A stretch of 62,972 nucleotides of DNA from an uncultured Gammaproteobacteria bacterium (GTDB taxonomy: Bacteria; Pseudomonadota; Gammaproteobacteria; SZUA-229), in contig CAVYHW010000111.1 of NCBI GenBank assembly GCA_963768215.1, positions 1 through 62,972 of the forward strand, written 5' to 3'. The position numbers and the translations under genes are program-made. Position 1 is the first letter of the stretch. Every line of letters starts with the position of its first letter. This document shows, one piece after another, positions 1-62,972 of this stretch. The notes beneath the pieces were generated by a model. The model was not told the origin of the DNA. It searched no databases and saw only the letters and a program-made list of their open reading frames with translations.

Positions 1-859
1 GACCGGCACATAAAGGCGCCGCATGATTACCGGTTTCAATGCCCGAGCCACCCGCCTCGACACCGTACATGGCAACTGATTTATCAGCGAGGAACGGGTG
101 AAACAGGCCAATGGCATTGGAGCCGCCGCCGACACAGGCAACTAGCGCATCAGGCAAACAGTCACACTGCTGCTGCATCTGTGCTTTGGCTTCGCGACCG
201 ATGACTGCCTGGAAGTCACGCACCATTGCCGGGTACGGATGCGGACCGGCCACTGTGCCAATAATATAAAAAGTATCATCGACATTGGTTACCCAGTCGC
301 GCATTGCCTCATTGAGGGCGTCTTTCAAGGTTTTTGAACCTGACTCTACTGGAACCACTTTGGCACCAAGCAGTTTCATACGATACACGTTGGGCGCCTG
401 GCGAACTATATCTTCCGCACCCATATACACCACGCATTCCATACCAAAACGCGCCGCAACAGTTGCGGTTGCAACACCATGCTGACCGGCCCCGGTTTCG
501 GCAATGACGCGTTTTTTGCCCATCATTTTGGCCAGCAAACCCTGGCCAATAGTATTATTAATTTTATGCGCGCCGGTATGATTTAAGTCTTCGCGTTTAA
601 GAAAAATTTGTGCGCCGCCGACTTGCTGTGTCAAACGCTCAGCAAAATATAACGGGCTGGGACGGCCAACATACTGTGCAAGGTCAGCATCAAACTGTGC
701 CTGAAATACCGCATCTGATTTAATGTTCTCATAGGCATCACACAACTCGTCCAGTGCCTGCATTAATGTTTCCGAGGCAAAAATACCGCCGTAAATACCA
801 AAATGCCCATGTTCATCCGGCATAGAGGAGTAATCAATTGCACCCGTTTTATCATTCAT
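1..859 (-). CDS. trpB: Tryptophan synthase beta chain (truncated by window edge)
   Basis: Manual translation from ATG at 859: [25 protein letters not shown]...[16 protein letters not shown]...AETGAGQHG...GPHPYP...[10 protein letters not shown]; lies directly downstream of trpF. Confidence 0.97.
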
Positions 860-970
860 ACTTTGTCATAACTGTATGTTTATCACTTTAACGCTAATTT
901 ATTCTTACCACATTCCCAGATTACTGCAGCGGCAGAAGTATTCTTAAAAACCAACAGCTTAAAAGTTTTT

Positions 971-1044
971 GCCGCAAAGGACGCGAAAAGCGCAAATAAT
1001 AAAAATCATTTTGTTTTTTTGCGTTATTTTGCGTCCTTTGCGGC
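971..1044. repeat. Periodic palindromic intergenic element (CGCAAAG family)
   Basis: gccgcaaaggacgcgaaaagcgcaaa ... tttgcgttattttgcgtcctttgcggc; related copies at 2878, 7479 and 19391. Confidence 0.8.
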
Positions 1045-1098
1045 TAAATGTTTTTAAACACTTTCACAGCCTGTCCAGCACATCAACGATGCAATACA

Positions 1099-1719
1099 TT
1101 AAACAAGCTGCTGCATAAAAGCAGTCACTTTTTCTTTATCCTTTATACCCGGTGAACTTTCTACACCACTGCTTACATCAACTGCATAAGGACGCACTAT
1201 CTCAATTGCCTGTTTAACATTATCTGCTGTTAAGCCACCCGCCAGCACAACAGGCTTGTTTATCGTAGCGATAGAAGACCAGTCAAAAGTCTCACCAGTG
1301 CCACCGGCTTCGCCCGGTGCATGAGCATCCAGTAATAGCGCTTTTGCAGACTGATATTTTTCTGCGTTGGCGACTAAATAATTAGCATCGTATTCAGCTG
1401 ATTTCATTCCCAGCGCTTTTATATAAGGACGGCCAAACTGCTCACAAAATTCTGCCGACTCACCGCCGTGAAACTGTATCAGGTCGATTTCAACCTGTTT
1501 TAATACAGTATTAATCATCTGCTTTTCAGCATCTTTAAACAGTGCTACACGACTTACAAATGCGGGGACTAGCTGACTAATTTCGGCCGCCTGCGTATTC
1601 GTCACGAAACGCGGGCTTTTTTCATAAAATACCAGCCCTATCGCATCCACACCGGCATCGACAGCAAACTGTGCATCTTCAATCCGGGTAATGCCGCAAA
1701 TTTTAACACGTGTACGCAT
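1099..1719 (-). CDS. trpF: Phosphoribosylanthranilate isomerase
   Basis: VKICGIT, GGTGETFDW, LAGGL, VDVSSGVE motifs; between truA and trpB. Confidence 0.97.
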   Translation of the reverse strand: MRTRVKICGITRIEDAQFAVDAGVDAIGLVFYEKSPRFVTNTQAAEISQLVPAFVSRVALFKDAEKQMINTVLKQVEIDLIQFHGGESAEFCEQFGRPYIKALGMKSAEYDANYLVANAEKYQSAKALLLDAHAPGEAGGTGETFDWSSIATINKPVVLAGGLTADNVKQAIEIVRPYAVDVSSGVESSPGIKDKEKVTAFMQQLV

Positions 1720-1737
1720 AAAAATTCTTCAGTCTTA

Positions 1738-2017
1738 GGGCCTGTTAACACTAATTAAATTGTCACTGTCGGGGCCATTTTTTTGCCCAACAAGACGGAA
1801 AGAGTGAAGTGTAGTCATTCTACTCAAACGATTGACAACGCAGTTGGACGGAAAAATGGCCCCGACCCTTCGGGTTGTGGTTGAAAAAGTGCCACTCAGC
1901 GTTGCTCCTCGTTTATTTGGCCATAATTTACTTGTAATTGCCAAACTGCTCTCCTCGCGCCTTGATTGACACTTTTTCAATCACAACAGTGATAATTTAA
2001 TTAGTGTTAACAGGCCC
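1738..2017. mobile_element. MITE-like non-autonomous element, 280 bp
   Basis: ~32-bp terminal inverted repeats gggcctgttaacactaattaaattgtcactgt / acagtgataatttaattagtgttaacaggccc (1 mismatch), flanked by TA on both sides; two internal hairpins. Confidence 0.85.
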
Positions 2018-2823
2018 TAGTTAAATGTCGGTAACCAGCCACTATCTGGCAGGTCATATTGTTTCGGGTATTCTACATTAACCAGATACAAACCGGCGGC
2101 TGAGGCGGTAATACCGGCACGTTTTCTATCACGACCCTGTAAAATCTCCTGCATCCAGTCTATAGCCTGTTCGCCACGACCAATGACCATCAGGGTTCCC
2201 ATGATGTTTCTTACCATGTGATGCAAGAAAGCATTGGCTTTAATGTCCAGTATTACATAATCCCCTTTTCGTTCGGCACTAATATTTTGCATCAGACGGA
2301 CCGCATGACTGGCCTGGCATTGTGAAGAACGAAAAGCAGAAAAATCATGTTTGCCCAGCAGGTACTGCGCCGCCTGATGCATCGCATGTTCATCAAGATT
2401 TTCAAATGTCCACGCCACATTTTTCTGAAAAACAGCAGAGCGGACTTTGCGGTTAAATATAATATATCGATAACTGCGTGAAATAGCGCTAAAGCGTGCA
2501 CTAAAACTCTCATCTACCTGACGCACCCAGTGCACCGAAATATCACTCGGCAAATTCGTATTGCTGCCTAACACCCAGGCTTTCAATTCACGTTTTGCAG
2601 CCGTGTCAAAATGGACCACCTGGCCGGTAGCATGCACCCCGGTGTCAGTGCGTCCTGCACAGGTCAATCGTATCGGCTCATTGGCCACTTTCGACAGGGC
2701 TTTTTCCAGTTCGCCCTGTACCGTACGGGTACCTGCAGACTGTAACTGGTAACCATTGAACAGGCTTCCGTTGTACTCAATACCCAGTACTATTCTATTC
2801 CGGGCTATTTTTTGTTTAATCAT
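2017..2823 (-). CDS. truA: tRNA pseudouridine(38-40) synthase
   Basis: CAGRTDTGVHA, HDFSAFRS, ANAFLHHMVRNI motifs; ATG at 2823 preferred over the TTG at 2856. Confidence 0.96.
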   Translation of the reverse strand: MIKQKIARNRIVLGIEYNGSLFNGYQLQSAGTRTVQGELEKALSKVANEPIRLTCAGRTDTGVHATGQVVHFDTAAKRELKAWVLGSNTNLPSDISVHWVRQVDESFSARFSAISRSYRYIIFNRKVRSAVFQKNVAWTFENLDEHAMHQAAQYLLGKHDFSAFRSSQCQASHAVRLMQNISAERKGDYVILDIKANAFLHHMVRNIMGTLMVIGRGEQAIDWMQEILQGRDRKRAGITASAAGLYLVNVEYPKQYDLPDSGWLPTFN

Positions 2824-2877
2824 ATGAACATGCTTTTTTATACAATAAAGACACAATAGACACTTAAAAACAACTGC

Positions 2878-2964
2878 TTTTGCCGCAAAGAACGCTAAGA
2901 GCGCCAGGAAAAACTTTCTTTAGGTTCTTAACGATTCGCGTCATTTGCATTATTTGCGGCAAAA
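2878..2964. repeat. Periodic palindromic intergenic element (CGCAAAG family)
   Basis: ttttgccgcaaagaacgctaagagcgcc ... ttcgcgtcatttgcattatttgcggcaaaa. Confidence 0.7.
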
Positions 2965-3031
2965 AAACGCTGTGCCAAAAGCGTCTCCATGTATCAATAT
3001 GAAACTTTTATAGCAATAATATAAGTGCAAT

Positions 3032-3064
3032 AAAAAACGCCAGCCCTTTATCAGGCTGGCGTTT
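3032..3064 (-). terminator. Rho-independent terminator after fimV
   Basis: Minus strand AAACGCCAGCC-tgataaag-GGCTGGCGTTTTTT, about 30 nt after the fimV stop. Confidence 0.8.
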
Positions 3065-3093
3065 GCTATTTTACAGTAATTATAAAAACAGGG

Positions 3094-6000
3094 TTAAGCC
3101 AGTTTTGCCATCAGCTCACTGGCTTCCTGTTTTTGTTCATCATTACCATCAAGCAAAACTTCTTCAAGAATACCTCGTGTACCTTCAGTGTCTCCCATAT
3201 CAAGATATGCACGAGCTAAATCAAGTTTCGTACTGATTTCATCAATGTCACCGAGGCTGGACAAATCGAAATCATCTTCTTCCAGTTCATCCTCTGCCAG
3301 AGTATCGTTTGCTGCTACATCTGCTTCGATCTCATCCATGGCTTCAATTTCGTCCATGTCCAGTGAATCAATATCAACTTCATCTGACAGGTCTAATAAA
3401 ACTTCTTCTTCCTCTTCTGGTTCGGGCTCGGCTTCTGCTTTGACTTCAGAGGCATCAACACCAGTTTCAGTTTCCAGACCGAAATCCATCTCTACATCTT
3501 CCAGGCTGTCATCCGTTATTTCGTCTGCGGCTTCAGCTGCATCCGGTCCAGTATCAATATCAGCTAAATCCAGTCTTTCTTCCAGGCTTTCTTCATTAGC
3601 CTCTGACTCAATATCTGTCACATTCTCTGTTTCATCGAGTTCACCAATGTCCAGTTCAGACTCGTCGATGTCGAGTGAAAACTCATCTTCCGTCGCCGAA
3701 ATTTCTTCAATATCACCAGTATCACTTAAATCAAACTCAAGCTCATCAGCCCCTTCTTCAGACGACATGCCTGCAGACAGTGCTTCTTCAGTTTCAGAAA
3801 TTTGTGTTGAATCATCAGCATCTAAATCCGGCAATTCAAGTGACTCTTCATCCAGTTCTGAATCTTCCATAGCTGAAATATCCAGCACTGAATCGTCCAT
3901 TTCTGAATCCAGATCTGATATAACGCCAGTATCTTCAGCATCCATTGCTTCATCGTCATTCAAACTCAAATCTGATTCCATTGATGGTATCGCTGGTGCA
4001 GACGACTCCACTTCAAGGTCATCACCTATGGCACCCTGGAACATCGGCTCTTCAGCACACAGGTCGTGCCCCATCACCAATATTTTTTTCCATTCTGGTG
4101 AATTTTCACTATCTACACGCTGCTTTATTTGAGTGGCAGTTTCGATAAAGCCACCTGCATTTTTACTTGCGTAATGTGTCTCTGCGAGTTTTATCCGATA
4201 TTCAACACGATCTGGATTTTCACTAATAGCCTTAGTCAGCAATTCTTCTGCCTGCTGATAAATACCATAAGCCAGGTAAACATCGGCTTCAGCAATAACA
4301 TCATCACGAAGTTCATCTTTTTCAACTTCAGAGGAAGCTTCTGCTTCACTGGTAATCGTATCTTCACCTGAAGCTAAATCAGGTTCGCCGACTGGGGTCT
4401 CTTCACCTTCCAGGATCAGCTCGTCTGTAAGAGATTCGCCTTCTACCTCATCCTGCACTTGTGCACCCGCGGCAGCCTCTGGAATTTCATCAGCAGCATT
4501 CTCAGCCAGAACTTCAAGATTGTCGAAACCACTGGCCGTGTTGGGTACTGCTGCTTTTCGACGTTTAATAATTAGTCCGATCAATGCGGCAATCAGTAAC
4601 AGGCTGCCACCTGCCGTAGCCAGCCGTACCGGATCATTAAGAAATTGTGTTAATAAATCGACCGGTTGAGGCTCAGAGGAAACAGTATCCACTGCTGGCT
4701 GTGCAGTTTCTGATATTCCAGCCATGTTTTCATCTTGCTGGTTTTTATCAAACTGACCTGCCTCTTCACCTTGCTCATATACTTCATCGGTGAAAACATT
4801 ATCCACACCAGGCTCTTCACTAGCGTCTTCTTCGCCAATCTGTTCATCTGCCCTGCCCTCAATGGTGCCAGGCTCAACGGCGTCAGGCTCCACAGATTCA
4901 GTATCAGTAGCAGCCTGATCCAGCATTTCATCAGTTACTGCTTCATCAGCTACTGTTTCAACGGTCTCTCCTTCAACTGGTAAATTCAGCGATTGAACCC
5001 GAGATAATTCTTCATCCTCGATAGACAACATGCCTTTCATTTTTTCTGCATGTTGCTCAAGTACGTTTACTCTTTTTTGAAGCGCTTCCTTTTCAACACG
5101 TTCGGTTTCAACCTGTTCCCTTGCTAGCGACAGTTCGGCGCGAAGTTCCCGTGCTGTCATATTCGCCGGATCTTTTCCACTCATGCTTGAGCTACCGGTA
5201 CCTGCACTGACAATCTCTAAATAGGCATCCTCGCCTGTAGCACTGGCACTGGCGCCAGCCCCATCTGTAGCATCACTCCTCGATGAGTCTGTTTCCATTG
5301 CAGAGGTAGCCTGGCCACCTGCCTGAGACTGTTGATATTGACGCCAAAGGGCCGCCTGCTCTCGAACCATGGCGCGTGCATCTTCAACACTTATAGCGGT
5401 GATCTGATCATAATCAGGCACACGCAATATGTAACCTCGTTTTAAACCATTAACATTTTCATTAATGAAAGACTCCGGATTGGCCCGCAGCATTGCAATC
5501 ATCATTTGCTGAACAGAGATGCTCTGGTCCGGTCGCATGGCATCCGCCAGACTCCAGGCCGTATCTCCCTGCTTAACTCGATAACTGCCGGCTGGCTGGT
5601 TAATCGGTGTTTGTTGCTGCACCACCGGCGCCGGGATAAAAGTTGATGTCTCCGATGGCCACGGACCAGCTTGCTGCACAGGTGAAACCGGGGCCTGTTC
5701 TGTCGCCAGCCCCATCGCCGGTCTGGATGAAATCGTTGCAGCTGGCGCTATAACTGGAATAACATTGCTGGATCCAGTAGAAGAAGGTCGAAATCCGGAG
5801 TCCTCAGCAGTTGCTACAGGAGCCGTAGCGGTACTGGCTGATTGCGTCATAAACACCGGTGGATCCAGTAACACGGTATATTCACGCAACAAATGGCCAT
5901 TTGGCCAGTCAACTTCAACCAGAAAATTTAAAAAAGGCTCACGTATAGGCACCCCTGAAGAAACCTTGATATAGGGGATATCATTAATTACTTGAGCTTT

Positions 6001-6255
6001 AAAACGTAAATCATTGAGTGAATAAGGGCGATCTAAACCCGCGCGTAAAAACTCCTTGCGAGAAGCCAGTTTGATAATGATGTTTTCAGTATCTTCTGGA
6101 GTGGCCGACAATAGTTCGATATCAGCATTTAATTTCTGATTAAGTACAGAACTGACCTCAATTTCACCTAAACCCAGGGTAAACCCTGTATGAGGTAAAA
6201 ATAAGGCTGCTGCGACTACGCTTGCAAGTAATTTACGTGATGGCAATTTACACAC
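3094..6255 (-). CDS. fimV: FimV/HubP polar landmark protein
   Basis: N-terminal LGLGEIEVSSVLNQKL, REYTVLLDPP, LysM (YRVKQGDTAWSLA), one TM, very acidic region, C-terminal TKLDLARAYLDMGD; asd-fimV-truA synteny. Confidence 0.93.
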   Translation of the reverse strand: MCKLPSRKLLASVVAAALFLPHTGFTLGLGEIEVSSVLNQKLNADIELLSATPEDTENIIIKLASRKEFLRAGLDRPYSLNDLRFKAQVINDIPYIKVSSGVPIREPFLNFLVEVDWPNGHLLREYTVLLDPPVFMTQSASTATAPVATAEDSGFRPSSTGSSNVIPVIAPAATISSRPAMGLATEQAPVSPVQQAGPWPSETSTFIPAPVVQQQTPINQPAGSYRVKQGDTAWSLADAMRPDQSISVQQMMIAMLRANPESFINENVNGLKRGYILRVPDYDQITAISVEDARAMVREQAALWRQYQQSQAGGQATSAMETDSSRSDATDGAGASASATGEDAYLEIVSAGTGSSSMSGKDPANMTARELRAELSLAREQVETERVEKEALQKRVNVLEQHAEKMKGMLSIEDEELSRVQSLNLPVEGETVETVADEAVTDEMLDQAATDTESVEPDAVEPGTIEGRADEQIGEEDASEEPGVDNVFTDEVYEQGEEAGQFDKNQQDENMAGISETAQPAVDTVSSEPQPVDLLTQFLNDPVRLATAGGSLLLIAALIGLIIKRRKAAVPNTASGFDNLEVLAENAADEIPEAAAGAQVQDEVEGESLTDELILEGEETPVGEPDLASGEDTITSEAEASSEVEKDELRDDVIAEADVYLAYGIYQQAEELLTKAISENPDRVEYRIKLAETHYASKNAGGFIETATQIKQRVDSENSPEWKKILVMGHDLCAEEPMFQGAIGDDLEVESSAPAIPSMESDLSLNDDEAMDAEDTGVISDLDSEMDDSVLDISAMEDSELDEESLELPDLDADDSTQISETEEALSAGMSSEEGADELEFDLSDTGDIEEISATEDEFSLDIDESELDIGELDETENVTDIESEANEESLEERLDLADIDTGPDAAEAADEITDDSLEDVEMDFGLETETGVDASEVKAEAEPEPEEEEEVLLDLSDEVDIDSLDMDEIEAMDEIEADVAANDTLAEDELEEDDFDLSSLGDIDEISTKLDLARAYLDMGDTEGTRGILEEVLLDGNDEQKQEASELMAKLA

Positions 6256-6421
6256 TGGTGAGACCCCTATTTGTCCTGTTGCCGCCTGCCCCCTTGTTTC
6301 AACTCAGATACATCGAAAACAGGTTTCAACTATAGTTTATTCTTATTTTTCAACTTTAAATGCTGATTCATTATCAACATACATTAATAACATACTTTAT
6401 GTATGCAAACTTAACTATAGA

Positions 6422-7444
6422 TTATAAATATTGATTTATCAAAATCTCAGCAATTTGCACACTATTTAATGCCGCCCCTTTACGCACATTGTCTGACACC
6501 ACCCACATATTCAGTCCTTTTTCATGAGAAATGTCTTCGCGAATTCGGCCCACATAAGTAGCATCATTATTGGCGCCTTCGGTTACCGCAGTGGGATAAC
6601 CGCCATCTTCACGTTTATCCAGCACCTGAACACCGTCGGCTTTTGATAATAATTCAGTGGCCTGTTCAGCCGTGATTTTTTCTCCAGTTTCAATATGCAC
6701 GGCTTCTGAATGACCATAGAAAACAGGCACACGAACGGCGGTAGGATTGACCATAATGGCCTCATCTTCAAAAATTTTACGCGTTTCCCACACCATTTTC
6801 ATTTCTTCTTTGGTGTAACCATTTTCCAGGAAAACATCAATCTGCGGCAGCACATTAAAAGCAATCTGTTTTGGGTAAACTTCACAGGTGATCGGTTTCG
6901 CATTAAGCAACCTTGCGGTCTGACCAGCCAGCTCCTCAATTGCCTCTTTACCGGTACCCGATACCGCCTGATAGGTTGCGACATTAATGCGCTTTATGCC
7001 TACAGCATCATAAATGGGTTTCAGCGCAACCAGCATTTGAATAGTGGAGCAGTTAGGATTGGCTATGATTCCCCGAGTTTTGTAATCTGCGATGGCATGA
7101 GGGTTTACCTCTGGAACCACCAGCGGAATATCAACATCATAACGAAACTGTGAGGTGTTATCGATAACCACACAACCGGCGGCCGCAGCTATTGGTGCAT
7201 ACTTTTCTGAAATAGATGCGCCAGCAGAAAACAGGCCGATTTGCGCTTTTGAAAAATCAAACTTGTCCAGATCCTGCACCACCAGCATTTTGTCACCAAA
7301 CTCAACACGTTTACCCTCTGAGCGGCTGCTCGCCAAAGCATAAATTTCGCCCACAGGAAACTTACGTTCCGCCAGAATAGACAGCATGGTTTCACCAACG
7401 GCGCCGGTAGCGCCAACCACTGCAACATTATATTTTTTACTCAT
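6422..7444 (-). CDS. asd: Aspartate-semialdehyde dehydrogenase
   Basis: GATGAVG, IIANPNCSTIQ, SDNVRKGAALN. Confidence 0.98.
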   Translation of the reverse strand: MSKKYNVAVVGATGAVGETMLSILAERKFPVGEIYALASSRSEGKRVEFGDKMLVVQDLDKFDFSKAQIGLFSAGASISEKYAPIAAAAGCVVIDNTSQFRYDVDIPLVVPEVNPHAIADYKTRGIIANPNCSTIQMLVALKPIYDAVGIKRINVATYQAVSGTGKEAIEELAGQTARLLNAKPITCEVYPKQIAFNVLPQIDVFLENGYTKEEMKMVWETRKIFEDEAIMVNPTAVRVPVFYGHSEAVHIETGEKITAEQATELLSKADGVQVLDKREDGGYPTAVTEGANNDATYVGRIREDISHEKGLNMWVVSDNVRKGAALNSVQIAEILINQYL

Positions 7445-7478
7445 AACTTGCTTTCACTTAAAAAATTAAAATCATTTT

Positions 7479-7580
7479 GCCGCAAAAGACGCAAAGATCG
7501 CAAAGAAAAACTTATAATTCGTTGCATCACCTACGGCGCTGTCATTAAACAAACTTTGCGCACTTTGCGTTTTTTGCGGC
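7479..7580. repeat. Periodic palindromic intergenic element (CGCAAAG family)
   Basis: gccgcaaaagacgcaaagatcgcaaag ... ctttgcgcactttgcgttttttgcggc. Confidence 0.8.
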
Positions 7581-7588
7581 TAATATTC

Positions 7589-8662
7589 TTACAACTCAGC
7601 CAGTACTGCTTCACCCATTTCTTCTGTACCGACTTCTTTACAACCTTGCGCCATAATGTCCGCAGTACGCAGGCCTTTATCAAGCACGCGGCCAACTGCT
7701 GCTTCAATCTCATCCGCCAGGTCTGCGTGGTCCAGGCTGTAACGCAACATCATGGCTACGGATAAAATGGTTGCCAGCGGATTAGCCACACCTTTACCTG
7801 CAATATCAGGCGCAGAACCGTGAATCGGCTCATACATACCTTTAGCATTTGCATCCAGTGAAGCAGATGGCAACATACCTATAGAACCGGTCAGCATCGC
7901 GGCCGCATCCGATAAAATATCACCAAACATATTCTTGGTCACCATCACGTCAAACTGTTTTGGCCATTTCACTAACTGCATGGCAGCGTTATCCACATAC
8001 ATGTGGCTCAGTTCAACTTCGGGATAATCTCTGGCATTCCTGGTCACCACTTCACGCCACAGTTCTGATACTTCCAGAACATTGGCTTTATCGACAGAAC
8101 ACAGGCGTTTGTTGCGCTTCATCGCAATATCAAAAGCTACACGACCAATTCGCTCAATTTCACTTTCTTTGTAAACCAGCGTGTTAAAACCCTTACGCTC
8201 ACCGTCAGCACCGGTTTCAATACCACGGGGTTCGCCAAAATAAATGCCGCCGGTTAATTCACGCACAATCATAATATCCAGACCGGCCACTACTTCTGCT
8301 TTTAGCGAAGACGCATCGGCCAGTTGCGGATATAAAATAGCCGGGCGTAAATTTGCAAACAGCTCTAGTTCAGAACGCAGTGCAAGCAGACCGCGCTCAG
8401 GGCGAAGTTCACGCGGCAGTTCATCATATTGCAGGCCGCCAATAGCACCAAATAAAATCGCATCAGAAGACTTTGCCAGCGCCAGTGTTTCATCAGGCAG
8501 AGGTTTGCCTGCTGCATCATAACCGGCGCCACCCACAGGCGCCTCACTCAAATCAACATCAAGACGACCGCTGTTTTTATAGTGCTTTAGAATCTTGACT
8601 GCTTCTGCAATAATTTCTATACCAATGCCATCACCCGGCATCACCGCAATTTTCAAACTCAT
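7589..8662 (-). CDS. leuB: 3-isopropylmalate dehydrogenase
   Basis: [38 protein letters not shown]. Confidence 0.98.
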
Positions 8663-8754
8663 GTTTCTCTCTAAATTTTGCCCTAAAAAGATGGTGGGTA
8701 ATTATACGCTAATTTATAGGTTCACTATAAGATCAAAATAAGATCAAAAACCTT

Positions 8755-8859
8755 TTTCACCACAGAGGCACAGAGTACACAGAGGTTTTTATTGTTTGTG
8801 CTTTGCACAAACAACATCAACAAGTTTTTCTCTGTGCCCTCTGTGCCTCTGTGGTGAAA
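8755..8859. repeat. Periodic palindromic intergenic element (CACAGAG family)
   Basis: tttcaccacagaggcacagagtacacagag ... ctctgtgccctctgtgcctctgtggtgaaa; near-identical arms at 40634-40747. Confidence 0.85.
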
Positions 8860-8869
8860 TCTTTTTGTT

Positions 8870-9505
8870 TTAAAACAACCAGGGCGCAGTCTGTCTTCTT
8901 TTTTCTTCGTAGGCTTTTATTTCATCCGCATGCTGCAAGGTTAAGCCGATATCATCCAGGCCGTTTAACATGCAGTGTTTACGAAACTCGTCAATTTCAA
9001 AAGACGCTATTGTTTCACCTTCACAACTGACCGTTTGCGCATCAAGATCAATTGAAAGTTCCAGCCCACGATTCGCTGATACACGATTAAATAACTGATC
9101 AACAATAGCTGCCTCCAGAGCAATGGGCAACAGGCCATTTTTAAAACTGTTATTAAAGAAAATATCAGCAAAACTCGGCGCAATCACCGCGCGAAAACCA
9201 AAATCATCCAGCGCCCATACCGCATGCTCACGTGATGAACCGCAACCAAAATTTTCACGCGCCAGCAAGATCGTTGCTTTATCATACGGTGACTGGTTGA
9301 GAACGAAATCTGGATTTACCCTGCGAGCAGCATTATCAATATCGGGACCACCTTCATCAAGGTAGCGCCAGTCATCAAAAGCATTCGGGCCAAAACCTGA
9401 ACGCTTAATCGATTTCAAAAATTGTTTAGGAATAATCGCATCGGTGTCAATATTCGGTCGATCCAGCGGCGCTACTATGCCAGTGTGTTTTGTAAAAGCC
9501 TGCAT
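8870..9505 (-). CDS. leuD: 3-isopropylmalate dehydratase small subunit
   Basis: [24 protein letters not shown]. Confidence 0.98.
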
Positions 9506-10929
9506 TATTTTGCTGCCTCACTATATAAGCTTGTGATATCAATAAAGTGTCCATGCACCGCTGCCGCTGCCGCCATGGCAGGACTCACTAAATGTGTACG
9601 GCCACCCTGCCCCTGTCTGCCTTCAAAATTACGATTTGAGGTTGAAGCGCAACGCTCACCTGGTTCGAGGCGATCAGCATTCATCGCAAGACACATAGAA
9701 CAACCCGGTTCACGCCATTCAAAGCCGGCATTGATAAAGATCGTATCCAGGCCTTCTTTCTCCGCCTGTTTTTTTACCAGCCCAGAGCCCGGAACGACCA
9801 TGGCGAGTTTGACGTTATCAGCAACTTTATTACCCTCAGCAATTTTCGCCGCTTCACGTAAATCTTCTATACGTGAGTTGGTACATGAGCCAATAAATAC
9901 TTTATCTACTGCTATTTTGTTTATTGGCGTACCCGCCTCAAGCCCCATATAAGCCAGCGCCTTACGCATTCCATCAGCTTTTACCTTATCGCTTACCTCA
10001 TCAGGATCCGGCACAGCCGAAGCAATATCCACAACCATTTCGGGCGATGTGCCCCAGGTAACCTGTGGTTTAATGTCTTTTGCATTCAGCTGAACGACCT
10101 TATCAAAATGCGCTCCCTCATCAGTGTGCAAAGTAGACCAGTAAGCCTCTGCTCTTTGTAAAACACCACCCACTGGCGAATAGGGACGACCTTTTACATA
10201 ATCCATCGTTGTCTGATCGACAGCCACCATACCGGCACGCGCACCTGCTTCGATGGCCATATTGCAAACAGTCATACGCCCTTCCATCGATAATGCCCGG
10301 ATCGCATCACCGGCAAACTCAATCGCATAACCCGTACCACCGGCAGTGCCAATTTGACCAATGATTGCCAGTACAATATCTTTTGCCGTCACGCCCCGGT
10401 GCGCTTCACCATCGACTGAAACCAGCATATTCATACTTTTATTTTGCATCAGGCACTGGGTCGCCAGCACATGTTCAACTTCTGAAGTGCCAATGCCAAA
10501 CGCCAGAGCGCCAAACGCACCATGTGTTGAAGTATGTGAATCACCGCATACTACCGTCATTCCAGGCAAGGTCGCCCCCTGTTCAGGACCTATCACATGT
10601 ACTATGCCCTGACGTTCATCAGACATATCAAATTCGGTCAAACCAAATTCTGTGCAATTATTGTCCAGTGTTTCAACCTGCAGTTTTGCAACCGGATCTA
10701 AAATACCCTGGCTGCGGTCAGTCGTGGGTACATTATGATCTGGAACCGCGACAATTGAACTGCTGCGCCACGGCTGGCGTCCAGCCAAACGCAAACCTTC
10801 AAATGCCTGTGGCGAAGTCACTTCATGCACCAGATGACGGTCGATATACAATAAGGCGGTACCATCTTTTTCGCTACGCACCACATGGTCATGCCATAAT
10901 TTATCATATAGGGTTTTTGCGTTATTCAT
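9505..10929 (-). CDS. leuC: 3-isopropylmalate dehydratase large subunit
   Basis: [51 protein letters not shown]. Confidence 0.98.
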
Positions 10930-10980
10930 ATGAAACTCTTTGTTGATTACTCTGTGTTATTGCCAGGTTTATTGTCTGTA

Positions 10981-11115
10981 TCATCTACCGAAATAAGCCA
11001 TAATGCTGGCTTTGGCAATCTGCCCCTGGACATCCGAACTACCAGGATAAAAACCTCCCGCCAGCGCATCCGTTGTTAACAGAAGTAACACCGTTAAAAC
11101 TAAATTTTTAAACAT
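10981..11115 (-). CDS. Small ORF (44 aa) upstream of leuC, Leu-rich or signal-peptide-like
   Basis: Manual translation MFKNLVLTVLLLLTTDALAGGFYPGSSDVQGQIAKASIMAYFGR*; GAGG 7 nt upstream; below the ORF-track size cutoff. Confidence 0.5.
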   Translation of the reverse strand: MFKNLVLTVLLLLTTDALAGGFYPGSSDVQGQIAKASIMAYFGR

Positions 11116-11306
11116 GCTGTTGCCTCTCATTATTTCAGACCACTTTCAAGAAAATCAATTATCACGTTGCAAGATTAGTATTATTTAATATATAAAACAA
11201 ATTCATTATTATTATAATACTAATTACTTTTAGTTATATATGAAATATACTTTTCTATAAGAAATTTATTTAACATTGTCATTGCAATGACGAGTGAAAA
11301 CAAGCA

Positions 11307-12167
11307 ATGGACTTACAGAACATCCGTGCTTTTTTGATGGTGGCGGAAACCAGGTCATTTTCCCGTGCCGCAGAAAAACTGTTTATAACACAACCTGCCA
11401 TCAGCAAGCGCATATCCACCCTGGAATCCGCTCTTGACTGCCGATTATTTGACCGTTTGGGAAAAAACATCCAGCTCACGCAGGCAGGCGAAGCGCTAAT
11501 CCCAGGCTATCAGCGCATACTGGCCGAGATTAACGAGAGCGAACGCATTATCAGCACCTTAAGAACACAGGTAAGCGGTCACCTGAGATTCGGCACCAGT
11601 CATCATATCGGCTTGCATCGCCTGCCACCCGTACTGCGTCAGTACACGAAACAATATCCTGATGTCGAACTGGATATCCAGTTTATGGATTCTGAACAGG
11701 CCGCTGCATTAATTTTAAAAGGAAACCTCGAACTCGCACTGATCACCCTGCCGGATACCATTGAAAAACCACTGGCTACCCTTCCGGTTTGGGATGACCC
11801 AATGAAATGCGTCGTTGCCAGTGACCATGTTCTGGCAGGCCAAAAAACGGTAACAAGAAAACAGCTAAGCAATCACGGCGTGCTATTACAATCACACAGC
11901 ACGCACACGCGTGACATTATTGATAATGCCTTAAAACTGAATCCAGGCATTAAAGTCATCATGGAATCAAATTATCTTGAAACTATCAAGGCCATGATTC
12001 AAAACGGTTTAGGCTGGGGCGTGCTTCCCGAATCAATGATTGACGGCTCTTTACACGAATTAACAATAAAAGGTGTGAAGATGGAAAGACGCCTGGGGGT
12101 TTTATTGCATGCATCAAGGACATTATCGAGTCCAGCTAATGCACTGATTGAAACATTGAAAGATTAA
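11307..12167 (+). CDS. LysR-family transcriptional regulator divergent from leuC
   Basis: SFSRAAEKLFITQPAISKRISTLE HTH, LTQAGE, substrate-binding domain. Confidence 0.95.
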   Translation: MDLQNIRAFLMVAETRSFSRAAEKLFITQPAISKRISTLESALDCRLFDRLGKNIQLTQAGEALIPGYQRILAEINESERIISTLRTQVSGHLRFGTSHHIGLHRLPPVLRQYTKQYPDVELDIQFMDSEQAAALILKGNLELALITLPDTIEKPLATLPVWDDPMKCVVASDHVLAGQKTVTRKQLSNHGVLLQSHSTHTRDIIDNALKLNPGIKVIMESNYLETIKAMIQNGLGWGVLPESMIDGSLHELTIKGVKMERRLGVLLHASRTLSSPANALIETLKD

Positions 12168-12173
12168 GCACCT

Positions 12174-12495
12174 TAGGATGTGGTGAGGCACGAACCGCAT
12201 CTTTATGAAGGCCGTGATAAATCTTTGCTGTTCAACGACGGTTTGTGGGTATTGCCTGCAACGTACCTTATGCAGGCTATGTTCCATGTCCGCAAATAAC
12301 ACAAATATAAGCTTTTTTATTTTTATGTCATTGCGAGAAACGAAGCAATCTCTTAACCATGTATACCGTATCACGAGATTGCTTCGTTTCTCGCAATGAC
12401 CTAACCGTATATTTATTTTTTTGCGTTATTTGCGTGCTTCGCGGACTCATGCTTTTTAACACGCTTGATGCGGTTCGTGCCTCACCACATCCTAC
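12174..12495. repeat. Nested REP-like cluster: GTAG-type inverted pair enclosing a GTCATTGCGAG hairpin
   Basis: Perfect 28-bp IR 12174-12201/12467-12494; perfect 26-bp IR 12327-12352/12375-12400; half of a CGCAAAG-type arm at ~12418-12444. Confidence 0.85.
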
Positions 12496-12532
12496 GGCCC
12501 TGGCATTGACTCCAACCCCGAGTTGCATAGAC

Positions 12533-13480
12533 TCACGCAAGCATTGCCCGCACTACCACCGGCCAGGCCAGTGATATGTTTTCCATATTATAACCTCCGC
12601 CGCCCAGCGCAATAATTCTGCCATCACAATATTCATCGGCGATTCTGCATAAACTTTCGGCAGCATGTTGATAGGATTTCTGTGAGTACTCCAGATGCGT
12701 AATCGGATCGCCTTTCATGCTGTCTGCACCGCACTGTAAAATGATGAATTCCGGCTCGATGGACCGAATAAAGGTTTCAGCTTCAGACCATAACTTTATA
12801 AAATCATCATCTTTGGCCTTTTTAGGCATGGGGAAATTCATCATGGTGCCTTTTGCCGGGCCGGTGCCTATTTCATCGGCATCACCTGTGCCAGGGTAAA
12901 GAAAACGTCCGTCTTCGTGAAAATCAACCACAAATACCTGGCTATCGCTTTCGTAGTTGTAGAACACGCCATCGCCATGATGGGCATCAATATCAACGTA
13001 TAAAATTTTCTGCAATTGATACTTGTTGCGTAAATGCTCTATGGCGATAGCACAATCATTGAAAACGCAGAAACCGCTGCAATGATCACGGAATCCATGA
13101 TGAAGACCGGCAATAGGTACAAAACCCCGCCGAAACTGCCTGTCCATAATCTTATCGACCATGTCGAGCACCGAACCCACCACGGTTGAAGCCGCTTCAA
13201 AAATACCTTTGCGGGCGGGGGTATCACCATGATCCAGATATCCAGTACCTGATTCGGACCCCTGTTTTATCTTTTCGATAAATTCTGCGGAATGAAAACT
13301 TCGAAGACTTCGTAAATCACACAAAACAGGGTCCAGCCATGCAACCTGCGATGTCAATCCCAGCCTGTCCATGCCATCCAGAAAAGCCTGATGTCGGTGC
13401 GGACCGAACGCGTGATCCTCTCCAAAATGGTAATCTGCCAACGGATCACCGGCAATAATGGCAATTGATGAATCTGACAT
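12533..13480 (-). CDS. Zn-dependent deacetylase (AcuC/HDAC family)
   Basis: AGLHHG, SGFCVFND, YVDIDAHHGDG, QCGADS, GGGGY. Confidence 0.92.
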   Translation of the reverse strand: MSDSSIAIIAGDPLADYHFGEDHAFGPHRHQAFLDGMDRLGLTSQVAWLDPVLCDLRSLRSFHSAEFIEKIKQGSESGTGYLDHGDTPARKGIFEAASTVVGSVLDMVDKIMDRQFRRGFVPIAGLHHGFRDHCSGFCVFNDCAIAIEHLRNKYQLQKILYVDIDAHHGDGVFYNYESDSQVFVVDFHEDGRFLYPGTGDADEIGTGPAKGTMMNFPMPKKAKDDDFIKLWSEAETFIRSIEPEFIILQCGADSMKGDPITHLEYSQKSYQHAAESLCRIADEYCDGRIIALGGGGYNMENISLAWPVVVRAMLA

Positions 13481-13601
13481 ATTGAAATACAAAACAAAAA
13501 CTTAATATAAGTCAAAACATTACACTATAATAAGAAAAAATACTTGAAAATATTTACTATCAAACATATATTGGTAATTAGTTATATACGGTATTTGGAC
13601 T

Positions 13602-14240
13602 ATGCAAGCAGATTTTTTGTCAGAACTTGAATTCGAATTTTCCCTGAAACCTTCAGACATTGAAGAGTTCAGCCATTTCCTGGTTGACTTCAAAGGTAAG
13701 GCCGTCCACTGGGATGATGAAGGAGAGGAAAAGATAGTTGCCAGGCTGAAAGGTCATCGGCTGGACATTGCCAGCGCTCGCAAATCATTTGATGATTTAC
13801 AGGAGTTATTTGATTCCATTTCTCCAGAAATTTCAGACCTGGGTTCTCATATTATTTCTGACAATAACTGCTTCGTTGAATCTTTCAGCAAAGACGAACC
13901 TGAAAGAACACCTTGCGGCAGCCTGGTTTATATCGATGAGCTGGTCGTAGACCCGAACTTCAGAAATCGTAGTATCGGTACGGAAATGCTAAAGCGTATG
14001 AGTGAGGTTGTGGATTTGAACAAAACGCTGGTCGCATTGAAGGCTTATCCGATCATTAATGACGAAACTGAAGAACGCACTCCTGAACTTAAAAAACAGC
14101 TCAAGCATTTTTACAGCAAGCTGGGGTTCCGCCACTCTGGCGAGCACTATATGGTGAAAGATGCACGGGACTGTTATGCTCAGCGTATGCGTGCTCTTGC
14201 AGAAGAGGATATAGAGCAACCACGATATGCAGCTAACTGA
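13602..14240 (+). CDS. GNAT-fold acetyltransferase-like protein
   Basis: YIDELVVDPNFRNRSIGTEML (motif A) and HFYSKLGF. Confidence 0.7.
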   Translation: MQADFLSELEFEFSLKPSDIEEFSHFLVDFKGKAVHWDDEGEEKIVARLKGHRLDIASARKSFDDLQELFDSISPEISDLGSHIISDNNCFVESFSKDEPERTPCGSLVYIDELVVDPNFRNRSIGTEMLKRMSEVVDLNKTLVALKAYPIINDETEERTPELKKQLKHFYSKLGFRHSGEHYMVKDARDCYAQRMRALAEEDIEQPRYAAN

Positions 14241-14297
14241 ATAACAGCTGGCAGGGATTGTCTACGGAAACCGCCTGAAAACAGAAAACATGTTTAT

Positions 14298-15443
14298 TCA
14301 ATCTGGTACCTGAACAAATCTCCAGACGATAGCCATCGCCAGCAAGGTACAACACGAAGCAAATACAAACAAAACACTCGCACCCCACTGGTCCCAAACC
14401 ACACCGCTCACCAGACTGCCAGCAGCAACACCAGCGCCATAACTTGTGCTTGAGTATATGGCCTGTCCCCTGCCCTGATGGCTGCCCGTAAAGTATTCAT
14501 GCACCAGTGATATCCCTACTGCATGGAAAACACCAAAAGAAAAAGCATGAATAAGTTGAGCGAAGAATAACATTGATAAATCGCTAACAAAAAAGCCAAT
14601 GATTAACCATCGCAGTGTCGTTAATAACAAGGTAACTATTAGTAGCTTGCGTGCACCAAACACAGGTAACAAACGATGCATGAGTAAAAAAATAATAACT
14701 TCGGCCAGAACACCCACTGCCCATAACACACCAATCATATATGAACTATATCCCTGCTCCTGCAGATAAATAGTATAAAAAGTGTAGTAGGGGCCGTGGC
14801 TGCACAACATTAAAAAACACACGGCAAGAAATGCCAGCACCTTTGGCTGTTTAATAACAGACCAGATGGGCGAGTATTCCACATGAGGTGCATTCAATTT
14901 TTCCGGTACGATTAAACTGCTTAAGGAAATACAAATAAAAGAAACCAGAACAACCAGCGGCACAAGGTCGGTTTCATAGTGTTGCAGCAAATCGCCAATT
15001 AACACAACGATAACAATAAATCCCAGCGAGCCCCACAAACGGACCATACTGTAATGGTGCGTATCATCACCAAGATGGTTCAGTGTTATCGCTTCAAACT
15101 GGGGCAATATGGCATTCCAGAAAAAACTGAATAGCAACATGGTAAAGCCAAGCCACCAAAGCTGCTGACTGACAAACACCAGTGAAAAACTCAGCAAAGC
15201 AAGCACACTGGTGACACGAATAATAAACATGGAACGGCGTGTATAATCTGCAAGCCAGCCACAGATATATGGTGCGACAAGTTTGCTTGCAGGCAGAATG
15301 GCGACAAGGCTGCCAATGGCGAGACTGTTAAAACCGAGGGACTTTAGATATAAACTCCAGTAAGGAATCAGTACGCCAAGTGAGGCAAAGTAAAAGAAAT
15401 AAAACCCACTGAGCCGCCAGTACGGGACACCCTGTTTGACCAT
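14298..15443 (-). CDS. MFS transporter
   Basis: About 12 hydrophobic segments, GWLADYTRR loop motif, RLWGSLGF; downstream of aroC. Confidence 0.9.
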   Translation of the reverse strand: MVKQGVPYWRLSGFYFFYFASLGVLIPYWSLYLKSLGFNSLAIGSLVAILPASKLVAPYICGWLADYTRRSMFIIRVTSVLALLSFSLVFVSQQLWWLGFTMLLFSFFWNAILPQFEAITLNHLGDDTHHYSMVRLWGSLGFIVIVVLIGDLLQHYETDLVPLVVLVSFICISLSSLIVPEKLNAPHVEYSPIWSVIKQPKVLAFLAVCFLMLCSHGPYYTFYTIYLQEQGYSSYMIGVLWAVGVLAEVIIFLLMHRLLPVFGARKLLIVTLLLTTLRWLIIGFFVSDLSMLFFAQLIHAFSFGVFHAVGISLVHEYFTGSHQGRGQAIYSSTSYGAGVAAGSLVSGVVWDQWGASVLFVFASCCTLLAMAIVWRFVQVPD

Positions 15444-15453
15444 TGTTTAAAAA

Positions 15454-16551
15454 TCAGCTGTGTGACGGAATGATAGGTGTCTGTGAATGCACGTCTGTAT
15501 TCTGGCCACGCTGGCGCAATAGATGATCACATAACACTATCGCCAGCATTGCTTCACATATTGGCGTTGCACGAATCGCAACACAGGGGTCATGTCGGCC
15601 ATGCGTTACAACATCTACAGCATGCCCTGTTACATCCACCGTATTACCCGAAAGTCGAATACTGGATGTTGGTTTAAATGCGGTGTGCGCAACAATGTCC
15701 TGACCTGAAGATATCCCGCCGAGGACACCACCAGCATGATTACTGTTAAAACCCTGCGGTGTTATCTCATCACGAAACTCACTACCTTTGGCTTCTACAC
15801 AGCCAAAACCGTCACCGACTTCGACACCTTTAGCAGCATTAATTCCCATCATGGCATGCGCTATGTCCGCATCGAGACGATCAAACACAGGCTCACCTAA
15901 ACCCGGCGGAACACCCCGAGCAACAACCGTGATTTTACCGCCGACTGAATTGCCTCCTTTACGCAGCGCGTCCATATAAGCTTCAAGTTCAGAGACCAGC
16001 GAAGCATCACCACAGAAAAACGCATTATTGTTGATTTCATCCTTATCTAACATGGGCATTTTTATAGGGCCGAGTTGAGACATGTAACCGTATATTTCTA
16101 TGCCGTAGCGGTCTTTGAGGAATTTTTTGGCGATGCCGCCACCTGCCACACGCATTGCCGTTTCACGTGCAGAAGAGCGGCCACCGCCACGATAATCACG
16201 AATACCGTATTTCTGCTGATAGGTATAATCGGCATGACCGGGGCGAAAACGGTCCATGATATTGCCGTAATCTTTAGAACGCTGATCAGTGTTTTCAATC
16301 AGCAAACCAATACTTGTTCCCGTGGTTTTGCCTTCAAATACTCCTGAATATATTTTTACTTTATCTTCTTCACGACGCTGTGTGGTATGACGGGAAGTAC
16401 CCGGCTTGCGTCGATCAAGGTCTATTTGCAAGTCCGATTCACTTAATTCAATACCCGGCGGGCATCCATCAATGATACCTATCAGACCCGCACCGTGAGA
16501 TTCACCTGCAGTAGTTAAACTGAACAGCTTTCCTATTGTATTACCTGACAT
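15454..16551 (-). CDS. aroC: Chorismate synthase
   Basis: [39 protein letters not shown]. Confidence 0.98.
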
Positions 16552-16605
16552 AAGATAAACTTCTTTATTATTCTTAACAATGTGAGACTTAGCATTTTAG
16601 CATCG

Positions 16606-16911
16606 TGTTAATGGCGTAGCCTGTGTGTTATCAGGACGCTTTATTACATCCATGTAAGCTCTACTGCAACGTCCTTTTGCAGAGGCCTGATATCACACAG
16701 GCTACGCCATTAACAAATAACCGATAGTGCGCTTAGCTGAATATTAACACGGCTTTAACAATTCGGTATTAAACATTAACAGATGATATTGCTCAGCGAA
16801 TTATTTTAGAAGGGAGCGGGTTGTGTGTTATAAGGCTTCTGCAACAGGACGTTGCAGTAGAGCTTACATGGATGTATTCACGCGACCTTATAACACAGAA
16901 CCCGCTCCCTT
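16606..16911. repeat. Pair of REP-like hairpin elements (TACATCCATGTAAGCTC core) in inverted orientation
   Basis: Hairpins 16606-16715 and 16810-16911; their 31-bp cores 16645-16675 and 16846-16876 are exact reverse complements. Confidence 0.8.
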
Positions 16912-16942
16912 GCCCCGAACTCGCTGAGCCCTTGCCTTAATA

Positions 16943-17879
16943 TTAACGATTAAGCACACGTTCAAAATCGGCCTGATGTTTTGCCAGCTGCTCTGCTGTC
17001 AGCACAAACACGCCATCACCGCCAAACTCAAAATCCACCCAGAAAAATGGCACATCAGGTAAAGCCGCTTCCAGCGCCGGTTTTGAATAACCCACTTCAA
17101 CCACCAGTATGCCATCATCCGTTAAATAATCCCTTGCCTGGTGACAGCATAGGCAACACAATATCAAGACCCTGCTCACCAGCAGCCAGCGCCAACCGAC
17201 CCGGTTCAAAATCAAATTCCGCAGACAGCTGCGCCATCTCCCGTTCTGACACATACGGCGGGTTACTTACGATGATGTCATAACGTTTGTCCGGGATTGA
17301 TTCAAACAGGTTTGACTGTATCAGTTCCAGCCTGTCTTCCAGGCCATGGTTCTGGCGATTAATTTCGGCCACCGCCAGCGCATCTACAGAAATATCACTG
17401 GCATCAACTTCTGCCTGTTCGAAAGCATAAGCACAGGCAATAGCGATACAGCCACTGCCGGTACACAAATCCAGAATCGTATTTACCTGATCGGCAAATA
17501 TCCATGGTGAAAACTGGTGCTGGACAATTTCAGCTAGAGGTGAACGAGGAATAAGTACACGCTCATCAACATAAAAACTTAAACCTGCAAACCAGGCCTC
17601 ATTGGTGATGTAGGCAGATGGTTTATGCAATTCGATTCGCTGCTCATATAAACTCAATACATGCAAACGTTCATCCATTGTTAGCACACAGTCAAAATAT
17701 TCCTCACTGAAATCAGGCGGCAGGTGTATTGCACTCAAACACAGATAAACAGCTTCGTCTATCGCTGTTGGCATGCCCTGAAAAAAGCCCAGGCCTGCTG
17801 CATTAAACTGACTGGCGCCCCAGCGGATTAAATCACGCAGCGTAACCAGATCATTGGCAATTTCACGTTTATTTATCAT
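16943..17879 (-). pseudogene. prmB: 50S ribosomal protein L3 glutamine methyltransferase, interrupted by one extra base near 17144 (probably a sequence error)
   Basis: VLIPRSP, ILDLCTGSGCIA, IVSNPPY; the reading ATG CTG T CAC CAG GCA joins ...IVLPML to HQARDYLTDDGILVVEVG; prmB-aroC synteny. Confidence 0.9.
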
Positions 17880-18031
17880 CGCTATATTGTACACAAAAAG
17901 CCGTCTTCCATGCCTGATACTCCAATACAAAGCTATTGGAGTACTAGCTGAAAGCGATTATAATAAAGCACTCCATCATTGTAGTCATTCTTCCTGAGAC
18001 ACTTCGTAAAACCTGTCCCATATATCATGTT

Positions 18032-18487
18032 ATGAAAAGTAAAAGACTTACAGCGCTCATTTTGATTATTTCAGCTTTTAGCAACCCGGTATTTGCTGAT
18101 ATAACAAACCATGAGAACAAGCTGCTTATAGAAAATGCCTGGATTGCAGAAGCGCCACCCGTCAGCAAAGTCATGGTAGCTTATCTGACATTAATAAACG
18201 CTGGCCCGAATGCCATTGAAATTATTCGCGCCGAATCCGATTTATACAGCAGCATTGAAATTCATGAAACCATACACAAAGATGGCATGGCCAGTATGGT
18301 TCGCCATGATAGTTTAATCATTGCTGCAAATAATAAACTTGAATTAAAGCCCGGTGGCCCACATCTTATGTTATTCAATCCAGCTAAACGGTTAAAGGCT
18401 GGAGATGTGGTAACTATTACATTCACAGCAAACAACAATACAACTAAAACAGTTTCTGTCCCTGTAAAAAAACATATTCATCACTAA
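18032..18487 (+). CDS. Periplasmic copper chaperone PCu(A)C family
   Basis: Signal peptide; EIHET...GMASM...LKPGGPHLML motif. Confidence 0.9.
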   Translation: MKSKRLTALILIISAFSNPVFADITNHENKLLIENAWIAEAPPVSKVMVAYLTLINAGPNAIEIIRAESDLYSSIEIHETIHKDGMASMVRHDSLIIAANNKLELKPGGPHLMLFNPAKRLKAGDVVTITFTANNNTTKTVSVPVKKHIHH

Positions 18488-18497
18488 AACAAAATCC

Positions 18498-19358
18498 ATG
18501 AAACAGAAACTGCTTGCATCACTATTTTATATTCTTCCGCATCATGCTATTAGCTGGGTAATGTTCAAAACTGCCCGCATTCGCTGGACACCGCTGAAAA
18601 ACTTCATCATCCGAATCTATACCGATTTAAACCCGGTAAAAATGCATGAAGCTATTGAAGAAGACATGTTTGCTTATGATTCTCTTAATGCATTTTTTAC
18701 ACGTGCATTAAAGGCAGAATGCCGCCCTTTTGATAACAACGAAAAAAACTGGTTATGCCCGGTTGATGGTTTTGTGAGCCAGGCCCGGTCGATCAAAGAT
18801 GGCCGTATTTTTCAGGCAAAAAACCATGACTACAGCCTGCTGGAACTGGTCGGTGGCGATAAAAAACTGCAAGACATATTCAGCAATGGGCAGTTTGCCA
18901 CATTGTATTTATCACCCAGAGATTATCACCGTATCCATATGCCCACTACCGGCAGGCTGCAACAAATGTTATATATTCCCGGCAGGCTATTTAGCGTTGC
19001 GCCATTTACGGTAAACCATATTCCGCGACTATTTGCGCGTAATGAACGTTGTGTCTGTTATTTTGAAACCGAGCAAGGACCGATGGCGATGATACTGGTT
19101 GGCGCAATAAATGTTTCTGCCATAGAAACAGTCTGGCATGGATTAATCACGGGTGAAGCTAAAAAAATCAAAAATTTTGATTACAGTGATAAAAGTATTG
19201 AGCTTAAACGTGGTGAAGAGATGGGACGGTTTAACCTGGGTTCAACCGTGATCGTTTTAACCACTGATCAAATGAAAATAGATGAAAAAATTATTGCTGA
19301 TACCGAAATAAAACTTGGTCAGTGTCTGGCATTGCCTAACTCAACAATTACGGACTGA
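18498..19358 (+). CDS. psd: Phosphatidylserine decarboxylase proenzyme
   Basis: NAFFTRALK, YLSPRDYHRIHMP, RFNLGSTVI autocleavage motif. Confidence 0.95.
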   Translation: MKQKLLASLFYILPHHAISWVMFKTARIRWTPLKNFIIRIYTDLNPVKMHEAIEEDMFAYDSLNAFFTRALKAECRPFDNNEKNWLCPVDGFVSQARSIKDGRIFQAKNHDYSLLELVGGDKKLQDIFSNGQFATLYLSPRDYHRIHMPTTGRLQQMLYIPGRLFSVAPFTVNHIPRLFARNERCVCYFETEQGPMAMILVGAINVSAIETVWHGLITGEAKKIKNFDYSDKSIELKRGEEMGRFNLGSTVIVLTTDQMKIDEKIIADTEIKLGQCLALPNSTITD

Positions 19359-19390
19359 AAGTCATCCTCATTGCCATAACCCATATTTTT

Positions 19391-19470
19391 TCTCGCAAAG
19401 GTGCAAAGATCGCCAGGAAAAAAACAATGATATTAGAGTATTTCTTTGCGAGCTTTGCACCTTTGCGAGA
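19391..19470. repeat. Periodic palindromic intergenic element (CGCAAAG family) between convergent genes
   Basis: tctcgcaaaggtgcaaagatcgcc ... tttgcgagctttgcacctttgcgaga. Confidence 0.8.
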
Positions 19471-19508
19471 GTAAAATACATCAATACAGCACTCACACAG
19501 CTGGAAAC

Positions 19509-21047
19509 TTATACACCACTTTCTGCTTTAACAGTTTTCAGAGCATCAATAGCTGTGTCCTGCTGAGCATTCATATTTTCCTGTTGTGTTTGCTCACCGG
19601 ATGGTTTGGTGTAACGATCATTCATGGTCTGAATAAACGCACAGGAGTCTGCTGTTACCTGGGCCAGCGCTCTTTTTGAGCGCATTGACCAGCCAACAGG
19701 CATCGGCCTGAACATACTTCGTAATGGCTGTGTATTTTTAAGGAATGCCTTTCTTATATTGCCAGCAAGAATTTTGCCTTCACGGTATTCTCCTGCAATA
19801 TTTTTATCAATCTTAATTTTTGTATCTATTTTATTTGCAATTATTTTTGCCGAAAAAGCGCGTATGAAAAAATGCACTACGGTAAAGCCAAGCACAGTAA
19901 GACCTAATTTAACTGAAGAGAGTATATTGTCATTAGCAAAATCGTATGAAAACAATGCCCACGAATCAAACCATTGGCTAAGTACTAATAAAACAATCAC
20001 AAATAATGCAATGGCCGATGCATCCAGAACCAGCACCATTTTCAACCATTTCATCATTGCAGCTTTAACAACCGGTACTACCTGGCTTTCTATATCGCTG
20101 GCAATAGTCTGCAAGGCGCCTACTATTCGATAAGAGCGCTCTACTTCCACCTGATGAATACGCTCAAAAATTGCAGCCCTGTCCTGGGCGCATTTATTTT
20201 CAAAACGCTGACGCACCGCTTCATCTGCAATAGGTACAGCAACATCCAGGTTATAAATAGAATAAAAACGCCCGGCGGTCAGGCCTTTTGCAGCAAGCGC
20301 ACGTTGCCATGAAGCGACTACGGCCTCGGGATTGTCTTCCTGTGCCGCTGTATCAATCTGATTAAGAATATACAGGAACTTTTCTGAATCACTGCGGGTG
20401 ATGGTATTGCCAACCAGGTGGTCCAGAGTGTCCTGCATTGCACCCGGTTCAGGATGCCTGGCATCAAAAAATACCAGCACTAAATCTGACAGATCAACAA
20501 TATGATCGGTCAAGCGTAAGATTGCGTTGCGTTGTTCATCAGCGTCAAAACCGGGAGAATCAATAAGAATTTTTCCACTTAATTTATCTGAGTGTGATGT
20601 TTTCATCTGCAGATAAGCATCGATGCGCCGCCCTTCTCCACTGGCGACTTTATCTATTTCATCGCTCATCTGGTAAAACGGAAATCTTGGATCTGAGTTT
20701 AGTGCAACGCCAGGGAGGACGCGATGGTCCTTACTGCTGCTGTAAGTAACGACAGTAAACTTGTCATCCACCGCCTGGTTTCCGGTAAGCTGTAATTGAT
20801 CACCCAGAAAGTTATTGATAAATGAAGACTTGCCTGCGGAAAAGGTACCCAGCACAGACACCAGGGGCCACCACGGAATACTTGTTGCGTAGGATTCACT
20901 GCTATCCAGCAAACCCATTTTATAAGCAACGGTATCGAGTTTTTTAAATCGTGAAACTACGTCAACCAATAATGGATTCTCATTATTTAAATGGGTTTCC
21001 AGTTTGTTTAAACGTTCTCGAATGGATTTATCCGGACGATTTAACAT
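19509..21047 (-). CDS. Dynamin/EHD-like P-loop NTPase with two C-terminal TM segments
   Basis: G1 GTFSAGKSS, G3 LIDSPG, G4-like LNQID; hydrophobic segments VLVLDASAIALFVIVLLVL and LGLTVLGFTVVHFFI. Confidence 0.85.
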   Translation of the reverse strand: MLNRPDKSIRERLNKLETHLNNENPLLVDVVSRFKKLDTVAYKMGLLDSSESYATSIPWWPLVSVLGTFSAGKSSFINNFLGDQLQLTGNQAVDDKFTVVTYSSSKDHRVLPGVALNSDPRFPFYQMSDEIDKVASGEGRRIDAYLQMKTSHSDKLSGKILIDSPGFDADEQRNAILRLTDHIVDLSDLVLVFFDARHPEPGAMQDTLDHLVGNTITRSDSEKFLYILNQIDTAAQEDNPEAVVASWQRALAAKGLTAGRFYSIYNLDVAVPIADEAVRQRFENKCAQDRAAIFERIHQVEVERSYRIVGALQTIASDIESQVVPVVKAAMMKWLKMVLVLDASAIALFVIVLLVLSQWFDSWALFSYDFANDNILSSVKLGLTVLGFTVVHFFIRAFSAKIIANKIDTKIKIDKNIAGEYREGKILAGNIRKAFLKNTQPLRSMFRPMPVGWSMRSKRALAQVTADSCAFIQTMNDRYTKPSGEQTQQENMNAQQDTAIDALKTVKAESGV

Positions 21048-21087
21048 TTCAGTATATTTTCCTTCCTGTTAGGAATTAATTAACTAC

Positions 21088-22152
21088 TTATTTAAGTGGT
21101 ACCGTACTCGGCGGAATTGTCACTTTGTTCTGAGAAGCAGCGTCCTGTTGCGGCGCCTGTCTTGCTCTATTAACCGGTTGTGACTGCCCAGATGACTGCA
21201 TGGGTGGCCGTGCGTAGTTCTGATAGCCCCCCTGGTTCGGATTATAAGACGGCCAAACAGGTTGTGGCGGTGTAGGTGGTGGAACATTTGTATCTGAGCT
21301 AAACGGCATTATATCATTCATCATACCGAATGGCCCGCTGGAAACCGTGCGGTTCATACCATGCATGTCACGTTGCATGCCATATACAGAGCGATTCATG
21401 CTGCCAATATTACGTGTCATGCTCTGAATATTATTACTCATAGGCGTCAGGCTATTCATTTGACCAGACATGGAAACGATTTCAGTGGTCATGCCATCAA
21501 TATTACCTGTCATATTATCAATACTGCCTGTCATCGCTTTCAGGTCTTTTGTCATACGAGGCATCGAATCAGACACGATTACAGCCATACGTGTTACTGA
21601 TTGTGACAACGTAGAAATATCATGCGTTAACCGATAAATCAGGAAGAAGCCGTATCCAGCTAGTAATACAAAAGCAAATAATGAAGGATAAACCACCATT
21701 TCCCACCGTTTGGCGCTACTGTCAAAAGTATTCGCTAATCGTTCTAGCGGGTCAGTCGGCTTATCACTGACATAAGATTCCTCCAGTATTTTTTTCTGGG
21801 CACGCTGTTTTGCTTCATGAGCGCGTGCTTTTAGCTCTTCAACACTTTGTTTTGTTTTGATCGAATCATCAGCTGTTTTTTTGCCCTCTGCACTTATTTT
21901 TTTTGCCGCCGCTATCATGTCAGAGTCTTTCGAAGCTCCAGCTTTCTCGATTGCAGCGATTCCATCCTTTGTAACCGTACCTTTAGTAATTTCTGCAGAT
22001 TTAGCCGCAGGTTTTGCGGTCGGCTTAGCTGCAGGTTTTGCAGTTGATTGCTTTATTCCAGCACTGCTCTCAGACGTATTTTTTGCTGCGGAAGTTTTAC
22101 CCGTAGACTGTGGTTTATCAGTTTTTTTATCGTCTGATTTACTATCCGTCAT
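21088..22152 (-). CDS. Single-TM protein with Met-rich heptad coiled coil and Pro/Gln-rich tail
   Basis: Lys/Ala-rich N-terminus (AKPAAKPTAKPAAK), TM YPSLFAFVLLAGYGFFLIY, then Met roughly every 7 residues. Confidence 0.8.
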   Translation of the reverse strand: MTDSKSDDKKTDKPQSTGKTSAAKNTSESSAGIKQSTAKPAAKPTAKPAAKSAEITKGTVTKDGIAAIEKAGASKDSDMIAAAKKISAEGKKTADDSIKTKQSVEELKARAHEAKQRAQKKILEESYVSDKPTDPLERLANTFDSSAKRWEMVVYPSLFAFVLLAGYGFFLIYRLTHDISTLSQSVTRMAVIVSDSMPRMTKDLKAMTGSIDNMTGNIDGMTTEIVSMSGQMNSLTPMSNNIQSMTRNIGSMNRSVYGMQRDMHGMNRTVSSGPFGMMNDIMPFSSDTNVPPPTPPQPVWPSYNPNQGGYQNYARPPMQSSGQSQPVNRARQAPQQDAASQNKVTIPPSTVPLK

Positions 22153-22153
22153 C

Positions 22154-22744
22154 TCAAAAATCGCCTTCGGCGCCTCGGTTCATAATATCTAAAATAATTT
22201 CCTTAACACCTTCTGCCTCTTCCTTTAGTGCAGCTGGCAATGGTTTCCCGCCATATATCATGGCGTCCATATTTAACGAATATAACCAGAGTTTGCCCTG
22301 TTTATCTTCAACCATACTAATACGACAGGGTAAAAAAGCTGAATATGCATCACTGTAATCCAGCATCTGTAATGCGGTCAGTGCATTACAAAACATATAA
22401 ATTTTAAGATAGCGTGACTTTTCACCTGACATTGCTTCTATTTGGTCTGATAAAGGAAGTTCACCAACATTTTTAATGTTATGCTCATTGGCTACAAAAC
22501 GCATAGTTTCTTCCACATCTTTTACCGTCAGGTCGTTGTTTACCGCAACTTTCCAGACCATTGCTTCTGCCGCGTTACCGGTTTCAAGCACCTTCTCCAT
22601 CATTTCGCTATAAACATCAATCGCTTTTTCATCAAAAGATTCAAGCGCCTGTTTCATCGGGGCCATAGTAACGGCTGCATATATTGCAATAACAATGACA
22701 ATAAAACCTACTAAAGCAAATAAATTACGTAGTGCGTAAAACAT
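22154..22744 (-). CDS. DUF302-family membrane-anchored protein
   Basis: N-terminal TM; IYMFCNA...AFLPCRISMVED conserved Cys pair. Confidence 0.8.
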   Translation of the reverse strand: MFYALRNLFALVGFIVIVIAIYAAVTMAPMKQALESFDEKAIDVYSEMMEKVLETGNAAEAMVWKVAVNNDLTVKDVEETMRFVANEHNIKNVGELPLSDQIEAMSGEKSRYLKIYMFCNALTALQMLDYSDAYSAFLPCRISMVEDKQGKLWLYSLNMDAMIYGGKPLPAALKEEAEGVKEIILDIMNRGAEGDF

Positions 22745-22777
22745 ATATAAATACTCTAAAGTTTATGCCAAATAAGA

Positions 22778-23896
22778 TTATGACTGGGCTGAATCAAGTA
22801 ACCGCTGTAGTTCAATCGCTTTAGATTTATCCAGATGTCGTAACAAGCCCATCAAACTTCTTGCTCGATAAATTTGTCCTTTGTTTACAAGTATAGCTGC
22901 CGCTTCAAAATAAGCAGAAGCAGCCTGCTCGTTTTTACCCTGATTGAAATAAACATTACCAAGCTCGCCATAAGCATCAAAATTATTTTTTGTATTCTCA
23001 ATGACCTGCTGATAACTTTGTTCTGATAACTCGTAATTACGCTGATAAAAATACTTTCTTGCACTGATCCACTTTTCTCTTACAGCACCGGTTGGTTGAG
23101 ATACATCGATGAACTCCCCATGCTCATCTACATTGTTCAAGTGTTTTTCAACTTCAGCTGGAATGAATGTTTCATTTATATTGCCTGGTCCCACTGCCAC
23201 AACTGCAGTATTATCCAAACCTGTTTTATTCACAGTGAATAAATGTGGTGTCTTTATAACTGAGCTGCCTGCCTGGTTATGTGTTAGTTCAGTGTTACTT
23301 ATCTGTTTGAGTTCTTCTTTCGAATCAACAACACCGGCAGTGCCCTGCTTAACTGCTGTTTCATGTTGGGACGCTACATACCGGGGGGCTTCATTCTGAT
23401 TATAACTGCTGTTCGCCATCTTTTGTTCAGGCACGGGTTGCTCAGACATAGGTGGCTCTATCACAGCCTGTTCAGGCACAGGCTGTGGCTCAACAGGCTT
23501 AGTTACCACTTCAGCACTTGCCACAGCAGTGTTATTTTCAACGGCCACTTCCTCAACTGCCGCTTGCTCAACAGCCACTTCCTCAACAGCCCTGGATTCA
23601 GACTGTATTGATTCCGCCTGATAAGCACTATTAATATCAGTAGTTGTCACAACTGCTGTTTCTGAGCTGGAGGATTGCTGAACTGGTTTATGTTCCTGGC
23701 TCAATTTGGCCTGTTTGGCTTTTACTGCATCAACGAACTCTTTTACCTCCACAAACTCATCTGAGAGATAAGCTACCGCCTTTCCTGCCGGTGTATCTTC
23801 ACCCATCAAGTTACCCCAGAACATATAAGCATAAATTACAGCCACAATTAGCAGGATAAATAAAGAATGACTTAACAACCAACGTAGAATTTTCAT
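22778..23896 (-). CDS. Membrane-anchored protein with disordered linker and C-terminal TPR repeats
   Basis: N-terminal TM, Glu/Gln/Pro-rich linker, DAYGELGNVYFNQGKNEQAASAYFEA TPR consensus. Confidence 0.8.
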   Translation of the reverse strand: MKILRWLLSHSLFILLIVAVIYAYMFWGNLMGEDTPAGKAVAYLSDEFVEVKEFVDAVKAKQAKLSQEHKPVQQSSSSETAVVTTTDINSAYQAESIQSESRAVEEVAVEQAAVEEVAVENNTAVASAEVVTKPVEPQPVPEQAVIEPPMSEQPVPEQKMANSSYNQNEAPRYVASQHETAVKQGTAGVVDSKEELKQISNTELTHNQAGSSVIKTPHLFTVNKTGLDNTAVVAVGPGNINETFIPAEVEKHLNNVDEHGEFIDVSQPTGAVREKWISARKYFYQRNYELSEQSYQQVIENTKNNFDAYGELGNVYFNQGKNEQAASAYFEAAAILVNKGQIYRARSLMGLLRHLDKSKAIELQRLLDSAQS

Positions 23897-23962
23897 AAAA
23901 ACCTCTAATTTTGTATCATTTTCTTCTACAGGACACCCATATAATCACCAGCTAATACAGGC

Positions 23963-24592
23963 TTAGTCCAGTAAAGCGGCCAGTTTTTTCATTTCTTTTG
24001 AAGCCTTGCCCATGGGGTCAAGTTCAAAAACACCAAGACCTTCACTAAACGAACGACGATAAGCAGTGCGTTGATATAAACGAATATCCAGCGCCTTTAT
24101 TCCCTGCATCATTTGCCATGCCTGTTCTGCTTCATCCGTTTCACGCACACCGATATGCGTATCTGCACGATTAATAAAACCTAAAACCTCTGGTTTGTTA
24201 TCGTTATTTACAGAGTTTTTAATAATTTTTAAAAAACGTTGTGTCGACCAGATATCAGCCTGGCTGGGCTGAACTGGAATTAGTACACGGTCTGCCAGGT
24301 AAATCGCTTTTTCCATCGCTGGCATATTAGTAGCACTCATATCGACGATAATGGGTTGTTTACGTTTTTTATCTTTTGCCAGGGCTTCAAGTTCATCCAG
24401 GTCCGTTGAAACTTCAAATGTCGGCTCATATCCGTCTTCTATGCGAACTTCATTAACATCCAGCAGGGTGCATTGCGGATCAAGGTCAAATGCTTTTACT
24501 CCAGTTTTATCATGCGCTAACCAAACCGCCAGATTAAACGCAACTGTACTCTTACCTGTACCACCCTTTAAATTTCCGACGACTGTTAACAT
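23963..24592 (-). CDS. Orphan ParA/MinD-family ATPase (short, no N-terminal HTH)
   Basis: Deviant Walker A GNLKGGTGKST, DLDPQ, IIVD, ADRVLIPVQPS; 209 aa; no parB nearby. Confidence 0.9.
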   Translation of the reverse strand: MLTVVGNLKGGTGKSTVAFNLAVWLAHDKTGVKAFDLDPQCTLLDVNEVRIEDGYEPTFEVSTDLDELEALAKDKKRKQPIIVDMSATNMPAMEKAIYLADRVLIPVQPSQADIWSTQRFLKIIKNSVNNDNKPEVLGFINRADTHIGVRETDEAEQAWQMMQGIKALDIRLYQRTAYRRSFSEGLGVFELDPMGKASKEMKKLAALLD

Positions 24593-24699
24593 AAAAACTT
24601 ACCCACTAACTGAGAGTTTATAACCTGTTTCTTACCCATATTATTTAACCCCAATCAAACTTACAAGCCCAAACATACATGCCCAAACATACGGCTCTG

Positions 24700-25494
24700 T
24701 TAATTATTACCCGCTAATTGACCTTTCTGATGCTCATTCGGTTGCTGCACTGGTTCCAACGAAGTATCAAATAATGTGTAATTTTCAGGTACAGTAAACA
24801 ATTTCCTGTCCACTTTACCTACTTTAATATTTTGCAGCTCATCCACCACATTATCTTGATATTCCTGTTTAATAACAATATCCAGCTCGTTATCATACCA
24901 TTGTGTACCCTGTAGCCGTTCACCTGAAGCACTAAATGCAATCATAGTCAGCTTTCTTACCTTGCGGCCATTCATTTCCTGATCTTCCTTTATAAAGACA
25001 CTTAATCCCGTACCATCAGAATTTTCCTGTCTCAAGATATTTTTATACTTAACATCTATCCATTGAAATACATGGAAGTCATTGCCATTGCTGTTAAGTG
25101 TAATCAACCATTTCTCGGCATCTCTACCGTTCATTTTTGTTTTCTTAAGAAAAACACATTCAGCATTAACAAACTGTTTACAGGGGTCTGTTGTTATATT
25201 ATTTTTGCTGTCCGCGATTATTTTCTCACTTTCCGGCATTTCCTTTTCCAGATACAGTTTATTCTCATTATCTAACCAGATAATCTTGTTATTTTTATTA
25301 TCAAAGATCTGTGCCATTGGCACACCATCTTCGGTGTATTCAAACCTTACATTACCATCTAACCACTGCATCCTGGCATAACTGACATTCTCACCACGAA
25401 TCTGCACTGCATCTGCGGTAAATGACGCCGCATGAAGCACTTCAATACAAGCTGAAAACAACAGTATACAAATTGTCAGAAAAGGTTTCATCAT
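24700..25494 (-). CDS. Secreted LolA-like/DUF4412-type beta-sheet protein
   Basis: Signal peptide, FTADAVQ...VRFEY, duplicated MNGR..KW-type motif, DRKLFTVPENY C-terminal motif. Confidence 0.65.
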   Translation of the reverse strand: MMKPFLTICILLFSACIEVLHAASFTADAVQIRGENVSYARMQWLDGNVRFEYTEDGVPMAQIFDNKNNKIIWLDNENKLYLEKEMPESEKIIADSKNNITTDPCKQFVNAECVFLKKTKMNGRDAEKWLITLNSNGNDFHVFQWIDVKYKNILRQENSDGTGLSVFIKEDQEMNGRKVRKLTMIAFSASGERLQGTQWYDNELDIVIKQEYQDNVVDELQNIKVGKVDRKLFTVPENYTLFDTSLEPVQQPNEHQKGQLAGNN

Positions 25495-25505
25495 GTTTTA
25501 GATAG

Positions 25506-25537
25506 AAAAAGGCGGCGCCGGATGAACGGCACCGCCC
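25506..25537 (-). terminator. Rho-independent terminator after the sgp-like gene
   Basis: Minus strand GGCGGTGCCG-ttcatc-CGGCGCCGCC-TTTTT, about 14 nt after the stop. Confidence 0.8.
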
Positions 25538-25550
25538 ATTGTAGCAACTC

Positions 25551-26012
25551 TTATCGTGCTGCAGGTGCTGCAGGTGCTGCTGATGCTGCTGGTGCTGGCG
25601 CATAACCTGGACCAGGACCATAATATGGACGACCATAATAACCACGGTTATAACGATTGTTATTGTCCCAACGGTTGCTATTATCCCAACGGTTGCTATT
25701 GTTCCAGTTATTATTACCACGGTATGAGTTACGGCCGTCACCACGGCCACGGCCACTTCCTCTACCACTCATGCCAAAGTTAAAGTTACCGTCTACGTCA
25801 CCAGAACCATCACCAGAACCGTCGCCATAACCGGAACCATCATTACGCCAGTCATTACGCCAGTCATTGTTCCAGTCATTACTGTTATTCCAGTTATTTC
25901 TACTGTTATTGTTATTGTCCCATGGCATATCGAAGTCTGCGCTTGCCGACAAAGGTGCTATTGCAAAACCTAATGCTGAAGTTAAAACAGCAATTTTTAT
26001 CATTGATTTCAT
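25551..26012 (-). CDS. Sulfur globule envelope protein, SgpA/SgpB (CV1/CV2)-like
   Basis: Sec signal ending SASA; GDGSGDVDGNFNFGMSGRGSGRGRG core resembles, from memory, the [21 protein letters not shown] core of Chromatiaceae SgpA; Gly/Tyr/Pro block and Ala/Pro tail; soeABC in the same window. Confidence 0.72.
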   Translation of the reverse strand: MKSMIKIAVLTSALGFAIAPLSASADFDMPWDNNNNSRNNWNNSNDWNNDWRNDWRNDGSGYGDGSGDGSGDVDGNFNFGMSGRGSGRGRGDGRNSYRGNNNWNNSNRWDNSNRWDNNNRYNRGYYGRPYYGPGPGYAPAPAASAAPAAPAAR

Positions 26013-26228
26013 TATGATGTTACCTATCTACACCCCTCGTTAATATATGGCATTGAATCGAGGGAGATACCCAACACCAGGTTACTGTGAAGTCATCAAC
26101 TTTACAGCGATGAACCTCACACTATACGCCAGTTAATAAATAGAAGCTATTTCTTAATACAGCGCTTTTACTCGCTTCCATTTACTTATATTTAAACGGA
26201 ATAAAATTTATTTTTTGCCTTCTGTGGT

Positions 26229-26783
26229 TTACCAGTCACCCAGACCAATGTCCCAGGGTGACCATGGTGTCACAACTGGCGCATCATATAAAGGGTCCAT
26301 ATAATCCATTCCGTATGAAGGATAACCCAAAGTGCCTGACCCGGGTGAAGCTGACCCAGGTGAACCTGATTGCATTTGTTGCGGCGCGTATTTTCGTGGT
26401 GCAACCCCGTAGTAGCGGTTATTTTCTGGCATAACCTGGTGCTGTGACTGTTGCTGCTTCAATGACTCAAGAAACTCATCTGTAACAAAACGATTATTCT
26501 GGTAAGTTCTATTTTGAGTTGAGCGGGGCTGATTATGTCTGTTTTCAGTAGCTCCCTGGTACTGCGACCCCTGATATCGCTGGTTTTCATATTCCATCGG
26601 TTGCTCAAAACCGGGATGGTTTTCAGGCGTTTGAGGTATTGCCCAGGGGTTATACTGTCCACCAGTCAGTTGCAATGAATACGGCTGAGTATTACTGTCT
26701 GCCAGCGCTGTTAAAAAAATCATCATAAGCCAACTAAACACCCAGCTTAAGACGATTTTTTTGTAGATTATACGACCTTGCAT
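26229..26783 (-). CDS. Secreted low-complexity Gln/Pro/Tyr-rich protein
   Basis: Signal-like N-terminus ending TALA; YNPWAIP; C-terminal PWSPWDIGLGDW. Confidence 0.7.
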   Translation of the reverse strand: MQGRIIYKKIVLSWVFSWLMMIFLTALADSNTQPYSLQLTGGQYNPWAIPQTPENHPGFEQPMEYENQRYQGSQYQGATENRHNQPRSTQNRTYQNNRFVTDEFLESLKQQQSQHQVMPENNRYYGVAPRKYAPQQMQSGSPGSASPGSGTLGYPSYGMDYMDPLYDAPVVTPWSPWDIGLGDW

Positions 26784-26873
26784 TAGTCACACCCAGAAAT
26801 ATCAAATTACAATTTATACAGTATATTAATAAATCATAATATTGGCAACATAATGCAGTATTCAACAGGTTCC

Positions 26874-27458
26874 TCAGTATGCAGCTCCTTGAGTTACAGG
26901 ATTGTAGCGTACAGACTCGTTTCCGGGCCAGCTCATAACAGGACGTCTTTTGTATCCATAGTAATTATTTGATGACGACTTAGATGGCATTGCCTGATAA
27001 GGCTTCTTCTCAGTAGGCGGCTCTATAAAACGATAGCCACTATCAGGCCGCCACCGCGCTGGAGATTTAGCCTGGCTCGGCCATGGAATGTCCGGGCTAA
27101 ATTTATCCATCGGAATGTCAGGTGAATCAGTCCTGCTTGCATACCCGTCCCAATCACGATCAAAAGTAGAATCTTTAAAAGTAAAATCACTTAATGCAGA
27201 TGACATATAAGGCCCCGGTGGTGGCAGCGGTATTCTTTCCCTGTTTATCTGCCTGCTTTGTGGCCATCGTGGAAAACTAAATGCTCGCTGTTTATCTTCA
27301 CTAGCTGAAGTTACGGCTGCCTCTGCCTCATTTGCAGTCACTTCAGCATCTGAAGCCTGGGCAGGCATAGGCATCATCAATAAAACCAGAAAACCTGCTA
27401 GAAAACCCACCAGATAATTTAAATTTGTGAAGATATTGAACTCTTTTTTATAAAACAT
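26874..27458 (-). CDS. Secreted Pro-rich protein
   Basis: Signal-like N-terminus ending PAQA; FPRWP, PLPPPGPYMSSALS, IPWP, MSWP. Confidence 0.7.
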   Translation of the reverse strand: MFYKKEFNIFTNLNYLVGFLAGFLVLLMMPMPAQASDAEVTANEAEAAVTSASEDKQRAFSFPRWPQSRQINRERIPLPPPGPYMSSALSDFTFKDSTFDRDWDGYASRTDSPDIPMDKFSPDIPWPSQAKSPARWRPDSGYRFIEPPTEKKPYQAMPSKSSSNNYYGYKRRPVMSWPGNESVRYNPVTQGAAY

Positions 27459-27471
27459 TTATGGGTCCTCT

Positions 27472-30400
27472 TTAAACATCACCTTCATTTTTCAGTCGAA
27501 TTCCTCGATGCTTACCCTTACCTGGAGAATATTTTTTCGATGGTGCTTTCTTTATTACTGCCTTTTTAACCGCTGGCGCCTTCGTTGACTCTTCCTTAGC
27601 AGCCTCCTTTTTAGACTTTTCTTTTGCCTTTGCTTCTTTGGCTGCTGCCTCTTTTGCTGCTGCTTGTTTGGTTGCGGCCTCTTTAGCTGCGGCCTCTTTA
27701 GCTGTTGCTTTTTTGGCTGCTGCTTGTTTGGCTGCTGCTTGTTTGGCTGCTGCTTCTTTGGCTGCTGCTTCTTTGGCTGCTGCTTCTTTGGCTGCTGCTT
27801 CTTTGGCTGCTGCTTCTTTGGCTGCTGCTTGTTTGGCTGCTGCTTCTTTGGCTGCTGCTTGTTTGGCTGCTGCTTTTTTGGCTGCTGCTTCTTTGGCTGC
27901 TGCTTGTTTGGCTGCTGCTTCTTTGGCTGCTGCTTCTTTGGCTGCTGCTTCTTTGGCTGCTGCTTCTTTGGCTGCTGCTTGTTTGGCTGCTGCTTGTTTG
28001 GCTGCTGCTTGTTTGGCTGCTGCTTTTTTGGCTGCTGCTTCTTTGGCTGCTGCTTCTTTGGCTGCTGCTTCTTTGGTGTTCGCTTTTGATACAACCTTTT
28101 TCTTAGCAACTTTCTTTGCTATAACTTTCTTTTTTGGAGCCGGTGCTGCTTTCTTCTTTACTGTAGCTTTTTTAGTAGCCGCCCCTTCCTCCGTTGTCCT
28201 GTTAGCAGATGTCCCGGGGTCTGACGGTGCCGCAGGAGATGTTGATGGCGACTGTGATGATGGAGCTGATGATGTCGGAGGTGTCGATGGAGCCGCCGGT
28301 GGTGCTGATGGTGGTGGCCCAGAATCATTTGATCCAAACATACCAGCAACCATACCAAACAGCATTCGTAATACATTAAATAACATTTGGCCGATAACAA
28401 CTATCCAGCCAACTAAACCAACGATGAAACCATATAGTTTCATCCATAGTGGTGTTTTATATTCATCAACAGCAGCAGCTGCATTCGCCTGCTCATACTC
28501 TAGACCTTCAACTTCAGCAAACCTTGAACTAATCGACCTTTCACACGAATCTGTGGTTTCATAATAGAAATTTTCACGGCAGCTAATACAGCCCAGGGGA
28601 ATAACGATTACTGCCATTATAGTGCCAACCCCGGCACCCCATAAAAGGCTGATGGCCATACCATTAAAAATAGGATCGTCAAGAATAGCAAAAGCACCAG
28701 CCATCAATGTCAGCGAGGTAATAAAAATCGGACGCATACGAATTTCGGCGCCATTGACTGCAGCTTCTTTCACCGGAATGCCTTTTGCCACTTCGATTTT
28801 TACAAACTCAACGATCAGAATAGACTGGCGCACAATAATACCGCCCAGTGCAATCATGCCGATCATTGATGTTGCGGTAAATTCAGCACCGTGAATCCAG
28901 TGGCCGGGCACAATACCAATCATGGTAAGTGGAATTGGCGACATGATCAGACCGGCCAGAGCAAAATCACGGAACTCCCATACAATCAAACCGTAAATCA
29001 GCACCAGCGCCGCCATGAACGCAAGCCCCATGTCACGGAAGGTTTCGAAGGTTACCGTCCATTCACCTGTCCATTCAAAACCGGAGTGTAGATCACTGTT
29101 CGGTGGACCAATAAGGTTCATCGGCATGCCACCCATAATGACACCATCCGGCGTGGTGTATTCATCGGTAAATGCTTCAACGTTGAACATACCGTAAATC
29201 GGCGCACCCAGACGGCCTTCCATTTCACCGACGACAAATTCAACATCACGCAGGTCTTTGTGCCAGATAATAGGTTCTTCGTCTTCAAGAATAAAACGGC
29301 CGAGCTCACCCAGCGGAACAATGCTGCCATCAGACGTCACCATCGGCAGGTTACTCAGCTGGTTGACCTGTGAACGCGTTGCCATTGGCACCTGGATCAC
29401 AATATAGGTCGGTTCAATGACCGAGGCACGTTTCACGTCACCCAGTTTGAAGCCGCCCATCGCCATCGCCAGGGTACCGTTGATGCTATCGACAGAAACG
29501 CCGCGACGTATTGCCTTTTCCCTATTAACTTCAAAACGCCAGTGCTGAGAAGGTTCAGTCATGTAGTTATCAACATCCACTACACCTCCGGCCTGCTCAA
29601 AAAATTCTGTCATTTTCGCTGCAACTTCACGCCTTGTCTCTGCGTCAGGGCCATGAATTTCAGCAACCACTGTCTGCAGCACCGGTGGGCCAGGTGGCAT
29701 TTCAACAACAGCAATACGTGCACCCGCCTTATCAGCAATCGGCTTTAACATTTTGCGCGCCGCCTCGGCAATCTGATGACTGCTCTTTTCACGTTCATCT
29801 TTACCTTTCAGCATGACCAGTAAATCACCATGCCAGGGTTGCTGCCTGAGATAATAGTGCCTGACCATGCCGTTAAAATTAAATGGCTGTGCAGTTCCTG
29901 CATAACTTTGTACCGCTTCCACTTCAGGCAACTGATTAATCGTCGTTGCCAGCTCATTAGCCAGATTGGCAGTAACAGGCATTGCGGTTCCTTCCGGCAT
30001 ATTAATAATCACACTGAATTCAGGCTTGTTATCAAAAGGTAGCATTTTCACTGCAACCCATTGTGTCGGGTAAAACAGCAACATGGTCATCGCTGTAATT
30101 GCGATAATGGAAATCAGAAATATAATACCCAGCTTGCGACTATTCACCAGTGGCATAATGAGTGGACGATACAGGGCAGCGACAAATTTACGCGTTTTTT
30201 CTTCTCGTCTCTCAGCTTTCTCGAGAGCTTTTAGCTGCGGACGCATGCGAACAGCAAACCACGGGGTAAAGATAAAAGCGGCTATCAACGAGAAAAACAT
30301 GGCAGATGCGCCCATCACCGGAATCGGGCGCATATAAGGCCCCATCATACCACTCACCCAGCCCATGGGCAGCAATGCCGCAATAATGGTAAAGGTAGCC

Positions 30401-31839
30401 AGAATGGTCGGATTACCCACCTCGCGAACAGCATCAACTGCGTCTGCCAGTGTGGTTCGACCTTTTATTAACCAGTGCCGGAAGATATTTTCCACCACCA
30501 CTGTTGCATCATCTACCAGAATACCGATAGAGAAAATCAATGCAAACATACTCACACGGTCAATGGTGTAATCCACTACCCATGCCCACCAGATAGTAAT
30601 CAGAATAACCACCGGAATGACCGTCACCACCACAAAAGCAGCACGGAAGCCTAGACCGATTAAACACAGAATCGCCACAGCTGCAGTCGCCTCGAACATC
30701 GCCCTGAGCAATTCATTTACTTTATCGTTAGCGGTTCTGCCGTAGTCACGGGTAATTTCCACATGGACATTATCAGGAATGATCGTGCCTTTTAGCTCCT
30801 CCAGTTTCTCCAGAATTGCTTTGGATACTGTTACACCGTTAGAGCCTTCTTTTTTAGCAATGGCAACAGTAATGGCTGGATCACCAGCAGGCGTCTCCTT
30901 ACCTTCATAAGCCGGTCCTGCATAAAAAGAAGATAACTGTTTGGCATCTTCAGGACCATGGAACACTTCCGCGACATCACGCATGAAAATTGGTGAGCCC
31001 TTATTCATCCCCACAACCAGTCGTTCAACGTCAGAGACTGTGCTCAAAAACGAACCCGAATAAACCGTAAAAGAAGTACTGCCTGCCTCGACAGCACCCA
31101 CATTTTTCTGCGTGTTTGCGGCTGTAACAGCACCAGCCACCTGCTGCAGACTTAGCCCGTAACCGGACAGCCGCTCGGGTAACACTTCAACACGAATCTG
31201 GTCAGCACGCCCGGCGACCACAAAACCTTTACCGGTATTTTTAACCTGACCCAACTCCTGCAACACATCGTTACCGAGAATACGCAAGGTGGCATCATCT
31301 ACTTCTTTAGACCATAAGGTAACGGAAACAGTAGGCACATCGTCAATGGCAACCGGTTTAACCAGCGGGCGCAAAACATCCGGCGGGATCATATCCATGT
31401 TAGAACTGATTTTGTCGGTAATCTTAACGATGGATTCTCCCAGCTCCTCTCCAACGTAGAACTGGACGGTAACAATAGTGTTGCCACGTTGTGTGGAGGA
31501 AAAAGTATGGCGAACACCCGGTATCTCATCCATCAGCCTTTCCAGCGGATCAGTCACCAGGCTTTCCACCTGCTCAGCAGACGTGCCAGGATAAGACACG
31601 AAGATATCAATCATGGGCACAGAAATCTGCGGATCTTCCTGCCGCGGTGTGAAGATCAAACCGCTGATACCAATAAGCAGTGTTGCTATCAGCAGCATGG
31701 GTGTAACCGGTGAATTAATAAAGGTTTTTGCTATGTTACCAGCAAGGCCGAGCTCTTCACCGCCAACCGTTGCAACTGGAGGTGTATCACAGCTCAGTTC
31801 TTCATTTTTATCTTTATCTTTATCCAGTTCATTTGTCAT
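27472..31839 (-). CDS. RND permease (AcrB/CusA superfamily) with extra hydrophobic segment and long K(E/Q/K)AAA tail
   Basis: PRQEDPQISVP, GILVDDATVVVENI, RQSILIVEF, RMRPIFITSL; about 360-aa C-terminal extension. Confidence 0.93.
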   Translation of the reverse strand: MTNELDKDKDKNEELSCDTPPVATVGGEELGLAGNIAKTFINSPVTPMLLIATLLIGISGLIFTPRQEDPQISVPMIDIFVSYPGTSAEQVESLVTDPLERLMDEIPGVRHTFSSTQRGNTIVTVQFYVGEELGESIVKITDKISSNMDMIPPDVLRPLVKPVAIDDVPTVSVTLWSKEVDDATLRILGNDVLQELGQVKNTGKGFVVAGRADQIRVEVLPERLSGYGLSLQQVAGAVTAANTQKNVGAVEAGSTSFTVYSGSFLSTVSDVERLVVGMNKGSPIFMRDVAEVFHGPEDAKQLSSFYAGPAYEGKETPAGDPAITVAIAKKEGSNGVTVSKAILEKLEELKGTIIPDNVHVEITRDYGRTANDKVNELLRAMFEATAAVAILCLIGLGFRAAFVVVTVIPVVILITIWWAWVVDYTIDRVSMFALIFSIGILVDDATVVVENIFRHWLIKGRTTLADAVDAVREVGNPTILATFTIIAALLPMGWVSGMMGPYMRPIPVMGASAMFFSLIAAFIFTPWFAVRMRPQLKALEKAERREEKTRKFVAALYRPLIMPLVNSRKLGIIFLISIIAITAMTMLLFYPTQWVAVKMLPFDNKPEFSVIINMPEGTAMPVTANLANELATTINQLPEVEAVQSYAGTAQPFNFNGMVRHYYLRQQPWHGDLLVMLKGKDEREKSSHQIAEAARKMLKPIADKAGARIAVVEMPPGPPVLQTVVAEIHGPDAETRREVAAKMTEFFEQAGGVVDVDNYMTEPSQHWRFEVNREKAIRRGVSVDSINGTLAMAMGGFKLGDVKRASVIEPTYIVIQVPMATRSQVNQLSNLPMVTSDGSIVPLGELGRFILEDEEPIIWHKDLRDVEFVVGEMEGRLGAPIYGMFNVEAFTDEYTTPDGVIMGGMPMNLIGPPNSDLHSGFEWTGEWTVTFETFRDMGLAFMAALVLIYGLIVWEFRDFALAGLIMSPIPLTMIGIVPGHWIHGAEFTATSMIGMIALGGIIVRQSILIVEFVKIEVAKGIPVKEAAVNGAEIRMRPIFITSLTLMAGAFAILDDPIFNGMAISLLWGAGVGTIMAVIVIPLGCISCRENFYYETTDSCERSISSRFAEVEGLEYEQANAAAAVDEYKTPLWMKLYGFIVGLVGWIVVIGQMLFNVLRMLFGMVAGMFGSNDSGPPPSAPPAAPSTPPTSSAPSSQSPSTSPAAPSDPGTSANRTTEEGAATKKATVKKKAAPAPKKKVIAKKVAKKKVVSKANTKEAAAKEAAAKEAAAKKAAAKQAAAKQAAAKQAAAKEAAAKEAAAKEAAAKEAAAKQAAAKEAAAKKAAAKQAAAKEAAAKQAAAKEAAAKEAAAKEAAAKEAAAKEAAAKQAAAKQAAAKKATAKEAAAKEAATKQAAAKEAAAKEAKAKEKSKKEAAKEESTKAPAVKKAVIKKAPSKKYSPGKGKHRGIRLKNEGDV
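27625..28074 (-). repeat. 15-bp coding tandem repeat, ~30 units, K(E/Q/K)AAA
   Basis: Plus-strand unit ttggctgctgctt(c/g/t)t; 24 near-perfect units at 27715-28074 plus 6 degenerate ones. Confidence 0.97.
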
Positions 31840-32054
31840 TTTCTAGCAATCACTCTGTAGTTCAGGCCGTTATTTACCACTCATTATTTATCTCTGCATC
31901 GAGATAAGGGAGTGATAACACACAGGGCAGCCCGTTAATATCAGTTAACCACCTGATTTAATTGTTTATCCAGGTTATTATTTTTTCAGGCCTCTGATAC
32001 CTCTGATAATATATAAATCTTAAAGGCACCTGAAGCGATGATGTTAACCTGTTA

Positions 32055-33212
32055 TTAGTTGCCCCATGGCATGGGTGGTTTTTCTTCATCGGAATTTGTC
32101 AAAATCCTTTCTCCCGGTTCAAGCCCGGAAAGCACGATTACAGTGTCATCACCGATTTCTATACCGGTACGAATCAATCGCAACTTAGGAACATTGTCCT
32201 CGTCAAGCACCCGCACTGAAGGCAAACTACCGCGCTGACTAATAGCAGACTTCGGTATCACCGGCAGCGCTCGAGTTGGTGAATTGATATCAGGAATCAT
32301 GACTTCCGCATACATGCCCGCACCACCGGGAACACCTTCAGGCAGATCAAATTTTACGGTTACCGTATGCTGCTTGTTATCAGCTTCTGGAGCAATCTGC
32401 GCCACGCGTGCATTGACCTGTGTATTGCCAACATCCAGCCTTGCAGGAACGACCATGCCTTTTGCTAAACCCGGCATCAATCGCGCAGGCACGTCCACCT
32501 TTATGCGTAGAAATTTTGAATATGAAAAGACAATCAAAGGTTGCCCAGGCTGTACGGTATCACCTATTTCAACCATTTTTTCCATGATAACGCCGTCAAA
32601 AGGTGCAATCGCTTCAGTATCACGTAATTTAGCATTGATAGCACGTAAGCCTGATTCGGCCTCGGTGATGCGTGAACGCGCCGTAGCAACCTGTGTACCC
32701 TGGGTGGCCAGATCAGCATGTCGCTCAATCCCTTTATTACTACCTGACATGGTATCGCTATCAAAGAAACCATCAAACATGGTAGGCATTGCCATACCGC
32801 CCATTGGACGCGGATTATAAACTCGCGGATTCCATAGTTCACGATTGTACTGGACCTGTGCATTCTGCGCCCCACTTTGCGCCGAAGCCAATTGAGCTTC
32901 AGCAGCTACTTTTTTCGCCCGCAGATCATCGTCATTAATTTTTACCAGCAAAGTACCAGCAGTAAACTGATCTCCCTCTTCACCAGCAATACTGACAACT
33001 CGTCCCGGTATTTGCGCCGCGAGGGTAACTTCTTTAAGCGGGATAACACTGCCGCCCAGGATGACATAACCACCATGCGGAGCAACACTAACGGTAATGA
33101 CATTATCTGCCTGCGCCTGTGCAGACCACCCGGTGAGAAGTGTTAGTGAGATAGATAGGGGGAATTTGATTCGACTAAATATTGACATTCTCAAAGTTAC
33201 CTTCCAGTTCAT
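32055..33212 (-). CDS. RND periplasmic adaptor (membrane fusion protein)
   Basis: VTLAAQIPGRVVSIAGEEGD and APFDGVIMEKMVEIGDTVQPGQPL lipoyl halves, alpha hairpin, VLSGLEPGERI. Confidence 0.92.
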   Translation of the reverse strand: MNWKVTLRMSIFSRIKFPLSISLTLLTGWSAQAQADNVITVSVAPHGGYVILGGSVIPLKEVTLAAQIPGRVVSIAGEEGDQFTAGTLLVKINDDDLRAKKVAAEAQLASAQSGAQNAQVQYNRELWNPRVYNPRPMGGMAMPTMFDGFFDSDTMSGSNKGIERHADLATQGTQVATARSRITEAESGLRAINAKLRDTEAIAPFDGVIMEKMVEIGDTVQPGQPLIVFSYSKFLRIKVDVPARLMPGLAKGMVVPARLDVGNTQVNARVAQIAPEADNKQHTVTVKFDLPEGVPGGAGMYAEVMIPDINSPTRALPVIPKSAISQRGSLPSVRVLDEDNVPKLRLIRTGIEIGDDTVIVLSGLEPGERILTNSDEEKPPMPWGN

Positions 33213-33419
33213 TTACACATTTATCATAGCGTCACCTACCCACAGTTTGGGTGTGATACATTTGGAGTGGAAGATTGCCTCGTGATAAAAATAAAAGCAA
33301 GTACTTTCGACCACTTATGGTTATTTACTAAGCTAACCTTATAAAAATATCACCTATTCCCATGTGAAACAATGCATACCTGACAAAATTACATATATTA
33401 ATGCAACTATAAACAATCC

Positions 33420-34439
33420 TTATGAGTTGCTCCAGTCAAAGGCCAGCACCTGGTCGATACTAATGCTGCCTGTTAATACCATCAATAATCTATCCAGTCC
33501 CATAGCTACACCAGAACAATCAGGCAAACCAGAACTTAATGCAGCAATAAAATTTTCATCAATACGGGCCGCTTCTTTACCGACTTTTTTTCGCTCGTGA
33601 TTTTCTTTTTGAAACCGCTGCAATTGCTCCTTTGCATCCGTTAACTCATTGAAACCATTGGCCAGTTCTATTTCACCAAAAAACAGTTCAAATCGCCTGG
33701 CAACAGGAACCTGCTGTTCATTTGCTGCAACTTTCGCCAGGGCGCACTGCGATGCAGGGTAGTCGAACAAAAAGGTGAAGCCCTGTTTGTTAAACGCAGG
33801 CAATACTAACTGTGTAAGCAACCAGTCCAGCCAGTCATCCACTTCATCATTTGCACCTGAGTTCAGCCCCATGCCCTGGGGTATTTCAATATTATGTTTT
33901 CTGGCAAGCTGATAACATTGTTTTGAATTTGCCTGGTGAGGATCAAAACCGGCAAAGTTTTCAAACGCTTGCTGGTAACTTAAAGATTCAAACTGAGGGT
34001 TATCAGCTGAAAACAGTTTTGAAAAATCACCCTTTGATAAGTGACACAGGTTTTCGACCAGCTCAGCTACCTCTTCCATCAATTGCATCATACCGTAACC
34101 AGGCCGATACCACTCAAGCAGAGTAAATTCCGGATTATGATTTGGGCCCAGCTCATCATCTCGAAAAGCCTTGCAAATTTGATAAATTGGCTGACTGCAA
34201 TCGGCCAACAAGCGCTTCATGGCGTATTCAGGGGATGTATTTAAATAACATATCTGGTCACGAAAACGCGACTGCAAACTGTCCAGGTGGGGATCTGTTG
34301 TCGAATAACTTGACAACAAAGGGGTTTCAACTTCAAGAACATCGCGCGCATCAAAAAAAGCCCGGATGTTTTTCAACATAAGGGCCCTTTCTAATAATAT
34401 TTCATAACTGACCTTCGGCCGCCAGCGCTCTTTAGCCAT
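33420..34439 (-). CDS. epmA: EF-P lysine aminoacylase (GenX/PoxA)
   Basis: LEVETP, YLNTSPEYAMKRLL, HNPEFTLLEWYR, ELANGFNEL, CSGVAMGLDRL; next to efp; ATG at 34439 preferred. Confidence 0.95.
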   Translation of the reverse strand: MAKERWRPKVSYEILLERALMLKNIRAFFDARDVLEVETPLLSSYSTTDPHLDSLQSRFRDQICYLNTSPEYAMKRLLADCSQPIYQICKAFRDDELGPNHNPEFTLLEWYRPGYGMMQLMEEVAELVENLCHLSKGDFSKLFSADNPQFESLSYQQAFENFAGFDPHQANSKQCYQLARKHNIEIPQGMGLNSGANDEVDDWLDWLLTQLVLPAFNKQGFTFLFDYPASQCALAKVAANEQQVPVARRFELFFGEIELANGFNELTDAKEQLQRFQKENHERKKVGKEAARIDENFIAALSSGLPDCSGVAMGLDRLLMVLTGSISIDQVLAFDWSNS

Positions 34440-34462
34440 TAGCAAAAACGTAAAAAAGCATT

Positions 34463-34547
34463 TTGTCCACAGATGAACACAGATGAACACGGATAAAAAT
34501 AATCACGATTTAAAAATCTGTGTTCATCTGTGTTCATCTGTGGATAA
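34463..34547. repeat. Periodic palindromic intergenic element (CACAGATGAA family)
   Basis: tccacagatgaacacagatgaacacggat ... atctgtgttcatctgtgttcatctgtgga. Confidence 0.85.
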
Positions 34548-34570
34548 TTATCAAGCCTGTTTTTTATAAT

Positions 34571-35134
34571 TCAGGCGCGTGACACATATTCACCCGTACG
34601 TGTATCAATTTTCAGGATATCGCCTTCATCGATAAAAAGCGGTACTTTAACCTCACTGCCTGTCTCCAGTGTAGCCGGTTTTGTAGTGCCCTGCGCAGTG
34701 TCTCCTTTTAAACCCGGATCGGTTTGTGCCACTGCCAGCTCAACAAAGTTTGGCGGTGTGATCGATATTGGCGCGCCATCCCATAATACCATCGAGCACA
34801 CTTCCTGACCTTTTATCCATTTAGCTGTATCGCCTACGGCAATGGCGTCTGCGGCATATTGTTCATAACTGGTCGGCTCCATAAAATGCCAGTATTCGCC
34901 ATCAGCGTACAAGTACTCTACGTTCATTTCATCCACATCAGCCGCTTCAACAGATTCTGTCGATTTGAAGGTGCGCTCTAATACTCTTCCGGTTTTCAGG
35001 TTTTTCACCTTGACCCGATTAAATGCCTGCCCCTTTCCCGGTTTCACCACAATATTTTCTATTATTGAACAGGGATCTCCATCTAAAATAATCTTTAAGC
35101 CATTCTTAAACTGGTTTGTGCTGTATGTTGCCAT
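34571..35134 (-). CDS. efp: Elongation factor P
   Basis: [35 protein letters not shown]. Confidence 0.98.
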
Positions 35135-35204
35135 GTTAAACTCTTACCTTCTGCGCCAAATAAAATATTGCCGCTATATTACCCTGATTCACCGATAAAC
35201 TTAA

Positions 35205-35495
35205 GGCAACTCTGATTGATTATCATAAATTCTGGCGTTGCCCAGCAACCTGAGTCAAGGCATTGATTTGAAAGCATACTTATTGTATGGTGAAAAGCAA
35301 TAACGCAGAGTCAGGTTGCTGGGCAACGCCCCATAGGGCAGGCTTTCAAGCGCACATCTTCTACGTTATGCTTCTTATGAAGGCACATGATTAACTTTTA
35401 TGGGCATTCATTGCGAAACAAGCCTTGCCAAAATATGATATTTTTGGGTACGCTTGAAAGCCCGCAGAACTTTATGATAATCAATCAGAGTTGCC
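35205..35495. mobile_element. MITE-like non-autonomous element, 291 bp
   Basis: TIRs ggcaactctgattgattatcataaa / tttatgataatcaatcagagttgcc, flanked by TTAA on both sides; internal hairpins 35234-35330 and 35341-35462. Confidence 0.85.
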
Positions 35496-35499
35496 TTAA

Positions 35500-36579
35500 A
35501 TGTCATTACCTGTAGAGTTATTTTCAAAATCAGCCGGATTAGCAGAACCTCCGGCTCCGGCAAACCCTGCCTATGCAACACTGACAGGCGACCCGGAATC
35601 AATATGGAAAAAAGAACTGGCGAATGCAACCAGGTCGGTTGCCGACTTACTTGAGTGGCTTGAGCTTGGTCATTTCATTAAAATAACTGACACCCAGCCT
35701 GATTTTAAATGCCTGGTCACTGACAGCTTCATCGACAAAATGCAGGCTGGCAACATCAACGACCCGCTACTTCAACAAGTTTTACCATTAAACCAGGAAA
35801 CCCATTCAGAGACACAATCCAATGGTACAACCGACCCTGTTGGCGACAATAACGCCCTGGTGTCTCAAGGTCTATTACACAAATATCATGGGCGGGTATT
35901 ACTTATCAGCACCGGTGCCTGCGCCATCCATTGCCGTTACTGTTTTCGTCGCTCTTACCCCTATCAACAGTCATCATGCACCACTAAAGCGCTAAAACAA
36001 GCCCTGGATTATTTGCAAAAACATAGCGAAATTGAAGAGATCATCTTAAGCGGCGGCGACCCCTTAACACTGGACAACGAAAAACTGGCAGGGCTTATCT
36101 CAATGCTGGAAAGCATTAAACATATTCAAACACTTAGAATACACACACGCTTACCTGTTGTTTTACCCAATCGAATCAATAGCGGCCTGCTAGACCTATT
36201 ACAGTCTTCAAGATTTCAGATTGTAATGGTGATTCATGCAAATCATGCCAATGAACTGCAGAATACCGAATCTGAAAAATTACATCTTCTGCACAAAGCC
36301 GGGATAACCCTGTTAAACCAGAGCGTTCTTATTAAAGGTATTAATGATAATGCCGATATTCTAATTGCCCTTAGTAAACGATTATTTCAATGCAAGACTT
36401 TACCCTATTATTTGCATTTACTTGATCCGGCCAGGGGAGCGATGCATTTTAATGTCAGCAAAAAAACCGCCCTTCATCTGAAGTCTCAAATAGAAGAGCA
36501 ACTACCCGGTTACCTGGTCCCCAGACTGGTACAGGAAATTGCTGAAAATAAGGCGAAAACTGCAATTTTGAGTATCTAA
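35500..36579 (+). CDS. epmB: EF-P beta-lysylation protein (lysine 2,3-aminomutase-like radical SAM)
   Basis: LLHKYHGRVLL, CAIHCRYCFRR, ILSGGDPL, RIHTRLP, PYYLHLLD; divergent from efp; exact start uncertain. Confidence 0.93.
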   Translation: MSLPVELFSKSAGLAEPPAPANPAYATLTGDPESIWKKELANATRSVADLLEWLELGHFIKITDTQPDFKCLVTDSFIDKMQAGNINDPLLQQVLPLNQETHSETQSNGTTDPVGDNNALVSQGLLHKYHGRVLLISTGACAIHCRYCFRRSYPYQQSSCTTKALKQALDYLQKHSEIEEIILSGGDPLTLDNEKLAGLISMLESIKHIQTLRIHTRLPVVLPNRINSGLLDLLQSSRFQIVMVIHANHANELQNTESEKLHLLHKAGITLLNQSVLIKGINDNADILIALSKRLFQCKTLPYYLHLLDPARGAMHFNVSKKTALHLKSQIEEQLPGYLVPRLVQEIAENKAKTAILSI

Positions 36580-36684
36580 GCTACAATTAAGGGCATCGGT
36601 AAAAAATTACATATAAACGCCAAGTTATTGTTTTTTATAACGATAAAGAACAGCCAAGTTAGCAGCGGAAAACAACAAAAAACA

Positions 36685-38469
36685 ATGAAACTACATTTAC
36701 CTGGAAAAAATGCACAGCCTGTAGCTTCAACGCTAAGCGACCCTCGTAAATTCAAGGAGTTTATATCTACTCTGTTCGGTAGCGGCACGGACGATCTGAC
36801 AAATCAAATATTTCAGACATTGCATGATATGAACCGGCAGACGTTGCCCGCTAAACATCGTCTGGAAAACCTGGAAATACTGCGTCCACTAACAGCTAAA
36901 ATTCTCAACAACCATAAGAAACATTCTGTAAATCGCACATTGTCGCTAGTTGAAAAGATCCAGAAATTAGACAATCCAGTTCTGTCGGTATTGCCGTCCA
37001 TAGGGCAACCCATAGAGCAACCCATAGAGCAACAATTAATACAGGAAGTAATAGTTGGCTACGAAATTATTGCTGATGAATTTGCCAATAATATCGATAG
37101 CAACAATATCGATAGCAGCGGCGATTCTGATACTCTGCGCACATCAATTTGCAGGGCAATAAATTATCTATCAGAAATGGTGCTGTATTGCAGCGAGGTC
37201 CACAAATCCTGCCCGGAAAATCTTTGGCGTGACGCGCACCAGCTATACGCCTATGCTGAAGACAAAAAGCTTGTCGACGATATCGTCATCGACAAACAAA
37301 GAGATTTAGAAACAACCATTGGAAATAGCTACAAACAAATATTACTGTTCACCCTTGCCCATCCTGCCGCTTTAACACAAAGCGACAGGAAGCGTGTTTT
37401 TAATGAACTTTTTCAATGGTCGCAATATGCAGACATCCAGCGTGAAGCTTCAAAAGACCAGGTTGATCGCGTTTTCAGTATGAGGACCAACGAAGATAGC
37501 GGGCCTCACTACCTAAGTAAAGACGAGCTTGCGGAGAACCTTATTATTCGCACACTGGATACCAGCGAACTGATCTCACATATAAAAACTTTAATTGAAG
37601 AAAGAAAAAAGCAAAAGTATGTCGCTGGTAAAACTCCACCATTAGAAACACTAACGACACTTGTAAGCTACTGGGGCGTAAAGGCGCAACGGCAATTCTC
37701 CCGTAGCGAACGTCGTGAACATGTCAATGTAGCCATTGGTTTATCAAATATCAGAAAAGCCATGCAAAGCTCAATAAATGATTCATGGAACATGCGAGCA
37801 AAAGATCGTATACAAACTGATATTTATGATAAAAATAAACAGCTCATCAATGAAGCACAGTTTAAATTATGCAGACAACGCATAAACTCTCATTGGGCTG
37901 AACAACACTGGTCTGGCTCACATTGGCAGATGGTCAATATTAGTGCGGGTGGTTATTGTCTACGCTGGGATTCTGAAGACACATCACAGGCAAAAATCGG
38001 TGAACTAATCGCGTTACAGGAATTCTATTCAGCAAATAATCTGAAGTGGCATATCGGTATAATTCGATGGATGCAATTCACACAGAAAAACGGTCTGGAA
38101 ATAGGTGTACAGACATTGTCGCCAAAAGCTGTGGCCGCAACTGTACAAAACACCAGCAGTTTAAATGAAACCCCTTATGCATGTTTAATACTACCTGATA
38201 CAAAATCTCTGGCACAAACAGCCAGTATAATTCTGCCTTCTAATATATTTAAAACAAACAATAAACTGGTTGTTCAACTTTCAGATAACATACTCAATAT
38301 AACCCTGAATGAAATTAAAAAACATATGAACTTATACACACTATTCACATATAAAAACACTGAACTGAATCAACAAATAAAGAAACAGATAAATAATGAA
38401 GAACCACAAAAAAACAAGGACGACTTCGACGAACTCAGTTCATCGCTAAAAAAGATTTCTCTCCCATAA
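36685..38469 (+). CDS. fimW: FimW-like c-di-GMP receptor (PilZ-type motifs)
   Basis: RQFSR (RxxxR) and NISAGGYCL motifs, IGIIRW, LEIGVQTLSP; directly upstream of a fimX-like gene. Confidence 0.65.
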   Translation: MKLHLPGKNAQPVASTLSDPRKFKEFISTLFGSGTDDLTNQIFQTLHDMNRQTLPAKHRLENLEILRPLTAKILNNHKKHSVNRTLSLVEKIQKLDNPVLSVLPSIGQPIEQPIEQQLIQEVIVGYEIIADEFANNIDSNNIDSSGDSDTLRTSICRAINYLSEMVLYCSEVHKSCPENLWRDAHQLYAYAEDKKLVDDIVIDKQRDLETTIGNSYKQILLFTLAHPAALTQSDRKRVFNELFQWSQYADIQREASKDQVDRVFSMRTNEDSGPHYLSKDELAENLIIRTLDTSELISHIKTLIEERKKQKYVAGKTPPLETLTTLVSYWGVKAQRQFSRSERREHVNVAIGLSNIRKAMQSSINDSWNMRAKDRIQTDIYDKNKQLINEAQFKLCRQRINSHWAEQHWSGSHWQMVNISAGGYCLRWDSEDTSQAKIGELIALQEFYSANNLKWHIGIIRWMQFTQKNGLEIGVQTLSPKAVAATVQNTSSLNETPYACLILPDTKSLAQTASIILPSNIFKTNNKLVVQLSDNILNITLNEIKKHMNLYTLFTYKNTELNQQIKKQINNEEPQKNKDDFDELSSSLKKISLP

Positions 38470-38509
38470 ACTCATCGGGCACAGGCTTCAAACATCGGGA
38501 ATACCTTAA

Positions 38510-40597
38510 GTGGATGACAATACAATTAATATAATAGTTATTGATGATTCTTTTGATAGTGAAGAACTAATAGTCAGTAAATTAAGAACTGCGGGATACA
38601 CAGCCAGGTCATCTCGCGCGGAAGACGAAGAAGATCTACTGGAAGCTGCAGGCAAACATCCGCCAGACCTTGTTATTTATTTTGATCACATGGAATTCAT
38701 TTCTCTTAAAGAAACCGTCAACTGCCTTAAAAAGGACAAAAAAACAGAAAATTGTCGTGTTATAGCAGTCAATAAAAATGAACAACCAAACGTGGTTAAG
38801 GCGATGCGCACCGGCGCAGTGGATGCCACTAACTTTAATAATATTGATCACCTGATATTAATTATTGAGCGGGAACACCAGTCTTTAATAAGCGCCAGGC
38901 AAACAAGCAAATTCAAAAAAGAATTTGATGAATCTGAAAAACGCTGTTCTTTATTACTCGACAGTTCACGCGATGCTATTACGTATATACATGAAGGCAT
39001 GCATGTGTATTCAAACCGTTCCTACCTGGATATGTTTGGCATTGAAGATTCCAGCGAACTCGAAGGTCTTCCCATGCTTGACATGATAGCTGCTGATGGT
39101 CGAGACGATTTTAAAGAATTCTTACGCAACTACACAAAAAATGAAAATGGTGCAGAAAAAATGAGCACTAATCTGCGCAGACCTGGTGGCGAAGAATTTG
39201 ATGGTGAAATGGAACTCTCACCTGCAACAATAGAAGGGGAACCCTGTATACAAATCGTAATTCGTCAACATAATATCAACTCTGATGAACTTGAACGTCA
39301 GTTAAAATTACTCAGCCAGAAAGACCAGTTGACCGGTCTTTTCAATCGTGATTATTGTATTGAAAAACTTGAATCCACTATTGAAGACGCTAAAAAACAA
39401 AAATATATAGCGGCATTAATGGAAATACATATAGACAACTTTAATGAAATAAAAAATACAGTTGGTGTTGTCGGGTCTGACCAGTATATCGCGGCAGCAG
39501 CAAAAGCCCTGAGCAATGCAGTAAATGATGGGGACATTATTTCTCGTTATGCACATGACAGTTTTCTTGTAATAGCAGTCGATTGTAATAATGACGATAT
39601 TGAAAATTATGCTTCAAACTTACAAAAGTCTGTATTACATCTGGAAACCAGGATAAACGACTCAGATATTAATACAACCTGCTGTATTGGTATTTCTTTT
39701 ATCGACAGCGATTCACCTAAATACCATGATATTCTGGCGCGCGCTGAAAGAGCAGTTAATACCGCGACGGAAAATGGCGTTAACCAGATCGTCACCTATG
39801 TCCCCCAAAAGGGTGAGCTCACACTGCATGAAATGGACGCCAAATTCAAAGATCAACTAACAAGTGCATTAACAAATGACAAATTCGTATTACACTATCA
39901 GCCCATTATCAGCTTACATGGTGATACTGAAGAGCGATATGAAGTATTCATCAGGTTAGAAGATGATACTGAGCAATTACTTATGCCACAGGATTTTCTA
40001 CCTGCAGCAGAGCGCATTGGTATGGCCATCGCTATTGACCGATGGGTGCTGTTCAGGGCGATTCAAGAGTCCACTGCAAAACAGGCACAGGGAATAAATA
40101 CACAGTTTTTTATTAAGTTATCTGCATCTTCAATTAAAGATGAAACTTTAATTGACTGGCTAAGTTACCAGGTCAGGGAAAAACATATTCCCGCCAATAC
40201 TTTAAATTTCGAAATCAAACAATCTGTTGCAATAACCAATATAAAAAGCGCCAAAAGTCTGGCGCAAAAACTTAAGTCAATAGGCTGCAACTTTGTTCTT
40301 GACGACTTTGGAACGGGCGCTAATCCATTCCAGCTACTTGATCATATTGATGTTGACTACATCCGTATAGAAAGAGACCTTATGGAAAACCTGACTGAAA
40401 ATACTCAGAACCAGGAAACAATTAGACAACTCACAGAAAAAACACACAAATTAGGCAAACGTATTATTGCACAGCATGTACCTGATGCAGCCAGTTTATC
40501 TATATTATGGGGAAGTGGTATTGACTTCATTCAAGGTTACTTCTTCCAGGAACCTTTACCCGTGATGGAATATAACTTTAGAGAAATATCTGGATAA
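38510..40597 (+). CDS. fimX: FimX-like REC-PAS-degenerate GGDEF-EAL protein
   Basis: REC-like N-terminus, LLLDSSRDAITYIHEGMHVYSN PAS, DQLTGLFNR, degenerate RYAHDSF, EVFIRL and DDFGTG. Confidence 0.75.
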   Translation: MDDNTINIIVIDDSFDSEELIVSKLRTAGYTARSSRAEDEEDLLEAAGKHPPDLVIYFDHMEFISLKETVNCLKKDKKTENCRVIAVNKNEQPNVVKAMRTGAVDATNFNNIDHLILIIEREHQSLISARQTSKFKKEFDESEKRCSLLLDSSRDAITYIHEGMHVYSNRSYLDMFGIEDSSELEGLPMLDMIAADGRDDFKEFLRNYTKNENGAEKMSTNLRRPGGEEFDGEMELSPATIEGEPCIQIVIRQHNINSDELERQLKLLSQKDQLTGLFNRDYCIEKLESTIEDAKKQKYIAALMEIHIDNFNEIKNTVGVVGSDQYIAAAAKALSNAVNDGDIISRYAHDSFLVIAVDCNNDDIENYASNLQKSVLHLETRINDSDINTTCCIGISFIDSDSPKYHDILARAERAVNTATENGVNQIVTYVPQKGELTLHEMDAKFKDQLTSALTNDKFVLHYQPIISLHGDTEERYEVFIRLEDDTEQLLMPQDFLPAAERIGMAIAIDRWVLFRAIQESTAKQAQGINTQFFIKLSASSIKDETLIDWLSYQVREKHIPANTLNFEIKQSVAITNIKSAKSLAQKLKSIGCNFVLDDFGTGANPFQLLDHIDVDYIRIERDLMENLTENTQNQETIRQLTEKTHKLGKRIIAQHVPDAASLSILWGSGIDFIQGYFFQEPLPVMEYNFREISG

Positions 40598-40633
40598 CCT
40601 GGTTCAGCTTAAAAATATAAAAATCAATAATAC

Positions 40634-40747
40634 TTCACCACAGAGACACAGAGTACACAGAGAAAAGACCTTTTAATTTTAGTGCGCCGCAGGCGCACAA
40701 CAATAAAACCTCTGTGTTCTCTGTGTACTCTGTGTCTCTGTGGTGAA
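40634..40747. repeat. Periodic palindromic intergenic element (CACAGAG family)
   Basis: ttcaccacagagacacagagtacacagag ... ctctgtgtactctgtgtctctgtggtgaa, with an internal gtgcgccgcaggcgcac hairpin. Confidence 0.85.
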
Positions 40748-40761
40748 TCGCTTTTTAATAC

Positions 40762-42732
40762 TTATTTACTAACAATAACGGCATTAGCAGGTGGCATCGG
40801 ACAATCCAGGCAGCTGGCAATAGCGCGAGTCAGATCATACGCCTGTATTGTAATTTTACCATCATGAGAAATACAACTCACGCAGGCCTGAAGAAAACGT
40901 TTCTTTAACGGTGGCTTCAGGAATACAAGCTCATCCATCGCCGTATTCAAACTATCAAGCGACACAGCTGCTTTTGGCAACAGTGACAACGCGCCCGCAG
41001 CAATGGAACGTTTGGCAGCATCAAATGCCAGTCGCGCTTCAGTTTCATCAGAATGTTCCAGGTAAGCAAGCAAAGACAGCATCAATTCACTGGCATGCTT
41101 CGCTGATCCCAGCACAAAATATTTTGCTACTGGTTTTTTTCGCAAACCATACTGTTCCTGCAGGTGCTGTAATACCACACGTTGAATAATCCACTCTCGC
41201 AAATTCACTTTAGCGTCCGCAACAATCAACTTCTGCACACAGGATTCAAATCTCTGGTACTGCTCAATGGTCATTTCCCTTAAGGTTGGCAGTGTCAAAT
41301 CAATAAGTGATAAAGTTTGTGTAGCTGCCAGTTCAGCAACTACCTGTTGCAGCTGTTTTACGTTCTGTGTATGCAACTCGCCAATAACATCATTCAATAA
41401 GTCATATTGTTTCCTGTGTATCTCAGGTTTTTCACCTATTAATAAAGCCAGTACCAGTGCCTGTGCGCCATAAGGGTTTTCTGCATTTGCCAGTACAGCA
41501 TCAGGCAGTTGCTGACGCCAGAGTTGAGCTGCATCTATCTTCTCCTGTGATACCTCACCAATGCCTTCAACCGCATTCATGGCTTCGTTTAAGGCCACAG
41601 TTGTAGCCATACTTGTAGCAACGCCAGCAGCTAGTGTTTTTTTATGCTGCCTGCTGTCATGTTGTTTATTATCCGCTTCACCCTGACGCGAAGGTCTTCT
41701 TTCATCAAAAATATACTTTCCATCCCAGCCAGGCTGAATGCGTAAAATACGTTGTTTTAAAGGTGGGTGTGTTGAGAATGAAAAGAAATTAAGACCAGTA
41801 TCACCCCTGGCGAAATAAGCATGACTGTATTCATCAACCGAAGCAGCAAGTAATGCAGAACCCGGTACAGCACCACCTATTTTTTTCAGTGCATTAGCAA
41901 TACCCTCACTGCTACGGGTAAACTGCACAGCAGACGCATCAGCCAGATATTCACGTTGCCTGCTTATCAGCGACTTGATCCAGTTACCAAAAAATGTTCC
42001 TGAATAACCGATTACCGCGAGTGCACCGCCAATACCAGCAACCAGTAAAATGGCCTGCCCGCCGCCTTTACTATTACGCGATGTTCTAATGTAACGCAGC
42101 GAACGCAAAATCATTCGCCCTAAGGCGCCGATCATTAATATACCGTGAAGAATCGCAATCAAACGAATATTAAGCCGCATATCACCATTAAAGATATGAC
42201 TGAACTCATGTGCAATCACCCCCTGTAATTCATCTCGTGTTAATCGCTCCAGAGCACCCTGAGTAATACCAATGACCGCATTGGTCGTTTTCCAGCCGGC
42301 GGCAAACGCATTGATGCCCTGTTCTTTTAATATGTAAACCTGCGGCACCGGCGTACCGGAAGCGATCGCCATTTCCTCAACAACGTTTAATATTTTTTTA
42401 TGTAAAGGATCACTGCTGCTACGCGGTATGATAACGCCACCAAGATACTGTGCAATAGCTGAACCACCATCAGAAAGCTGCACCAGTTTATAAAGACTGC
42501 CCAGGCAGATAAAACCTGTAATAGCAGTACAAACAAGAATACTAAGATTGCTGTCGAATACCAGTTCAAGCTGAGATAGTGAAAATGTCAGCGTTTGATA
42601 TTGAGTAAAATAAAGAAACTCAAAAACCAGGAAATTACTCAGCACCAGCAAAAAAACAATCGCCAGTGCAAATAAGAAAATCAACAGCGTAGTACTGCGT
42701 CGAGCAGAATCCTGTGCTTCAAAAAAATTCAT
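40762..42732 (-). CDS. M48 (HtpX-like) zinc metalloprotease with C-terminal extension
   Basis: INAFAAG, GVIAHEFSHI (HExxH), SRQREYLAD, THPPL; follows lemA. Confidence 0.92.
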   Translation of the reverse strand: MNFFEAQDSARRSTTLLIFLFALAIVFLLVLSNFLVFEFLYFTQYQTLTFSLSQLELVFDSNLSILVCTAITGFICLGSLYKLVQLSDGGSAIAQYLGGVIIPRSSSDPLHKKILNVVEEMAIASGTPVPQVYILKEQGINAFAAGWKTTNAVIGITQGALERLTRDELQGVIAHEFSHIFNGDMRLNIRLIAILHGILMIGALGRMILRSLRYIRTSRNSKGGGQAILLVAGIGGALAVIGYSGTFFGNWIKSLISRQREYLADASAVQFTRSSEGIANALKKIGGAVPGSALLAASVDEYSHAYFARGDTGLNFFSFSTHPPLKQRILRIQPGWDGKYIFDERRPSRQGEADNKQHDSRQHKKTLAAGVATSMATTVALNEAMNAVEGIGEVSQEKIDAAQLWRQQLPDAVLANAENPYGAQALVLALLIGEKPEIHRKQYDLLNDVIGELHTQNVKQLQQVVAELAATQTLSLIDLTLPTLREMTIEQYQRFESCVQKLIVADAKVNLREWIIQRVVLQHLQEQYGLRKKPVAKYFVLGSAKHASELMLSLLAYLEHSDETEARLAFDAAKRSIAAGALSLLPKAAVSLDSLNTAMDELVFLKPPLKKRFLQACVSCISHDGKITIQAYDLTRAIASCLDCPMPPANAVIVSK

Positions 42733-42754
42733 GATTATTACAGTGTGCTTCAAT

Positions 42755-42820
42755 CGCGGAATATATTTCCGCTCCTACAGGTATACCATTATCCGTAGGA
42801 GCGGTTGTTATTCCGCGATA
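42755..42820. repeat. GTAG-type REP-like inverted pair
   Basis: cgcggaatatatttccgctcctac ... gtaggagcggttgttattccgcg. Confidence 0.7.
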
Positions 42821-42863
42821 ATAGCCACCGCCTTGTTATGCAAAAAGAACATAATTCAAGAAA

Positions 42864-43463
<600 letters not shown>

Positions 43464-43741
43464 TTACTCCATTTCTGCCAATGTTTATTATTAGTTTCAC
43501 TGACTATAGATTATTTAGCATTTCATGCAAAGTAATGGCTGTATAACGGGAATTGTTGCCGACAATATTATGCTTACCGTCAGAATACTCGTTGACGTAT
43601 TTGTTTTTTTAATATTCATGCAGGACGTTTCCTACATGATTGTTTTTGTTGTATAAATCAATAACAGGCGTATGATATTGACATAATTAAACATGTCAAT
43701 TGGGACGTCTAATTGTAGTTAAGCCCTAAAAAAACACCTAC

Positions 43742-43769
43742 TTGACAATGTAACCTTTTAGGTTACAAT
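43742..43769 (+). promoter_or_regulatory. Sigma70 promoter with overlapping HigA-type operator
   Basis: TTGACA (43742) - 16 nt - TACAAT (43764); perfect IR TGTAACCT-ttt-AGGTTACA at 43749-43767. Confidence 0.8.
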
Positions 43770-43776
43770 AAGCCCG

Positions 43777-44055
43777 ATGATAACTAGTTTTATACATAAG
43801 GGATTAGAGCGTTTCTACAAAACTGGTAAATCGTCTGGCATTCAAGCTCAGCATGCTAAACGATTAAGGTTAATACTCACCAACCTAGATCAAGCTGAAA
43901 GCTCACAGGATATGGATCTACCTGGCTTACGGCTACATGAGCTAAAAGGCAGCCGTAAAAAAATTTGGTCGGTTTCTGTTAGCGGTAATTGGAGGGTAAC
44001 ATTTCGATTCATCGGTCGAGATGCGGAAATAATAAATTATGAGGATTATCACTAA
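43777..44055 (+). CDS. higB: HigB (RelE-family) toxin
   Basis: [38 protein letters not shown]; toxin-first gene order. Confidence 0.93.
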
Positions 44056-44351
44056 TGAGTATGCATAACCCCGCACACCCCGGTGAAATTCTAAAAGAGT
44101 TGGTAATTACCCCTTTAGAACTCACCATTACAGATGCATCAGAGCATTTAAATGTTAGTCGTAAAACACTTTCAAAAATATTAAATGGTAGAGGTGCAAT
44201 AACGCCAGAGATGGCGTTACGTCTTGAGCTTGTATTTAAAAAGCCATCTGCTGACCACTGGCTTCGACTTCAAAACGCGTATGACCTTTGGCAATCTCGC
44301 CAAAACAAATCAGATTTACATGTTTTGCCTTATCGTAACAATTTCGCATAA
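44055..44351 (+). CDS. higA: HigA antitoxin (XRE HTH)
   Basis: [31 protein letters not shown]. Confidence 0.93.
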
Positions 44352-44392
44352 AGGCTTAACAAGCGCCTGTGACGTCAACCCCAATAAAAAGT

Positions 44393-44449
44393 AATTAAAA
44401 AGTAGCTCAAGCGGACGTAAAAAACACGCCGCTCAGCAAAGCGTCATGA
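44393..44449 (+). other. Degenerate integron attC-like site
   Basis: Stem gctCaagcggAcgt-aaaaaac-acgccgctcagc with unpaired C and A (G/T on the bottom strand); R boxes decayed (AAC to AAA, GTT to GTC). Confidence 0.5.
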
Positions 44450-44459
44450 GTAAAATAAA

Positions 44460-44840
44460 GTGATGGAATTACTTATAAAACTAGGCGGTATTTACAACAT
44501 TATATTAGTTGTATTTCATTTATTATTCTGGCGTATCTTCAACTGGAAGGAAGATCTCCGCTCATTGACCTTACTTAACAAGTCAACCATGCAGGTTGTA
44601 AATCTAAGTTTAACGATTGTGTTTGTAATATTTGCTTACATTTCACTGGCACATACCAATGAGTTATTAGCAACACCATTAGGTGAAAGCTTATTGTCTG
44701 GTATGGCATTGTTATGGCTAGCACGTTCTGCCATGCAGGTAATATTTTATAAACTTGAACACTGGATATCTGTTGCTTTTCTTTTTTACTTTCTGGCGGG
44801 TGCTTTACTGTATGGAACACCTGCAATTTATGCCATATAA
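44460..44840 (+). CDS. Small 4-TM hypothetical membrane protein
   Basis: Four hydrophobic segments, FHLLFWRIFNW; starts directly after the attC-like site. Confidence 0.75.
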   Translation: MMELLIKLGGIYNIILVVFHLLFWRIFNWKEDLRSLTLLNKSTMQVVNLSLTIVFVIFAYISLAHTNELLATPLGESLLSGMALLWLARSAMQVIFYKLEHWISVAFLFYFLAGALLYGTPAIYAI

Positions 44841-45396
44841 AAAGACAGTCTATATTATTACTCTGCCCTCACCCCAATCATCTTTAAAAGAAATCATTAT
44901 CAATTACCATCATCATGCTGATGCGTTATATTTTTATTTTTGTTTTTTATTTTCCTTCCACCTTCAACAAGCCATTGAGTCAGTACAGCTAAAAATCAGC
45001 TGTTCACAATGCTCCATGCAAAATTAGTCTGGCTACTCTTTTGGGCTGTAGCAAAAGAGTAACTCGCCAGCGGGGCGAGACCCGCCATGCCAATTAAAGA
45101 GGAAGTATCTATTTAAAAAACACGGAGCTTACAGTTAGGAAACATACGTGCGAATAAATTATTCAGCATATCCCTATGCTTCACCCTTTCAGGGCTTACG
45201 TGAAATATTGTTTCTTACAATTTATTCGCACCTAGAAAAAATATAACAACGAACCATCACACAAATAAGCAATTAATGACCATCTTGGTTTATTGTCTAA
45301 ACATTGTCTGTTTGCAATTCCGAACTATCATCACTAACATGAATCAAATCCAAATATGTATGCATCTATATACAACAACTGTTCAGGAGAAATAAT

Positions 45397-46692
45397 ATGA
45401 AAGAGCATACGGTAACCATCACTGACAATAAAACAGGCCAGCAAATCGAGCTGCCTGTAAGACATCCTACACATGGACCATGCGCAGTGGACATTGGCCG
45501 TTTATTTCGCGACACGGGTTGTTTGACTTATGATCCAGGTTTTTTATCCACCGCCAGCTGCCAGAGTTCGTTAACTTACCTGGACGGTGATAAAGGTGAA
45601 CTGCTTTACAGGGGCTACCCTATCGAACAGCTTGCGGAAAAGAGCAGCTTTATCGAGGTCGCCTATTTAATGCTGTATGGCGAATTGCCAGATCACGAAC
45701 AACTGAAAACTTTCAACAATGTTATTGTTCGCCACAGCATGCTCAATGAAACCATGAGCAATTTTTTCAGTAACTTTTATCACGACGCACACCCGATGGC
45801 GATCATGGTTGGTGTAGTGGGTTCCTTATCAGCTTTTTATCATGATTCAACTGACATCAGTAATGCGCGCCACCGCGAAATTGCCGCGCACAGAATGATT
45901 TCAAAAATGCCCACTATTGCTGCGGCAAGCTACAAACATTCAATCGGTGAGCCACAGGTATATCCTGATAATTCTCTCAGTTACGCGGGTAATCTTTTGC
46001 GCATGATGTTCTCCGTGCCCTGTGAACCATATGAAGTTGATCCTATAGCAGAAAAGGCGCTGGATCTGATTTTTTTATTACATATTGATCATGAACAGAA
46101 CGCCAGCACCTCAACTGTTCGTTTGGCAGGCAGCTCCGGCGCCAATCCTTTCGCCTGTATCGCTTCAGGCATTGCCGCCTTATGGGGGCCGGCGCATGGT
46201 GGCGCCAATGAAGCCGTACTGAACATGTTAAATGAAATTGGCCATATAGATAACATACCTAAATATCTGGATCGTGCAAAAGACAAAAACGATCCGTTTC
46301 GTCTGATGGGATTTGGTCACCGTGTATACAAAAACTATGACCCCCGGGCAAAAATCATCCGCGACATGTGCCATAAAGTTCTGGAAAAGCTTGGCGATAA
46401 AAATGATCCTACTTTTGAGCTGGCACTGAAACTGGAAGAAATTGCGTTAAACGATGATTATTTTATGCAGCGAAAACTTTACCCCAATGTTGATTTCTAT
46501 TCTGGCCTTATTTACAAAGCGATGGGCATTCCCAGCAACATGTTCACTGTAATGTTCGCCATCGCCCGCACCGTCGGCTGGGTAGCTCAATGGATGGAAA
46601 TGATCGCTGAAGACAACCAGCGTATCGGACGCCCGCGCCAGTTATATGTCGGCCCTGCCAGGCGTGATTATGCAGGGATTAACAGGCGTTAA
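45397..46692 (+). CDS. gltA: Type II citrate synthase
   Basis: [53 protein letters not shown]. Confidence 0.98.
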
Positions 46693-46865
46693 TATAACAA
46701 TAAAAATGGACACCCATAAATTAAATTTCCAGGCTGATTATATATTTACAGTGGTATAACTTATACATTATTTCTAGAGAGAACAGTAATCAGCGACTTC
46801 TCTCATTGAAGGACTACCCTTTTCAGTATTATATATTCTTATGCTCCAGATACTAAGACTGGTAA

Positions 46866-47642
46866 CTAATCCTTATCCAGCATAAGACGGGTCGCCTGCA
46901 CAACCTCACTGCTGTCAGCCTTCTGTAAAAAAGCAGCTACACCAAGTTCTTGTTTATTCCAGCTATCTTCGAACTCGATTCTTAGCCCGATTTTTAGTTT
47001 ACTGTTGCTCACTGGATAAGGACCATATAGTTCTCTGACAACGAAATCATGGTGCATGCGTTCGCCTTTGTTCTCACCATTGTTTACATCGGATGCGAGA
47101 TCATTCTCGAAAGCTGCAAGCCATAGAAAATACTTTTGTTCGCCAGACTGTTCTGTAGTCACCTCGACCCGTAACGAACTCTTGCCATTATCGGTCACCT
47201 GTAGATGAATACTGGCTACAGCATCCTGTAGATTTACCTGCTCGATATCGTCACTCAATGACCTGTAGCGCCGGTAATCACTGCCGTTAAGCATAAACTG
47301 GGGTGTATAGACCGTGCGGCTGGCATTCAACCTGGCAAGGCGACGCTGGCGTTCATCATATTTCTGCTGTGCAAAAAGGTCCTTCCAGCCGATGTAGTCC
47401 CAGTAAGTCACATGAAATGCCAAAGGGATTACCTGCTGATTTCCTGTTATCGAAGCTTTAAGATCTGTAAGGAACCTGTCGGCTGGTGGACAGGAACTGC
47501 AGCCTTCAGATGTATAGAGTTCTAGCAGCGCGACACGGTGTCCTGGACTGTTAGCAAGATAGACTTTCTGCTCAGCCCATGCCTGTGTGCTGGCATGCAA
47601 CAGGAAAAACAATAAGCATATCAGGAATATTAGATTCTTCAT
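46866..47642 (-). CDS. Secreted DUF1223 (thioredoxin-like) protein
   Basis: Signal peptide; ELYTSEGCSSCPPAD, FHVTYWDYIGWKD, VYTPQ, GENKG. Confidence 0.88.
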   Translation of the reverse strand: MKNLIFLICLLFFLLHASTQAWAEQKVYLANSPGHRVALLELYTSEGCSSCPPADRFLTDLKASITGNQQVIPLAFHVTYWDYIGWKDLFAQQKYDERQRRLARLNASRTVYTPQFMLNGSDYRRYRSLSDDIEQVNLQDAVASIHLQVTDNGKSSLRVEVTTEQSGEQKYFLWLAAFENDLASDVNNGENKGERMHHDFVVRELYGPYPVSNSKLKIGLRIEFEDSWNKQELGVAAFLQKADSSEVVQATRLMLDKD

Positions 47643-47843
47643 AATAACTCTGTGACATGCAAAACTGATGATGATTCACTTACATCAACAGTTCCAGTGT
47701 GAAGTATTATTTATTGAAACAACTATTTGTATACAACCATTAAAATATCGCACTGCTCAATTAAAATCTATATTCCTGGACGTAGGGAATTTAAACCAAA
47801 ACTATTAGAATGAACAAATAGATCTTACGAGGATGAAAACATA

Positions 47844-48211
47844 TTGAAATTAGATACTGTCAGACGAACTTTAACTCAACTATTGAGCATTTCAGTACTC
47901 CTGTTAGTTTCCCTGGTTGCAACAGCTGCAACTGATCCCATTGTCACCCGTGAGGGGCGGGTGACTTTCACGAGGTTGCCAATAATATCCATATGGCAAC
48001 AATTGGCAAGGGAATAAATATTGCGCATGAACTTCCAGCAAGCGACATGTTGAACCGCACAGGATCAGCTTATGGTTATAAAACTAATACATACAACCAC
48101 GCCAGAACCTTTGAATTTTGTAGCGCCCTAATATCACATAAACTGGCACGTCAGAAGCCGGACAACATCGTACTGTGTCCATTTACTATCAGTGTTTATA
48201 CTTTAAGTTGA
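47844..48211 (+). pseudogene. Frameshifted and truncated DUF302-like secreted protein
   Basis: RBS GAGGA plus TTG at 47844 gives a signal peptide (LLSISVLLLVSLVATA); frameshift near 47955 to GDFHEVANNIHMATIGKGINI...FEFCSALISHKL...VLCPFTISVY; premature stop. Confidence 0.55.
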
Positions 48212-48274
48212 TTAATTTCAGGAATAATGACAGGCAAAGAATATTTGTGTGCGGATAAAGAATCTTCAAAAAAA

Positions 48275-48946
48275 TCATATACCCATGAGCTCTATCAATT
48301 CACCACTGCTGACGACATGACAGTAGATCATATTGAGTATCTCCAGTTCCTTGCTGTGTAGTTCATCTGTTCCCGCCGCACAACAATCCTCAACCAGGAT
48401 GACATTAAAACTTTCATCTGCCAGGCTGCGTACTGTCGATGAGATACACTGGTCAGTAAATATGCCGGTGAGCACGACATTTTTTATGCCCATGTTATGC
48501 AACACCAGGCGAAGGTTAGTTCCGGTGAGGGCACTGTCGGTGGTTTTAGTAACCACGATCTCGCCTTCTCGTGGCGCAAGCTCTGGAACGATCTGCGCAT
48601 CCTCAGTGTCCTTCGGCAATAGCAGGTAATTCCAGCCCGGTTTTTTCTGGCTCAGGGAACGGTCCTTACCGTTCTCCAGTAAACAGGCGATGCGAGCATG
48701 TAGCACATCCATTTCCAGTTCACGAAACCGGTTCTGCAATGCGGCAGTATTAGGGATGACGATTTTTTTTATGCGCTCACGGAAAGGCGCCCAGCGTTCG
48801 CGTTCGACCGGATCAGCCGACGGTTTCATGTAAGTATTCTGCACATCAATACTTAACATCGCAGTATCTTCAAAAGGCAGTGACAGGTCCGATGGCTCCG
48901 GGGCATTCTCGTAGTAGAAAGAGCGGTAGTCAGTTTTCCAGGTCAT
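48275..48946 (-). CDS. Isochorismatase-family cysteine hydrolase
   Basis: IDVQN (Asp), TKTTDSA (Lys), TDQCISSTVR (Cys); start reassigned to ATG 48946 to avoid overlap with soeC. Confidence 0.88.
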   Translation of the reverse strand: MTWKTDYRSFYYENAPEPSDLSLPFEDTAMLSIDVQNTYMKPSADPVERERWAPFRERIKKIVIPNTAALQNRFRELEMDVLHARIACLLENGKDRSLSQKKPGWNYLLLPKDTEDAQIVPELAPREGEIVVTKTTDSALTGTNLRLVLHNMGIKNVVLTGIFTDQCISSTVRSLADESFNVILVEDCCAAGTDELHSKELEILNMIYCHVVSSGELIELMGI

Positions 48947-48983
48947 ATTAAGATCAGTTATCGACTTTGTTTTTTTGAAAAAA

Positions 48984-49961
48984 TCAAATAGTCTGGTAAT
49001 AAAGATTCTGCGGATGATTCGCCTGTGCAAAAAAGAACCAGCGTTCGGCAATTAAGCCGATATATTGCACAACAAATGCCGTGGCAAATAATATAAACAT
49101 ATTGCTCGCCAGTGCACCTGAAAGTAACACAACAGGCACCGCAAAAACCAATATTAAAAATATCCACTTAATACTTTTAAATAAAGCCGGTTTTGCACCG
49201 TGAAAATATTCGCGGGTATTAAAAGAACCACCCATGGAACCCTGCGCTTTCTGCTCGATATTAGTATGACGGATTCCTATAGCACTGCTTAAATTTGATT
49301 TGTATTTAATCCTTGTGTTGCGTATTAAAGATGCACTGCGAGTTATAAAAGCAGAAACAGTTAAAACAATTGCCCAGGCACCGTAAAAGTGAATTAAGTT
49401 AGAATCAACATAAGCGGCAAATGCCGCGCTTAAGGCAAAACCTGAAGCCATACCTAACAAAATGTAATTTGCTACTGTTAGCGGTGAAGCCCATTCCTGT
49501 AAAAACTTTATGCAGGCATAGATCATTGCGGTGCAGATAAATAATGTAAACGCTAATATTGTATTGATAGCACCGACCAGTAAAGATAAATCAACAATAA
49601 AATCTTCACTTAATGAAAACATTACAGGGTTCAAGCCACTGATATGAATAATCGCATATATAAATGTGGTGCTCATAAAAGCAGGCAGCACAATGACTTC
49701 ACGCGATAACCAGGAGGTCTTCCATTTGGCCGCCGAGCGCCATGCACGTTCCGGACGACCTAAATGAAAGAATGATGCAACCAGTCCAGCGGCTAAAAAA
49801 ACAAGTGCAAGTAAACTGCCGTAACCATAAAAGCCGGGGGAATTCTGTACTGGTAATACTTTGATTACGGAATATAACTGGCCAGTATATAAGGCCAGAA
49901 ACAGGCCCTGACCGACGCCAATCAGAGTGGTTAGAAAAATAACTGAAAAAGCAGGATGCAT
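48984..49961 (-). CDS. soeC: Sulfite:quinone oxidoreductase membrane anchor (DmsC-like)
   Basis: MHPAFSVIFLTT, SFFHLGRPERAWR, WLSRE, AERWFFFAQANHPQNLYYQ. Confidence 0.9.
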   Translation of the reverse strand: MHPAFSVIFLTTLIGVGQGLFLALYTGQLYSVIKVLPVQNSPGFYGYGSLLALVFLAAGLVASFFHLGRPERAWRSAAKWKTSWLSREVIVLPAFMSTTFIYAIIHISGLNPVMFSLSEDFIVDLSLLVGAINTILAFTLFICTAMIYACIKFLQEWASPLTVANYILLGMASGFALSAAFAAYVDSNLIHFYGAWAIVLTVSAFITRSASLIRNTRIKYKSNLSSAIGIRHTNIEQKAQGSMGGSFNTREYFHGAKPALFKSIKWIFLILVFAVPVVLLSGALASNMFILFATAFVVQYIGLIAERWFFFAQANHPQNLYYQTI

Positions 49962-49982
49962 AATATTTTCTCTTTGAAAAAC

Positions 49983-50714
49983 CTACCAGCTCATTATATC
50001 GTCTAATGTTTGTTCATCATCATCAGGCACTGGTAACTGGCGTTCTTTATAAAGTGGATTATCAACACGCGTAAGTTCATCTCTGTGTATCGTTATGTTA
50101 GCTTTACGGCGTGGCAAATAATGATTAGCTGGTTTTGTTCCCCACTCCGGCATTAACTGATAACCACCGTTGTCGCGAATTTGTTCTGAAACATTTGAAT
50201 CGGGGTCGTTTACATCACCAAATAACCGGGCACTGGTTGGGCAGGCTAAAACACAGGCTGGCTTGCGTTCTGCCTCTGGCAGGCTCATGTCATAAATTCG
50301 ATCAACACATAAGGTACATTTTTTCATTACCTTCTGGTTTTCATCAATTTCACGTGCGCCGTAAGGACAGGCCCATGAACAATATTTGCAGCCGATGCAT
50401 TTATCGTAATCAACCAGAACAATACCGTCTTCCTCACGTTTGTAGCTGGCGCCGGTTGGGCAAACCGGAACGCAAGGCGGTTCTTCACAATGCAGGCAAC
50501 TTTTTGGAAAGTGTACGGTTTGTGTATTGGGATATTTGCCGATTTCAAATGTTTGTACGCGATTGAAAAATGTTCCGCTTGGGTCTTTATCATAAGGATT
50601 AAAGTCAGACATAAATCCGGCAGTGCCGGACGTGTTCCATTCTTTACAGCTGGTAACACAGGCATGGCAACCAACACAAACATTCAGATCGATAACTAAA
50701 GCAAGTTGAGTCAT
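49983..50714 (-). CDS. soeB: Sulfite:quinone oxidoreductase Fe-S subunit
   Basis: CVGCHAC, CLHCEEPPCVPVCP, CIGCKYCSWACP, KCTLC; between soeA and soeC. Confidence 0.92.
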   Translation of the reverse strand: MTQLALVIDLNVCVGCHACVTSCKEWNTSGTAGFMSDFNPYDKDPSGTFFNRVQTFEIGKYPNTQTVHFPKSCLHCEEPPCVPVCPTGASYKREEDGIVLVDYDKCIGCKYCSWACPYGAREIDENQKVMKKCTLCVDRIYDMSLPEAERKPACVLACPTSARLFGDVNDPDSNVSEQIRDNGGYQLMPEWGTKPANHYLPRRKANITIHRDELTRVDNPLYKERQLPVPDDDEQTLDDIMSW

Positions 50715-53647
50715 TATTTTTTCACTCTTTTACCGGCGAAATATTTTAGCCAGCGGCCACTGATAAACTTATTCCGTGCCTTATTGTAATCATTAGCATC
50801 AGGAATTTTTGCACCGGCTTTAAATTGCGGGAAGCTTTCCCTGGCTTCACTGTCTGCAGCAGGGTAAATTTTTACACGTACGTCATACCAGCCTGCCTGT
50901 CCGGTGACAGGGTCAGAGTTTGATAAATGATCTCCTGCTTTACTGGCTGGCAGTTCTTCACTGATCAGGTGATTTAACAAAAATCCTTTTTGAGATTCAT
51001 TGGCATTTTCCTTTAAACCCCAGGCACCTTTTGCTTTACCAATGGCATTCCATGTCCATACCGTGCCGGGTTCAACCGCCTCTGAATGGCGGCACATACA
51101 ACGTACTTTGCCGTGCATCGATTCTACCCACATCCATTGGCCATCACCGATACCTGCAGCATTGGCCGTTTTTGAATTCACGTGTAAATAATTATGTGTG
51201 TGAATCTGGCGTAACCAGGCATTTTGCGAATCCCAGGAATGGTACATAGCCATGGGTCGTTGCGTAATGGCATTTAACGGGTACTGACGTAAATCGGTCT
51301 GTTGCGCTTCCAGTGTGTCAGAATAAAAAGGCAAAGGATCAAAATGTGTATTGATGCGATCACGCAAATGATCTGGCGGCTGTTTACCATCAGATTTACC
51401 CTGCGCGGCCAGGCGGAATTTTTGTAAGATTTCACTATAGATATGAATGTTTATGGGTTCGGCGTAACGCGTCAGACTGTGACGTTTTGCCCATTCCAGA
51501 TAACCCTGGTTCCAGTTCCGCATATATTGATAAGACTTGGGCAGTTCATAGTGGAACACGCAATTATTCTTTTCGTACATTTCCCACTGATTCGGGTTGG
51601 GCTCCCCTTTCATGAATTTTTCACCACCCTTGCCGCGCCAGCCGGCAAGAAATCCAATGCCGGAATCCGGTGCTGTTTCATAATTGATCACAAAGTCAGG
51701 ATAATCACGGTATTTACGCTCGCCCTGTTCGTTAACAAACGCCGGCAGTTTTAAACGTGAACCCAGTTCTATAAGTACTTCCTGGAACGGTTTGCATTCA
51801 CCGGTCGGTGGTATCACGGGAACACGAACCGAGTCTACCGGACCATCAAATTCTGAAATGGGACGATCTAACATCGACATGACATCATGGCGTTCCAGGT
51901 AAGTGGTATCGGGTAATACTAAATCAGCAAAGGCCACCATTTCTGACTGGAAGGCATCACACACGATAAGAAATGGAATTTTGTATTCGCCCTCAGCATC
52001 TTTATCGTTCAGCATTTTGCGCACATTTTCCGTGTTCATGGTTGAGTTCCATGCCATGTTGGACATGAAAATCATCATGGTATCAATTGAATACGGGTCG
52101 CCACGCCATGCATTGGTAATGGCATTTTGCATCAGGCCATGGACGGACAATGGATGCTCCCAGGAAAATGCTTTATCTAACCGGATCGGCTGACCCTCTT
52201 TATCAACAAACAAATCATCCGGGTCGGCCGGCCAGCCAAGTGGCATACCGTTTAAAGGCGTATTGGGCTGGATATCATCCCAGCTGGTTGGTGTTTTTGC
52301 GCAAGGTGGGATCGGTCTTGGAAACGGCGCCTTGTGGCGAAATCCACCAGGGCGATCAATGGTGCCTAATATACTCATTAAGATAGACATCGCACGAATC
52401 GTCTGGAAACCATTGGAATGTGCCGCCAGTCCGCGCATCGCATGAAAAGATACCGGGTTGCCGGTTATATGGTCATGTTCCTTGTCCCAGGCATCGGTCC
52501 ATGAAATTGGTAACTCGATTTTCTCATCACGCGCAGTAATGCCCATTTCATAAGCCAGGCGTTTAATGGTTTCAACGGGAATGCCGGTAATTTCTGCTGC
52601 CCACTCGGGCGTGTAATCTTTTACCCTGTCGACCAGTAACTGGAATGCGGGTTTGACGGGTGTGCCATCATCCAGCTGAAACTCACCTAACAGGTAAGGG
52701 TCTGAGCCTTCGGTGTGCATAGAGATCGGTTTATTCAATGCTCTGTCCCACCAAAGTTTGTTCTGGGCATCGAAACAACCTTCCTCTTTTGGCACTTCGA
52801 AACGCACAAACATGCCATGTTCGGTGGACTTTTCATCCATATTTACCAGCTCGGCTGAGTTGGTGTAATTAATTAAAAAATCGCGGTCGAATAAACCCTG
52901 CTTGATGATTTCATTAATCAGCGCGAGGAATAACGCGCCATCCGTCCCCGGTTTAATCGGTACCCATTCATCCGCAATACCGGCATAACCACTACGCACA
53001 GGATTAATCGCAATAAACTTGCCACCCTGGCGTTTGAAGTTGGCCAATTCAATCTTCATCGGGTTGGAATGGTGGTCTTCGGCGGTTCCAATCATGATGA
53101 ACAACCTGGAACGTTCCAGGTCCGGGCCACCAAACTCCCAGAAAGAGCCGCCGATGGTGTAAATCATGCCGGCGGCCATATTTACCGAACACAGGCCGCC
53201 GTGTGCTGCATAGTTGGGTGTGCCATATTGTTTGGAAAATAATCCGGTTAGTGCCTGCATCTGGTCGCGGCCGGTAAACAGTGCGAATTTTTTCGGGTCA
53301 GTGGCGCGAATATGGGCCAGACGCTCTTCCATAATAGAAAATGCCCTGTCCCAGGAAATTTCAACGAAGTCATTATCGCCGCGATTACTTTCCGGTTTGC
53401 GCATCAACGGTTTAGTCAGGCGTGCAGGTGAATACTGCTTCATAATGCCTGACGCACCTTTAGCGCAAATAACGCCTTTATTCAGTGGATGTTCGGGATT
53501 GCCCTGAATATAACGCACTTCACCATCGCGTAGCGTTACACGAATACCGCAACGACAGGCACACATATAACAGGTGGTGTTTTTGGTCTCTATACGGCTG
53601 TTTTCATCCGTTGCTTTCGAAGTCGGATTGTGTACAGGTTGTGACAT
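50714..53647 (-). CDS. soeA: Sulfite:quinone oxidoreductase molybdopterin subunit
   Basis: TTCYMCACRCGI, no Tat signal, FTGRDQMQAL, HAMRGLAAHSNGFQT, MYHSWDSQNAWLRQI, SDPVTGQAGWYD. Confidence 0.92.
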   Translation of the reverse strand: MSQPVHNPTSKATDENSRIETKNTTCYMCACRCGIRVTLRDGEVRYIQGNPEHPLNKGVICAKGASGIMKQYSPARLTKPLMRKPESNRGDNDFVEISWDRAFSIMEERLAHIRATDPKKFALFTGRDQMQALTGLFSKQYGTPNYAAHGGLCSVNMAAGMIYTIGGSFWEFGGPDLERSRLFIMIGTAEDHHSNPMKIELANFKRQGGKFIAINPVRSGYAGIADEWVPIKPGTDGALFLALINEIIKQGLFDRDFLINYTNSAELVNMDEKSTEHGMFVRFEVPKEEGCFDAQNKLWWDRALNKPISMHTEGSDPYLLGEFQLDDGTPVKPAFQLLVDRVKDYTPEWAAEITGIPVETIKRLAYEMGITARDEKIELPISWTDAWDKEHDHITGNPVSFHAMRGLAAHSNGFQTIRAMSILMSILGTIDRPGGFRHKAPFPRPIPPCAKTPTSWDDIQPNTPLNGMPLGWPADPDDLFVDKEGQPIRLDKAFSWEHPLSVHGLMQNAITNAWRGDPYSIDTMMIFMSNMAWNSTMNTENVRKMLNDKDAEGEYKIPFLIVCDAFQSEMVAFADLVLPDTTYLERHDVMSMLDRPISEFDGPVDSVRVPVIPPTGECKPFQEVLIELGSRLKLPAFVNEQGERKYRDYPDFVINYETAPDSGIGFLAGWRGKGGEKFMKGEPNPNQWEMYEKNNCVFHYELPKSYQYMRNWNQGYLEWAKRHSLTRYAEPINIHIYSEILQKFRLAAQGKSDGKQPPDHLRDRINTHFDPLPFYSDTLEAQQTDLRQYPLNAITQRPMAMYHSWDSQNAWLRQIHTHNYLHVNSKTANAAGIGDGQWMWVESMHGKVRCMCRHSEAVEPGTVWTWNAIGKAKGAWGLKENANESQKGFLLNHLISEELPASKAGDHLSNSDPVTGQAGWYDVRVKIYPAADSEARESFPQFKAGAKIPDANDYNKARNKFISGRWLKYFAGKRVKK

Positions 53648-54074
53648 GGTTGTTCCTGAGATGAAGCTAAGCTTGGGTAGGTTAGTATCTCTTTAATAAT
53701 ATCAATAGCTTACTGTACGCCAGCAGTATAGCTTTGGCAAATCAGTATTATTAACGAGGCCATAAAATATCCTAATATTCTAATATAGTTTGAGTTAATC
53801 ATCTATATTCACAATTATAATCGTAACATGGTCATGGATACCACTAATCTCCCATACACCTAAATTCAACAACCAACAATGAAATCAACAGGATATGAGA
53901 AATCCAATTAATGGATGTAGATGTTTGTTTTGGTCCACTCCGTCCCCTTTAATTTGTGCAGTTCAAAAAGCAATTTCATCAAGTAGTCTGCAAATTATTA
54001 ACGCTAATCGTCTGAAATAAACTGAACAGGTTATCGCAAGTTCAGTGTTATAACTTTTTAATTAGTGGATGTCT

Positions 54075-55925
54075 TTATTTTTTGTCTCTTGAAACAGCCG
54101 TGTCTGTTTGCTGCCAACTATGGTCTGCCTGTGCCGAAAGATGATCTTCGTCCGATTCCATGGTATTTCGTATGCTGATACGCGCATCTGCTGAAATTTT
54201 TACTCGCACATCGAAGTCTTCATGATAATGCTGATACAGTTCCTGCAAGGTTTCCCGGTCATGCGCGCGGAATCGGTGGGCCGCCTGTTTTGCTCGCCAG
54301 GCAGTAAAACCCAACTGTTTTAACACTTGTTCACCGAGAAGCAATGCGCCTTCAAAGGTTTCGCGTTCGTAGACATGCGCACCTTTTTCGAGCAATGCAA
54401 AAACGTGTCCGAGATCCCAGGCACGAGCGATAATTTGCAGATGTGGGAAATTTTCTCGCACCAATTCGACGAGTTGCAACGCACCTTCCTTGTCATCGAT
54501 AGCAACCACCAGCACTTTCGCGCGCTCAGCACCCGCAGAACGCAACAAGTCCAGCCTGGAGGCATCACCATAGAAAACCTTGAAACGAAATCGACGCAGC
54601 ACTTCGATGTGATTAGGATCGTGTTCAAGCACGGTGGCATCAATGCCGTTGGCATGTAACAGGCGACCAACGATTTGGCCAAAACGCCCGAAGCCTGCAA
54701 TAATCACCAGGTTGCCTTCATCCTTCATTTCATCCATAGGTGCTGCGGGTGCTTTATCAAGGCGTGGCTCAATAAACTTATCATGCAGCAACATCAACAA
54801 GGGTGTGGTAATCATCGACAAAGCAACCGTAACGATCAATGTATCGGTAATTTCAGTGGGAAAGACGCCGCCCATTTGTGCGACTCCGAACAGCACAAAC
54901 GCAAATTCACCACCCTGTGATAACACAACAGCGAATAACGGCAGTTGACGGGCAGGCAAGCCGTAAACATGGCCGAGCAAATACAGGAGGCACATTTTCG
55001 TAAGAACCAGACCCAGCGCCAGCCCCGCAATCAGCAATGGATCGCGCAGCAATATGCCGAAGTCAATCGACATACCCACTGCAATAAAAAACAATCCCAG
55101 CAGCAATCCCTTAAAGGGCTCGATATCACTTTCCAGTGCGTGGCGGTATTCCGATTCGGCAAGCAATACCCCGGCAAGAAAAGCACCCAGCGCCATCGAC
55201 ATACCGACCATATCCACCAGCAACGAGGTGGCAATGACCAGCAGCAGGGAAAATGCGGTAAAAACTTCACGCAGCCCGGTGGCGGCGATCATACGCAACA
55301 CGTGGCGCAACAAAAATCGTCCACCAATAACGATCAATAAAATGACGCCTAATCGCCTGCAGTAGAGCCATCCAGTCGAATGCACTCGCAACATTATCCG
55401 ATCCAGCTCGTACCCAGCAAAGGGATCACCGCCAGCATGGGGATGACGGCAATATCCTGAAACAACAATACCGAAAATCCACTGTGACCGGCGGGCGTAG
55501 GCAGCAAATTTTTCTCGGTCAACAGTTGCAGGGCCATGGCGGTAGATGAAAGTGATAAGCCCATGGCTGCCACCAGGGCAACGGAACCTGTCAATCCAAA
55601 CAGCATGCCAGCACCGGCAAGGATCAAGCCAGTTAAAACAACCTGCGCACCGCCTAGACCAAGGATCGGCTTGCGCATCTCCAATAAACGCGCCGGGTTC
55701 AGTTCCAGACCAATTGCAAACAGCAACAGGACAACACCAAATTCACTAAAATGCAGGATATCCTCTGCCTCCTTAATCAGGCCAAGCACCCACGGCCCGA
55801 TCACAACGCCCGCCAGGAGATAACCCAGCACCGATCCGAAACCAAGGCGTTTCGAAATTGGCACCGCGATCACTGCATGCCAGGAGGTAAATAAAGACGT
55901 TGAATAACAGACTGTGCTCGTCCAC
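54075..55925 (-). pseudogene. kefC: Glutathione-regulated K+ efflux antiporter KefC/KefB, with three single-base insertions (probably sequence errors)
   Basis: GTG at 55925 gives [16 protein letters not shown]; removing one base each near 55877, 55408 and 55353 restores a ~615-aa protein with [32 protein letters not shown]. Confidence 0.85.
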
Positions 55926-55933
55926 AAAAGCTC

Positions 55934-56485
55934 CTAACTAACCTTGGCTGGCTTATATTCTTCAAGCATGCGCCGGTAACGGGCGGCATGTTCATCAATC
56001 ACATCCTGCGACAAACCATGACCGCCATACAGTACCAGTGGCGCTAGAAACTGCATACCGCAAAAGCGTGCCGCTTGCTCTATGGGCCGGATCAATTCCT
56101 CGAAAGTGTAATGATGGATACCACCAGGCTGATACTGCTCGGCCGGTGCACCGGTGCTTGCGACCAGCATGAAGTCTTTGCCCTGCAGCGCATCGCCTCC
56201 GGTACCGTAGGCAAAACCTTGCAACAGAACGGTATCCTGAAAGTGCTTGAATATCGCGGGAGCTGCATACCAATAAATGGGATGTTGAAAAACGATCAAA
56301 TCGGCATTGCGTAACAGCGTTTGTTCAGTCGCAGTATCTATAAAGAAATCGGGATAAAGTTCGTGAAGATCACGAAAGTTAACATGTGGGAGACTGCTTA
56401 CGGCGTCGCTAAGGGTACGGTTTATCAGCGACCGCTCAATATCGAGATGCGCAAAATAAACCACAATATTTGAATCATTACTCAT
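55934..56485 (-). CDS. kefF: KefF/KefG-type flavodoxin-fold ancillary oxidoreductase
   Basis: DLHELYPDFFID, QHPIYWY, GFAYG; directly upstream of kefC. Confidence 0.85.
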   Translation of the reverse strand: MSNDSNIVVYFAHLDIERSLINRTLSDAVSSLPHVNFRDLHELYPDFFIDTATEQTLLRNADLIVFQHPIYWYAAPAIFKHFQDTVLLQGFAYGTGGDALQGKDFMLVASTGAPAEQYQPGGIHHYTFEELIRPIEQAARFCGMQFLAPLVLYGGHGLSQDVIDEHAARYRRMLEEYKPAKVS

Positions 56486-56861
56486 TCAAATTCATCCGCG
56501 GCAAGCATGATAATTATATTAGTTATGGCCAGACCCCATTGATTCTCGACCTGGTATAACAACGCCTTTGCTAAAGTTTAATGTTATTGATAGTAACAAT
56601 CACCTCAGGATTGGTCAAAACTTAATCCCGTCCCCTTGAATTAATCCACAGCTGTAGACAACGATAACTAAAGTTAACTATACAGCGGTGGGGACATGTG
56701 CAATTTAATATTGACTGGCAGTTATGAATATCACCATATTACACTGCTGCCCCGTTAACTTTATTATCAGTGCCTGCGTATGTTGATACATCTAACAAAA
56801 CCAGCATTAATTACAATCAAGACATGAATCAGTCACACCCAGCAACGACGCGCCGTGAAAC

Positions 56862-56948
56862 TACCTGCATGGATGAAGGAAATGCAGATATTGCAGGAGC
56901 AAATATCTGCCATCCATGGTGGCTCAACACCCGCATCCATGCGGGTGA
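56862..56948. repeat. CATGGATG/CATCCATG-type palindromic element
   Basis: cctgcatggatgaagg, gcagatattg-caggag-caaatatctgc, cacccgcatccatgcgggtg hairpins. Confidence 0.5.
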
Positions 56949-57044
56949 TGGTCATTGCTGGATATGCCCAATTCATGTCTTTGGCAGTTAACGGGACAGC
57001 AGTGACCATATTAATAATTATTTTTCTTCTCCTGCCTGGTAATT

Positions 57045-57488
57045 TCAGTCGGGGCTACATGAATCCCCGGACGACTGTAGTTTGGTATTGGGAACACCTA
57101 CTGCACCAGCGTAGAACGCGACAAGTTCAGCAGGTCCTTTAACCGCCTTACCCTGGTGCCGGGAGTTCATAACTTCGTCAATAACATCACCCTTGTCAAA
57201 CAGGTGGCTTTGTCCTGACTGCGTAACGACTTCAATATGACCTTTTAACATATAGGCAAACGCCGGTACGGGGTGACAGTGCCACTCTGTTGACTCACCG
57301 GCATCAAGGCGTATTTTAACCGCCGTCACTTCAGCGTCACCCGTCGGATATGAGAAATCTCCACCATTCCAGGAGGTACTCGTTTTTGCAAGTACAACGA
57401 CGTCTGCGGAAAACGCAAAATCTGGAAATAAAAACAACAAAACCAAACCCAGGATAATAACCGGTTTCCAGATTACTAATGTATTCAT
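57045..57488 (-). CDS. Secreted cupin-domain protein
   Basis: Signal peptide; WHCHPVPAFAYMLKG, EVMNSRHQG. Confidence 0.85.
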   Translation of the reverse strand: MNTLVIWKPVIILGLVLLFLFPDFAFSADVVVLAKTSTSWNGGDFSYPTGDAEVTAVKIRLDAGESTEWHCHPVPAFAYMLKGHIEVVTQSGQSHLFDKGDVIDEVMNSRHQGKAVKGPAELVAFYAGAVGVPNTKLQSSGDSCSPD

Positions 57489-57519
57489 TATTTTTCTCCC
57501 TTATGGTATTGACGGCATT

Positions 57520-57720
57520 GGGGTCATAGCGCATACGGGGTCAAGACGTACATATCACATTCAATTTCTTTGATCGCTCGACTCAGTGTCGCACTGAGCT
57601 TACCCCAAGGTGCTGCCCCGCTTCTTTCAAAGTGTGATAGCCTGCAAGACAGGCTCTTGCCATGGCTTCATTGCGTGAAGGGTATCGTTGTTGATAATAG
57701 CTACATGGTTTAATGGCAGC
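57520..57720 (-). pseudogene. C-terminal remnant of a Y1 (IS200-like/REP-associated) tyrosine transposase with its right-end motif
   Basis: Manual translation IKPCSYYQQRYPSRNEAMARACLAGYHTLKEAGQHLGVS(fs)ATLSRAIKE, an HTH tail, followed by ATGTGATATGTACGTCTTGACCCC. Confidence 0.6.
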
Positions 57721-57753
57721 TCCCTATTATACCCTTGCACCCCAGCGCCACGC

Positions 57754-58131
57754 TTAAGCCGGGCTTTCATCAATATCTTCGTAATCATCAGTCGAAAACC
57801 GAGGAGTACAAATAGCCAGCAAGACCAGGTCCTCTGAACCGATGTTAGTGATACGTTGACGACACATCGGTGGAATGATTACAACATCACCGGGATTTAC
57901 CTCTTGCGCCGGCAATTTCCCAACCTCTACGCGACCTCTGCCTTTGACTATGCAGTAACGCTCGCAGGTATTTGTAAGCCTATGCCAACGAGTTGTCACG
58001 CCAGGCTCCACTCTCGCTCGAGCGATTGATAGACCTGGGTCATCAGGCGTGTTCGATAATTCGACGATGTGACACTTCTCTTCGGTATAGAACTCACTGC
58101 TAAGATCTTGCAGTTTAATAGTTTCCTTCAT
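57754..58131 (-). CDS. Cupin-domain protein
   Basis: SIARARVEPGVTTRWHRL, ERYCIVKGRG, PGDVVIIPP, AICTPRF. Confidence 0.88.
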   Translation of the reverse strand: MKETIKLQDLSSEFYTEEKCHIVELSNTPDDPGLSIARARVEPGVTTRWHRLTNTCERYCIVKGRGRVEVGKLPAQEVNPGDVVIIPPMCRQRITNIGSEDLVLLAICTPRFSTDDYEDIDESPA

Positions 58132-58146
58132 TCGATTCTCCTATTT

Positions 58147-58212
58147 GCCTAGCGTTTCGCTTCACCAGGAGCCGCGTTTTTTGCGGCGATCTGGTGTAAG
58201 CGATTGTTCAGT
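58147..58212 (-). other. Integron attC-like site between the deaminase and cupin genes
   Basis: Minus strand ACTGAAC-aa-TCGCTTaCACCAG...CTGGTGAAGCGA-aac-GCTAGGC; 66 bp imperfect palindrome, R' with GTT to GCT change. Confidence 0.6.
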
Positions 58213-58218
58213 CGAATT

Positions 58219-58656
58219 CTACACGCCAATATCTTCATTCCACAGCTCAGGATTATTGTTAATAAACGTTTCCATAAGCTGCCTACATTTTGGGTCATCA
58301 ACGACGACAACTTCTACACCTCGAGACCTTACATAATCCTCCGGTCCGCAAAATGTACGGTTCTCTCCAATAACTACCTTTGGGATTCCATAGAGTAGCA
58401 CCGCACCACTACACATATCACAGGGAGACAAAGTCGAGTATAGTGTTGCTCGTCGATAGTCGGATGCTCTAATTCGTCCCGCATTTTCCAAACAATCCAT
58501 TTCTGCGTGCAATACCGCACTTCCTTTTTGTACGCGCTGATTGTGGCCACGCCCAACTATTTGGCCATCTATCACGAGTACCGATCCGATAGGTATACCA
58601 CCAGCGTCCATCCCTTTTCTCGCTTCTTCAATTGCTGCATCTAAGAATTTATCCAT
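58219..58656 (-). CDS. Zn-dependent nucleoside/cytosine deaminase (CDA fold)
   Basis: GGIPIGSVL, GRGHN, HAEMDCLENAGR, TLSPCDMC, WNEDIG. Confidence 0.9.
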   Translation of the reverse strand: MDKFLDAAIEEARKGMDAGGIPIGSVLVIDGQIVGRGHNQRVQKGSAVLHAEMDCLENAGRIRASDYRRATLYSTLSPCDMCSGAVLLYGIPKVVIGENRTFCGPEDYVRSRGVEVVVVDDPKCRQLMETFINNNPELWNEDIGV

Positions 58657-58880
58657 AATTTGTTTTCACATAAAGTTCGAGTTAAATGGCCGCAGCAAAG
58701 CAGAGGCCACGCTTGTACGACTTGTATGGTTGAATTTCCGCATTACCCTACCCCAGAATAAAAATGGGCATCCATAAATTTAATTCAATAACTTAAATAA
58801 TTACACTGGATAGACCGGCTGAGATAGCTGATGCTTATGTAGTGATTACAACAATGATAAATTCTGCACTGGTTTGTTAA

Positions 58881-60629
58881 CTATCTATTGGTAATCCAGA
58901 CAAATTCATAAGGTTGAAGTGTGATATCTTCGCGCGAATCGTGATACTTATAACCACTGATCAAATCCCGCCATTCATCCAGTTCGATCAGATTAACATC
59001 CTTCAATGCAAAACTTTGAACTTCATTTGTGATGTTGTAGATACAGAAAATACTTTGCCATCGGTCCTGGCTCTGACGCCAGAAGGCAAACAGAGGTTCA
59101 TCAAAATGCATGGTAAACTGCGTCGCATTCGGGTGAAACGCAGGTTGCCGTTTACGTATAGCTATTATTTTTGTAATCTGTGCAAAAGCCTTATGATGAA
59201 GACTGCTGTCATCGTCGAGTGCATCAACCAGCTCATTGTAATCCCAGTTATGTCGATTGATAGAACGTTTGTTTGATGTCATCTCAAATTTTTTGTGGTC
59301 GTTTTGAGTTGCGAACAGACTATGGATATAGAAAGCCGGCATTCCCTCTAACGCCAGCATAATGGCGTGAGCACAGATAAACCTGGAAAACTGGTGATCA
59401 TCTTCACCATCAAATGTTCCTTTAAGCGCATCTACCAGGCTTATATTTAGCTCATAAGGCTGAAGTTGCCCATCAGCAAGCGTGCGCCACGAAACATCAC
59501 CACCAAAACTTTTCATCAGGGCAGCCAGATCATTTACCTCTTCATCAGACAATATACCCTCAACCGGTCGCAACCCGATGCCATCATGTGAAGCGATGAA
59601 ATTAAAATAGGTGGTTCCATTCTGCGCTGGCGGCATGCTCATCATCCACTGTTTTATCAAGCCTGATCTTCCGGTAAGCAGGGTATAAAGGATTAGTGGC
59701 GGCAAGGTAAAATTGTAGATCAGGTGGGCTTCGTTAGCATTACCAAAGTAAGACAGGTTTTCCTTATTAGGAATATTGGTTTCGGTAATAATAATGGCAG
59801 ACTTATTGTTATGCTCGATTAACAGGCGCAGTAATCGAATCACCTCATGTGTTTCTGTCAGGTTGATACAGGAGGTACCGACCTGTTTCCATAAAAATGC
59901 GACCGCATCCAGTCGAAAAAGTGTAACGCCATGATCAAGATAGTGCTTGATGATTTTCACGAACTCGAGCAACACCTTTGGATTTTTAAAATCCAGATCG
60001 ATCTGATCATGACTGAATGTGCACCAGACATATTTTTTTCCTGTTAGCGTCTCTGTTTCACGTAACAGCGGGGATGTTCTCGGTCGCACTACCGTAGTTA
60101 AATCCGTGTCAGGGTCACACTCTATAAAATAATCCGCACCCGGATATTTTCCCTGTTTAAAATTATCAAACCACAGGCTGCGACTGGAGCAGTGGTTGAT
60201 CACCAGGTCGGCCATTAATTTGAAGTCCTTTGCTATATTGCTGATATCTTCCCAGTCACCCAGCGACTGGTTGACTTCTGAATAATTGATAACCGAAAAA
60301 CCGTCATCCGAACTGAAAGGATAAAACGGTAAAATATGAACCGTATTGATTACATCGCGTAAATAATCATTAAGAAAATGATGCAAAGTTTCCAGTGGCA
60401 ACTCGTTTTCTTTTTTTATGCTGTCACCATAAGTTATAGTGACAACATCCGTTTCATCCCAGAGATTAATATGTGATTCTGTCTCTGTGAGACCACTGTC
60501 AAATCCCATCGCCAAAATTATTTCATCGGCTATGGCGTCAATATTTTCATCCGGGTAAAGCTTGAGCAGATGATCACTAATCCTGGCTTTTATTTCACCC
60601 AGTGTATTGTCAGGCTGACCTTGCTTCAT
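58881..60629 (-). CDS. GH13_18 sugar phosphorylase (glucosylglycerate phosphorylase-like)
   Basis: TITYGDS, HILPFYPFSSDDGF, DLVINH, RLDAVAFLWK, ASHDGIGLRP, YELN; sits in the gpgS/gpgP cluster. Confidence 0.88.
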   Translation of the reverse strand: MKQGQPDNTLGEIKARISDHLLKLYPDENIDAIADEIILAMGFDSGLTETESHINLWDETDVVTITYGDSIKKENELPLETLHHFLNDYLRDVINTVHILPFYPFSSDDGFSVINYSEVNQSLGDWEDISNIAKDFKLMADLVINHCSSRSLWFDNFKQGKYPGADYFIECDPDTDLTTVVRPRTSPLLRETETLTGKKYVWCTFSHDQIDLDFKNPKVLLEFVKIIKHYLDHGVTLFRLDAVAFLWKQVGTSCINLTETHEVIRLLRLLIEHNNKSAIIITETNIPNKENLSYFGNANEAHLIYNFTLPPLILYTLLTGRSGLIKQWMMSMPPAQNGTTYFNFIASHDGIGLRPVEGILSDEEVNDLAALMKSFGGDVSWRTLADGQLQPYELNISLVDALKGTFDGEDDHQFSRFICAHAIMLALEGMPAFYIHSLFATQNDHKKFEMTSNKRSINRHNWDYNELVDALDDDSSLHHKAFAQITKIIAIRKRQPAFHPNATQFTMHFDEPLFAFWRQSQDRWQSIFCIYNITNEVQSFALKDVNLIELDEWRDLISGYKYHDSREDITLQPYEFVWITNR

Positions 60630-61846
60630 GAAAACTCTTTTCTATCCTGCTCGACAGCATCAAGTAGTTGAACAAATATATCCGGTATGGCGCTCGAAAC
60701 ACGGTTCCAGCTGGGAATGAATGGCGCCTTGTCAGCGTCTTTCAGGAAAATCTTACCCGCGTATTTTATGTTTTCGGCAAACATTTCTACCATCATTTCT
60801 TCTTCATGCGTTTCGAAATTCAAACCATTAAAAATGGCGTCGTTGCGGTAACTGTCGATCAGGTCAAGTGCAATTCGGTAATAAGTTGCTTTGGTCGTTC
60901 TAAAACTTTCTTTGGTAAAATTAATACCGTCAGTAGCCAGTTTTTTAAAGATTGCCTTGGTGATATCCACCGACATTTTAGACAGTCCTTTTTCATTATC
61001 TTCTTTCGATAAGACCTGGTGCTTATGATCGTAGTTTTCGGCTATATCAACCTGGCACAGATGACTGGTCGCATAGTTCTTCTTCATCTCCATCAATATG
61101 CCGACTTCCAGGCCCCAGTCTGTTGGCATACGCAAACTATCCAGAACATCAAGGCGCATGGAGAATTCACCTGCTAATGGATACCTGAAGCTATCGAGAA
61201 AATCCAGGTATTCATGCGGACCATGCTGTTGGTTTAGCGCACGTACCAGCGGTGTAACCAGTAATCGTGAAACGCGGCCACTCATTGAATTTTCAGCAAT
61301 CCTTGGATAATAACCTTTGCAAAACTGGTAACTGAATAGCGGGTTAGCTACCGGGTAAAGCAACCTTGCCAGCATATCGCGCCTGTAGGTAATGATATCG
61401 CAATCATGCAACGCTACTGCCTGTGTATTTTGTTTTGCCAGCATATACCCCATGCAATACCATACATTACGGCCTTTACCTGCTTCGCTTGGCGCCAGCC
61501 CTTCTTTGCGTAATTGTTCATCGATTGCCCGCAGGTTCGGGCCATCATTCCATAACAGGCTATGTTGCTGTGGCAGGCGCGAGAAAAATTTTATGGCCTG
61601 TTTAAATTCTTTTTTATTCGCCTGGTCGATACCGATCACAACCTGATTCAGGTATTTAACTTTTTCCAGCTCATCAACAATCGTGGTTAAAGCCGGCCGC
61701 TCAAGTTCTGAATGCAGAGAAGGCAATATCAACCCCATTGGGCGTATATGAGAAAAATTTATTAATTCGTCTTCTATCTGCTCAAGAGTGCGCGATGAAA
61801 GATTGTGTAAAGTCGTGATACGGCCATTTTGAAAAAAGTCGCTCAT
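60626..61846 (-). CDS. gpgS: Glucosyl-3-phosphoglycerate synthase-like glycosyltransferase
   Basis: DFFQNGRITTLHNL, GKGRNVW, LHDCDI, FRYPLAGEF, DWGLEVG, YDHKHQ. Confidence 0.8.
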   Translation of the reverse strand: MSDFFQNGRITTLHNLSSRTLEQIEDELINFSHIRPMGLILPSLHSELERPALTTIVDELEKVKYLNQVVIGIDQANKKEFKQAIKFFSRLPQQHSLLWNDGPNLRAIDEQLRKEGLAPSEAGKGRNVWYCMGYMLAKQNTQAVALHDCDIITYRRDMLARLLYPVANPLFSYQFCKGYYPRIAENSMSGRVSRLLVTPLVRALNQQHGPHEYLDFLDSFRYPLAGEFSMRLDVLDSLRMPTDWGLEVGILMEMKKNYATSHLCQVDIAENYDHKHQVLSKEDNEKGLSKMSVDITKAIFKKLATDGINFTKESFRTTKATYYRIALDLIDSYRNDAIFNGLNFETHEEEMMVEMFAENIKYAGKIFLKDADKAPFIPSWNRVSSAIPDIFVQLLDAVEQDRKEFS

Positions 61847-61861
61847 TTTAAACCCCTGGAT

Positions 61862-62674
61862 TTAATAAATTTGCATCAACACCTGGTTGATGGCTTCTTG
61901 CCAGCCTTCCGGTGCAACTGCTTCTGTCTGTATATCCGGTGAAACCAGTTTACGCAGTTGATGATTGGAAGGCGAATTAACAATCACAGAAATATCTGCT
62001 AGCGCTAACATCGCGGCGTCGTTTGCACTGTCACCCAGCACGATAGTCTTAACATTACCTTTATAACACCTGATCAGCCGAGCCGTGGCTTCGCCTTTAT
62101 CGCAATTACCGATAACATGTAAAAAACGTCCACCTTGCAGAGTCGTCAATGCGTTTAATTTAAGTTGCTGTTGAAACTCATTCAACGCAGTTTCATCCGC
62201 CTGCCATATTAAAGGTTCGCTAAATTCTCTAGCGATAGCCTGAGCTGCCTGCTCCTTACTTAATCCGGTCAATGCAACGGCCTGTTCTACCGAGCATAAT
62301 GAAAGACGCAAATAGTTTTGTTCAGCGGTTTTAATATTTTGTAGTATCGCATCGATCCTGTTCTTCTCAACGCCGATCAGCAGTGCCCAGTAATCCTCAC
62401 GAGACGTCGCCCCCGGCGGTTTATCAAACCTGGTTTTTGGCAAATAGATACAGGAACCGTTTTCAACGATAAACGGATCGTTTATACCCAGCGTATGCAG
62501 TATGGCTACAGTTTCCGCATAGGTCTTACTGGTGTTTAAAATGACAGGAATGTTTATTTTCTGCAACAGGGTGATTGCATTTTTTGCCGCATCAAAAGTA
62601 TAACTGTCATGATTCAACAGCGTGCCGTCAAGGTCTGTTACTACCAGCCACTGTACATTACTGCTAGACATCAT
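61862..62674 (-). CDS. HAD-IIB glucosyl/mannosyl-3-phosphoglycerate phosphatase
   Basis: TDLDGTLL, NTSKT, FIVENG, REFSEP, QGGRFLH, LGDSAND. Confidence 0.9.
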   Translation of the reverse strand: MMSSSNVQWLVVTDLDGTLLNHDSYTFDAAKNAITLLQKINIPVILNTSKTYAETVAILHTLGINDPFIVENGSCIYLPKTRFDKPPGATSREDYWALLIGVEKNRIDAILQNIKTAEQNYLRLSLCSVEQAVALTGLSKEQAAQAIAREFSEPLIWQADETALNEFQQQLKLNALTTLQGGRFLHVIGNCDKGEATARLIRCYKGNVKTIVLGDSANDAAMLALADISVIVNSPSNHQLRKLVSPDIQTEAVAPEGWQEAINQVLMQIY

Positions 62675-62972
62675 TTTGAATGATACCAGTAATAGAATGA
62701 TCTGCTGCAATGGGTAATACCACATCAGCGGTAGTCGGAAGATGAATTAAGGTATGCCGACTTATGCGCTCGTAGTGCTGAATAAATCGTTTCAATTGTG
62801 CATCACTCATAACATGTTTCTGAGCTGCAGCAGAAGCTTTCAGTTTCTGTTCCTGCAGTTTGCGCCAGTCATAGATACGTTCAAAATCCTGTGCGTTTAA
62901 CATTATGTTCATATCAGCGTATTTAAAAACGCGATGATGATAATCGTTTAACTGTTCATTAGCATAATGTCG
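62664..62972 (-). CDS. C-terminal part of a D-glycerate 3-kinase-like P-loop kinase (5' end outside window)
   Basis: IYDWRKLQEQKL...MSDAQLKRFIQHYERISRH...LP..ADVV; position upstream of the phosphatase and gpgS. Confidence 0.7.
   Translation of the reverse strand, partial: RHYANEQLNDYHHRVFKYADMNIMLNAQDFERIYDWRKLQEQKLKASAAAQKHVMSDAQLKRFIQHYERISRHTLIHLPTTADVVLPIAADHSITGIIQNDV

What the first reader, a model, noticed from the sequence alone, without database searches (positions are those of the whole stretch)
19509..33212. Candidate sulfur-globule biogenesis, loading and positioning system (MFP, RND, Sgp, ParA, TPR, DUF302, Met coiled coil, dynamin)
Seen: 11 consecutive minus-strand genes bounded by unrelated housekeeping genes (psd, epmA). 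In order they are MFP, RND with a giant helical tail, two secreted Pro/Trp-rich proteins, an SgpA/B-like protein, a LolA-like protein, orphan ParA, a TM-TPR protein, DUF302, a TM Met-heptad protein and a dynamin-like NTPase. Known: Sgp proteins envelop periplasmic sulfur globules in Chromatiaceae; orphan ParA/MinD ATPases position cargo such as carboxysomes (McdA); bacterial dynamins remodel membranes; how globules are nucleated, placed or loaded is poorly understood. Inference: a structural shell protein, transporter, positioning ATPase and membrane remodeller together look like an organelle-assembly kit, conceptually like a magnetosome island. I know of no description of this combination. 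soeABC 16 kb away supports a sulfur-oxidising host.
Basis: partly seen in the sequence, partly recalled or inferred. Interest (0 to 1): 0.9.

Follow-up and report, generated by a model that had tools for sequence, protein, structure and literature searches.

The report
Conserved sulfur-globule gene cluster
Eleven neighbouring genes (a membrane pump, a positioning ATPase, a dynamin-like protein, a sulfur-globule coat protein and helpers) recur together in many sulfur-storing bacteria and look like an undescribed kit for building or filling sulfur globules.

Summary
Window 19509-33212 carries 11 minus-strand genes between psd and epmA, and every domain call was reproduced.

The cluster is not a chance adjacency. 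Around 102 dynamin-centred loci from many gammaproteobacterial families, the families seen most often are exactly its members: RND 59, ParA 52, MFP 47, Met-protein 45, LolA-like 36, TPR 28, DUF302 23.

A secreted Gly/Asn/Tyr-rich gene sits at the same place in 18 loci, and 14 of those 18 match Pfam SGP.

In a 400-genome class sample, 50 of the 51 genomes with SGP hits carry the dynamin and/or the LolA-like gene. The 51st has the RND ortholog with an SGP hit 2.3 kb downstream.

New here: the RND pump has a long basic tail ending in an invariant RGIRLK-type motif (47 of 53). The motif co-varies with ParA: both present 45, both absent 4. This points to the pump as ParA's cargo.

The dynamin family alone is less specific: 38 of 83 carriers lack SGP hits.

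The function is inferred and nothing was shown experimentally. No description turned up in six literature searches. Interest is high.

The parts
32055..33212 (-). Periplasmic adaptor (MFP) of the RND pump
   Evidence: TIGR01730 165.6 bits over cut-off 94.9. Ortholog family present in 47 of 103 sources.
27472..31839 (-). RND permease, 1455 aa, with an extra hydrophobic segment after TM12 and a 298-aa Ala/Lys-rich tail
   Evidence: ACR_tran 460 bits. TM4 DD and TM10 R motifs in 47 of 47 orthologs of at least 1250 aa. Long basic tail in 50 of 53 orthologs.
27631..28076 (-). 15-bp tandem repeat (29.7 copies) that encodes the pentapeptide-repeat part of the RND tail
   Evidence: The antisense ORFs here are by-products of the repeat.
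27490..27507 (-). C-terminal RGIRLK motif of the RND tail (residues 1445-1450)
   Evidence: R-G-I-x-L invariant in 47 aligned tails. Co-occurs with ParA: 45 both, 4 neither, 2+2 discordant.
26874..27458 (-). Secreted Pro/Ser/Trp-rich low-complexity protein (sec1)
   Evidence: N-terminal hydrophobic segment. No family. Similar Pro-rich secreted ORFs fill the RND-to-LolA gap in other taxa.
26229..26783 (-). Secreted Pro/Gln/Tyr-rich low-complexity protein (sec2), preceded by the best promoter-like site (26848-26820)
25551..26012 (-). Sgp-family (sulfur globule protein-like) secreted Asn/Trp/Gly-rich protein
   Evidence: Pfam SGP 18.7 bits, below cut-off. 14 of 18 syntenic orthologs match SGP. 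Ortholog profile E 1.9e-20. Highest word depth in the two RNA-library runs.
25510..25537 (-). Terminator-like hairpin (11 pairs, 9 GC, T-run) just after the Sgp-like gene
24700..25494 (-). Secreted LolA-superfamily protein with two invariant Cys
   Evidence: AF2 pLDDT 87.3. Foldseek top hits RseB, LolA3, LolA, EPDR1. C105 and C113 invariant in 29 orthologs.
23963..24592 (-). Small orphan ParA-type ATPase (209 aa)
   Evidence: CbiA and ParA hits. KGGxGKS in 50 of 52 orthologs. Nearest solved: ParF 4dzz, ParA 5u1g, McdA 6noo.
22778..23896 (-). N-terminally anchored protein with a disordered middle and C-terminal TPR repeats
   Evidence: TPR_16/17/1 hits at residues 279-334. Family in 28 of 103 sources.
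22154..22744 (-). N-terminally anchored DUF302 protein
   Evidence: PF03625 39.9 bits, cut-off 23. Family in 23 of 103 sources.
21088..22152 (-). Single-pass membrane protein with Met-at-heptad repeats. The conserved core is the TM plus repeats, and most orthologs end in FMPW.
   Evidence: Alignment A6 of 30 orthologs. Family in 45 of 103 sources.
19509..21047 (-). Dynamin-like NTPase with a hydrophobic hairpin at about residues 323-393
   Evidence: Dynamin_N 55.9 bits. P-loop 88 of 89, DSPG 89 of 89, LNQxD 89 of 89. Nearest solved: EHD4 and EHD2. Hydrophobic segments.

Best explanation
The 11 genes are one conserved envelope-spanning module that serves the Sgp-coated periplasmic sulfur globules of sulfur-storing Gammaproteobacteria.

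Shown:
- The genes travel together.
- An Sgp-family gene is a fixed member.
- The module is found almost only in genomes that have sgp genes.

Inferred working model:
- An MFP-RND pump with no outer-membrane channel moves a hydrophobic cargo from the inner membrane into the periplasm. The cargo could be zero-valent sulfur, polysulfane, or an organic or lipid component of the globule.
- A secreted LolA-fold carrier takes the cargo over.
- The Sgp-like protein and two Pro-rich secreted proteins form or modify the coat.
- The membrane-anchored TPR, DUF302 and Met-heptad proteins organise the periplasmic side.
- On the cytoplasmic side, the pump's 110-310-residue basic tail ends in an RGIRLK-type peptide. 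This peptide engages the orphan ParA, so that ParA spaces the pumps, and so the globule sites, along the nucleoid, as McdA does for carboxysomes.
- The membrane-anchored dynamin-like NTPase shapes the inner membrane around growing globules.
For: Synteny:
- All 11 genes are in the same order in 2 congeners read through. A third agrees until its contig ends.
- 12 of 22 non-genus loci hold MFP and/or RND within 9 kb of the dynamin gene.
- Among 103 sources, the seven families most often found beside the dynamin gene are the cluster's own.
- In 3 of 10 'dynamin-alone' genomes the rest of the cluster lies elsewhere in the genome.

Sgp:
- 18 loci carry a secreted G/N/Y/W-rich ORF just upstream of the LolA-like gene, and 14 of 18 match Pfam SGP.

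Distribution in the class sample:
- SGP in 51 of 401 genomes; 45 of these have the dynamin and 50 have the dynamin or the LolA-like gene.
- The 51st, G087, has the tailed RND ortholog with an SGP hit 2.3 kb downstream.
- LolA-like carriers: 35 of 42 have dsrB. All 5 dsrB-negative carriers tested have SoxB over cut-off.
- G174, G189 and G192 have dsrB but no SGP hit, and they lack the RND ortholog.
- G192 is a sister genus in the window's own family. It lacks SGP, the dynamin, the LolA-like gene and the RND ortholog together.

ParA link:
- The motif is present in 47 of 53 complete RND orthologs. Motif against ParA: 45 both, 4 neither, 2 and 2 discordant.
- The four 'neither' loci form two separate pairs on the RND tree.

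Hydrophobic cargo:
- LolA fold.
- An SCP2-fold cytoplasmic protein (TM-score 0.77 to 2cx7) sits upstream of MFP in 22 loci.
- No outer-membrane factor is among the conserved neighbours.

Active-site motifs are intact.

RNA-library contigs of relatives cover 8 of the 11 genes and bridge the dyn/Met and ParA/LolA junctions. The Sgp-like gene has the highest word depth.

Literature (PMC10386293, introduction read): in A. vinosum, sgpD lies next to a hydrophobic/amphiphilic exporter gene.
Against: - No experiment links any of these genes to globules.
- The window's own Sgp-like protein is under Pfam's cut-off. It is one of five paralogs, and the better-scoring ones lie elsewhere, on C76 and C124.
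- The dynamin family is broader than the trait: 38 of 83 carriers have no SGP hit, and 21 of these also have no dsrB.
- 9 of 31 strong LolA-like carriers have no SGP hit at E<=1e-4.
- G033 has two tail-less RND orthologs but no SGP hit.
- The association tests are not corrected for shared ancestry. Part of the SGP signal is the in-cluster gene itself.
- By the cited paper, SUP05 stores sulfur yet lacks dynamin (PMC6509183, passage read), so the module is not universal.
- The paper on sgpD says the next gene, Alvin_2516, is not sulfide-regulated. I could not tell whether the A. vinosum exporter is an ortholog.
- RNA-library contigs may include DNA, come from a single study and belong to relatives 90-97% alike.
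- The side of the membrane on which the RND tail lies was not established (one search shows one extra hydrophobic segment).
Confidence: 0.6

Rival explanations
1. The module is an efflux or tolerance system for hydrophobic sulfur species such as polysulfides, S8 or organic persulfides. It protects the inner membrane of sulfur oxidisers. The globule link is indirect, and the Sgp-like gene is only a co-regulated neighbour.
For: RND and MFP with an intact proton-relay motif. LolA-fold and SCP2-fold carriers. Restriction to genomes with dsrB or SoxB. G033 has RND orthologs without SGP hits.
Against: An efflux role does not explain a conserved ParA coupled to a pump-tail motif. It also does not explain the fixed Sgp-family gene, or the absence of the RND ortholog from the dsrB-positive, SGP-negative genomes G174, G189 and G192. 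There is no outer-membrane channel to expel anything from the cell.
Confidence: 0.2
2. The module transports a lipid or isoprenoid (hopanoid, quinone or similar) and remodels membranes, in the way HpnN- or Lol-type systems do. It is found in these lineages through shared ancestry, and sulfur is incidental.
For: SCP2 fold (nearest relatives include UbiJ-SCP2) and LolA fold. The dynamin family also occurs in 21 genomes with neither SGP nor dsrB hits. Association counts are not phylogenetically corrected.
Against: An Sgp-family gene is a conserved internal member. 50 of 51 SGP-positive genomes carry components. A sister genus lacking SGP lacks all components tested. The SCP2-like gene is missing from the window's genome.
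Confidence: 0.12
3. The genes are unrelated neighbours: an ordinary multidrug pump next to envelope genes and a plasmid-type ParA, with no common function.
For: There are internal promoter- and terminator-like sites. The dynamin gene is separated from the rest in some genomes.
Against: Co-location recurs in two rearranged architectures across many families. The pump-tail motif co-varies with ParA.
Confidence: 0.03

Closest known systems
Sulfur globule proteins SgpA-D of Allochromatium vinosum (Pfam SGP PF17228)
   Same: Secreted, low-complexity, Gly/aromatic-rich proteins. 14 of 18 syntenic orthologs match the SGP profile. sgpD is reported next to a hydrophobic/amphiphilic exporter gene (PMC10386293, introduction read).
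   Different: The known sgp genes are described as separate transcription units with no assembly genes (same paper, section 3.4 passage). Here an Sgp-family gene is embedded in a conserved 11-gene cluster. The window's copy is Asn/Trp-rich and below Pfam's cut-off.
ParA-type cargo positioning (McdA/McdB of carboxysomes; ParF/ParG)
   Same: Small orphan ParA with the deviant Walker A. Nearest solved relatives are ParF, ParA and McdA. A basic, flexible partner segment carries a conserved Arg-containing peptide. That this resembles partner peptides which stimulate ParA ATPases is recalled knowledge, not a test.
   Different: The presumed partner is the C-terminal tail of an RND membrane pump, not a soluble adaptor or a DNA-binding ParB. 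The cargo would be periplasmic.
Magnetosome gene island
   Same: A compact gene set combining transporters, a TPR protein, a positioning NTPase and membrane-shaping proteins for one inclusion. There is a weak MamA-model hit on the TPR part (E 3e-4, 20 bits against cut-off 200).
   Different: No homologous core genes. The positioning protein is ParA, not actin-like MamK. The inclusion lies outside the cytoplasm. The resemblance is in concept only.
RND exporters without an outer-membrane channel (HpnN type) and the Lol/LolA carrier pathway
   Same: An RND plus a periplasmic LolA-fold carrier suggests hand-over of a hydrophobic molecule within the envelope. That HpnN works this way is recalled.
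   Different: Best NCBIfam matches are generic multidrug RND models far below cut-off (420 bits against 1250). The long ParA-linked tail is not a feature of those systems. The LolA-like protein matches no LolA sequence model.
Bacterial dynamin-like proteins and eukaryotic EHD ATPases
   Same: Dynamin_N domain over cut-off. The closest solved sequences are EHD4 and EHD2. A hydrophobic hairpin is available for membrane anchoring.
   Different: Short (about 500 aa). Its G4-like motif is N-Q-x-D in 89 of 89 members. It is linked to an RND/ParA cluster. No stalk or partner was analysed.

Membership tests
Sulfur globule protein family (Pfam SGP, PF17228) | Match to the family profile at or above the curated cut-off | tested here: not met
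   Window protein: 18.7 bits against cut-off 26.7 and 19 bits in the genome search.
Sulfur globule protein family (Pfam SGP, PF17228) | Homology to proteins that do match the profile | tested here: met
   14 of 18 syntenic orthologs match SGP, best E 1e-15. An HMM of 11 non-genus orthologs finds the window gene at E 1.9e-20, together with the genome's cut-off-passing SGP genes on C76 and C124. The compositional-bias term was large (41.8 bits).
Sulfur globule protein family (Pfam SGP, PF17228) | Secreted (signal peptide), low-complexity Gly/aromatic-rich | tested here: met
   N-terminal hydrophobic segment at residues 3-21. The composition can be read. The window's copy is richer in Asn/Trp/Arg than in Gly/Tyr.
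Sulfur globule protein family (Pfam SGP, PF17228) | Located in the globule envelope | not testable with these tools
   Needs a globule proteome or protein tagging.
RND (ACR_tran) permease | Full-length match to the family and a conserved proton-relay motif | tested here: met
   460 bits. TM4 DD and TM10 basic residue in 47 of 47 orthologs. Their equivalence to the AcrB residues is recalled.
RND tripartite efflux pump | Outer-membrane factor encoded with or docking to the pump | tested here: not met
   No such family among the conserved neighbours in 103 sources. Elsewhere in the genome was not searched.
ParA/MinD positioning ATPases | Deviant Walker A (KGGxGKS/T) and ParA-family match | tested here: met
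   KGGTGKS in the window, and 50 of 52 orthologs carry the motif. CbiA 50 bits over cut-off. The NCBIfam ParA_partition equivalog scores 134.7 bits, below its 180 cut-off.
ParA/MinD positioning ATPases | A cognate partner that binds ParA and stimulates its ATPase | tested here: inconclusive
   No ParB-like gene. The RND-tail motif co-varies with ParA.
Dynamin superfamily | Dynamin_N GTPase domain with G1 and G3 motifs | tested here: met
   55.9 bits over cut-off 27. P-loop 88 of 89, DSPG 89 of 89.
Dynamin superfamily | Guanine-specific G4 motif (N/T-K-x-D, recalled) | tested here: not met
   N-Q-x-D in 89 of 89 members. The nearest solved relatives are the ATP-using EHDs. That EHDs use ATP is recalled.
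LolA/LolB/RseB superfamily | Unclosed beta-barrel LolA fold | tested here: met
   AF2 pLDDT 87.3. Foldseek probability 1.0 to RseB, LolA3, LolA, LolB and EPDR1, but with low TM-scores of 0.2-0.37.
LolA/LolB/RseB superfamily | Match to a LolA-clan sequence model | tested here: not met
   Only DUF4412 at 16.6 bits against cut-off 21.6. No hit to PDB sequences.
DUF302 | Pfam match over cut-off | tested here: met
   39.9 bits against 23.

The most novel reading that the evidence does not exclude
Sulfur globules are built at defined sites by a dedicated trans-envelope machine. An RND pump loads zero-valent sulfur, or its organic carrier, through a LolA-like chaperone into an Sgp-coated compartment. 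The pump itself is the cargo of a nucleoid-based ParA, captured through a C-terminal RGIRLK peptide on a long flexible tail. This would be the first case of a ParA system positioning a membrane transporter and, through it, an extracytoplasmic inclusion. A dynamin/EHD-like NTPase shapes the membrane around it.
Probability: 0.3. Interest if true: 0.95.

Novelty: categorically new. Interest (0 to 1): 0.85.

Why it matters
How sulfur globules are nucleated, filled, placed and emptied is an old open question. They can reach a third of cell dry mass in purple sulfur bacteria (PMC10386293) and are central to chemosynthetic symbioses. So far only coat proteins are known.

This cluster supplies a short list of candidate assembly genes. 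They are present in culturable strains and in well-studied symbionts: Sedimenticola, Ca. Thiodiazotropha, tubeworm and Solemya symbionts. That makes the question open to knockouts, tagging and biochemistry.

The ParA-linked tail on an RND pump would also widen what ParA-type positioning systems are known to move.

Tried and rejected
ParA-tail binding is therefore untested.
- PDB sequence searches: a profile of the LolA-like family found nothing. A profile of the 131-aa family found only noise. Fold searches then settled both.
- A. vinosum: I looked for it among named dynamin orthologs with a 'Chromatiaceae'-labelled query. It was not in the 120 listed. Whether A. vinosum has the cluster, and whether the exporter beside sgpD is an ortholog, stays open.
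- Literature searches that found no description of the cluster: 'sulfur globule'+'dynamin', 'sulfur globule protein'+'RND'+'gene cluster', 'sulfur globule'/'ParA'/'DUF302', 'Alvin_2515', 'dynamin family'+'symbiont'+'sulfur', 'sulfur globule'+'efflux transporter'.
- Other conserved neighbours: NadA, NrtR, HDOD, GGDEF-GAF, TrkA, ROK and DUF3108 were judged lineage-specific flanks.
- Sequencing runs: no run holds half or more of the sampled words of the stretch. Parts without RNA-contig cover (for example 20170-20803 and 30948-31581) say nothing.
- RND tree: several RND rows from loci that begin inside the gene are N-terminally cut, and their placement is unsafe.
- Gap-ORF screen: it used composition thresholds, so '18 of 56 loci' is a floor.
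- Sample size: the SGP search scored 401 genomes, while the dyn, dsrB and LolA-like searches scored 400 (G272 left out). The cross-tabs use 400.
- Unpublished genomes: G063, G165, G332 and G320 are among the dynamin-positive rows. They enter only the tallies, where all four are dyn+, SGP-, dsrB-. No other claim rests on them.

Full report
**What is there.** Window 19509-33212 holds 11 ORFs on the minus strand with short gaps of 1-216 bp. From upstream to downstream they are:
- a periplasmic adaptor (TIGR01730, 165.6 bits);
- an RND permease of 1455 aa (ACR_tran, 460 bits). Its last 298 residues are Ala/Lys-rich and are encoded by a 15-bp repeat x29.7;
- two secreted Pro-rich proteins with no family;
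- a secreted Asn/Trp/Gly-rich protein with a sub-threshold Pfam SGP hit (18.7 against 26.7 bits);
- a secreted protein whose AlphaFold2 model (pLDDT 87.3) matches only LolA-superfamily structures;
- a 209-aa ParA;
- three N-terminally anchored proteins: one with TPR repeats, one with DUF302, one with Met-heptad repeats;
- a 512-aa dynamin-like NTPase with a hydrophobic hairpin.

The flanks are psd and an EpmA-type gene.

**Who carries it.** The window's genome is a 2.27-Mb, 81%-complete assembly. It has no dsrB match, but 4 of 4 near-complete congeners have dsrAB and 3-8 SGP hits each. The closest named relatives are Thiotrichaceae-labelled MAGs.

**Is the adjacency meaningful?**
- The dynamin gene is in 24 of 24 congeners. 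The full gene order is kept in the congeners read.
- Outside the genus the dynamin ortholog (about 45-58% identity) is in 83 of 400 gammaproteobacterial genomes drawn evenly across families, and in 66 of 321 genera.
- tblastn and an all-against-all clustering show that the families most often found next to the dynamin gene are the window's own. Of 103 sources: RND 59, ParA 52, MFP 47, Met-protein 45, LolA-like 36, TPR 28, DUF302 23. Many loci are cut by contig ends, so these are floors.
- Two architectures recur. One is colinear, as in the window. The other has the dynamin gene divergent from the MFP-RND...ParA operon (Ca. Thiodiazotropha, Sedimenticola, Chromatiaceae-labelled MAGs).
- In 3 of 10 genomes where the dynamin gene stands alone, the rest of the cluster lies elsewhere in the genome.
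- The next most frequent neighbours (NadA, NrtR, HDOD, GGDEF) are lineage flanks.

**The Sgp gene is a fixed member.**
- The 1-3.7 kb between the RND and the LolA-like gene holds two or three secreted low-complexity ORFs in most taxa.
- In 18 loci the last of these is G/N/Y/W-rich and has a shared plan: a signal peptide, a W-G-P-W start, a central acidic/Gly motif followed by S-G-R-G repeats, G-Y/G-P repeats, and an Ala/Pro end.
- 14 of the 18 match Pfam SGP at E<=0.01, best 1e-15.
- A profile of the 11 non-genus members finds the window gene at E 1.9e-20 among 10,396 frames of its own genome. It also finds the genome's SGP genes that pass the cut-off.
- The window gene is followed by a strong terminator-like hairpin.
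- It has the highest word depth of the stretch in two RNA-library runs of relatives. Those runs come from one study and are contigs only, so this is a hint and no more.

**Distribution against sulfur traits** (same 400-genome draw; not corrected for ancestry).

| Comparison | Both | First only | Second only | Neither |
|---|---|---|---|---|
| dynamin x dsrB | 58 | 25 | 64 | 253 |
| dynamin x SGP | 45 | 38 | 6 | 311 |

- The LolA-like family is in 42 genomes, of which 35 have dsrB.
- Of the 7 without dsrB, three are 72-81% complete. All 5 that were tested have SoxB over cut-off.
- Pfam SGP hits 51 of 401 genomes. 45 of these have the dynamin and 50 have the dynamin or the LolA-like gene.
- The remaining genome, G087, has a tailed RND ortholog (56% identity) with an SGP hit 2.3 kb downstream.
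- Conversely, G174, G189 and G192 have dsrB but no SGP hit, and they lack the RND ortholog (best 24-40%).
- G192 is a 99%-complete sister genus in the window's family. It lacks SGP, the dynamin, the LolA-like gene and the RND ortholog together.

Against the reading:
- 38 dynamin carriers have no SGP hit, and 21 of these also have no dsrB.
- 9 of 31 strong LolA-like carriers have no SGP hit.
- G033 has two tail-less RND orthologs and no SGP hit.

So the RND-centred cluster tracks sgp closely, and the dynamin family less so.

**A new link: pump tail and ParA.**
- Of 53 complete RND orthologs, 50 carry a 110-310-residue Lys/Ala/Pro-rich tail.
- 47 end, 6-29 residues before the C-terminus, in R-G-I-(R/Q/K)-L-(K/R). 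R, G, I and L are invariant in an otherwise unalignable region.
- Motif against ParA in the locus: 45 both, 4 neither, 2 motif only (both loci are cut nearby), 2 ParA only (one tail-less RND, one with a deviant tail end).
- On an RND tree the four 'neither' loci form two separate pairs within the clade that also holds the window's lineage (fork supports 94-100). This suggests two joint losses, not one.
- The ParA profile is nearest to ParF, a ParA and McdA among solved proteins.
- From recalled knowledge, partners of such ParAs act through short basic peptides on flexible segments. I infer that the pump is ParA's cargo. Binding could not be tested.

**Hints to the cargo.**
- The pump keeps its proton-relay motif in 47 of 47 orthologs and has no conserved outer-membrane partner.
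- A LolA-fold protein with two invariant Cys lies downstream.
- In 22 loci a cytoplasmic 131-aa protein with an SCP2 fold (pLDDT 94, TM-score 0.77 to 2cx7) lies just upstream of MFP. It is not in the window's genome.
- Two hydrophobic-ligand carrier folds, one on each side of the pump, suggest a hydrophobic cargo. Its identity is unknown.
- DUF302 genes have been noted inside sox clusters that lack soxCD (PMC5037610, passages read).

**Literature.** Six full-text searches found no description of this cluster. The nearest statement is that sgpD of A. vinosum lies next to a hydrophobic/amphiphilic exporter gene and a regulator. The same paper says the downstream gene Alvin_2516 is not sulfide-regulated (PMC10386293; introduction, discussion and passages read). 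A preprint lists dynamins among Thiomargarita genes in another context (10.1101/2022.04.11.487978, passages read).

**Verdict.** The cluster is real, conserved and tied to sgp-bearing sulfur oxidisers. It is best read as a sulfur-globule assembly, loading and positioning module (confidence 0.6 for the globule link; lower for each mechanistic step). No such system has been described in the literature searched.

Noticed in passing
L024, L036, L038, L057, L063-L065, L069, L070, L073, L074, L076, L078, L083, L086, L088, L090, L091, L094, L103, L106, L123 (e.g. L094:9391-9786): A 131-aa cytoplasmic protein with no Pfam match lies just upstream of MFP in 22 loci. It folds as SCP2 (pLDDT 94, TM-score 0.77 to 2cx7). 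It is absent from the window's own genome.
   Followed up: yes
window 19509-21047 and 89 orthologs: The dynamin-like family has N-Q-x-D where guanine-specific dynamins have N/T-K-x-D (recalled). Its nearest solved relatives are the EHD proteins. It may therefore use ATP.
   Followed up: partly
G000:C118:790-4933: A paralogous MFP-RND pair (39% identity to the cluster's RND). A similar paralog of about 40% identity turns up in G189, G378, G042, G087, G132 and G192.
   Followed up: partly
G004:C6:452825-456288; G000:C124:1295-4000: Tandem arrays of 3-4 SGP-family genes lie away from the cluster. These are probably the main coat-protein genes.
   Followed up: partly
L124:7715-8659 (G355): In the sister genus the gap between the RND and the Sgp-like gene holds a secreted 314-aa protein with a Lys/Glu-rich, coiled-coil-looking middle. 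It recalls the description of SgpD. It was not compared with SgpD because no sequence was at hand.
   Followed up: no
RND tree, rows L044, L047, L051, L052 against the window and L046: Loci whose dynamin is 83-84% identical to the window's have an RND that falls in another clade than the window's RND. Some of these rows are N-terminally cut, so this may be an artefact or may reflect exchange of the pump gene.
   Followed up: no
G033:C7:43725-46946 and G033:C1:179383-182565: Two tail-less orthologs of the RND (60% and 56% identity) occur in a dsrB-positive genome without SGP hits or a LolA-like gene.
   Followed up: no
window 27555-28109 (-) and 27638-28564 (+): Long ORFs in other frames and on the other strand over the RND tail are by-products of the 15-bp repeat, not genes.
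   Followed up: partly
window 36628-38469 (+): A 613-aa ORF with no match in Pfam or NCBIfam, next to a GGDEF/EAL protein (38510-40597).
   Followed up: no
window 3094-6255 (-): A FimV/HubP-family polar landmark protein (1053 aa).
   Followed up: no
window 32055-33212 (-), residues about 120-165: The adaptor's predicted hairpin region carries a Met/Gly/Pro-rich insert where adaptors usually contact the outer-membrane channel. This was read from the sequence only.
   Followed up: no
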